A DNA stretch of 32,000 nucleotides from positions 696,353 through 728,352 of the forward strand of contig NZ_JAAIVF010000002.1 of assembly GCF_029589495.1 (NCBI RefSeq). The letters run 5' to 3'. The stretch comes from Speluncibacter jeojiensis (GTDB lineage Bacteria; Actinomycetota; Actinomycetes; Mycobacteriales; Mycobacteriaceae). This document shows positions 1-32,000 of this stretch, piece by piece. The position numbers were made by a program, and so were the translations under genes. Below the pieces are notes generated by a model. The model worked only from the letters and a program-made list of their open reading frames with translations. It ran no database searches and was not told the origin of the DNA. The stretch's first letter is position 1, and each line of letters begins with the position of its first letter.

Positions 1-737
1 TCCGCTACCCCTCGCTGACCGTCATGCTGGTCGGGATGCCGGTGGTGTTCCTGCTGCTGTTCGTCTACGTCTTCGGCGGCACGCTCGGCGCCGGCCTGGG
101 CACCGCCGCGGACGGCGCCACCGGTCGGGCCGCCTACGTCGATTTCCTCGCGCCGGCGATCCTGGTGATGACGATCGCATCGGCCGTACAGGGCACCTCG
201 ATTTCGGTGGCGTCCGACATGACCACCGGCATCATCGCCCGGTTCCGCACCATGGCGATCAGCCGCACGGCGGTGCTCACCGGGCACGTCGTCGGCAGCG
301 TGATCCAGACGCTGCTCGCCATGTCCGTGGTGCTCGCGGTTGCGCTCGCGGTCGGCTTCCGGCCCGCTGTCGGCATCGACGGCTGGCTCGGCGCGATCGG
401 GCTGCTGGTCGCGTTCACGGTGTCGCTCACCTGGCTGTCGGTGGCGTTCGGTCTGGTCGCGAAGTCCGTCGAGACGGCCAGCAACCTGCCGATGATCCTG
501 CTGCTACTGCCGTTCCTGGGCAGCGCATTCGTCCCGGTCGACTCGATGCCGACCGCGCTGCGGTGGTTTGCCGAGTATCAGCCGTTCACCCCGGTCATCG
601 ACACCGTCCGCGGACTACTGGTCGACCGACCGGTCGACGGCACCACCTCCGTCCTGGCCATCGCCTGGTGCGTGGCCATCGGTGTGGGCGGATACCTCTG
701 GGCGAGACGACTGTTCGCCCGCACCCCCGTACGCTGA
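1..737 (+). CDS. ABC-2 type transporter permease (5' end lies upstream of the window)
   Basis: The frame is open from the window edge to the stop at 735-737. The sequence is polytopic and Gly/Ala/Leu/Val-rich with about 6 hydrophobic helices, typical of DrrB/ABC-2 permeases. The strong GC3 bias fits real coding sequence. Confidence 0.7.
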   Translation, partial: RYPSLTVMLVGMPVVFLLLFVYVFGGTLGAGLGTAADGATGRAAYVDFLAPAILVMTIASAVQGTSISVASDMTTGIIARFRTMAISRTAVLTGHVVGSVIQTLLAMSVVLAVALAVGFRPAVGIDGWLGAIGLLVAFTVSLTWLSVAFGLVAKSVETASNLPMILLLLPFLGSAFVPVDSMPTALRWFAEYQPFTPVIDTVRGLLVDRPVDGTTSVLAIAWCVAIGVGGYLWARRLFARTPVR

Positions 738-792
738 ACCCGATCACCACGCTCGAGACGTCCGAACCCTCGTGACCTACGAAAGGCACCCA

Positions 793-2940
793 ATGTTCGC
801 TCGACTGGCGCGCGTCGTCGTGCATCATCCCTGGCGGGTGATCGGCGTGTGGCTCATCGCCGCGATCGCCGTGATCGCCCTGGCCCCCAAACTGACCGCC
901 ACCACCGACGAGGCATCGTTTCTGCCGAGTCACTACGAGTCGATCCAGGCCATGAACCTGCAGGAGCAGGCCTTCCCGCACGCCGAGTCGCCCGCCGCGA
1001 TCGTGGTCGTCGAGCGCAGCGACGGCGCCCGGCTGACCCCGGCCGACACCGCGAAGGTAGGCGCGATCGCCGAATCTCTCGACGCCGCACACGTTCCGGC
1101 CGTCACCGCGGTGCAGGCCGGGCCGCCGTCGCCGAACGGGCTCATCCAGACCATCGGCATCCAGATGGTGAAGGTCGACAGTCCGACCGACAAGTCCCAG
1201 CAGGATGCGGTCAAGACGCTGCGCACGGATCTGCAGGATCAGTTGCGCGGCACCGACCTCAAGGCCGGCATCACCGGCTCGGCCGCGCAGGCGCTCGACC
1301 AGTCGTCGTCGGGCAACAAGGCGGAGGCGATCATCGCGATCGCCACCATCGTGCTGATCCTCGGCCTGCTGCTGATCATCTTCCGCAGCCCCGTCATCGC
1401 ATTGCTGCCGGTGATCGTGATCGGGGCGATCTCGCAGATCGCAACCGGCCTGATCGCCACCGTGAGCAAGCTGTTCGACCTGAAGATCGACAGCTCGGTC
1501 ACCTCGATGCTGATCGTCGTGCTGTTCGGCGTCGGCACCGACTACATCCTGTTCCTGATGTTCCGCTACCGCGAGCGGTTGCGGGACGGCGACGACCCGA
1601 AGACCGCGATGATCGCCTCGGTCACCCGGGTGGGCGAGGCGATCACCTCCGCGGCCGGCGCGGTGATCATCGCGTTCCTCGCGCTGACACTGTCGACGCT
1701 GGGGTTGTTCCGGGCGCTCGGCCCCGCGCTGGCGATCGCCGTCGCGGTGACCCTGCTGGCCGGACTCACGCTGATTCCCGCGGTGGTCTCACTGCTCGGT
1801 ACCAAGGTCTTCTGGCCGTCGAAGTCGTGGCGGCGCGAGCCGACCGGCGCCCGCTTCGCCGCGCTCGGATCGATCCTGGGCAAGCATCCGGGGCGGGTCG
1901 CGATCGCCTCCGGTGGGGTCATGGCGGTGCTGGCCATCGCTGCGTTCGGTTTCCAGCCGACCTTCGACCTGTCGGCGGGGTCGACGGCGTCCTCGGCCGA
2001 GTCGACCGTCTACGCCAAGGAACTGCTCAAGGGCCTGCCCGCCGGCGCGACCGAGCCGACCCAGGTGTTCCTGCGTTCGGACGACGGCGCACCGCTGTCC
2101 GAGGGCGACCTCGTGCGGTACCACGACACGCTGGCCGGGGTGTCCGGCGTCGGGCAGGTCACGCCGCCGCTGCTGTCCGAGCACAGGGACGTCGCGGAGT
2201 TCCGGGTGAGCCTGAGCGACTCGCCGGAGTCCAACGCGGCCATCGACACCGTCAGCGGCCCACTGCGCACCGCGGCGCACGACGCGGCGCCGTCCGGCAC
2301 GTCCGCGCTGGTCGGCGGCATCACCGCCGTCTACGCCGACATCCAGTCGGCGGTCAACCACGACTACACCGTCGTGTTCCCCGTCGCGGCCGTACTGATC
2401 ATGATCATCCTCGCGGTGATGCTCCGCAGCCTCGTCGCACCGTGGTACTTGATGGCCTCGGTCGGACTGGGCTTCGGTGCCACCCTCGGCGCGACCGTGC
2501 TGGTGTTCCAGCACATCCGCGGGGAACCCGGCCTGATCTTCATGCTGCCGGTGATCATGTACCTGTTCGTGGTCGCGCTCGGCACCGACTACAACATCCT
2601 GATGATCGCCCGGCTGCGCGAGGAGGCACGCGAGGGGCGCAATCCGCGCGACGCGGCGGCGATGGCGGTGCGACACGCAGGCCCGACGGTCGCCGCCGCC
2701 GGCGTGATCCTGGCCGGCACGTTCGCGTCGATGATGCTCGCGGGCAACACCACGCTCTCGCAGATGGGCTTCGCCATCTCGATCGGCATCGTGATCGCGG
2801 CGTTCGTGATGGCGCTGTTCTTCACGCCGGCGATCACCGCGTTGATCGGTCACGCCGCCTGGTGGCCCGGGCACCGTGACCGCTCGGACCCGGACGACGC
2901 ACCGGAGCAGGAGCGCACGGCGGTGCCGACCGGCTCGTAG
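793..2940 (+). CDS. MMPL-family (RND-type) membrane transporter, about 715 aa
   Basis: ATG at 793 follows GAAAGG; the track ORF from 568 is an unsupported N-terminal extension. There are two hydrophobic 6-TM blocks separated by soluble domains. The MMPL hallmark appears twice: GVGTDYILFLMFRYRE and ALGTDYNILMIARLREE. Confidence 0.85.
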   Translation: MFARLARVVVHHPWRVIGVWLIAAIAVIALAPKLTATTDEASFLPSHYESIQAMNLQEQAFPHAESPAAIVVVERSDGARLTPADTAKVGAIAESLDAAHVPAVTAVQAGPPSPNGLIQTIGIQMVKVDSPTDKSQQDAVKTLRTDLQDQLRGTDLKAGITGSAAQALDQSSSGNKAEAIIAIATIVLILGLLLIIFRSPVIALLPVIVIGAISQIATGLIATVSKLFDLKIDSSVTSMLIVVLFGVGTDYILFLMFRYRERLRDGDDPKTAMIASVTRVGEAITSAAGAVIIAFLALTLSTLGLFRALGPALAIAVAVTLLAGLTLIPAVVSLLGTKVFWPSKSWRREPTGARFAALGSILGKHPGRVAIASGGVMAVLAIAAFGFQPTFDLSAGSTASSAESTVYAKELLKGLPAGATEPTQVFLRSDDGAPLSEGDLVRYHDTLAGVSGVGQVTPPLLSEHRDVAEFRVSLSDSPESNAAIDTVSGPLRTAAHDAAPSGTSALVGGITAVYADIQSAVNHDYTVVFPVAAVLIMIILAVMLRSLVAPWYLMASVGLGFGATLGATVLVFQHIRGEPGLIFMLPVIMYLFVVALGTDYNILMIARLREEAREGRNPRDAAAMAVRHAGPTVAAAGVILAGTFASMMLAGNTTLSQMGFAISIGIVIAAFVMALFFTPAITALIGHAAWWPGHRDRSDPDDAPEQERTAVPTGS

Positions 2941-2943
2941 ACG

Positions 2944-2993
2944 CAGACACGTCAGCCCCCGACCGCATCGGCGGTCGGGGGCTGACGTGTCTG
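2944..2993. terminator. Perfect 23-bp stem / 4-nt loop hairpin between convergent genes (bidirectional terminator candidate)
   Basis: CAGACACGTCAGCCCCCGACCGC (2944-2966), loop ATCG, then the exact reverse complement at 2971-2993. It sits 4 nt after the MMPL stop and 16 nt after the rpf stop. Confidence 0.7.
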
Positions 2994-3008
2994 TTCAGGA
3001 AGCGGGCG

Positions 3009-3350
3009 TCAGAGGTACGCGCCGCAAACCGGCCAGGCGCCGGGGCCCTGCGCGGCCAGCACGTTCTCGGCCACGGCGATCTGCTCGGACTTCGAGGCGT
3101 TGGCTGGCGAGCCGCTGCCTCCGTAGGCGGCCCAGGTGCTGGGGCTGAACTGCAGCCCGCCCGAGTACCCGTTGCCCGAGTCGATGCTCCAGTTGCCACT
3201 GCTCTCGCACTGCGCGACGGCGTCCCAGTCGTGGGCGCTGGCGGTGCCGGTCATCAGGCCCATCGGGATGAGGGCCAGCGCGCCGGTGGCGGCGACGAGG
3301 CCGAGGGTCTTCTTCGCCTTGGTGGCCTTGAACACACGGTTCGGGGTCAT
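3009..3350 (-). CDS. Resuscitation-promoting factor (Rpf) family secreted transglycosylase-like protein, 113 aa
   Basis: N-terminal signal/anchor (KKTLGLVAATGALALIPMGLMTGTASA), followed by the Rpf domain signature DWDAVAQCESSGNWSIDSGNGYSGGLQFSPSTWAAYGG. Confidence 0.9.
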   Translation of the reverse strand: MTPNRVFKATKAKKTLGLVAATGALALIPMGLMTGTASAHDWDAVAQCESSGNWSIDSGNGYSGGLQFSPSTWAAYGGSGSPANASKSEQIAVAENVLAAQGPGAWPVCGAYL

Positions 3351-3384
3351 CTAGGTAGTCCTTTCGCACCCGCTGACGAGATCT

Positions 3385-3560
3385 GCGTCTGGTGGCGGCC
3401 CACAGCGGGCCCATCACCGCGCTCGGTCGTGATGACCTCGCCCCTGCCCGTTCGTCTCCGGTTACGGGTATCGGATCCGCGGGCAGGTTCAGAAAGCGGC
3501 GGTCCGACAGTGGCTCTGGTTGCTGAGCCGGGATCGACACTACGGAGCTTTACTGCGACG
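3385..3560 (-). promoter_or_regulatory. Structured 5' leader of rpf; candidate ydaO/c-di-AMP-type riboswitch
   Basis: About 200 nt of untranslated leader lies upstream of the rpf ATG. On the minus strand there are two related segments: GAUCCCGGCUCAGCAACC (3535-3518) and GAUCCGAUACCCGUAACC (3477-3460). Local helices include GGCUC/GAGCC and CCCGU/ACGGG, plus a terminal GGCCC/GGGCC hairpin (3391-3420). The CCCG..GAUCCGA..C.UAACC pattern resembles my recollection of the ydaO 3' half. No covariance model was run. Confidence 0.35.
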
Positions 3561-3896
3561 TCAAACCCGGACAGCTGTCCCACAATGCGTCCACATCGTG
3601 AGACTTCTACCCGCATTTCTGCAGGTCATCGCCGACTGACGGTCGCCGGGTGACCGTCTCGTGACCTTATCGTGATGTGATGATGCTCACCGGAAAATCG
3701 GACATTTCACCCGCATTTTCGGGTACTCGGAACGCGCCGCCGGGCGCTTTTCGCCTCTGCCCGAGACGAACTCGATCTTGTACACCCTCCGTGCACCGCC
3801 CCGTCCGCGCACCTGCGCCGAATCCGGTCGCGATTCCCCGTCGGCGACGGTCCCTCGCTCGTAAAATTGCCGGACGGCGGGAGAAAGGCGACGTCC

Positions 3897-5279
3897 ATGA
3901 CCGGTGACGCGTTCGACCTGCGGCAGCTGCTGGAGGCTCACCGCGACGACGGCTACGCGCTGCATGCGCAGTACATGAACCCCCAGCTCCCGCGCATGCT
4001 GCACGCCATCGGGTTCGACAAGACCTACGTGCGCGGGCAAGGCGCGTATCTCTACGACGCCCAGGGAACCGCCTACCTCGACATGCTGGCGGGCTTCGGC
4101 GTCTACGCCCTCGGCCGCCATCACCCGGTGGTCCGCCGCGCGCTGCACGACGTCCTCGACGCCGAGCTGTCCGACCTCACCCAGTTCGACTGCGCGCCAC
4201 TCCCCGGCCTGCTCGCACAGGCGCTGGCCGCCAAGACACCGCACCTGGACCGCGTCTACTTCGGCAACAGCGGCACCGAGGCGGTCGAGGCCGCGCTCAA
4301 GTTCGCCCGCCACGCCACCGGCCGACCACGAATCGTCTACTGCGATCACGCCTATCACGGCCTGACCGTCGGGTCACTGTCGATCAACGGCGCCGAGGAG
4401 TTCCGCGGCGGCTTCGGTCCGCTGTTGCCGGACACCGCGATCGCCTACGGCGACCTCGCCGCGCTCGAAGTCGAGCTGCGGCGCGGCGACGTCGCGGCGT
4501 TCGTCGTCGAACCGATACAGGGCAAGGGGGTCGCCGTTCCGCCAGCCGGATTCCTCAGGGCCGCAGGCGAGCTCGCCCACCGGCACGGCGCACTCCTGAT
4601 CGCGGACGAGGTGCAGACCGGGATCGGCCGCACCGGCGACTTCTTCGCCTATCTCGACGACGGCGCCGCACCCGACATCGTCACCGTGGCCAAGGCACTG
4701 TCCGGCGGCTACGTCCCGGTCGGCGCGATGATCTCCTCCACCGCGATCTTCGAGAAGGTGTACTCCTCGATGGACCGGGTCCTGGTGCACGACTCCACCT
4801 TCGGGTCCAACGCCCAGGCGATGGCCGCGGGCCTGGCCACCCTGCACGTGATGGAGAACGAGGCGGTCGTCGACAACGCGCGCAAGGTCGGCGACCAATT
4901 ACGTTCGCGGCTGGCCGAATTGGTGGACCGTTACGAGATGCTCGCGGACGTGCGCGGACGCGGGCTGATGATCGGCATCGAATTCGGCCGCCCCAGTTCA
5001 TGGAAGTTGCGCAGCAGTTGGACCGCGTTGCAGAGTGCCCGCCACGGATTGTTCGCGCAGACCATCGTGCATGCGCTGTTCCACCGTCACCGGGTCCTCA
5101 CCCAGGTCTCCGGCGACAACATGGAGGTCATCAAGCTGATCCCGCCGCTGACCATCGGCGAGGCGGAGGTCGACCGGTTCGTCGCCGCGTTCGTCGACGT
5201 CATGGAGGAGGCGCACCGCAGCACCGCGCTGATGCGCGACTTCGGCCGGACGCTGATCACCCAGGCGATGAAGCGGTAG
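3897..5279 (+). CDS. Class-III (acetylornithine/ornithine/GABA-type) PLP-dependent aminotransferase, 460 aa
   Basis: ATG at 3897 is preceded by GGGAGAAAGG (3879-3888); the track start at 3867 is a TTG without an RBS. Motifs seen: GNSGTEAVEAALKFAR, ADEVQTGIGRTG, and the PLP-lysine region DIVTVAKALSGGYVPVGA. Confidence 0.85.
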   Translation: MTGDAFDLRQLLEAHRDDGYALHAQYMNPQLPRMLHAIGFDKTYVRGQGAYLYDAQGTAYLDMLAGFGVYALGRHHPVVRRALHDVLDAELSDLTQFDCAPLPGLLAQALAAKTPHLDRVYFGNSGTEAVEAALKFARHATGRPRIVYCDHAYHGLTVGSLSINGAEEFRGGFGPLLPDTAIAYGDLAALEVELRRGDVAAFVVEPIQGKGVAVPPAGFLRAAGELAHRHGALLIADEVQTGIGRTGDFFAYLDDGAAPDIVTVAKALSGGYVPVGAMISSTAIFEKVYSSMDRVLVHDSTFGSNAQAMAAGLATLHVMENEAVVDNARKVGDQLRSRLAELVDRYEMLADVRGRGLMIGIEFGRPSSWKLRSSWTALQSARHGLFAQTIVHALFHRHRVLTQVSGDNMEVIKLIPPLTIGEAEVDRFVAAFVDVMEEAHRSTALMRDFGRTLITQAMKR

Positions 5280-5282
5280 GCC

Positions 5283-5531
5283 TCAGTTCTCGGGTTCGAT
5301 CTCGTCGTCGTCGCGGAAGACCAGCGCGCCGTCGTCGAGCATGACCGCCCAGTGCTTGGCGATGGCCCAGTCCCGGCCGAAGTCCGAGGCGTCGCTCTCG
5401 GCGGCCGCCTGGTACTCGTCGACGATCTTGCCGGACTTGGGTGGCCATTTGTCCTCGGGCACATCGGGATCTGCCGAGTACCGGGTGGTCACCCGCGAGC
5501 CCACCGCCAAGCGATCCGACGCAGACGCCAT
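5283..5531 (-). CDS. Small acidic hypothetical protein, 82 aa
   Basis: ATG at 5531 is preceded by GGGAGG with a 6-nt spacer. Codon bias fits coding sequence. I do not recognise the family. Confidence 0.55.
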   Translation of the reverse strand: MASASDRLAVGSRVTTRYSADPDVPEDKWPPKSGKIVDEYQAAAESDASDFGRDWAIAKHWAVMLDDGALVFRDDDEIEPEN

Positions 5532-5684
5532 GGCGCACCTCCCACCTGGACGCTCGCCGACCGCAGGACGCCATCGGCGCGTGCCACATCATCCGACTTC
5601 TGCAGTATGGCCCCGGCGGTGCTCGCGCGCGCGGCGAAAGCCCACCGCAGGCGACGAAGATCCCAGAAGTCCGATTCGCGCCCG

Positions 5685-6059
5685 CTACAGGTAAGGGCGG
5701 GTGATCAGCTCGATCCCGTGCCCGGCGGGATCCTTGAAGTAGACGCCGCGGCCCCCGTGTTCGGTGTTCGTCTGCCCCGCCAACTGCATCTGCGGGTCGG
5801 CCCAGTGCTCGATGCCGTCGTCGCAGAGTCGACGGTAGGCCCGGTCGAACAGGTCGTCGTCGACCAGGAAGGCGTAGTGCTGCATCTGGATCTCCACCGG
5901 AGGCTCGGCGAACTGCAGCAGTACGCCGTCGACGAGTCGGATGTTCGTGAACGGCCCCCACGACGGTGCGGGCGACAGTTCGAGCAGGTCGCGATAGAAA
6001 CGGGCGGATCGCTCGCGGTCACGACTGGCGATGATGGTGTGGTTGAAGGTGGCGGCCAT
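5685..6059 (-). CDS. VOC (glyoxalase/bleomycin-resistance/dioxygenase) family protein, 124 aa
   Basis: Internal ATG at 6059 (MAATFNHTII...) is preceded by GAGGAG; the track start at 6116 lacks an RBS. The pattern (FNHTIIASRD...FYRDLL...HYAFLV...YFKDPAGHGIEL) is typical of the VOC beta-alpha-beta-beta-beta fold. Confidence 0.8.
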   Translation of the reverse strand: MAATFNHTIIASRDRERSARFYRDLLELSPAPSWGPFTNIRLVDGVLLQFAEPPVEIQMQHYAFLVDDDLFDRAYRRLCDDGIEHWADPQMQLAGQTNTEHGGRGVYFKDPAGHGIELITRPYL

Positions 6060-6326
6060 GAAGGCTCCTCGCTGGGTTCGATCGGGGGATGGATGGACGG
6101 GCATGTCTGAGCGCACGCGCGTCGGTGGTCCCCGAATCGGATGCGGGCGGTGTGCCGCCCGGCTGCGCGGGATCAGCCCTCCACCGGATTGCCCCTCTGT
6201 GAGTGGCGCGAAGCCAACGGTCCGGTGTCCACGAGGAATACGGTAGCGGCATCGATACGAGCACGCGAGAGATCGTGCGGGGCCCGTACATTACCGACGA
6301 GTAGGGCGCGACGAGAGGCAGGCGAC

Positions 6327-7331
6327 ATGGGCGAGACGTTTTCGGCAATGGTGATCCGCGAGTGCGAGGGCGGCGGCACGGCGTATGCGCCCGAGACCGT
6401 CGACGAGAACTTCCTGCCCGCCGGCGAGGTGACGATCCGGGTGGAGTATTCGAGTGCCAACTACAAGGACGCGCTGGCGCTCGACCCGCGCGGCGGGGTC
6501 GCGCGCGGATATCCGCTGGTGCCGGGCATCGACCTGGCAGGCGAGGTCGTCGCGTCCGACAGTCCCGACTTTGCCCCCGGCGACCGGGTGCTGGCCCACG
6601 GCTACGACATCGGTACCGGCCGGCACGGCGGCTACGCGGAGTCGACCCGGGTGCCCGCCGAGCAGGTGGTTGCGCTCGGCGACCTCAGCGCCCGCGACGC
6701 GATGGCGCTCGGCACTGCCGGGTTCACCGCGGCGATGAGCGTGCAGGCGCTGCTGAGCCGCGGCCTGACCCCCGATTCGGGTCCGGTGCTGGTGACCGGT
6801 GCCAGCGGCGGGGTCGGCAGTGTCGCCGTCGACCTGCTCGCGGCGGCCGGGTTCGAGGTCGTCGCGTCGACCGGGAAGCCGCAGGCCACCGAGTTGCTGA
6901 CGGGGCTGGGCGCGGCGCGGGTGATCGGTCGGCTGCCGGAGGATCCCGACGCCAAGATCCGGCCGATGGGCAAGCAGCAGTGGGCCGCCGCGGTCGACTG
7001 CGTCGGCGGTACGACGCTGGCGTACGTGCTGTCCACCATCGACTACGGCGGTGCGGTGGCGGCCAGCGGCCTCACCGGCGGTGCGGCGCTGCCGACGACC
7101 GTGCTGCCGTTCATCCTGCGCGGCATCTCGCTGCTGGGAATCGACTCCGTTCAGCTCGACATCGCGAGCCGCCGCGCGCTGTGGGTCCGACTCGGCACCG
7201 ATCTTCGGCCGCAGCATCTTTCGGACGTCATCTCGGAGGTCGCGGCCGTCGACACCCCCGCGGTGCTCGACGACATCCGGGGCGGGCGGCACACCGGCCG
7301 CGCGGTCGTGCGCGTCGCGGGGGGGTTCTGA
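6327..7331 (+). CDS. MDR-superfamily NADPH:quinone/acrylyl-CoA reductase-like oxidoreductase (YhdH/AcuI subfamily), 334 aa
   Basis: ATG at 6327 follows GAGAGG. The subfamily motif YSSANYKDALAL is present, along with the nucleotide-binding motif VLVTGASGGVGSVAVDLL. The track ORF from 6141 is an N-terminal over-extension. Confidence 0.85.
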   Translation: MGETFSAMVIRECEGGGTAYAPETVDENFLPAGEVTIRVEYSSANYKDALALDPRGGVARGYPLVPGIDLAGEVVASDSPDFAPGDRVLAHGYDIGTGRHGGYAESTRVPAEQVVALGDLSARDAMALGTAGFTAAMSVQALLSRGLTPDSGPVLVTGASGGVGSVAVDLLAAAGFEVVASTGKPQATELLTGLGAARVIGRLPEDPDAKIRPMGKQQWAAAVDCVGGTTLAYVLSTIDYGGAVAASGLTGGAALPTTVLPFILRGISLLGIDSVQLDIASRRALWVRLGTDLRPQHLSDVISEVAAVDTPAVLDDIRGGRHTGRAVVRVAGGF

Positions 7332-7335
7332 GAAG

Positions 7336-7357
7336 GGCTCCGGACCGGGTCCGAGCC
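7336..7357. terminator. GC-rich hairpin between convergent genes
   Basis: GGCTCCGGAC / GTCCGAGCC form about 9 bp with one bulge and a 3-nt loop. The hairpin starts 5 nt after the oxidoreductase stop (7329-7331) and lies 33 nt from the flavodoxin-like gene stop. Confidence 0.4.
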
Positions 7358-7389
7358 GGCTCCGACAGCCGCCGCGACCGGCGCCGAGT

Positions 7390-7923
7390 TCAGCGGGCGA
7401 CGGCCGCGTCGCCGGACGTTTCCAGCCGCGACAGCTGCCAAGCGATCGACACCGCCCAGGTGTCCACCCTCGCGACGGTGCCGTCTTCGACCCGGCGGCC
7501 GTGGGACATCGCGGCGAGCAGCCGTTCGCGTCGGTACGCACGCGGCGCGTCGAGCCGTCCGGTGAAGACCCGGTGATCGCGCGCACCGATCATGTCGCGG
7601 ATCCGTTCGCCGTCCGCGCACCTGCTTGCGGGCGTGGGGATGTCGTCGCCGGAGCCGCAGGAGAACAGCCACGTCGGGACGGTGTCCAGGGTGTCGGCGT
7701 TTGCGGCGACGAAGGTCCGCGCCGAGCGCGTCCACCTGCCCATGTAGACGGCGCTGCCGAGGATCACCGCGTCGTATCCGTCCAGGCCGTGCACCTCGTC
7801 GAGCCTGCGGACGTCGACGGTGGCCCGCGTACCGGACAGTTGCACGCGGAGCGCGGCGCCGAGCCGCTCGGCGATCTCGGACGACGAACCGTATCGTGCT
7901 GCAGCCGTTACGAGAATCCTCAT
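7390..7923 (-). CDS. Flavodoxin-like fold protein (HemG/flavodoxin-domain family), about 177 aa
   Basis: MRILVTAAARYGSSSEIAERLG... followed by YDAVILGSAVYMGRW is typical of long flavodoxin-domain proteins. ATG at 7923 lies 7 nt after GAGGAGG; GTG codons at 7929 and 7926 are alternative starts. Confidence 0.75.
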   Translation of the reverse strand: MRILVTAAARYGSSSEIAERLGAALRVQLSGTRATVDVRRLDEVHGLDGYDAVILGSAVYMGRWTRSARTFVAANADTLDTVPTWLFSCGSGDDIPTPASRCADGERIRDMIGARDHRVFTGRLDAPRAYRRERLLAAMSHGRRVEDGTVARVDTWAVSIAWQLSRLETSGDAAVAR

Positions 7924-7988
7924 CACCACGCCTCCTCGAAAGCCGTCCTGCTAACCTCCGAGAGTGGTCCCCACCGCGCGGTCGGGGT

Positions 7989-8004
7989 AGGGCCTTTCGG
8001 CCCC
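7989..8004 (-). terminator. Small GNRA-loop hairpin just downstream of dosS
   Basis: On the minus-strand RNA: GGGGCC-GAAA-GGCCCU, i.e. 5 GC pairs plus a G-U, located 13 nt after the dosS stop. There is no U tract, so the function (terminator or processing site) is uncertain. Confidence 0.25.
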
Positions 8005-8016
8005 TGATCCTGCAGA

Positions 8017-9771
<1,755 letters not shown>

Positions 9772-9803
9772 TCACGGCCGGCGGCGTCTCGACAGGAGGC
9801 GCG

Positions 9804-12611
<2,808 letters not shown>

Positions 12612-12614
12612 CCG

Positions 12615-12633
12615 GACCTCTGGGACAGGGGTC
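12615..12633 (+). terminator. Hairpin immediately after acn
   Basis: GACCUCUG-GGA-CAGGGGUC forms 8 bp including one G-U, followed by UUCC. It starts 4 nt after the acn stop. Confidence 0.4.
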
Positions 12634-12677
12634 TTCCGCCCCTACCGCGGCGCGCGTGGCGGGGTGATTCTCGAAGC

Positions 12678-13655
12678 ATGACCACCGCACTCGCACCCCG
12701 CGAAGAACTCATCTGCACCTCCGTCGAATGGGCCTGCCGCGCCCCGTCGCTGCACAACAGTCAGCCGTGGCGGTTCGTCTACGACAGCGCCGGCCTGCAC
12801 CTGTACGTCGACGAGCGCCGCCTGCTCGACACGACCGATCCGACCGGGCGGCAGGCGATCATCAGTTGCGGTGCGGCACTGCACCATCTGCGGATCGCCT
12901 TGCCGCACTTCGGCTTGGCACCGACGGTGCGACGCTTCCCCGACCCGGCGGATCCGTCGTTGCTGGCCGACATCACGTTCGATCGCGTCGAGGACCTCGA
13001 TCCCCGCGACGCCGCACTGTTCCTCGCAATCGAACACCGCCGCACCGACCGCCGCCCGTTCCGCCGGCCCAGCGAGGTCGCGCTGCACGACCTCGATCGC
13101 GCCGCGCGGCGGCACGGCGCCACCATGACCCTGCTCGGCCCCGAGGCACGCGACGAGCTGGCCCGTGCCTCGCGGACCAGCGCCGCACTTCACCGGTACG
13201 ACCCCGCCTACCGGGCCGAACTGCTGTGGTGGAGCGGGCACAGCCGGGACGACGGGATCCCCCGCAACCTGCTGCCCGCGGCGGTCGACGGCCCTCCCGC
13301 CGTCGAGATCGCCCGCACCTTCCCTGCCGGCACCCTCGAGGCGGACGGTGACGAAGACCAGGCCGCACTGGGGGTGCTCAGCACCTGCACGGACACGCCG
13401 CGGGACTGGCTGCACGTCGGCGAAGCACTGTCGTCGGTGCTGCTCGAGGCCACCGTCCTGCACCTCGCCACCTGCCCACTCACCCATGTGACCGAAGTCC
13501 CGGCCAGCCGCGAGATCGTGCGGGCCACGACCGCGGTGGCCGGGTCGCCCTGCCGGTACCCGCAGGTGGCCATCCGGTTCGGCGGTCCTCGGCACCCGCC
13601 GCTGGTCGGGCAGACCGCCCGGCGGTCGGTCGAGGACGTGTACCGGGTGCGGTGA
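12678..13655 (+). CDS. acg: Acg-family FMN-binding (nitroreductase-fold) oxidoreductase, 325 aa
   Basis: N-terminal motif RAPSLHNSQPWRF and the two-lobed nitroreductase-like length and layout match the Acg/Rv2032, Rv3127 and Rv3131 family, which belongs to the DosR regulon in mycobacteria. There is no obvious SD, so the transcript may be leaderless. Confidence 0.8.
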   Translation: MTTALAPREELICTSVEWACRAPSLHNSQPWRFVYDSAGLHLYVDERRLLDTTDPTGRQAIISCGAALHHLRIALPHFGLAPTVRRFPDPADPSLLADITFDRVEDLDPRDAALFLAIEHRRTDRRPFRRPSEVALHDLDRAARRHGATMTLLGPEARDELARASRTSAALHRYDPAYRAELLWWSGHSRDDGIPRNLLPAAVDGPPAVEIARTFPAGTLEADGDEDQAALGVLSTCTDTPRDWLHVGEALSSVLLEATVLHLATCPLTHVTEVPASREIVRATTAVAGSPCRYPQVAIRFGGPRHPPLVGQTARRSVEDVYRVR

Positions 13656-13677
13656 GTGCTTCGACTCGCCCCGCCCG

Positions 13678-14661
13678 TCAGCTCTCGTCGTGCTTCTCCC
13701 AGAAGCGCGCCCGGAGGCGGTAGCGGATCCCTTCGTCCAGGTCGTACACCTGCAGCGCGTCGGAGGCGTCGATCAGCAGGGCGCGGTCGATGTCGGAGGG
13801 GATCGACGGCCGCGCGCTCTGGAGCTGCTGCTGCTCCTCGGACGACGCGCTCGTCCGGATCGACGACAGCACCCGCATCACGACCTCGTCGAGCAACCGA
13901 TCCTGTTCCTCCTGCTCCTGGTACTCGGGCAGCAGGTGCGCCGGAGAGCCGGTCGACGAGCTGTACGCCAGCACGCTCGTCGGAGGCGGTGCTGTCGGAC
14001 AGTGCGCGGCCGCGGCGGCGAGGTCGCGCGGGGTCGGGCGCACGGCGGCCGCGGCCGTCGGCAGAGGCGGCTCAGGCGCCTGCACCGGTGCGGCCGGCTC
14101 GCGCACCGGCGGGTGCTCGACCTTGATCACCGCACCGTCGACGGCCGCGCCGTCGACCGTGTCGATCTCGTCGGCCGCCCGGATCAGGTACCGGCTCACG
14201 CCGTGCGGCCTGCCGTCGGCGTTGGGCACCGCGAGCAGCACGACCTGCACCCCGTGCACCTGTGCCTCTTCGACCGCCTCGGTCAGGTCGTCGTCGCCGG
14301 AGACCAGGAAAAACACGTCGGACGCGCTGTTGCGGGCGTGCGCGACGAGGTCGAGCCCGATGCGCAGGTCGACGCCCTTCTGTTTGCCGTCGACGCCGAA
14401 CCGGCCGAGCCGCAGCTTGACCTTGGGGATCTCGCCGATCCGCTCCTGCTGCGCGTCGGGTACCCCGTTCTTCGCCGAGTCGTACCAGTGCACCCGCAGC
14501 ACCGGCAGGCCCGACCGCGCCTCGGCCGCGTCGACCAACGAGCTGATCAGCTTCGCGTACTCGGGATGGATCCCGCTGCGCAGCGAGGTGCCGGTGACGC
14601 GGGTCGCGGCGGACGCGAGCAGGTATCCGACATCGATGTACAGGGAGCAGGTCGACCGCAT
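13678..14661 (-). CDS. NYN (LabA-like PIN-fold) domain protein with Pro/Ala-rich linker and acidic C-terminal domain, 327 aa
   Basis: The N-terminal roughly 170 aa carry NYN/LabA features: LYIDVGYLL, KGVDLRIGLDLV, VFFLVSGDDDLTEAVEEAQ. A low-complexity PA-rich linker follows (about residues 175-235), then a C-terminal module of about 90 aa that I do not recognise. Confidence 0.8.
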   Translation of the reverse strand: MRSTCSLYIDVGYLLASAATRVTGTSLRSGIHPEYAKLISSLVDAAEARSGLPVLRVHWYDSAKNGVPDAQQERIGEIPKVKLRLGRFGVDGKQKGVDLRIGLDLVAHARNSASDVFFLVSGDDDLTEAVEEAQVHGVQVVLLAVPNADGRPHGVSRYLIRAADEIDTVDGAAVDGAVIKVEHPPVREPAAPVQAPEPPLPTAAAAVRPTPRDLAAAAAHCPTAPPPTSVLAYSSSTGSPAHLLPEYQEQEEQDRLLDEVVMRVLSSIRTSASSEEQQQLQSARPSIPSDIDRALLIDASDALQVYDLDEGIRYRLRARFWEKHDES

Positions 14662-14743
14662 GCGCCCACTATGACATGACAGATATGCGAAACTGCCGAT
14701 CTCACGACACGCTCGTGACGATTACCGAACCGACCCGCGTGTA

Positions 14744-15379
14744 TCAGTGCCGCCGCCCGAGCCGTGTCGCCATCACCGCCGCCTGGGTTCGGCGCTCCAC
14801 CCCGAGCTTCGCCAGCAGTCGCGACACGTAGTTCTTGACGGTCTTCTCCGCCAGGTGCATCCGCCCGGCGATCTGCCGGTTGGTCAGTCCCTCACCGAGC
14901 AGGTCGAGCAGCCGCTGCTCCTGCGGGCTCAGTTTCGCCAGCGCTCCGCGCTGCTCGTGCTCGCCACGCACCTCCGCCATGAGCGCGGCCGTCGCGCGCT
15001 CGTCGAGCAGCGACCCGCCCGCCCCGACCTCGCGGATCGCCTTCGTCAGGTCGAGTCCGCGAATGTCCTTGATCACGTATCCGGCCGCGCCGGCGAGGAT
15101 CGCGTCGACCATGGCCTGCTCATCGGTGTACGACGTGAGGATCAGGCACTGCAATTGCGGCATGCGCGAGCGCAGTTCGCGGCACAGTTCCACCCCGCTG
15201 CCGTCGGGCAGCCGCACGTCGAGGACCGCGACATCCGGCCGCAACGCCGGGATCCGCGCCAGCGCATGCGAACAGTTGCCGGCCTCGCCGACCACCGTCA
15301 GCTCCTCGTCGGCCTCGATCAGGTCGGTCAGCCCCCGCCGCACCACCTCGTGATCGTCGACCAGAAAGACGGTGTACAC
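14744..15379 (-). CDS. dosR: DosR/DevR-type NarL-family response regulator, 211 aa
   Basis: GTG start at 15379. The sequence is near-collinear with my recollection of M. tuberculosis DevR: [30 protein letters not shown] (phospho-Asp), [46 protein letters not shown]. Confidence 0.9.
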
Positions 15380-15385
15380 CCGCCG

Positions 15386-16396
15386 CTAACTGCTTCGGGC
15401 GGCGCGGATGGTCTCCTTGAGCGAACCCAGCGTCGCCAGCACCGAGGTTGGCTCGTACCCGCAGTGCGCCATGCAGTTGGCGCAGCGCGGATCGCGGCCG
15501 CGACCGTACTTCTCCCAGTCGGTGGTCTCGATCAGCTCTTTGTAGGTCTTCACGTAGCCGTCGGCCATCAGGTAGCACGGCTTCTGCCAGCCCAACAGCG
15601 AGTACGACGGCACTCCCCATGCGGTGCAGTCGAAGTCGACCTTGCCTTCGAGAAAGTCGAGGAACAGCGGAGAATGGTTCAGGCGCCACTTCTTGCGCCG
15701 GCCGTCGGCGAACGTCTTGCGGAACAGCTCGCGCGTCTCCTGCACGCCGAGGAAGTGCTCCTGGTCGGGCGCCTTCTCGTAGGCGTACGCCGGCGAGACC
15801 ATCATCTGGTCGACCTGCAGGTCATCGTTGAGGAAGTCCAGCACGTCGATGACCGACTGCGGGGTGTCGGTGTTGAACACCGTCGTGTTGGTGGTGACCC
15901 GGAAGCCGCGGCTCTTCAGCTCGCGCACCGCCTCGACCACCTCGTCGAACACGCCCTCCTTGCAGACGGACGCGTCGTGCCGCTCCTGCAGACCGTCCAC
16001 GTGCACGGCGAACGCGAAGTAGCGGGACGGCTTGAAGTCGAAGCGCTCCAGCCGTTTCCGCAGCAACACCCCGTTGGTGCACAGGAAGACGAACTTCTTG
16101 CGCTTGACCAACTCGGCGACGATCTTGTCGATCTCCGGGTGCATCAGCGGCTCGCCGCCGGCGATGGACACCATCGGCGCGCCGGACTCCTCGATCGCGG
16201 CCACGGCCTGCTCCACGGGCATCCGCTGTTTGAGCAGATGGGCCGGCTGCTGGATCTTGCCGCAGCCCGCGCATGCGAGGTTGCACGCGAACAGCGGTTC
16301 CAATTCGACGATCAGCGGAAACTTCTTGTTGCCCCGAACCTTCTGCTCGAGCAGGTACCGAGCGATCCTCATGCTTTGGTACAACGGCATACTCAT
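15386..16396 (-). CDS. hpnH: Adenosyl-hopene transferase HpnH (radical SAM), 336 aa
   Basis: Radical-SAM cluster motif FACNLACAGCGKI is present. The rest of the sequence matches the HpnH family along its length (VSIAGGEPLMHPEI, FLCTNGVLL, CTAWGVPSYSLLGWQKPCYLM, RCANCMAHCGYEP). The ATG at 16396 overlaps the upstream stop; ATG at 16390 is an alternative start. Confidence 0.92.
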   Translation of the reverse strand: MSMPLYQSMRIARYLLEQKVRGNKKFPLIVELEPLFACNLACAGCGKIQQPAHLLKQRMPVEQAVAAIEESGAPMVSIAGGEPLMHPEIDKIVAELVKRKKFVFLCTNGVLLRKRLERFDFKPSRYFAFAVHVDGLQERHDASVCKEGVFDEVVEAVRELKSRGFRVTTNTTVFNTDTPQSVIDVLDFLNDDLQVDQMMVSPAYAYEKAPDQEHFLGVQETRELFRKTFADGRRKKWRLNHSPLFLDFLEGKVDFDCTAWGVPSYSLLGWQKPCYLMADGYVKTYKELIETTDWEKYGRGRDPRCANCMAHCGYEPTSVLATLGSLKETIRAARSS

Positions 16397-17907
16397 TGCT
16401 GACGAACCTCCTTCGGCAATGTGAAATTGATTTTCTCCGTGGTTGTTTCGTGTGTGTCGATCCGTATCCTCCCCAGTGCCCCGAGGGCCGCGACGATCTC
16501 GTCGACCACCTCCGCGGGCGCGGAGGCGCCGGCGGAGATCCCGATCGTGCGGGCGCGCGCGAGCCAGTCCAGCGAGACCTGTCCGGCGTCGTCGACGAGG
16601 TGCGCCTCGGTGCCCTCACGCTGCGCGACCTCCACCAGCCGCCGCGAGTTCGACGAGTTCTCCGATCCGGCGACGAGCACCAGGTCCGACTGCCGAGCCA
16701 CCGCCCGCACGGCGCGCTGGCGGTTGGTGGTGGCGTAGCAGATGTCGTCGGAATCCGGCCCGCGCAGACTCGGAAAGCGTTCGCGCAGAACGTTTACCAC
16801 ATCGGCTGCCTCGTCCGCGGCCAAGGTGGTCTGCATCAGGTAGGCGACCCGTTCCGGGTCGCGTACCTGCACCCGCTCGGCGTCGTGCACGCTCTGCACG
16901 AGCACCGTGTCGGCGGGTTCCTCACCGAGGGTGCCCTCGACCTCCTCGTGCCCGGCGTGGCCGATCAGCAACACCGTGTGACCGTCCCGTACGAACCGCT
17001 TCGCCTCGGTGTGCACCTTCGCCACCAGCGGGCAGGTGGCGTCGACGACGTCCAGCCCGCGCAGCGCCGCATCGGCGCGCACCGCGGGCGCCACCCCGTG
17101 CGCGGAGAAGACGACCGTGGCACCGTCGGGCACCTCGGCGAGCTCGTCGACGAACACCGCTCCCCTGCCCTCGAGCCCGTGCACCACCCGCGAGTTGTGC
17201 ACGATCTGCTTGCGTACGTACACCGGCGCCTGCCGGGTCTGCAGCAGGCTGTCGACGATCCGGATCGCACGCTCGACCCCGGCGCAGAACGAGCGCGGCG
17301 AGGCCATCACCAACCGGCGGTCCCCGGTCGCGGCTGCCCACCGGCTCAGCACCGTCCCGACGGTACGCAGCGTACGCAGCGCGGTCAGCCCGCCGGACAC
17401 CGTCGACGGGGACCACAGGGGACGGTCCGGGGTGTCGGAGACGACGCGCAGCACCGCCGTCGGCGCCCCGTCGGCCAGTTGCAGCAGCACTCCGGACTCC
17501 ATGTCGACCGCGATCGACCCGTCCGCGGCCAGCGCGGCGTGTTCGCCGCGCCCGACCATGTGCCCGCTCTGCCGGATCGGACCCAGGTGCGCCGTCAGCC
17601 CGGCCTCGCGCAGCGCGGTGACCAGCAGCGGCGCGGCCGCCAGCCGATGCGTGCCCGCGGACGCGCGGACCTCGTCGGCGACCACCACCTCCCCGACGCC
17701 GATGCCGTCGACGAGCGCGCCGGCGACGCCGGTGATCGCCAGTGCCGCAGGGCTGTTCGCGATCAGTGCCGACCGGACCCGATCACCCCGGCGGGCGCGA
17801 ACCCCGGCCCGCACCAGCGTCGCACCGGCCAGTCCCGGCCGCGTCGCAGCGGCCTCGACACCCGTCGCGGTGGCGACCACGAGGGAGCGCGGGCCGGCGG
17901 TCGTCAT
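16393..17907 (-). CDS. ispH: Apparent fusion protein: N-terminal HpnG-like nucleosidase/phosphorylase domain + C-terminal IspH (HMBPP reductase), 504 aa
   Basis: Residues 1-195 look like a PNP/MTA-nucleosidase fold (ITGVAGAL, IAVDMESG). Residues from about 200 are a full-length IspH with all three Fe-S cysteines (SFCAGVERAI, DATCPLVAKVH, DDICYATTNRQ) and SENSSNSRRL. A single frame runs from the ATG at 17907 without a stop. Confidence 0.85.
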   Translation of the reverse strand: MTTAGPRSLVVATATGVEAAATRPGLAGATLVRAGVRARRGDRVRSALIANSPAALAITGVAGALVDGIGVGEVVVADEVRASAGTHRLAAAPLLVTALREAGLTAHLGPIRQSGHMVGRGEHAALAADGSIAVDMESGVLLQLADGAPTAVLRVVSDTPDRPLWSPSTVSGGLTALRTLRTVGTVLSRWAAATGDRRLVMASPRSFCAGVERAIRIVDSLLQTRQAPVYVRKQIVHNSRVVHGLEGRGAVFVDELAEVPDGATVVFSAHGVAPAVRADAALRGLDVVDATCPLVAKVHTEAKRFVRDGHTVLLIGHAGHEEVEGTLGEEPADTVLVQSVHDAERVQVRDPERVAYLMQTTLAADEAADVVNVLRERFPSLRGPDSDDICYATTNRQRAVRAVARQSDLVLVAGSENSSNSRRLVEVAQREGTEAHLVDDAGQVSLDWLARARTIGISAGASAPAEVVDEIVAALGALGRIRIDTHETTTEKINFTLPKEVRQQ

Positions 17908-19811
17908 CGGTCACCGACGGAGAGGAACCTGCCCAGCGCGCTGAGCGGGAAGACCAGGCGGTACAGGTGGTAGTTGATGTAGAAGTCGCCGGGGAAGCCG
18001 GTGCCGGTGAACAGGGACTCGTCCCAGCCGCCGTCCTCACGTTGGGTGCGCAGCAGCCAGCCGACGCCGGCCTGCACGACCACTCCGCGCTCCCCCGCTG
18101 CCAACAGGGCCAGCAATGCCCACGCGGTCTGCGACGCGGTCGACTCGCCGCGGCCGATCCAGCTCCGATCGGTGTACGAGCGCAGGTCCTCGCCCCAACC
18201 GCCGTCCTCGTTCTGATGCTGCTCGAGCCAGCGCACCGCCCGCCGGATCGCGGGGTGGGTGGTCGGCACGTCGGCGTCGACGAGCGCCGGCACCACCGCG
18301 CCGGTCCCGTACACGTGGTTCGCGCCCCACCGCCCGAACCAGGATCCGTCCTGCTCCTGATTGTCGAGCAGCCACTGCACGCCGCGCCGGGTGACCGCGG
18401 CGTCGGCGTCGTCGCCGGCCGCGAGCATCTCGACGATGTGGCCGGTCACGTCCGCCGAGGGCGGGTCGATCACCGCGCCGAAGTCGCAGAACGGCAACTT
18501 CTCGCAGAGCGTGCGGGTGTTGTCGGCGTCGAAGGCGCCCCAGCCCCCGTCGCGGCACTGCATGCCCTCGATCCAGGCGGTGGCGCGGGCGACCGCGGAG
18601 TCGATGCGTGCGGGGTCGGGGTGGCGCAGCCGGCGCAGGGCCAGCACCACCTCGGCAGTGTCGTCGGTGTCCGCGTAGTTGACGTTGGCGAACTCGAACG
18701 CCCAACCGGACGGCGCGAGGTCGGGCCGGCGCACCGACCAGTCGCCCTTGACGCTGATCTCCTGGTCCAGCAGCCAGTTCCCGGCCCGGATCAGTGCCGG
18801 GTCGTCGTCGGGTGTGCCGGCGTCCAGCAGTGCGGTCAGCGCGAGCCCGGTGTCCCACACCGGCGACTGGCACGCCTCCAGACGGCGTACCCAGCCGTGC
18901 GGGGTCTGTTCCCGGATGGTGAAGTCGTCCAGTCCGGCCATCGCCTTGTTCTGGACCGGGTGATCCATGTCGTACCCGCGCAGATACAGCGCGATGATCG
19001 AGTACACCCACGGCGGCTGGATGCCGCCCCAACCGCCGTCCGCCTCCTGCCGGGCCAGGATCCACTTCTCGGCCCGCCGCAGCGACAGCCGGCGCAGCGG
19101 CGTCCTCGGGATCTTCTCGAGCAGGTGCAGCACCTTGTCCAACCGCTGGAAGGCGCCCGCCCAGCTGCGCCACGACGCCAGCGGCGGTTCCGGTGTGCCG
19201 GTGCGCAGTTCACGCACGCTCACGCCGAGGTCGCGGCGCGGCTGCATCGTCCACACCACGGTCAGCGGGACCACGGTCTGGCGCGCCCAGCAGGCCCAGT
19301 CGTAGATGTTGAGCGGGAACCACTTCGGCAGCAGCGCGATCTCCGGCGGCAGCACCGGCAGTCGGTCCCAGGACCATTCCCCGAACAGCGCCAGCCAGAT
19401 CCGGGTGAACACCCGGGTGGCCTCGATGCCGCCGTGCGCCAGCACGTACTCGCGGGCCCGGGCCATGTGCGCCGCGTCCGGGTCGTCGCCGACCATCTTG
19501 AGCACCGTGTAGGCCTCGACGGTGGTGGACAGGTCCGCCGGACCGCCACGGAAGTTCGCCCAGGTGCCGTCCTGCCGCTGCTGCGACCGGATCCACCGGG
19601 CCGACTCCTCGCTGCGCTGCGCGTCCCGGATGCCGAGGAACTGCCGCAGCATCAGATCCTCGGCGTCCATCGTCACGTTGGTCTCGAGTTCGCCCTTCCA
19701 CCACCCCTCGGGGTGCTGCAGCCCGAGCAGATGGGTCCGGGCCCGTTCGGTGGCCTCGCGGACCGCGTCGCCGAAGACGACATCGTCGGTGATCTCGCGC
19801 AGTTCGGTCAT
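17904..19811 (-). CDS. shc: Squalene-hopene cyclase, 635 aa
   Basis: Catalytic DxDDTA motif (ADTDDTAEV) is present. Multiple QW repeats are visible (QEADGGWGGIQPPW, QCRDGGWGAFD, QEQDGSWFGRWG, NEDGGWGED, REDGGWDES). Confidence 0.95.
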   Translation of the reverse strand: MTELREITDDVVFGDAVREATERARTHLLGLQHPEGWWKGELETNVTMDAEDLMLRQFLGIRDAQRSEESARWIRSQQRQDGTWANFRGGPADLSTTVEAYTVLKMVGDDPDAAHMARAREYVLAHGGIEATRVFTRIWLALFGEWSWDRLPVLPPEIALLPKWFPLNIYDWACWARQTVVPLTVVWTMQPRRDLGVSVRELRTGTPEPPLASWRSWAGAFQRLDKVLHLLEKIPRTPLRRLSLRRAEKWILARQEADGGWGGIQPPWVYSIIALYLRGYDMDHPVQNKAMAGLDDFTIREQTPHGWVRRLEACQSPVWDTGLALTALLDAGTPDDDPALIRAGNWLLDQEISVKGDWSVRRPDLAPSGWAFEFANVNYADTDDTAEVVLALRRLRHPDPARIDSAVARATAWIEGMQCRDGGWGAFDADNTRTLCEKLPFCDFGAVIDPPSADVTGHIVEMLAAGDDADAAVTRRGVQWLLDNQEQDGSWFGRWGANHVYGTGAVVPALVDADVPTTHPAIRRAVRWLEQHQNEDGGWGEDLRSYTDRSWIGRGESTASQTAWALLALLAAGERGVVVQAGVGWLLRTQREDGGWDESLFTGTGFPGDFYINYHLYRLVFPLSALGRFLSVGDR

Positions 19812-20815
19812 AGGTCACGCTCCGTCATGAAAGCCGCCAATTCACGTAGGGACAGATCTATTTCCGTTGGCGCACCGACGTGTTCGAGGCAGCCCTGCGC
19901 CTGCAGCACCTGCGCACGCGCCTCACGTCGGGTCCACTCCAGCGCGCCGGACTCCGCCACCAGTCGCGCCATCTCGCGCAGCTGCGCCTCGTCGCTCGGC
20001 TCCGGTTCCGCATAGAGCAGGGCGAGTTCGGCGCCCTCCCGGGTCTGCGAGTTCAGTGCGGCGACCACTGGCACCGACTTCTTGCGGCTGCGCAGGTCCG
20101 AGAGCACCGGCTTGCCGGTGACCGCCGGCGCGCCCCAGATGCCCAGCAGGTCGTCGACCAGTTGGAAGGCCAGCCCGAGGTGCGCACCGAACGCGCGCAG
20201 CGCGGCCACCTGCTCGGGGGTCCCGCCGCCGAGCACCGCGCCGATCTCGGTGGCGCAGCGCATCAGCGCCCCAGTCTTGCCGGCCGCCATCTCCAGGCAC
20301 TGCGCCAGGTCGACCGCACCGCACTCCTCGAACTCGATGTCCTCGGCCTGGCCGACGATCAGTTCCTGCACGGCATCGGTCAGGCACCGCACGGCGGCCG
20401 GGTCGGCGGCCGGCCCGAGCACCTCGACCGCCAGCGTCAGCATCGCATCGCCGGCCAGGATCGCCGCCGGCACGCCGTACAGCTTCCACACGGTCGGCCG
20501 GTGCCTGCGCTCCTCGTCGCCGTCCATCACGTCGTCGTGGACGAGCGAGAAGTTGTGCACCAGTTCGACGGCCAGCGCACCGGGCAGCGCCACGTCCGCG
20601 TCGGCCCCGACCGCACGGGCGGACAGCAACGCCAGGGTCGGCCGCAGCGCCTTGCCGCCGCCGTCGGAGGCCGGGTGGCCCAGCTCGTCGGTCCAGCCGA
20701 GGTGGTAGCCGACGATCCGCCGCATGGACGGGTGCAGTTCGGCGACAGCCTTGCGCAGTGCGGGCTGAACCAGGGCCTGGGCCGCACCGACCGGCGCGGG
20801 CAGTGTGGTCGTCAT
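19808..20815 (-). CDS. Polyprenyl (farnesyl/geranylgeranyl) diphosphate synthase, 335 aa
   Basis: The internal ATG at 20815 overlaps the hpnE stop. First and second Asp-rich motifs are present: LVHDDVMDGD and FQLVDDLLG. The 625-aa track ORF is an out-of-gene extension through hpnE. Confidence 0.9.
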   Translation of the reverse strand: MTTTLPAPVGAAQALVQPALRKAVAELHPSMRRIVGYHLGWTDELGHPASDGGGKALRPTLALLSARAVGADADVALPGALAVELVHNFSLVHDDVMDGDEERRHRPTVWKLYGVPAAILAGDAMLTLAVEVLGPAADPAAVRCLTDAVQELIVGQAEDIEFEECGAVDLAQCLEMAAGKTGALMRCATEIGAVLGGGTPEQVAALRAFGAHLGLAFQLVDDLLGIWGAPAVTGKPVLSDLRSRKKSVPVVAALNSQTREGAELALLYAEPEPSDEAQLREMARLVAESGALEWTRREARAQVLQAQGCLEHVGAPTEIDLSLRELAAFMTERDL

Positions 20816-22185
20816 GAGGTGATGCCTCCTGCGGGATGAGTCGAGGCCGGGGTGGCGTCCTGCGCTGAGATGTCGGAGAAGACCAGGTCGGCGGCTCGGT
20901 GCCCGCTGCGCACCGCGCCCTCCATCGTGTCCGGCCAGCCGGTGGCGGTCCACGCGCCCGCCAGCGCGAGACCGGGCAGCGGGGTCTGCGCGTCGGGCCG
21001 CAACCCCGCGGTACCCGGCGCCTGACGGAAGGTGCCGCGGCGCTCGCGGGTGACGAAGAAGTGCTCGAGTTCGGCGTCGGCCGCCCCCGGCAGCAGCCGG
21101 ACCAGCTCGCGCTCGAAGATCCCGCGCAGTTCCGGCGCGGGCGTGCCGATCCACCGGTCCGCGGCGGACAGCGAGATGGTCAGGTACTGGCCGCCCTCGT
21201 ACCCGGCGGTCTCGGTGCGGTCGAAGAACCACTGCACCGGTGAGTCGAGCACCGCCGCGAACGGGAGGTCGGTGACCTTGCGCCGAAACGCCATGTGCAC
21301 GTTCATGATCGGGTTCTTGCCGAGCCGCTCCAGCTCGTCCGGGCGCAGTCCGGTCTGCGCGGGGCAGATCCGCGCCGCCGGTTCCGGCGGGGTCGCGACC
21401 ACGACGCCGTCGGCGTGCAGGTCCGCGCCGTCGAGCCGCACGACATAGCCGCGGTCCAACGGTTCGATGTGCCGCACCGCGTTGTGCGTGAGGATCCGGC
21501 CGCCGCGCGCCCGCAGATACCGCGCGGCCGGACGCACGTGCAGTTCGTCGAGCGAGACGACGGGCACGCCGATGTCCGCGGCGTCGCTGCGGTCGAGCAG
21601 CGCGGTGCGGAACACCATGACCGCCGAGGCCAGCGACGCCTCGTCCGCGTCCGTGTTGAGCGCGGCGACCGAGATCAGGTTCCACAGAGCGTCCGAGGTC
21701 GCCTGGGTCTGGCCGTGCTCGCGCAGCCAGTCGCCGAAGGTGCGGCCGTCCAGTTCCGGATCGTCGGGGGAGAGCCGGCGCAGCGCGGTCGCCGCGCGCA
21801 GCACGCGGGCGCGGTCGGCCATGCTCAGCGCACGGTAGCGGGCCAGCCCCAGCCCGAGGTGCAGCGGCGCGGGGCCGCCGGTGCGGGTCAGCGTGGTCCT
21901 GGTGCCGTCCGGCAGCAGCACCGGCATCCGGAAGCGGTTCTGCATGGCGATGCCGTCGCTCGATCCGATCCTGTCCAGCAACGCCAGATAGTCACTGTAG
22001 CAACGCATCACGACGTGCTGGCCGTTGTCGACGGTCAGCCCGTCGCGGTGAAACGAGAAGGTGGCGCCGCCGAGCCGGCCGCGCGCCTCCACCAGCGTCA
22101 CCCGCACGCCGCAGTCGGCCAGGTCGCAGGCCGCGGTCAGGCCCGCGAGCCCGCCGCCGATCACCACGACCACCTTGCCGTTCAT
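20812..22185 (-). CDS. hpnE: Hydroxysqualene dehydroxylase HpnE (FAD-dependent amine-oxidase fold), 457 aa
   Basis: The start MNGKVVVIGGGLAGLTAA carries the GxGxxG dinucleotide-binding motif, and its ATG at 22185 overlaps the hpnD stop. The gene sits between hpnD and the prenyl synthase as in known hpnCDE clusters. Confidence 0.87.
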   Translation of the reverse strand: MNGKVVVVIGGGLAGLTAACDLADCGVRVTLVEARGRLGGATFSFHRDGLTVDNGQHVVMRCYSDYLALLDRIGSSDGIAMQNRFRMPVLLPDGTRTTLTRTGGPAPLHLGLGLARYRALSMADRARVLRAATALRRLSPDDPELDGRTFGDWLREHGQTQATSDALWNLISVAALNTDADEASLASAVMVFRTALLDRSDAADIGVPVVSLDELHVRPAARYLRARGGRILTHNAVRHIEPLDRGYVVRLDGADLHADGVVVATPPEPAARICPAQTGLRPDELERLGKNPIMNVHMAFRRKVTDLPFAAVLDSPVQWFFDRTETAGYEGGQYLTISLSAADRWIGTPAPELRGIFERELVRLLPGAADAELEHFFVTRERRGTFRQAPGTAGLRPDAQTPLPGLALAGAWTATGWPDTMEGAVRSGHRAADLVFSDISAQDATPASTHPAGGITS

Positions 22186-23063
22186 CGCATCGCTCCCGCC
22201 AATGCGCCGACCGCCACCGCGACCTTCTCGCGGTCGGGCAGGCTGGTCCGTTCGGTCAGGATGGTGTGCGGCCGAATCGCCATGTGGCGCAACAACCGGT
22301 GATAGATGCCCGCCATCGCAGCACAGCACGCGCGGCTGCGGCCGTCCAGTTGCGGCAGCAGCCGCAGGCCGACCGTGTACCACTCCTCGGCGCGGGCGGC
22401 CTGGTACTCGAACAGCGCCAGCAGCCGCTCCGGCGGGTCGGACAGGTTGCCCCGATCGTCCAGATCGAGGGTGCAGCCGAACTGGGCGAGTTCGTCGGCC
22501 GGCAGGTAGATCCTGCCGTCCCGCCGGTCCTCGAGCACGTCCCGCAGGATGTTGGTCAGCTGCAGCGCGACACCCAGCGCGTCGGCGAGATCGCTGTCGC
22601 CGTCGGGGTCGTGGCTGCCGAACACGGCCAACGACAGGCGCCCGATCGACCCCGCCACACACCGGCAGTAGTGGTGCAGTTCCGCGAACGATCGGTACTG
22701 CGTGCCCAGCACATCGGCCCGGCACCCCTCGATCAGTTCGTCGAAGGCGCCCAGCGGCAGGCCCTGCGTGCGGGCCGCGTCGGCCAGTGCGGTGAGCACC
22801 GGATCCTCGGGGTGCTCGTCGAGCGCGCGCAGTTGCTGCTGGGCCAGCTCGAGGTCCACCAGCTTCTGCGGGGCGGGCAGGTCGCCGTCGCCGATGTCGT
22901 CGATGCGCCGCGCGAAGGCGTACACAGCGCTCAGGGCGGCGCGTTTGGGCGGCGGCAGCAGCCGGATTCCGTACGAGAAGTTCTTCGCCTCCGCCGCGGT
23001 GATCTGCCGACAGCGCTCATAGGCCTCCTCGACGTTGCTCGTCGTGCTCGTCGCGGCACTCAT
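22182..23063 (-). CDS. hpnD: Presqualene diphosphate synthase HpnD (squalene/phytoene synthase family), 293 aa
   Basis: SQS/PSY motifs are present: YAFARRIDDIGD and NILRDVLEDRRDGRIYLPADEL. The ATG at 23063 overlaps the hpnC stop. Confidence 0.87.
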   Translation of the reverse strand: MSAATSTTSNVEEAYERCRQITAAEAKNFSYGIRLLPPPKRAALSAVYAFARRIDDIGDGDLPAPQKLVDLELAQQQLRALDEHPEDPVLTALADAARTQGLPLGAFDELIEGCRADVLGTQYRSFAELHHYCRCVAGSIGRLSLAVFGSHDPDGDSDLADALGVALQLTNILRDVLEDRRDGRIYLPADELAQFGCTLDLDDRGNLSDPPERLLALFEYQAARAEEWYTVGLRLLPQLDGRSRACCAAMAGIYHRLLRHMAIRPHTILTERTSLPDREKVAVAVGALAGAMR

Positions 23064-23956
23064 CGCCTCCCCCTCCACAGACCCAGCGCCAGCGTCGCGG
23101 TGCGGCGCCTGCCCGGCCTGGGATCGCGTCCCAACACGTCGAATTCCGCGGCGGCGAGGGCCTCGGCGGTCGCCAGGCCGCCCGCGACATAGCCGGCGAC
23201 GGCGACCTTGGCGAAGCCCTGCAGCGATGCGACCAGCGCGGTGCCCTCGTCCAGCAGGCGGACCGCGCGCTGCACCTCGAACCCGACCAGCGCCCGCACG
23301 CCGCGGGTCGCGGCCGGCGCGAGCAGGTCCGCCTCGTCGACGCGGAAGCGCATCAGGTCCTCGGTGGGCAGGTAGATCCGCCCGGCCGTCGCGTCCTCGC
23401 CGACGTCCTGCGCGTGTTCGAGCAGCTGCAACGCCGTGCACACCCGGTCGGAGAGTGCGATCCGCGCGGGGGTCGCGGCGCCGAAGATGCCGAGTACCAG
23501 CTCGCCGACCGGATCGGCGGACAGTGCGCAGTAGGAACGCAGGTTCGCGTACGTCGCGTATCGGGTGACCACCTGGTCCTGACGGTTCGCCTGGATCAGC
23601 CGGTCGAAGGGCCCGCGGGGCAGATCGCACTCGCGGATCGTGGCGGAGAGCTCACGGTAGGGCGACTCGGGGGTCAGCCGCCCGGAGTAGATGCGGTCGA
23701 GCTGGTGGGCGGCCTGGTCGAGCAGGGCCATGCGGTTGCCGGGCGCCTCGTCGCCGATGTCGTCGACGGTGCGCGCGAACCCGTACAGCGCGGTCAGGTG
23801 GCGCCGGTGTGCGCGCGGGAGCAGAACCGACGCGACGGGGAAGTTCTCGTTGCGCGCCTTGATCCGCAGCCCCTCATCACCGGGCTGCTCGCGCGGCGAC
23901 GGGGACCGGTCGGCGTCCCGCGCCACGAAAATCGATCGACCAGTTGTGCCGGCCAA
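23060..23956 (-). CDS. hpnC: Hydroxysqualene/squalene synthase HpnC (squalene/phytoene synthase family), about 298 aa
   Basis: Motifs: ENFPVAS, YGFARTVDDIGDE, and HAQDVGEDATAGRIYLPTEDL. I prefer the TTG at 23956, which follows GGAGGAGGGG (23968-23959). The track start is a TTG at 24010 without an RBS, so the start is uncertain. Confidence 0.8.
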   Translation of the reverse strand: MAGTTGRSIFVARDADRSPSPREQPGDEGLRIKARNENFPVASVLLPRAHRRHLTALYGFARTVDDIGDEAPGNRMALLDQAAHQLDRIYSGRLTPESPYRELSATIRECDLPRGPFDRLIQANRQDQVVTRYATYANLRSYCALSADPVGELVLGIFGAATPARIALSDRVCTALQLLEHAQDVGEDATAGRIYLPTEDLMRFRVDEADLLAPAATRGVRALVGFEVQRAVRLLDEGTALVASLQGFAKVAVAGYVAGGLATAEALAAAEFDVLGRDPRPGRRRTATLALGLWRGRR

Positions 23957-24353
23957 TACCCCTCCTCCGGCTGTGGTGTCGGGTGCTGGTGCTGATGTTG
24001 CACTTCTCAACCGCTCGGGATGGCAGGTACGACGTTACGTCGCCCCGCTGGGCGTGTTGTCGGAATCGAGAACATCGCAAGCGGTCCGAAATTGCATGAT
24101 CGAGATGGGCTGTCGTCCAGTTACACACCGGCCGTGGCCATTTCAACCGGCCGACCGTTTACGCCGAAACCCAGGTCATCGCCTATACGAGAATCGAAAA
24201 GCGCGGCGACATAACACTATTGATACCGTGAGTCACATATTGCCGGATATTCGCGACGTATTGGCTTGCTGTCCAACAGAACCGTCTCACGTCGAACACC
24301 GGTGACCATGTTCGTGCATGGTCATTTGCGGGTAACGCGCGGACAATACGTTC

Positions 24354-25238
24354 GTGGTCTACGTCCTCGGGTTGACGGCAGCGGTACTGCTCGCCATCGG
24401 GTTCGTGCTGCAACAGCACGCCGCCGAGGAGGAACCGGTCGCGCTGCGCTTCTCCCCCTATCTGCTCGTCGACCTGCTCCGGCGGCCGCTCTGGGTCACG
24501 GGCATCGTCGCGATGATCGGCGGCCTGATCGCCAGCGCCGCCGCCTTCGCGCAGGGCGCCGTCGCCCTCGTCGAACCGCTGCTCGCCAGCACCCTGCTGT
24601 TCGCGCTTCCGTTGACCGCGCTGTACCACCGCCGGCGCATGCAACTGCTCGACGGGATCGGGGCGGTGGTCCTCGTCGCGGGTCTGGCACTGTTCGTCGC
24701 CGCCGGACGGCCCGACGGCGGGTCACCGGAATCGGCCGACATGATCGGCTGGGCGGCCGCCTTCGGGTCGATCCTCGCGGTGGTGCTGGTGATCGTGTTG
24801 CTGTTCAAGCGCTTCGGCTCGCTCACCGAGGCGGCACTGCTGGCCACCGCCGCGGGCATGCTGTTCGGCCTGCAGGACACGCTGACCCAGGCCGCGGACC
24901 ACCTGCTCACCCACGGCATCGGCGCGCTGCTGACCAGCTGGATCCCCTACACGGTCATCGGGCTCGGCGTCGTCGGGCTGACCTTCACCCAGATGGCCTT
25001 CGCCGCGGCGCCGCTGTCCGCCTCACTGCCGGCGCAGACCGCCGTCGAACCGGTCGTCGGGATCGCGCTCGGCATCATGCTGTTCGACGAGCGGGTGAAC
25101 ACCAGTCTTCCCGCGATCGTCGGGCAGGTCGTCGGAATCATCGCGATCGTCGCCGGGGTGATCGTGATCGGCAGGTCCCCGCTGGTGACCGGGGAGTTCC
25201 ATCGGATCGCCGAGCGGCATCACAAGCGCGTGGGGTGA
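24354..25238 (+). CDS. Polytopic integral membrane protein (DMT/EamA-like topology, about 9-10 TM), 294 aa
   Basis: GTG start. Hydrophobic helices run throughout with short loops, and the two halves have a similar pattern. Family assignment is tentative. Confidence 0.65.
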   Translation: MVYVLGLTAAVLLAIGFVLQQHAAEEEPVALRFSPYLLVDLLRRPLWVTGIVAMIGGLIASAAAFAQGAVALVEPLLASTLLFALPLTALYHRRRMQLLDGIGAVVLVAGLALFVAAGRPDGGSPESADMIGWAAAFGSILAVVLVIVLLFKRFGSLTEAALLATAAGMLFGLQDTLTQAADHLLTHGIGALLTSWIPYTVIGLGVVGLTFTQMAFAAAPLSASLPAQTAVEPVVGIALGIMLFDERVNTSLPAIVGQVVGIIAIVAGVIVIGRSPLVTGEFHRIAERHHKRVG

Positions 25239-25266
25239 CCGACCGACCCTGCGCCCACGATCGCCG

Positions 25267-25770
25267 TCACGCGCCTCGCAGCGGCAGGGGCACCGGACCG
25301 CCGCCGGTCAGGGCGTCCCCCGCCGGAGACACCAGCCACCACCGGCCCCCGAACTCGAGCCGGCCGGCACCGGCGGCGCTGTCCGGGTCCCGGTCGCCGA
25401 CCAGCCGATACAGCGGATGTCCGCGGTACGTGACCTGTGTCGTGCCGTCCTGACGGTCGGTCGTGCCGAGCAGGTCGCCGTCGACACCGAGGGTGGCATC
25501 CGGGGAGCCCGCGGTGGTCAACGGCAGCCAGCGCGCGCTGCAGGTCCAGTTGCAGACCGAGACCGTGTTGATGTCCCGCGCGAACACGTACAGCGGGCTG
25601 CCGCCCCCATCGATCAAATACCCGCCCGCCCCGCCGCGGTGCAGCGACACCACGGCGGGGTGCGCGGGCGGGGTCCACGGACCGGCACTGCCGCATGCCG
25701 CGACGGCCAGGCCGCCGGACAGCGCGAACGCCACCGCCAACACACGCGTGGACTGCCTCACGTGCCTCAC
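25267..25770 (-). CDS. Lipoprotein with YxxDxxGxxLYxF-type secreted repeat (COG4315-like), 167 aa
   Basis: Signal peptide with lipobox LAVAAC. Repeat signatures: GYLIDGGGSPLYVFARD and QVTYRGHPLYRLVGD. The start is GTG at 25770 or GTG at 25761. Confidence 0.75.
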   Translation of the reverse strand: MRHVRQSTRVLAVAFALSGGLAVAACGSAGPWTPPAHPAVVSLHRGGAGGYLIDGGGSPLYVFARDINTVSVCNWTCSARWLPLTTAGSPDATLGVDGDLLGTTDRQDGTTQVTYRGHPLYRLVGDRDPDSAAGAGRLEFGGRWWLVSPAGDALTGGGPVPLPLRGA

Positions 25771-25808
25771 CTCTCACCGGTGTGGCTACCGCCGCGGCGC
25801 CGTTGCGC

Positions 25809-25846
25809 CCGGGGAACGACGGTACGACGTTAGGCGCGTTCCCCGG
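25809..25846 (-). promoter_or_regulatory. 10-bp perfect inverted repeat (18-nt spacer) in the lipoprotein upstream region
   Basis: CCGGGGAACG (25809-25818) pairs with CGTTCCCCGG (25837-25846). The repeat lies 39-76 nt upstream of the lipoprotein start and 66 nt downstream of the preceding gene's stop. It could be that gene's terminator or an operator. Confidence 0.3.
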
Positions 25847-25911
25847 CCCGGTGGCGAGGTTTGACCAGTCTGTTATCTGTTGTTCGCGCGTTCGCGACCA
25901 TCGCGCCGGCG

Positions 25912-26601
25912 CTACTTGGCCGGCTTGGCGGGCTCGTTCAGCTTCTGCAGGAACGGCTGCGCGTTGGCCGCGACGCCACCCAGCCCACCGATCGCGGTGC
26001 CGGCCAAGCCCGCGGTGGTGCCGAGCAACAGCGCCCCGCCCACGCAGCCGGCCAGTGGTCCGGCGCCGAGCAACTCGACCGCGGGCGCCGAGACCACCCC
26101 GGCCGCCGCGGCCCCCAGCACGCAGCCGCCGACGATGCCCGCGGCCGCACCGACGAACCCACCGATCTGCGAGGTCAGCCCGATCGGGTCCTTGACCGCC
26201 GCGACCGCCGAGTTCAGGTCGGCCGGGTGCAGTCCCGGGACCTTCGCGGACAGCCCGGCGTCGGCGGTCCGGCTCGGCGTCAGCGTCGCGGTGTCGTCGT
26301 CGATGCGCGCAGCCACCGGGAACACCTTGCCCGGCTCGCTGATGACCGCGTACGCCAGCGGCACCGCCGCGGCGGCATTGCCGGCGGCATTGCGCACCAC
26401 CAGGTGACCGTCCTCGCTGGTCAACGAGCCGGAGTCGGTTCGCAGGACCACGTGATCGCCCTGTCGCGCGAGGTTCCAGTGCAGTACGTTGGCGGCGTCC
26501 TTCGCGGCCGCCGGTGACGGTGCCGCATTCGCGGTTCCCGCCGCCGCCCCCATGGCCGCCACCAGCAGCACCGATGTCGTGGCGAACTTCCGGATCTTCA
26601 T
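25912..26601 (-). CDS. Secreted protein with C-terminal glycine-zipper hydrophobic region, 229 aa
   Basis: Signal peptide MKIRKFATTSVLLVAAMGAAAGTANA. A beta-rich middle domain is followed by about 75 aa of Gly/Ala-rich small-xxx-small repeats containing two Cys, then a basic tail KPAK. The RBS is AAGGGGA. Confidence 0.7.
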   Translation of the reverse strand: MKIRKFATTSVLLVAAMGAAAGTANAAPSPAAAKDAANVLHWNLARQGDHVVLRTDSGSLTSEDGHLVVRNAAGNAAAAVPLAYAVISEPGKVFPVAARIDDDTATLTPSRTADAGLSAKVPGLHPADLNSAVAAVKDPIGLTSQIGGFVGAAAGIVGGCVLGAAAAGVVSAPAVELLGAGPLAGCVGGALLLGTTAGLAGTAIGGLGGVAANAQPFLQKLNEPAKPAK

Positions 26602-26908
26602 GCGTCCACATCCCCTTCGGCCGAGTGATCGTTTTCTGCATCCTCTGAAGCGGTCGTGTCACCTCCGTGTCCGCGACGTTGCGACACGGTAACCGATCTC
26701 TCGCATGCGCGGACGATTTACCGCTGCTTACACGCCTTTGCGGATGATTACGTGGAGGATGACCGCGTGAGCGTGATCACACACCGGTACTCGCGGTCCG
26801 AGCCCACCGCCGAGCCGCCCTGATCCGAGCCTGCTCAGCGCATGATGGAACGGGACGCGATCGGCGATGGGGACGAGACACGGGTGCGACCCGGGCGAGG
26901 AGTGACAC

Positions 26909-27166
26909 ATGGCGGAGCAGGACGACAACACCCGCGAGGTCGAGAGCGCAGCGAGCGAGGCGACCGAGTCCGTGGCCGAGGCGGCGTCGGACGCCGCGGA
27001 CGCGGTCCGGGACGCGCCCGAGGAGGAGCCGCAGCCGATCCACCCGCATCCGGCCTACGAGGACTACGAGGCGCCCGACAGCAACATCATGCCGAAGGTG
27101 ATCGCGGCGATCCTCGGCGGCCTCGTGGTCGGTTGGCTGATCCTGCGCCGGCGCGGGCGCGACTGA
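26909..27166 (+). CDS. Small acidic tail-anchored membrane protein, 85 aa
   Basis: GAGGAG RBS lies 7 nt upstream of the ATG. A highly acidic, low-complexity N-terminus is followed by one C-terminal TM helix (VIAAILGGLVVGWLIL) and the stop-transfer sequence RRRGRD. Confidence 0.6.
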   Translation: MAEQDDNTREVESAASEATESVAEAASDAADAVRDAPEEEPQPIHPHPAYEDYEAPDSNIMPKVIAAILGGLVVGWLILRRRGRD

Positions 27167-27180
27167 GAATACGAAAAGGT

Positions 27181-27212
27181 CGCGGCCACAGGCGATCTGC
27201 CGTGTGGCCGCG
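27181..27212. terminator. 10-bp stem hairpin between convergent genes
   Basis: CGCGGCCACA (27181-27190) pairs with TGTGGCCGCG (27203-27212) across a 12-nt loop. It lies between the stop at 27166 (+) and the stop at 27230 (-). Confidence 0.55.
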
Positions 27213-27229
27213 CCCGGAGTCCGGTCCTG

Positions 27230-28783
27230 TCAGCGACCGGGAAGGAACCGCAGCAGCTTGATCGCGTGCGGCATCAGCTTGGCCCAGAGCGTGTTCGGCA
27301 TCCAGGTCGGTCCGCCGAGGTTCACCACGCGCGTGGTCGCGACCGTCTGCGCCTCGGTGTATTTGAGCAGGCCCTCGGCGCCGTGCCGACGACCCACACC
27401 GGAGACGCCCATGCCGCCCATCGGCGCGCCGGTGCTGCCCCAGGTCGGGCCGTAACCCTCGTTGACGTTGACGGTGCCGGCATGGATCCGCGCGGCGATC
27501 GCCTCGCCCTGGGACGTGGACGCCGCCCACACGCTGGCGTTGAGCCCGTACTCGGTGTCGTTCGCCTTGGCGATGGCCTGCTCGACGTTGTCGACCGGAT
27601 AGATCGACACCAGCGGCCCGAAGGTCTCGTTGGCCGCGCACTCCATGTCCTCGGTCACGCCGGTCAGCAGGGTCGGTTCGAAGAACAGCGGACCCAGGTC
27701 GGGGCGGGCCTTGCCGCCGGTGACGACGGTGGCCCCCTTGGTGACCGCGTCGTTGACGTGCTTGGTGACGGTCTCGACCTGCGCGACGGAGATCAGGCTG
27801 CCCATCTCGGGGCCGAACTCGTAGCCGGCGCCGAGCTTCATGTCCGCGACCCGCTTGCCGAGCACCCGGGTGAACTCGTCGGCGACCGACTTCTCGACGT
27901 AGATCCGCTCGATCGAGATGCACAGCTGGCCGGAGTTGGAGAAGCACGCCCGCACCGCCGCCTCGGCGACCTTCTTCAGGTTCGCGCCGGCGGTGACGAT
28001 CATCGGGTTCTTGCCGCCGAGTTCGGCCGAGTAGCCGATCAGCCGTCGCCCCGCCTGCTCGGCGAGTGTCTTGCCGGTCGCGGTCGAGCCGGTGAACATG
28101 AGGTACTCGGTGTTCTCCACGATCGCGGTGCCGACCACCGAACCCGGACCGGGCACCACCGCGAACAGCTCGCGCGGCAGTCCCGCCTGGTACAGCAGTT
28201 CCGCGCAGGCCAGCGCGCAGTACGGGGTCTGACTGTCCGGCTTGATCACCACCGCGTTGCCCGCCATCAGCGCCGCGATCGCATCGGAGACCGCCAGCGT
28301 CATCGGGTAGTTCCACGGCGAGATCACGCCGACCACGCCCTTGGGCTGGTGTCGCACCACCGTCTTCGTCAGCCCGGGCAGCATGCCCTGGACCCGCCGC
28401 GGGGCGAGCAGCTTCGGCGCCGTGCGCGCGTAGTAACGGGCGGTCATCGCGATGTCGAGGACCTCTTCGAGCGCCGACGCGCGGGACTTGCCGGTCTCCG
28501 CCTGTGCCATGTCCATCAGCGCATCGCGGTTCTCGAGCACCGACGTGTAGTAGCGATCGAAGATCTTGGCGCGCTGCGCGGGCGTGCGCTGGGCCCACTG
28601 CCGCTGCGCGACCCGGGCCCGCGCGATCGCGTCGACCGCATCCTGCGCGGTGCCGACCGGAACGGTCGCCAACTCGCGGCCGGTGAACACCTCGATCACG
28701 GGCTTGGTGGGGCGCTGGGCGGCCTCCGGGATGGCGATCGATTCGGCGAGACGGGCGAAGGTCTCGGCGGACGGCGCAGGCAT
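27230..28783 (-). CDS. gabD2: Succinate-semialdehyde dehydrogenase, GabD2-type aldehyde dehydrogenase, 517 aa
   Basis: ALDH motifs: VISPWNYP, ELGGKNP, and the catalytic Cys region FSNSGQLCISIERIYV. The length and C-terminal extension match my recollection of mycobacterial GabD2. RBS is AGGGGA. Confidence 0.88.
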   Translation of the reverse strand: MPAPSAETFARLAESIAIPEAAQRPTKPVIEVFTGRELATVPVGTAQDAVDAIARARVAQRQWAQRTPAQRAKIFDRYYTSVLENRDALMDMAQAETGKSRASALEEVLDIAMTARYYARTAPKLLAPRRVQGMLPGLTKTVVRHQPKGVVGVISPWNYPMTLAVSDAIAALMAGNAVVIKPDSQTPYCALACAELLYQAGLPRELFAVVPGPGSVVGTAIVENTEYLMFTGSTATGKTLAEQAGRRLIGYSAELGGKNPMIVTAGANLKKVAEAAVRACFSNSGQLCISIERIYVEKSVADEFTRVLGKRVADMKLGAGYEFGPEMGSLISVAQVETVTKHVNDAVTKGATVVTGGKARPDLGPLFFEPTLLTGVTEDMECAANETFGPLVSIYPVDNVEQAIAKANDTEYGLNASVWAASTSQGEAIAARIHAGTVNVNEGYGPTWGSTGAPMGGMGVSGVGRRHGAEGLLKYTEAQTVATTRVVNLGGPTWMPNTLWAKLMPHAIKLLRFLPGR

Positions 28784-28989
28784 GGCATTCCCCTAGCTCT
28801 ACAGGCGTGGTCGACAACACAGTACTACTGGTTACAGGTAGTTCGTCGTGCCCGTCGGACCACCGCTCCCGCGAACGCCCGACATCGGCCTCGAAGCCGA
28901 CTGTAGTCGCATCCACACCCCGCGAACCGGTCCCCGGCGATGCTCGTTTTCGGCTGATACTTGACCCTCACGCGGCGGGAGGCTGCACG

Positions 28990-29772
28990 GTGGCAGACGT
29001 GAACGACAGCGACAGGACCCTGACGGTCGGCGCGACCGCCGAACTGGTCGGCGTCAGCGTGCGCACCCTGCACCACTACGACGAGATCGGTCTGGTGACC
29101 CCCGGCGACCGCACCAGCGCGGGGTACCGGGTGTACGACGCGGCCGCCGTCGAGCGGTTGCACCGGGTGCTGACATACCGCGAATTGGGGTTCGCGCTGG
29201 AGGAAATCGGACGACTCCTCGACGATCCGGACGTCGACGCGATGGCACACCTGCGTCGGCAGCACGGGCTGCTCACGGCTCGGATCGATCGTTTGCGTCA
29301 GATGGCCACGGCCGTGGAGAAGATGATGGAGGCGAAACAGATGGGCATCCAGCTCACCCCCGAAGAGCAACGCGAGATCTTCGGCGACGACTGGCCGGGC
29401 GAGGAGTACGCCGCGGAGGCACAGGAGCGCTGGGGCGACACCGGCGCATGGGCACAGTCGCAGTCCCGGACCGCGAAGTTCACCAAGGCGGACTGGCAGC
29501 GGATCAAGGCCGAGACCGACGCCCTCGAGGCCGACTTCGCGGCCGCACTCTCCGACGGCGCACCGGCGGACGGCGCGCGTGCCGGGGAACTCGCCGAGCG
29601 TCATCGCGCGCAGATCGGGCAGTTCTACGACTGCTCGCACCAGATGCAGACCTGCCTGGCCGAGATGTATCTGGCGGACGAACGCTTCCGCGCCCACTAC
29701 GACGACGTGGCCCCGGGCCTCGCCCGATACGTGCACGACGCGATCGTCGCCAACGCGCGACCGCATCTGTGA
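28990..29772 (+). CDS. MerR-family transcriptional regulator with TipAS-like C-terminal domain, about 260 aa
   Basis: N-terminal HTH: LTVGATAELVGVSVRTLHHYDEIGLV..AGYRVY. A coiled-coil linker follows. The C-terminal TipAS-like antibiotic-recognition domain shows WGDTGAW, FYDCSHQM and YLADERFRAHYD. GTG at 28990 lies 7 nt after GGGAGG; GTG at 28999 is an alternative start. Confidence 0.85.
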   Translation: MADVNDSDRTLTVGATAELVGVSVRTLHHYDEIGLVTPGDRTSAGYRVYDAAAVERLHRVLTYRELGFALEEIGRLLDDPDVDAMAHLRRQHGLLTARIDRLRQMATAVEKMMEAKQMGIQLTPEEQREIFGDDWPGEEYAAEAQERWGDTGAWAQSQSRTAKFTKADWQRIKAETDALEADFAAALSDGAPADGARAGELAERHRAQIGQFYDCSHQMQTCLAEMYLADERFRAHYDDVAPGLARYVHDAIVANARPHL

Positions 29773-29855
29773 GGGCCGTCGGCCGCGCCTGATCGCCCGG
29801 ACGGTACGCTGCCTCTACTACACAGCATCGTGGAGACAGTGGAGAGGTAAGGCAC

Positions 29856-30029
29856 ATGGAGAGCATCGGCGCCGGTTTCGGCATCGCAGTCGTTTTCATC
29901 GTGATCGCGCTGGTGATCGTCGGGACGCTGCTGATGTTCCTCATCTCGCTGTTCCCGAACTTCCTGCAGCGTTCGAGCAGCAAGCAGGCGCCGACGGAGG
30001 CCGCCCGCAAGGCCGACTCCGCGGGCTGA
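29856..30029 (+). CDS. Untracked small membrane protein, 57 aa (MESIGAGFGIAVVFIVIALVIVGTLLMFLISLFPNFLQRSSSKQAPTEAARKADSAG)
   Basis: I translated this by hand; it falls below the track length cutoff. ATG at 29856 lies 7 nt after GGAGAGG. It has one long hydrophobic segment and a polar tail. The stop is at 30027-30029, followed 13 nt later by a strong hairpin. Confidence 0.5.
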   Translation: MESIGAGFGIAVVFIVIALVIVGTLLMFLISLFPNFLQRSSSKQAPTEAARKADSAG

Positions 30030-30042
30030 CACCCACACGACG

Positions 30043-30078
30043 ACGAAGGCCCTCGCTCCTTGGAGCGAGGGCCTTCGT
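30043..30078. terminator. 15-bp perfect stem hairpin
   Basis: ACGAAGGCCCTCGCT (30043-30057) pairs with AGCGAGGGCCTTCGT (30064-30078) across the loop CCTTGG. It lies between the small ORF (+) and cspA (-). Confidence 0.6.
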
Positions 30079-30090
30079 GTTGGATCGCTG

Positions 30091-30112
30091 TCGGCCCCGC
30101 GGGCGGGGCCGA
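30091..30112. terminator. 8-bp GC stem hairpin downstream of cspA
   Basis: TCGGCCCC-GCGGGC-GGGGCCGA, located 42 nt after the cspA stop on the minus strand. Confidence 0.4.
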
Positions 30113-30153
30113 ACGGCACCGCGACCGGGTCTCCCCGGCCGCGGGCGCTCAGA

Positions 30154-30357
30154 TCAGAGCGGGCTGACGCCGGTGGCCTGCGGGCCCTTGGTGCCCTGGC
30201 CGACCTCGAAGGTCACCCGCTGGTTCTCGTCCAGGGTGCGGAAGCCGTTGGTCTTGATCTCCGAGTAGTGGACGAACACGTCCGCGCTGCCGTCGTCGGG
30301 CGCGATGAAGCCGAAGCCCTTTTCAGCGTTGAACCACTTCACGGTGCCTTCTGCCAT
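30154..30357 (-). CDS. cspA: Cold-shock protein (CspA family), 67 aa
   Basis: The sequence [34 protein letters not shown] contains the RNP1 (KGFGFI) and RNP2 (VFVHY) motifs. ATG at 30357 lies 8 nt after the GAGGAG core. The 95-aa track ORF is an upstream over-extension. Confidence 0.95.
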
Positions 30358-30530
30358 GGAATTTCTCCTCGTTCTTGCGTCGATTCGGACAGTCAACGGT
30401 TCTCGACCGTCCGGGCCGGCGTCACTCGGCGGCGAGGACATCCCGTGAAGGAGAAATCATCCGCCCGCAACATTCAGGATTTGCGAGCGTGGGCTAACAC
30501 AAACACAAACACTACGACCGCCTACAGTCT
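30358..30530 (-). promoter_or_regulatory. cspA promoter and long 5' leader with anti-SD element
   Basis: On the minus strand a -35-like GTGACA and -10-like TAGTGT lie near 30532-30506, followed by a GTTTGT repeat. AUUUCUCCU (complement of 30449-30457) is perfectly complementary to the SD region AGGAGAAAU (complement of 30361-30369). Confidence 0.4.
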
Positions 30531-30577
30531 GTCACATCTGCCCGGATAACGCTCACCGCGACCCGGACCGCGTCTGT

Positions 30578-31174
30578 TCATCGGTGAACCAGATGGAACC
30601 AGTGCGGATCGGCTCTGCCGAGCATCGCCGGCAGCGAGGTCACGTCGGCGGCGGACTCGCCGGCGACCGTCCAGTTCGACAGCGCCCGCTCCAGGTCCGC
30701 CCGCGACACGCCACGAGGCAGCAGCCCGGGGAGGCGCTGCGGCGCGAACGCGAACATCAGCAGGTTCGCGCCGGGACTGGCGGCGAGGTCGAGCCCGCGG
30801 CCATAGGCGTCGCGTTCGGCGACACCGAGTCCGTGGAAGCAGCCGAGGTCGATGACCAGGTCGAACCCGTCCCCCACACCGGCCGGAAGGTTCGTCACAT
30901 CCGCCTCGACGAAGGTGACGTCGACCTGCGCTGCGGCCGCGCGACGCCGCGCCCGCTCGAGGGCCAGCGGAACCCGGTCCAGCCCGGTGACCTGCCATCC
31001 TCGTGACGCCAGTTCTATCGCGTGGCGTCCCGTCCCGCACCCGACGTCCAGCGCCCGCCCGGGCGTCAGCCCCTCACGGGCGAGGAACACGTCGAGCACC
31101 GCGGCGAAGCGGGCACCGGCACGCTCCCACGGGGTGAATCCGACGCGGTAGTAGAGCTTGTACCAGGGACCCAT
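30578..31174 (-). CDS. Class I SAM-dependent methyltransferase, 198 aa
   Basis: SAM-binding motif I is present: ALDVGCGTGRHAIELASRGWQVTGLD. ATG at 31174 lies 6 nt after GGGAGG. The 373-aa track ORF is an over-extension through the upstream gene. Confidence 0.85.
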   Translation of the reverse strand: MGPWYKLYYRVGFTPWERAGARFAAVLDVFLAREGLTPGRALDVGCGTGRHAIELASRGWQVTGLDRVPLALERARRRAAAAQVDVTFVEADVTNLPAGVGDGFDLVIDLGCFHGLGVAERDAYGRGLDLAASPGANLLMFAFAPQRLPGLLPRGVSRADLERALSNWTVAGESAADVTSLPAMLGRADPHWFHLVHR

Positions 31175-31215
31175 GACCAGCCTCCCGGGCGTGGACCGGC
31201 AACCGCCGGGTGATC

Positions 31216-31656
31216 TCACGCTATTCCGGGCGCCGGCGCCGGACAACCCGCCGACCACCACCTCCACCGCAGCGCGCGGATAGCGATCAGCGGTCCGGCC
31301 GGACGGCGGTCCCGGTACTGCGGGTACTTGGCGACCAGCGCGTCGAGCGCGACCGCGCCCTCGGCCGTCTCCGCCTCGATCACCTCCGCGGCGCCGTCGG
31401 CGCGCACCCACCACAGCGCCGTCCAATCCTCCTCGTAGTGGTCGACGACGAGGCCCGCCCGTCCGGTCGCGGCGACGTCCTCGAGCCTGCGCAGTCGCCG
31501 CGTTGTCTTGGGCTTGTGGTCCACCGCGGTGTACACCGCATCGCTGAGCTGTACGAACACCACCGGCACCAGGTGCGGGGTGCCGTCCGCACCGACGGTC
31601 CCCAGACGGCCCACTCGGGCCGCCACGAACCGGGCGCGCGCCTCCTGCGACCGCAT
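31216..31656 (-). CDS. PPOX-class (pyridoxamine 5'-phosphate oxidase-like) probable F420-dependent oxidoreductase, 146 aa
   Basis: [30 protein letters not shown]...DHKPK...[20 protein letters not shown] is the typical split-barrel PPOX/F420 family pattern. I chose the internal ATG at 31656. Confidence 0.78.
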
Positions 31657-31755
31657 ACGGCGACCGTACGCTTCGGCCGGGCGCGCACGCCCGGAACACC
31701 GAGCGAGACTAGGCTTGACAAACGTCCCCCGCACGCGAGCAGGAACGGAATCTTC

Positions 31756-32000
31756 ATGTCTGACGCCACCGTGGCCACCGCCGACCTCGCCGACGAGATC
31801 GGCCCGTCCATCCGCAGCTGCGACACCCAGTTCATCCAGTTCGGCGCCCGGGCCGCGTTCTCCGGCCCCGTCACCACGATCAAGTGCTTCCAGGACAACC
31901 TGCTGGTCAAGCAGACCCTCGGCGAGCCCGGCAACGGCGGCGTGCTGGTCGTCGACGGTGACGCGAGCGTGCACACCGCACTGGTCGGAGATGTCATCGC
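31756..32000 (+). CDS. rraA: RraA-family protein (regulator of RNase E activity / HMG aldolase fold), 3' end beyond the window
   Basis: Hand translation from ATG 31756: [82 protein letters not shown]. It is collinear with my recollection of mycobacterial RraA (TADL.D.IGP..RSCD.QF.QFG, CFQDN, GGVLV.DG..S.HTALVGD). The frame is open to the window end. Confidence 0.85.

Follow-up and report, generated by a model that had tools for sequence, protein, structure and literature searches.

How is the dormancy regulator gene dosR expressed in the cave actinomycete Speluncibacter jeojiensis (Mycobacteriales), where it begins only six bases behind the last gene of a hopanoid biosynthesis operon, and does this adjacency tie hopanoid remodelling of the membrane to the dormancy response? 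Positive autoregulation is a textbook feature of DosR circuits. An earlier note on this DNA had proposed that dosR is served either by read-through from the hopanoid operon or by a promoter buried in hpnH, the operon's last gene, and that both layouts suggest a regulatory link between hopanoids and the hypoxia/NO/CO response. We analyzed the whole stretch of 32,000 nucleotides around the junction (contig NZ_JAAIVF010000002.1, positions 696,353 to 728,352), referred to as the window in the following; all coordinates are those of the window, and the features discussed here are collected in Table 1.

Re-read from the sequence, hpnH and dosR both lie on the minus strand. The TAG stop codon of hpnH occupies positions 15388-15386 and the GTG start codon of dosR positions 15379-15377, with the bases CGGCGG (coding strand, 15385-15380) between them. 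These positions are the ones given previously, and the six bases indeed leave no room for an intergenic promoter. The hpnH TAG closes the dosR frame two codons upstream, and thus both open reading frames share a frame; GTG is the only usable start codon of dosR. On the same strand, a gene for an NYN-domain protein follows 82 nt past dosR. The assembly of a second S. jeojiensis strain (L001) is 99.63% identical to the window over 21 kb at the nucleotide level, and because it carries the identical junction, we do not consider the junction an assembly error. The two strains were assembled independently, and the junction lies within contigs of 791 kb and 344 kb.

Table 1. Features of the window around the hpnH-dosR junction. 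Empty strand cells denote sites given without orientation.
Feature	Coordinates	Strand	Evidence and remarks
Non-coding region ahead of the hopanoid operon, presumed operon promoter	23957..24353	-	397-nt gap; divergent NIPA-like transporter gene
hpnC, squalene synthase, first gene of the operon	23060..23956	-	TIGR03464, 283 bits (above cut-off 250); start as annotated in L001
hpnD, presqualene diphosphate synthase	22182..23063	-	TIGR03465, 272 bits (slightly below cut-off 278.6); ATGA overlap with hpnC
hpnE-like amine-oxidase/FAD oxidoreductase	20812..22185	-	PF01593, E=5e-54; ATGA overlap
Polyprenyl diphosphate synthase	19808..20815	-	PF00348, E=1e-58; ATGA overlap
shc, squalene-hopene cyclase	17904..19811	-	PF13243, E=1e-141; PF13249, E=1e-126
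Fused hpnG-like phosphorylase and IspH (LytB), 504 aa	16393..17907	-	IspH models, 299-426 bits; TIGR03468 (HpnG), 57 bits, residues 11-164
hpnH, adenosyl-hopene transferase (radical SAM), last hopanoid gene, 336 aa, ATG start	15386..16396	-	TIGR03470, 526 bits
Six-base spacer CGGCGG between hpnH stop and dosR start	15380..15385	-	Sister homology ends at 15388 (hpnH side) and starts at 15379 (dosR side)
dosR/devR orthologue, NarL-family response regulator, 211 aa, GTG start, TGA stop	14744..15379	-	DevR 3c3w, E=1e-91
NYN-domain gene	13678..14661	-	PF01936; 82 nt after dosR
acg-family FMN oxidoreductase	12678..13655	+	NF047509, 300 bits (above cut-off 199); Dev-box-like site upstream at 12619-12645
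Aconitate hydratase, divergent from the kinase gene	9804..12611	+	PF00330, PF00694
Two Dev-box-like sites, 9672-9691 and 9732-9751	9672..9751		Kinase/aconitase intergenic region; two of the window's three top consensus scores
DosS/DosT-like GAF-GAF-HisKA_3 sensor kinase, presumed DosR partner	8017..9639	-	GAF-A matches DosT 2vzw (E=7e-55) and DevS 2w3d
Dev-box-like site GGGGCCGAAAGGCCC	7987..8006		Score 13.5; upstream of flavodoxin_5 gene (7929..7390)

The regulator is readily identified. Its best match, M. tuberculosis DevR (3c3w), is colinear with it from residues 2-209 to 2-209 and scores 309 bits, while the runner-up structure, VraR, reaches only E=8e-37. It comprises a receiver domain (PF00072, E=8e-26) and a GerE helix-turn-helix domain (PF00196, E=5e-17), and the 17 residues of its recognition helix are identical to those of M. 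tuberculosis DevR. Conserved at colinear positions are D8, D9, D54, T82, K104, K179, K182 and N183, which we take, from established knowledge of DevR, to be the phospho-acceptor Asp54 with its companions Asp8/Asp9, Thr82 and Lys104, and the DNA contacts Lys179, Lys182 and Asn183. The role of Asp54 as the phospho-acceptor of DevR is also stated in PMC3029386. Upstream, the hopanoid genes form a seven-gene chain (hpnC, hpnD, hpnE, polyprenyl synthase, shc, hpnG-ispH and hpnH) in which neighbours overlap by ATGA. HpnH passes the TIGR03470 equivalog model (cut-off 225 bits), is composed of PF04055 and PF11946 (DUF3463) domains, and carries the radical-SAM motif CxxxCxxC as CNLACAGC. The hpnG-ispH fusion is no peculiarity of this operon, as it is shared by the sister contigs described below and by at least 40 of 80 actinobacterial loci.

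The closest relative, referred to as the sister in the following, is a single metagenomic lineage known from short contigs, among them L082-L084. Contigs from the same metagenomes carry the blocks shc-hpnG/ispH-hpnH (HpnH 99% identical at the amino acid and about 90% at the nucleotide level) and slipin-dosR-NYN. The homology between window and sister stops at 15388, in the hpnH stop codon, and resumes at 15379, at the dosR start codon, such that the spacer and the last two bases of the stop codon are the only stretch without a counterpart in the sister; these eight bases, AGCGGCGG, match neither sister flank. Past the sister hpnH, a spacer of 200-220 nt leads to a gene for a qNOR nitric-oxide reductase (PF22085, E=5e-26). 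Upstream of sister dosR lies a slipin/SPFH gene, and the roughly 60-80 nt between the two genes contain GGGCCGAAAGTCC, which resembles a Dev box, and GGGAGG, a strong Shine-Dalgarno sequence; downstream, NYN directly follows dosR in L082-L084, as it does in the window (99-100% amino acid identity). On the contiguity of hpnH-qNOR and slipin-dosR in the sister, a search for homologs of the 68-aa slipin fragment returned only short fragments from other organisms.

Judged against the sister, dosR of S. jeojiensis has lost both the predicted Dev box and the Shine-Dalgarno sequence, and with them, we infer, its autoregulation. The junction itself would have arisen by a deletion or rearrangement, a simple deletion being one option. 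By parsimony, and with one sister lineage to compare, the fusion would be the recent, derived state. GC content and skew reveal no compositional island at the hopanoid cluster or the dosR block, and no tRNA, Rfam family, insertion-sequence-like element or flanking repeat that might explain the rearrangement was found. Among the HpnH homologs, a 468-aa protein (P0126) scored above the self-match and was suspected to be an HpnH-DosR fusion; it proved to be an HpnH with a duplicated segment, located on a 1.8-kb ENA contig, and is probably an assembly chimera.

What, then, drives dosR in its new position? We favour, with moderate confidence, the reading that a rearrangement fused dosR to the hopanoid operon, and that read-through and coupled translation now replace its own promoter and autoregulation. 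The event would have joined the 3' end of the operon straight to the dosR start codon and removed the 5' region of dosR, whose sister counterpart contains the autoregulatory Dev-box-like site and the strong Shine-Dalgarno sequence. With this region gone, most transcription of dosR would start at the promoter ahead of hpnC and read through the operon, and the NYN gene behind it would probably be read through as well. Ribosomes terminating at the hpnH TAG would restart at the GTG six bases on. Read-through and restart together would tie the supply of DosR to transcription of the hopanoid operon and no longer to positive autoregulation. The activity of the regulator, however, would still be set by phosphorylation through the haem kinase 5 kb away.

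The signals at the junction are consistent with this. Within the same-strand pair and its 6-nt spacer, a terminator scan returned nothing beyond chance level; the one terminator-like match, at 15384-15368, has a 5-bp stem of a kind expected at chance frequency and was rejected, and the predicted fold of the junction RNA is no more stable than that of shuffled sequence (z=0.1). Going by this spacing alone, hpnH and dosR are probably co-transcribed. The duplex energy with the anti-Shine-Dalgarno sequence upstream of dosR is -4.4 kcal/mol, compared with -12.5 kcal/mol for sister dosR and -13.7 kcal/mol for hpnH. The near absence of a Shine-Dalgarno sequence fits coupled translation, by which dosR is probably translated together with hpnH. 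According to a review (PMC12548453), such coupling works best when the intergenic distance is very small.

The main competitor is a promoter of dosR's own within the 3' part of hpnH, which would uncouple expression of the gene from the hopanoid operon and leave the tight spacing without regulatory meaning. Actinobacterial promoters can sit within upstream open reading frames, where a weak -10 element is enough, and mycobacterial promoters require little more than a -10 hexamer TANNNT. The last 400 nt of hpnH contain exactly one such hexamer, TACGGT, 123 nt upstream of the GTG; moreover, dosR is under purifying selection and must be expressed somehow. Yet TACGGT encodes a conserved Tyr-Gly pair and is equally present in the sister, where no dosR lies downstream, and is therefore no feature of the junction. 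A sigma-70 consensus scan found no promoter, and the best Dev-box score in the last ~400 nt of hpnH before dosR is 10.5, i.e. no Dev-box-like site. Finally, with so little of a Shine-Dalgarno sequence, translation of a separate dosR transcript would be poor if no ribosomes arrived from hpnH. We consider an embedded promoter unlikely, although it keeps an appreciable chance. The earlier note thus posed the right alternatives, and on the sequence evidence (no terminator, a weak Shine-Dalgarno sequence, a hexamer shared with the sister) read-through is better supported than a promoter inside hpnH.

A further question is whether the fusion reflects an adaptive design, in which hopanoid synthesis and the DosR response are co-regulated, for example by a hypoxia- or NO-responsive hopanoid promoter through which membrane rigidification and dormancy would be turned on at the same time. 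Frankia vesicle envelopes can be named in favour of such a design. Hopanoid production is reported to be needed for optimal symbiotic fitness of Bradyrhizobium diazoefficiens (PMC4620461). The abundance of dormancy and NO-related genes around dosR could be read in the same way, as could the fact that both open reading frames are intact to the base and the junction is fixed in both strains; intact frames, however, are equally expected if only viable rearrangements survive. Against such a design stands the distribution of the gene pair, which is known only from the two S. jeojiensis strains. The adjacency is missing from the sister as well as from 80 actinobacterial hpnH loci and 80 metagenomic dosR-like loci, and in a more distant relative (L171), hpnH forms the end of the operon and faces a convergent aminotransferase gene. 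The putative rewiring is thus species-specific, found so far only in S. jeojiensis, and the pair is not conserved across relatives.

Nor does the hopanoid operon bear the marks of a DosR target. In the region 23957..24353, where the GC content drops to 0.65, the best Dev-box score is 11.5 of 18, i.e. no Dev-box-like site, and a sigma-70 consensus scan gave no match. In the paper library searched, no paper names both hopanoids and DosR, in agreement with the earlier note, whose author knew of no such link. Given this lack of a Dev box in front of the operon, the evidence does not support a general link of hopanoids with dormancy. The regulatory link suggested previously does not hold up either: the adjacency is confined to one species, and no Dev box was found before the hopanoid operon or towards the 3' end of hpnH. 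The earlier note had named uniqueness of the adjacency to this strain as a reason to give up the link, and the absence of the pair from the sister and the 160 loci comes close to that. We regard adaptive co-regulation as improbable. The junction looks like the scar of a rearrangement that rewired the supply of dosR, and not like an evolved, conserved regulatory design.

Weakest of all, and in our view highly improbable, is the notion that dosR is crippled and decaying into a pseudogene, or that the junction is an artefact: native promoter, Dev box and Shine-Dalgarno sequence are gone, and DosR, with 92% identity to the sister, is the least conserved of three proteins compared (HpnH 99%, NYN 99-100%), but a dN/dS of 0.079 against the sister, an intact reading frame and the conservation of all key residues lead us to reject pseudogenization, and two independent assemblies share the junction. 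Purifying selection keeps dosR.

If dosR is fed by the hopanoid operon, its output would still be directed at its surroundings. Dev boxes are palindromes of GGGACT half-sites that lie upstream of regulon genes and of the regulator's own operon. Dev-box-like sites were located by a weighted 20-mer consensus score (maximum 18); they are consensus matches, and binding to them is a prediction. In the window, these matches are enriched in intergenic regions, whereas a plain search for GGGAC-N4-GTCCC with two mismatches yielded fewer matches than shuffled sequence. Sites scoring at least 13.5 occur within 250 nt upstream in 45% of 71 metagenomic dosR-like loci, compared with 6% of background windows. 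In S. jeojiensis, they flank the genes for the kinase, the flavodoxin-like protein and the acg-family protein, the last of which is a typical member of DosR regulons; the core of GGGGCCGAAAGGCCC is nearly identical to the site upstream of sister dosR. These nearby genes, and not the hopanoid genes, would remain the targets of DosR. By domain and structure matches, the window contains a single DosS/DosT-like kinase, 5.1 kb from dosR beyond NYN, acg and aconitase, just where the earlier note had placed it. Its ATP-binding domain matches 3zxq/3zxo, and we infer that DosR pairs with this non-adjacent kinase.

In S. jeojiensis, a natural rearrangement thus appears to have stripped DosR of its feedback loop and made the regulator subordinate to an operon for lipid biosynthesis, with dosR still under purifying selection. 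Should transcript mapping confirm this, the locus would offer a natural experiment on the weight of DosR autoregulation and on the rewiring of signalling by operon fusions, with the sister and its standard layout as comparison partner. In a stronger version, to which we give a small chance, control by a membrane-lipid operon would have naturally replaced autoregulation to the extent that hopanoid output sets the capacity for dormancy. If the hopanoid promoter were responsive to O2 or NO, this would be the first actinomycete in which hopanoid remodelling of the membrane is genetically and directly coupled to the hypoxia/NO/CO response. The reach of these considerations is limited to one little-studied cave species, and they establish no general connection between hopanoids and dormancy.

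Compared with known systems, each half of the locus is conventional. In gene content and order, the operon matches actinobacterial hopanoid clusters (hpnCDE-shc-hpnG-hpnH) such as those of Streptomyces and Pseudonocardiaceae, its HpnH is 73-82% identical to that of Pseudonocardiaceae, Streptosporangiaceae and Streptomyces, and its hpnG-ispH fusion is common to many non-Streptomyces actinobacteria. Unlike in S. jeojiensis, none of the 80 other actinobacterial hopanoid loci has a response regulator gene after hpnH; at the inspected loci, what follows hpnH is a short-chain dehydrogenase gene in convergent orientation, an aminotransferase gene or unrelated genes. With pairs that are translationally coupled by termination and reinitiation, hpnH and dosR share the common strand, the short spacer (here 6 nt) and a downstream start codon with little or no Shine-Dalgarno sequence in front of it; unlike in these pairs, the two genes are functionally unrelated and were probably joined recently, and their coupling is a prediction from sequence.

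The closest counterpart of the regulatory half is the Rv3134c-devR-devS operon of M. tuberculosis, of whose DevR the S. jeojiensis DosR is a clear orthologue with the same phospho-acceptor and DNA-contact residues. As in M. tuberculosis, the system includes a haem GAF kinase of the DosS/DosT type and an acg-family nitroreductase, whose genes in S. jeojiensis lie near dosR and have Dev-box-like sites. In M. tuberculosis, devRS constitutes the downstream part of the operon and is transcribed from the autoregulated promoter of Rv3134c (PMC3177182), such that in both species the regulator gene would depend on a promoter ahead of another gene. However, the upstream partner is a universal stress protein gene in M. 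tuberculosis and a seven-gene hopanoid operon in S. jeojiensis, and the gene after dosR is the kinase in the former and NYN in the latter, where the kinase gene stands alone 5 kb away. Lastly, S. jeojiensis appears to lack the positive autoregulation by which the M. tuberculosis circuit is defined, as no Dev boxes precede the operon that would now supply its regulator.

The gene behind hpnH encodes a DevR/DosR orthologue: its product combines receiver and GerE domains, matches 3c3w, a structure of DevR, in a colinear alignment (E=1e-91; the next PDB match, VraR, at E=8e-37), keeps Asp8, Asp9, Asp54, Thr82, Lys104, Lys179, Lys182 and Asn183, and has a recognition helix identical to that of DevR. 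HpnH itself scores 526 bits on equivalog TIGR03470 (cut-off 225). It closes an operon of hpnC, hpnD, hpnE, a polyprenyl synthase gene, shc, a fused hpnG-ispH and hpnH, in which consecutive genes overlap by ATGA at every step. This agrees with the seven hopanoid genes counted in the earlier note, and the ORF positions likewise bear out its hpnH stop, dosR start and 6-nt gap. Both genes lie in one reading frame, TAG CGG CGG GTG (15388-15377); the hpnH stop thus shuts the dosR frame two codons upstream and leaves GTG as the sole possible start, which agrees with the N-terminus of M. tuberculosis DevR in the alignment. Suppression of this TAG would yield a 549-aa HpnH-DosR fusion; the accidental odds of a shared frame are one in three, and there is no sign of the fusion being used. 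S. jeojiensis, represented here by strain D2-41, is the sole member of Speluncibacteraceae (order Mycobacteriales). Since the junction is the same to the base in its second strain, D3-21 (99.63% identity over 21 kb), an assembly artefact is excluded.

Features at and around the hpnH-dosR junction (window coordinates)
Feature	Position	Strand	Remark
MMPL-family transporter	568-2940	+	
Class-III aminotransferase	3867-5279	+	
Consensus matches flanking kinase gene	7987-8006, 9672-9691, 9732-9751		window's top three
DosS/DosT-like kinase	9639..8017	-	
Dev-box-like site	12619-12645		upstream of acg
acg	12678-13655		
NYN-domain gene	13678-14661	-	predicted RNase
dosR ORF	15379..14744	-	211 codons; GTG start at 15379-15377
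hpnH-dosR spacer	15385-15380	-	six bases, CGGCGG on coding strand
hpnH	16396..15386	-	TAG stop at 15388-15386
hpnG-ispH	16393-17907	-	504-aa ORF

A small dormancy-type cluster therefore adjoins the hopanoid operon; read the same way as that operon, dosR is followed by the NYN gene, acg and the aconitase gene (both on the opposite strand), the kinase gene and a flavodoxin-like gene. The kinase resembles DosT (E=7e-55) and DevS (E≈5e-51 to 6e-50) in their haem GAF-A domains, and acg belongs to the Acg family (NF047509, 300 bits). The NYN gene, 82 nt after dosR, occupies the slot held by the kinase gene in most dosR loci. On the hopanoid side, the hpnG-ispH ORF joins an HpnG-like phosphorylase (TIGR03468 at just 57 bits, residues 11-164) to a full IspH/LytB, of which the public annotation of D3-21 calls the IspH half alone (325 aa); the fusion is shared by 40 or more of the 80 hpnH loci from actinobacteria, but not by Streptomyces. 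The MMPL-family transporter is only weakly similar to HpnN, which transports hopanoids (103 bits; cut-off 752), and is probably an ordinary MmpL outside the hopanoid system.

The hpnH-dosR adjacency is not conserved, but specific to one species. An HpnH scan of species-representative genomes returned 80 loci (73-82% identity) from Pseudonocardiaceae, Streptosporangiaceae, Micromonosporaceae, Streptomyces and many metagenome-assembled genomes, and in none of them does a DosR-like gene follow hpnH; inspected loci instead have a convergent short-chain dehydrogenase gene, an aminotransferase gene or unrelated genes. Conversely, none of 80 loci from a regulator scan of metagenome contigs (62-74% identity) has hpnH, shc or ispH near the dosR-like gene, within flanks of up to 6 kb on contigs that were often shorter; the dosR-like genes there usually sit beside acg-like genes and one for a DosS/DosT-like kinase. 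One ENA contig (k141_712400) was set aside: its 468-aa HpnH-like protein scores above the self-match and has a duplicated central segment, and looks like a metagenome assembly chimera.

Protein searches revealed a close relative, a sister lineage known solely from short metagenomic contigs. Six of these (L082-L087) carry a regulator that shares 92% identity with the one in the window and is followed after 82 nt, as here, by an NYN gene (99-100% amino acid, about 88% nucleotide identity). Their nucleotide homology to the window starts exactly at the G of the GTG, 15379. Upstream, a slipin/SPFH gene, present with its 3' end, is followed by a spacer of ~60-80 nt, which carries the Dev-box-like GGGCCGAAAGTCC and, seven bases ahead of the same GTG, GGGAGG. 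Two contigs from the same sequencing runs (L169, L170) carry shc, hpnG-ispH (504 and 505 aa) and hpnH (99% amino acid, about 90% nucleotide identity), and their homology stops at 15388, the first base of the hpnH stop codon. There, hpnH is followed by a spacer of 200-220 nt and a gene for a protein that carries the cytochrome c-like domain known from the nitric-oxide reductase qNOR (PF22085, E=5e-26); S. jeojiensis has neither this gene nor the spacer's 15-nt tandem repeat at this position. The repeat (GTTGATGCCGGAG-like) occurs three times in one sample and twice in another (L169:3497-3714, L170:1317-1519). In a more distant relative (L171, HpnH 87% identity), hpnH faces a convergent aminotransferase gene (L171:3177-4562), whose window counterpart (81% nucleotide identity) lies 10 kb off, separated from hpnH by a ~10-kb block reaching from dosR to an alcohol dehydrogenase gene. 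Three related lineages thus have three different post-hpnH neighbours, with dosR only in S. jeojiensis. Insertion of the ~10-kb block into an ancestral stretch in which hopanoid and aminotransferase genes were neighbours is a possibility.

Given that sister homology breaks at the stop codon of one gene and the start codon of the other, and that the sister dosR has a complete 5' region, the comparison suggests that a deletion or rearrangement on the way to S. jeojiensis brought dosR behind hpnH. An insertion in the sister lineage is less likely, as both a Dev box and a ribosome-binding site would have had to land precisely where dosR needs them. A simple deletion, from qNOR through slipin, is a hypothesis that presumes the sister's hpnH-qNOR and slipin-dosR segments to be contiguous. 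The region shows no traces of mobile elements, no tRNA genes and no shift in composition.

The dosR gene is clearly maintained, judging by a dN/dS of 0.079 against the sister (dS 0.46; neighbours 0.009-0.137, the lowest value being that of the extremely conserved NYN gene). The earlier note reasonably proposed either read-through from the hopanoid operon or a promoter inside hpnH, of which read-through is favoured. The terminator scan found no structure beyond chance at the junction, and shuffled sequence folds as well as the junction RNA does. A single TANNNT hexamer occurs in the final 400 nt of hpnH, 123 nt upstream of the GTG; it codes for a conserved Tyr-Gly, and the sister has it too, although no dosR follows hpnH there. 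Anti-Shine-Dalgarno pairing, predicted for the 20 nt upstream of the start codon against the 16S sequence, amounts to -4.4 kcal/mol for the window's dosR, compared with -12.5 for the sister's and -13.7 for hpnH. The most economical reading is that dosR would be co-transcribed from the hopanoid promoter and translated by termination-reinitiation after hpnH, a process most effective at very short spacings (PMC12548453).

On a weighted 20-mer consensus, 45% of 71 metagenomic dosR-like genes have a Dev-box-like site scoring >=13.5 in the 250 nt upstream, compared with 6% of background windows. The best scores here are 10.5 in the last ~400 nt of hpnH and 11.5 in the 397-nt region upstream of hpnC. 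In the window, Dev-box-like sites gather in the intergenic regions around the kinase, flavodoxin_5, aconitase and acg genes, and the one that precedes the flavodoxin-like gene, GGGGCCGAAAGGCCC, is nearly the same as that of the sister dosR. With sites at the kinase, flavodoxin-like and acg genes and none at dosR or hpnC, the local DosR regulon looks intact, while dosR itself appears boxless. Two sites lie between the divergent aconitase and kinase genes, which suggests that the aconitase gene may belong to this regulon.

The broader link between hopanoid remodelling and dormancy that the earlier note suggested is unsupported, given a layout confined to one species, no sign of DosR controlling hopanoid genes, and no literature found to connect the two, as the note had itself supposed. 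The arrangement is of more modest reach: a variation on a known system, a natural rewiring that has probably taken the supply of DosR away from autoregulation and put it under a lipid operon. M. tuberculosis transcribes devRS from an autoregulated promoter in front of Rv3134c, the gene upstream (PMC3177182), and the S. jeojiensis regulator would likewise be read from a promoter that precedes another gene; however, the Rv3134c promoter has Dev boxes, whereas its equivalent upstream of hpnC has none.

What the first reader, a model, noticed from the sequence alone, without database searches (positions are those of the whole stretch)
16393..17907. Single ORF fusing an HpnG-like nucleosidase domain to a complete IspH (HMBPP reductase)
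One uninterrupted 504-codon frame carries a PNP/MTA-nucleosidase-like domain at about residues 1-195 (IAVDMESG motif). This is the family of HpnG, which converts adenosylhopane to ribosylhopane. It is followed directly by a full IspH with all three [4Fe-4S] cysteine motifs. MEP-pathway paralogs inside hopanoid clusters are known, for example dxs and ispG in the Streptomyces coelicolor cluster. A covalent fusion of the last MEP enzyme to a late side-chain-tailoring enzyme is unusual, because it joins the first and last parts of the pathway in one polypeptide. An in-frame ATG at 17305-17307 (MASPRSFCAGV) sits exactly at the domain boundary, so a separate IspH could also be translated internally.
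Basis: partly seen in the sequence, partly recalled or inferred. Interest (0 to 1): 0.6.

Follow-up and report, generated by a model that had tools for sequence, protein, structure and literature searches.

The report
HpnG–IspH fusion in hopanoid operon
One 504-residue protein in this actinobacterial hopanoid-lipid operon joins the adenine-removing side-chain enzyme HpnG to a complete second copy of the isoprenoid enzyme IspH. The fusion is real, but it is the usual arrangement in Actinomycetota, where databases label it only "IspH".

Summary
Residues 1-195 form a small MTA-nucleosidase-fold domain whose best family match is HpnG. Residues 196-504 are a canonical IspH with all cluster and substrate residues. 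ATGA stop/start overlaps join the gene to shc upstream and hpnH downstream.

The fusion is not an artefact. Homologues 55-90% identical align across the junction without gaps. Both halves are under purifying selection, and the catalytic residues of both are invariant.

It is not unusual. Of the 80 best species-representative loci found with the N-domain, 68 carry the same fusion, nearly all between shc and hpnH (Pseudonocardiaceae, Frankia, Micromonosporaceae, Streptosporangiaceae, Thermoleophilia, Acidimicrobiia). Rao et al. (2015) listed it for Frankia as a "UDP/PNP phosphorylase-IspH" hybrid. This scan has noted it in at least eight other genomes.

The internal ATG is specific to this strain: 74 of 80 orthologues have a CTN leucine codon there.

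All 13 fusion-bearing genomes checked also hold a separate housekeeping IspH.

Most likely this is a bifunctional protein with two independent activities: extra IPP/DMAPP supply, and adenosylhopane to ribosylhopane.

Practical point: the HpnG model (TIGR03468) misses these proteins, and this genome's only matching database entry starts at Leu180, so the HpnG half goes unannotated.

The parts
16393..17907 (-). hpnG-ispH fusion gene: 504 codons plus a TGA stop.
   Evidence: ORF list and translation. Two-domain Pfam and NCBIfam hits. Full-length homologues.
17323..17907 (-). N-terminal HpnG-like, MTA-nucleosidase-fold domain, residues 1-195. Candidate catalytic residues are E18 (17854-17856), E137 (17497-17499), R154 (17446-17448) and D158 (17434-17436).
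   Evidence: PNP_UDP_1 and TIGR03468 are the best hits. A profile of the domain hits MTA/SAH nucleosidases in the PDB at E=1.6e-15, with the DMES and RxxxD motifs aligned. Foldseek matches MTAN structures at TM 0.65-0.70. These residues are invariant in 41 fused sequences and in 17 mixed fused and stand-alone sequences. dN/dS is 0.22.
16396..17322 (-). IspH (HMBPP reductase) domain, residues 196-504. The [4Fe-4S] cysteines are C208 (17284-17286), C292 (17032-17034) and C390 (16738-16740).
   Evidence: LYTB 298.5 bits, TIGR00216 299 bits. 50% identical to E. coli IspH, with H41, H74, H124, E126, T167, S225, S226, N227 and S269 equivalents all present. Foldseek to 3szu gives TM 0.92. dN/dS is 0.095.
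17305..17307 (-). In-frame ATG (Met201) at the domain boundary, preceded by in-frame TTG and GTG codons. Not conserved.
   Evidence: Sequence. Codon census in 80 fused orthologues: 74 CTN-Leu, 2 ATG.
17368..17370 (-). CTG (Leu180). The only 100%-identical entry in the protein collection (325 aa) starts here, leaving the HpnG half uncalled.
   Evidence: P0005; its sequence; codon.
17904..19811 (-). Squalene-hopene cyclase (shc). Its TGA stop overlaps the fusion's ATG (ATGA at 17904-17907).
   Evidence: Pfam SQHop_cyclase_N and _C; junction sequence.
15386..16396 (-). hpnH (radical SAM plus DUF3463, adenosylhopane synthase). Its ATG overlaps the fusion's TGA (ATGA at 16393-16396).
   Evidence: Pfam; junction sequence.
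19808..24010 (-). Upstream part of the operon: two SQS_PSY genes (hpnC/hpnD type), an amine-oxidase gene (hpnE type) and a polyprenyl synthase gene. The listed ORFs are over-extended at their 5' ends.
   Evidence: Pfam hits.

Best explanation
The gene encodes one bifunctional polypeptide made as part of a translationally coupled hopanoid operon (hpnC/D/E, prenyl synthase, shc, hpnG-ispH, hpnH). The C-terminal 309 residues are an ordinary, catalytically complete HMBPP reductase. It is an accessory second IspH that raises IPP/DMAPP supply whenever the operon is on; the genome keeps a separate housekeeping IspH. The N-terminal 195 residues are the actinobacterial form of HpnG. This is a trimmed MTA-nucleosidase-type hydrolase that removes adenine from adenosylhopane, the HpnH product, to give ribosylhopane. 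The two activities are probably chemically independent. The fusion most likely fixes co-expression and stoichiometry, and may stabilise the small nucleosidase domain. Shown here: the domain identities, conserved catalytic residues, synteny, purifying selection, the paralogue relationship and wide distribution. Inferred: the substrates, and the absence of channelling.
For: - Domain hits.
- The IspH active site matches E. coli residue for residue, and the fold matches at TM 0.92.
- The nucleosidase domain keeps the counterparts of MTAN E12, E174, R193 and D197, invariant in every fused and stand-alone relative aligned.
- The fused gene, or a stand-alone homologue of the N-domain (39-41% identity), occupies the same slot between shc and hpnH in nearly all related loci. 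This includes 10 of 10 genomes of a genus with 7-10 Mb genomes, i.e. the Streptomyces-type arrangement.
- Knock-outs of hpnG accumulate adenosylhopane (review PMC13459092). S. coelicolor orf14 was tied to the side-chain pathway (PMC10301674 citing Liu et al.).
- No other HpnG candidate exists in the genome. The only other PNP-like gene is a housekeeping nucleosidase over the NF004168 cut-off.
- The own genome and 12 of 12 other fusion-bearing genomes checked also carry a solo IspH.
- In the tree, solo housekeeping IspHs form their own well-supported group that follows taxonomy. Fused IspH domains lie on the other side.
- dN/dS is 0.22 for the N-domain and 0.095 for IspH against the nearest relative.
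- The AlphaFold2 model has pLDDT 86 and pTM 0.84. The last helix of the nucleosidase domain runs straight into the first IspH strand.
Against: - No biochemical or expression data exist for any member.
- The N-domain scores far below the curated HpnG cut-off (57-61 against 187 bits), so the assignment rests on best hit, synteny and motifs.
- The equivalence of E18 to MTAN Glu12 comes from its position in the predicted secondary structure, not from a printed alignment.
- A high pTM and a rigid junction could mean the domains do interact functionally, which 'independent activities' would understate.
- Raw reads and RNA data could not be examined.
Confidence: 0.8

Rival explanations
1. IspH is also, or mainly, translated separately from the internal start region (TTG199-GTG200-ATG201), so the cell makes a free 304-aa IspH. 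The long form would then be minor or would serve only as HpnG.
For: Three consecutive potential start codons sit at the boundary, with a GGGGA 12 nt upstream of the ATG. The only matching database entry for this genome already starts internally, at CTG Leu180.
Against: Met201 is Leu (CTN) in 74 of 80 fused orthologues and ATG in only 2. The spacing of the G-rich stretch is poor. The junction is a continuous helix-to-strand element with invariant W190 and R197. The ATGA coupling at both ends argues for one translated unit. Gene callers on the two closest contigs called the full 504- and 505-aa product.
Confidence: 0.08
2. The N-domain is a general 5'-deoxyadenosine/MTA/SAH nucleosidase that clears inhibitory by-products of the radical-SAM enzyme HpnH. 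It would not be an adenosylhopane nucleosidase.
For: The closest solved structures and catalytic motifs are those of MTA/SAH nucleosidases. The domain is below the HpnG model's cut-off.
Against: HpnG is the top NCBIfam hit for the domain and for its stand-alone syntenic homologues. The genome already has a dedicated nucleosidase over the NF004168 cut-off. HpnH consumes the 5'-deoxyadenosyl radical into its product, and hpnG mutants accumulate adenosylhopane. The strict shc-X-hpnH position holds across classes.
Confidence: 0.08
3. The fusion reflects real functional coupling or new chemistry. For example, the Fe-S domain might act on a hopanoid intermediate (the unassigned ribosylhopane-to-bacteriohopanetetrol step), or might pass electrons to HpnH.
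For: The fusion is old and kept across several classes. The junction is rigid and pTM is 0.84. The enzyme for ribosylhopane reduction is still unassigned (PMC5462960; PMC13459092 proposes a non-enzymatic step).
Against: Every diphosphate- and substrate-binding residue of E. coli IspH is retained. That fits HMBPP as substrate, not a C35 lipid. Solo IspHs nest inside the fused clade, and stand-alone HpnGs occupy the same operon slot, so each half works without the other. Forms that lost most of the IspH part still keep the HpnG part.
Confidence: 0.04
4. An assembly or sequencing error (a missed stop or a frameshift) merged two adjacent genes.
For: None found. Reads could not be checked.
Against: The same single frame occurs in 68 independent species-representative genomes, in two Logan contigs and in more than 100 protein clusters. 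There is no indel at the junction. GC3 is about 0.9 throughout the frame.
Confidence: 0.01

Closest known systems
'UDP/PNP phosphorylase-IspH' hybrid of Frankia sp. (QA3, EUN1f, EAN1pec), listed in Rao et al. 2015, Chem Sci (PMC4746011)
   Same: Same two-domain order: an N-terminal PNP_UDP-superfamily domain and a C-terminal IspH. In the IspH-domain tree, the fused IspH domains of three Frankia loci form the group next to the window's copy and the Pseudonocardiaceae copies.
   Different: The paper treated it as a curiosity confined to one genus, possibly a random event. It did not connect it to hopanoids or HpnG. Here it is shown to be phylum-wide and fixed between shc and hpnH.
Stand-alone actinobacterial HpnG between shc and hpnH (Streptomyces coelicolor orf14 type; Liu et al. 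2014, cited in PMC10301674)
   Same: Same operon slot. 39-41% identity over residues 5-190. The same invariant E, D-M-E-S, R and D motifs and the C-terminal helix with Trp. It is also below the TIGR03468 cut-off, at 72-93 bits.
   Different: It has no IspH domain. From my own knowledge, the Streptomyces cluster carries ispG and dxs paralogues instead.
Proteobacterial HpnG (TIGR03468, hopanoid-associated phosphorylase; defined genetically in Methylobacterium, Rhodopseudomonas and Burkholderia)
   Same: Best-scoring family. Same fold superfamily and the same presumed step, adenosylhopane to ribosylhopane.
   Different: Only 57-61 bits against a cut-off of 187. The match covers model positions 4-162 of 212, so this is a shorter, divergent form. 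In proteobacteria hpnG and ispH are separate genes even when both lie in the cluster.
E. coli IspH/LytB (PDB 3KE8, 3SZU)
   Same: 50% identity, TM 0.92, all three Cys ligands and all HMBPP-binding residues.
   Different: This is an accessory paralogue carrying a 195-residue N-terminal enzyme domain. A separate housekeeping copy exists.
IspH-RPS1 and IspH-UbiA 'Rosetta stone' fusions (Rao et al. 2015)
   Same: IspH fused to another functional module, conserved over many genomes.
   Different: In those fusions the partner is C-terminal and IspH is the organism's only copy. Here the partner is N-terminal, the partner's pathway consumes IspH's products, and the fused copy is additional.

Membership tests
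IspH/LytB HMBPP reductase (PF02401, TIGR00216) | Score over the curated cut-offs of the family models | tested here: met
   PF02401 298.5 bits against 24.5. TIGR00216 299.2 against 187.85. NF002190 398.7 against 389. The narrower equivalogs NF002189 and NF002188 fall just short, at 426 against 444 and 407 against 420.
IspH/LytB HMBPP reductase (PF02401, TIGR00216) | Three conserved Cys ligands of the [4Fe-4S] cluster (E. coli C12, C96, C197) | tested here: met
   C208, C292 and C390 align to them and are invariant in 41 homologues.
IspH/LytB HMBPP reductase (PF02401, TIGR00216) | Substrate and diphosphate pocket (H41, H74, H124, E126, T167, S225, S226, N227, S269) | tested here: met
   H237, H270, H320, E322, T360, S418, S419, N420 and S462 are aligned and conserved.
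IspH/LytB HMBPP reductase (PF02401, TIGR00216) | Trefoil three-domain IspH fold | tested here: met
   Foldseek to 3szu, 3ke8 and 3f7t gives TM(target) 0.92 and rmsd 2.2 Å, on a model with pLDDT 86.
IspH/LytB HMBPP reductase (PF02401, TIGR00216) | Converts HMBPP to IPP and DMAPP | not testable with these tools
   Needs an anaerobic enzyme assay or complementation.
HpnG, hopanoid-associated phosphorylase/nucleosidase (TIGR03468) | Score over the curated cut-off of TIGR03468 (187.1 bits) | tested here: not met
   57.4 bits for the whole protein and 61.1 bits for the domain alone. It is still the best NCBIfam family. Stand-alone syntenic actinobacterial homologues also fail, at 72-93 bits.
HpnG, hopanoid-associated phosphorylase/nucleosidase (TIGR03468) | PNP/MTAN-superfamily fold with catalytic acid and water-activating residues | tested here: met
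   PF01048 27.9 bits against 25.1. PDB profile hits to MTAN at E=1.6e-15, with DMES and R-x3-D aligned. Foldseek TM 0.65-0.70. E18, E137, R154 and D158 are invariant.
HpnG, hopanoid-associated phosphorylase/nucleosidase (TIGR03468) | Encoded in the hopanoid cluster next to shc and hpnH | tested here: met
   ATGA-coupled to both genes in the window. The same slot is used in nearly all of the 80 related loci.
HpnG, hopanoid-associated phosphorylase/nucleosidase (TIGR03468) | Loss causes adenosylhopane accumulation; the enzyme releases adenine from adenosylhopane | not testable with these tools
   Known only for stand-alone HpnG/orf14 from the literature.
Housekeeping MTA/SAH nucleosidase (MtnN; TIGR01704, NF004079) | Score over the family cut-off | tested here: not met
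   NF004079 20.8-24.5 bits against 169. A different gene in the genome meets the NF004168 nucleosidase cut-off, at 243.7 against 129.
PNP_UDP-IspH fusion architecture (Rao et al. 2015, Frankia) | N-terminal PF01048 domain and C-terminal PF02401 domain in one polypeptide of about 500 aa | tested here: met
   The Frankia members fall in the same IspH clade.

The most novel reading that the evidence does not exclude
The conserved, rigid fusion is not only a co-expression device. The IspH-type Fe-S domain would cooperate physically with the nucleosidase domain or with HpnG's neighbours. It could reduce a hopanoid side-chain intermediate (the unassigned ribosylhopane-to-bacteriohopanetetrol step). 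Alternatively it could act as a redox or scaffold partner of the radical-SAM enzyme HpnH, so that the MEP enzyme fold has gained a second role in Actinomycetota.
Probability: 0.05. Interest if true: 0.7.

Novelty: new member of a known kind. Interest (0 to 1): 0.3.

Why it matters
The main value is for annotation and for interpreting hopanoid biomarkers. These proteins are named only "IspH", and the HpnG model's cut-off excludes actinobacterial HpnG. As a result, genome surveys can conclude that Actinomycetota lack the enzyme after HpnH, as stated in bioRxiv 10.1101/2025.07.29.667474. In fact the enzyme sits in the N-terminal 195 residues of a "second IspH". In this genome the only matching database entry even discards that half. 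Recognising the fusion restores a complete route to ribosylhopane and bacteriohopanepolyols for many actinobacterial lineages. It also gives a natural Rosetta-stone link between precursor supply and side-chain tailoring. It does not point to new chemistry.

Tried and rejected
- **Word-indexed protein search with the N-domain alone.** It returned only 23 hits, mostly fragments of fusions. The wider picture came from the genome searches instead.
- **Locus search with a broad N-domain alignment (A2).** A narrower alignment (A3) worked.
- **Liu et al. 2014 (PMC4245026) on S. coelicolor orf14.** The paper is not held. The point is cited through reviews and my own knowledge.
- **Literature searches for a described HpnG-IspH fusion**. 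They found only the Frankia listing in Rao et al. 2015.
- **Conserved internal start.** Rejected from the codon census.
- **Assembly artefact.** Rejected from cross-genome conservation.
- **Idea that the fused IspH replaces the housekeeping enzyme.** Rejected: 13 of 13 fusion-bearing genomes keep a solo copy.
- **Inter-domain contacts.** Model coordinates and PAE cannot be read, so the domain interface was not analysed beyond pTM and secondary structure.
Full report
**1. Observation**

The 504-codon ORF is real but lies on the minus strand, at 16393-17907 including the TGA stop. Its translation carries the SIAVDMESG motif at residues 131-139. From residue 196 on it is a complete IspH.
- Pfam places PNP_UDP_1 at residues 31-161 (27.9 bits, cut-off 25.1) and LYTB at 200-475 (298.5 bits).
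- NCBIfam gives TIGR00216 IspH at 299 bits (cut-off 188). For the N-terminal half the best family is TIGR03468 HpnG, at 57 bits, far under its cut-off of 187.
- GC3 is about 0.9 in frame in both halves.

**2. Context**

On the same strand, in order of transcription, the window carries:
- two squalene/phytoene-synthase genes,
- an amine-oxidase (HpnE-type) gene,
- a polyprenyl synthase,
- squalene-hopene cyclase,
- the fusion gene,
- the radical-SAM/DUF3463 gene hpnH,
- a LuxR-type response regulator.

The fusion's ATG overlaps the shc stop, and its TGA overlaps the hpnH ATG, each as ATGA. The three proteins are therefore made from one message and are probably translationally coupled.

**3. The fusion is not an artefact**

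- A search of the protein collection returned more than 100 clusters of about 500 aa with both Pfam domains, at 57-90% identity.
- Forty-one of them align through the junction with no indel.
- On the two closest contigs (90% and 72% identity), independent gene callers called 504- and 505-aa products with the same 4-nt overlaps.
- Against the 90% relative, dN/dS is 0.22 for residues 1-195 and 0.095 for residues 196-504. Both halves are under purifying selection.

**4. The IspH half**

- It is 50% identical to E. coli IspH.
- The alignment places C208, C292 and C390 on C12, C96 and C197.
- It places H237, H270, H320, E322, T360, S418, S419, N420 and S462 on the substrate and diphosphate pocket. 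Almost all of these are invariant in the family.
- The AlphaFold2 model (pLDDT 86, pTM 0.84) superposes on 3szu and 3ke8 at TM 0.92.

This is a canonical HMBPP reductase. The retained diphosphate pocket argues against a lipid substrate.

**5. The N-terminal half**

- A profile of fused and stand-alone relatives hits MTA/SAH nucleosidases in the PDB at E=1.6e-15. D-M-E-S aligns to the (V)EME motif, and R154-x3-D158 aligns to the R-x-x-S-D motif that holds the catalytic Asp.
- Foldseek finds the same structures at TM 0.65-0.70.
- E18, E137, R154 and D158 are invariant in all 41 fused proteins, and in a mixed set of 17 fused and stand-alone proteins. From my knowledge of E. coli MTAN, they correspond to E12, E174, R193 and D197. 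The E18 equivalence is inferred from its place at the start of helix 1.
- The domain is shorter than MTAN and lacks several loops.
- The motif pattern is that of a hydrolase. This agrees with ribosylhopane, not a phosphoribosyl product, being the known intermediate.

**6. Why HpnG**

- In every related locus examined, the slot between shc and hpnH holds either this fusion or a stand-alone protein of about 190-220 aa that is 39-41% identical to the N-domain.
- The stand-alone form occurs in 10 of 10 genomes of one genus with 7-10 Mb genomes. This is the arrangement known from Streptomyces coelicolor (shc-orf14-hpnH). There orf14 belongs to the side-chain pathway, and hpnG knock-outs elsewhere accumulate adenosylhopane.
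- These stand-alone proteins also fail the TIGR03468 cut-off, at 72-93 bits. The model is simply too narrow for the phylum.
- The only other PNP-like gene in this genome is a housekeeping nucleosidase over the NF004168 cut-off.

**7. How common the fusion is**

- A pattern scan of one genome per species, using an N-domain alignment, gave 157 relatives. Of the best 80 loci, 68 are in-frame fusions and 12 are N-domain only.
- Named hosts of the fusion include Prauserella, Amycolatopsis, Pseudonocardia, Nonomuraea, Microtetraspora, Frankia, Micromonospora, Plantactinospora, Dactylosporangium, Asanoa, Actinopolymorpha, Intrasporangium and Jatrophihabitans, plus MAGs of Thermoleophilaceae, Solirubrobacterales and Acidimicrobiales.
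- Rao et al. 2015 (PMC4746011) already listed a 'UDP/PNP phosphorylase-IspH' fusion in three Frankia strains. They regarded it as possibly random and made no hopanoid link. Five literature searches found no characterisation.
- Earlier notes of this scan record the same fusion in at least eight other genomes, with the same conclusions. I reached mine from my own tests.

**8. Paralogy**

- The genome has a second, solo IspH on another contig.
- So do all seven fusion-bearing relatives in the same order and five fusion-bearing genomes of other classes.
- A maximum-likelihood tree of 103 IspH domains separates the solo housekeeping copies from a side holding all 80 fused domains plus 5 nested solo copies. 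One of the five was seen next to another prenyl synthase gene (L014). The housekeeping group has SH-aLRT 99, tracks taxonomy, and the window's copy in it is 91% identical to same-family genomes.
- The fused IspH therefore belongs to an accessory 'IspH2' lineage.

**9. Internal start**

- At the Met201 column, 74 of 80 fused orthologues have CTN-Leu and only 2 have ATG.
- The G-rich stretch upstream is 12 nt away.
- The junction is a continuous helix (168-192) leading into the first IspH strand (197-203), with invariant W190 and R197.
- A conserved separately translated IspH is not supported. Strain-specific leaky initiation cannot be excluded.

**10. Mechanism and verdict**

The most likely reading (about 0.8) is one bifunctional protein with two independent activities.
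- The IspH half raises IPP/DMAPP supply in step with hopanoid synthesis. From my own knowledge, dxs and ispG paralogues play this part in the Streptomyces cluster.
- The HpnG half hydrolyses adenine from adenosylhopane made by the next gene's product.

Stand-alone HpnGs, nested solo IspHs and decayed forms that keep only the HpnG part show that neither half needs the other. This argues against obligatory coupling.

The finding is correct but ordinary for the phylum. Its value is for annotation. Databases name these proteins only 'IspH'. This genome's only matching database entry starts at CTG Leu180 and drops the HpnG half. TIGRFAM-based surveys consequently report that Actinomycetota lack HpnG.

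Noticed in passing
window 16393-17370 (-): The only 100%-identical entry in the protein collection is a 325-aa product that starts at a CTG codon (Leu180). The roughly 540 nt that encode the HpnG-like domain therefore have no matching product in that collection.
   Followed up: yes
P0129 (Saccharomonospora piscinae, 223 aa); L068:2501-3211; L104:2501-3466: These are 'stand-alone' HpnG-like genes that still end with the last residues of IspH, or carry only a C-terminal stub of it. They look like fusions that lost most of the IspH domain by internal deletion, which suggests some solo HpnGs descend from the fusion.
   Followed up: partly
window 15386-19811 versus L028 (Prauserella) and L010/L012 (same-family genomes): The window's SHC, fusion and HpnH are closer to Pseudonocardiaceae (76%, 66% and 82% identity) than to the two same-family genomes that have the operon (64%, 55% and 70-73%). 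Only 2 of 36 same-family genomes have the fusion. The housekeeping IspH, by contrast, is 91% identical within the family. This hints at horizontal acquisition of the operon; tree support for the placement is modest.
   Followed up: partly
window 14744-15379 (-): A response regulator (receiver plus GerE/LuxR domains) starts 6 nt after the hpnH stop on the same strand, so it appears to be co-transcribed with the hopanoid operon. Another first-reader note reads it as DosR-like.
   Followed up: no
L129:3177-4562: In the 72%-identical relative, an Aminotran_3 gene lies next to hpnH; it could be an HpnO or orf18-type aminotransferase for aminobacteriohopanetriol. No such gene was seen among the window ORFs scanned.
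   Followed up: no
G000:C1:159523-159987 (L004:1390-1980, -): A separate 196-aa nucleosidase scores over the NF004168 cut-off (243.7 bits). It is the genome's housekeeping MTAN-like enzyme, next to a deazaflavin-dependent nitroreductase-family gene.
   Followed up: yes
PDB entry 9ql0 (fold search result): A 2026 structure of E. coli IspH 'crystallized in the presence of adenosine hemisulfate' ranks among the top fold matches. I did not examine whether IspH binds adenine nucleosides.
   Followed up: no
window 9804-12611 (+), 12678-13655 (+), 13678-14661 (-): Downstream of the operon lie an aconitase gene, a nitroreductase-family gene and an NYN-domain gene. They are not part of the finding.
   Followed up: no
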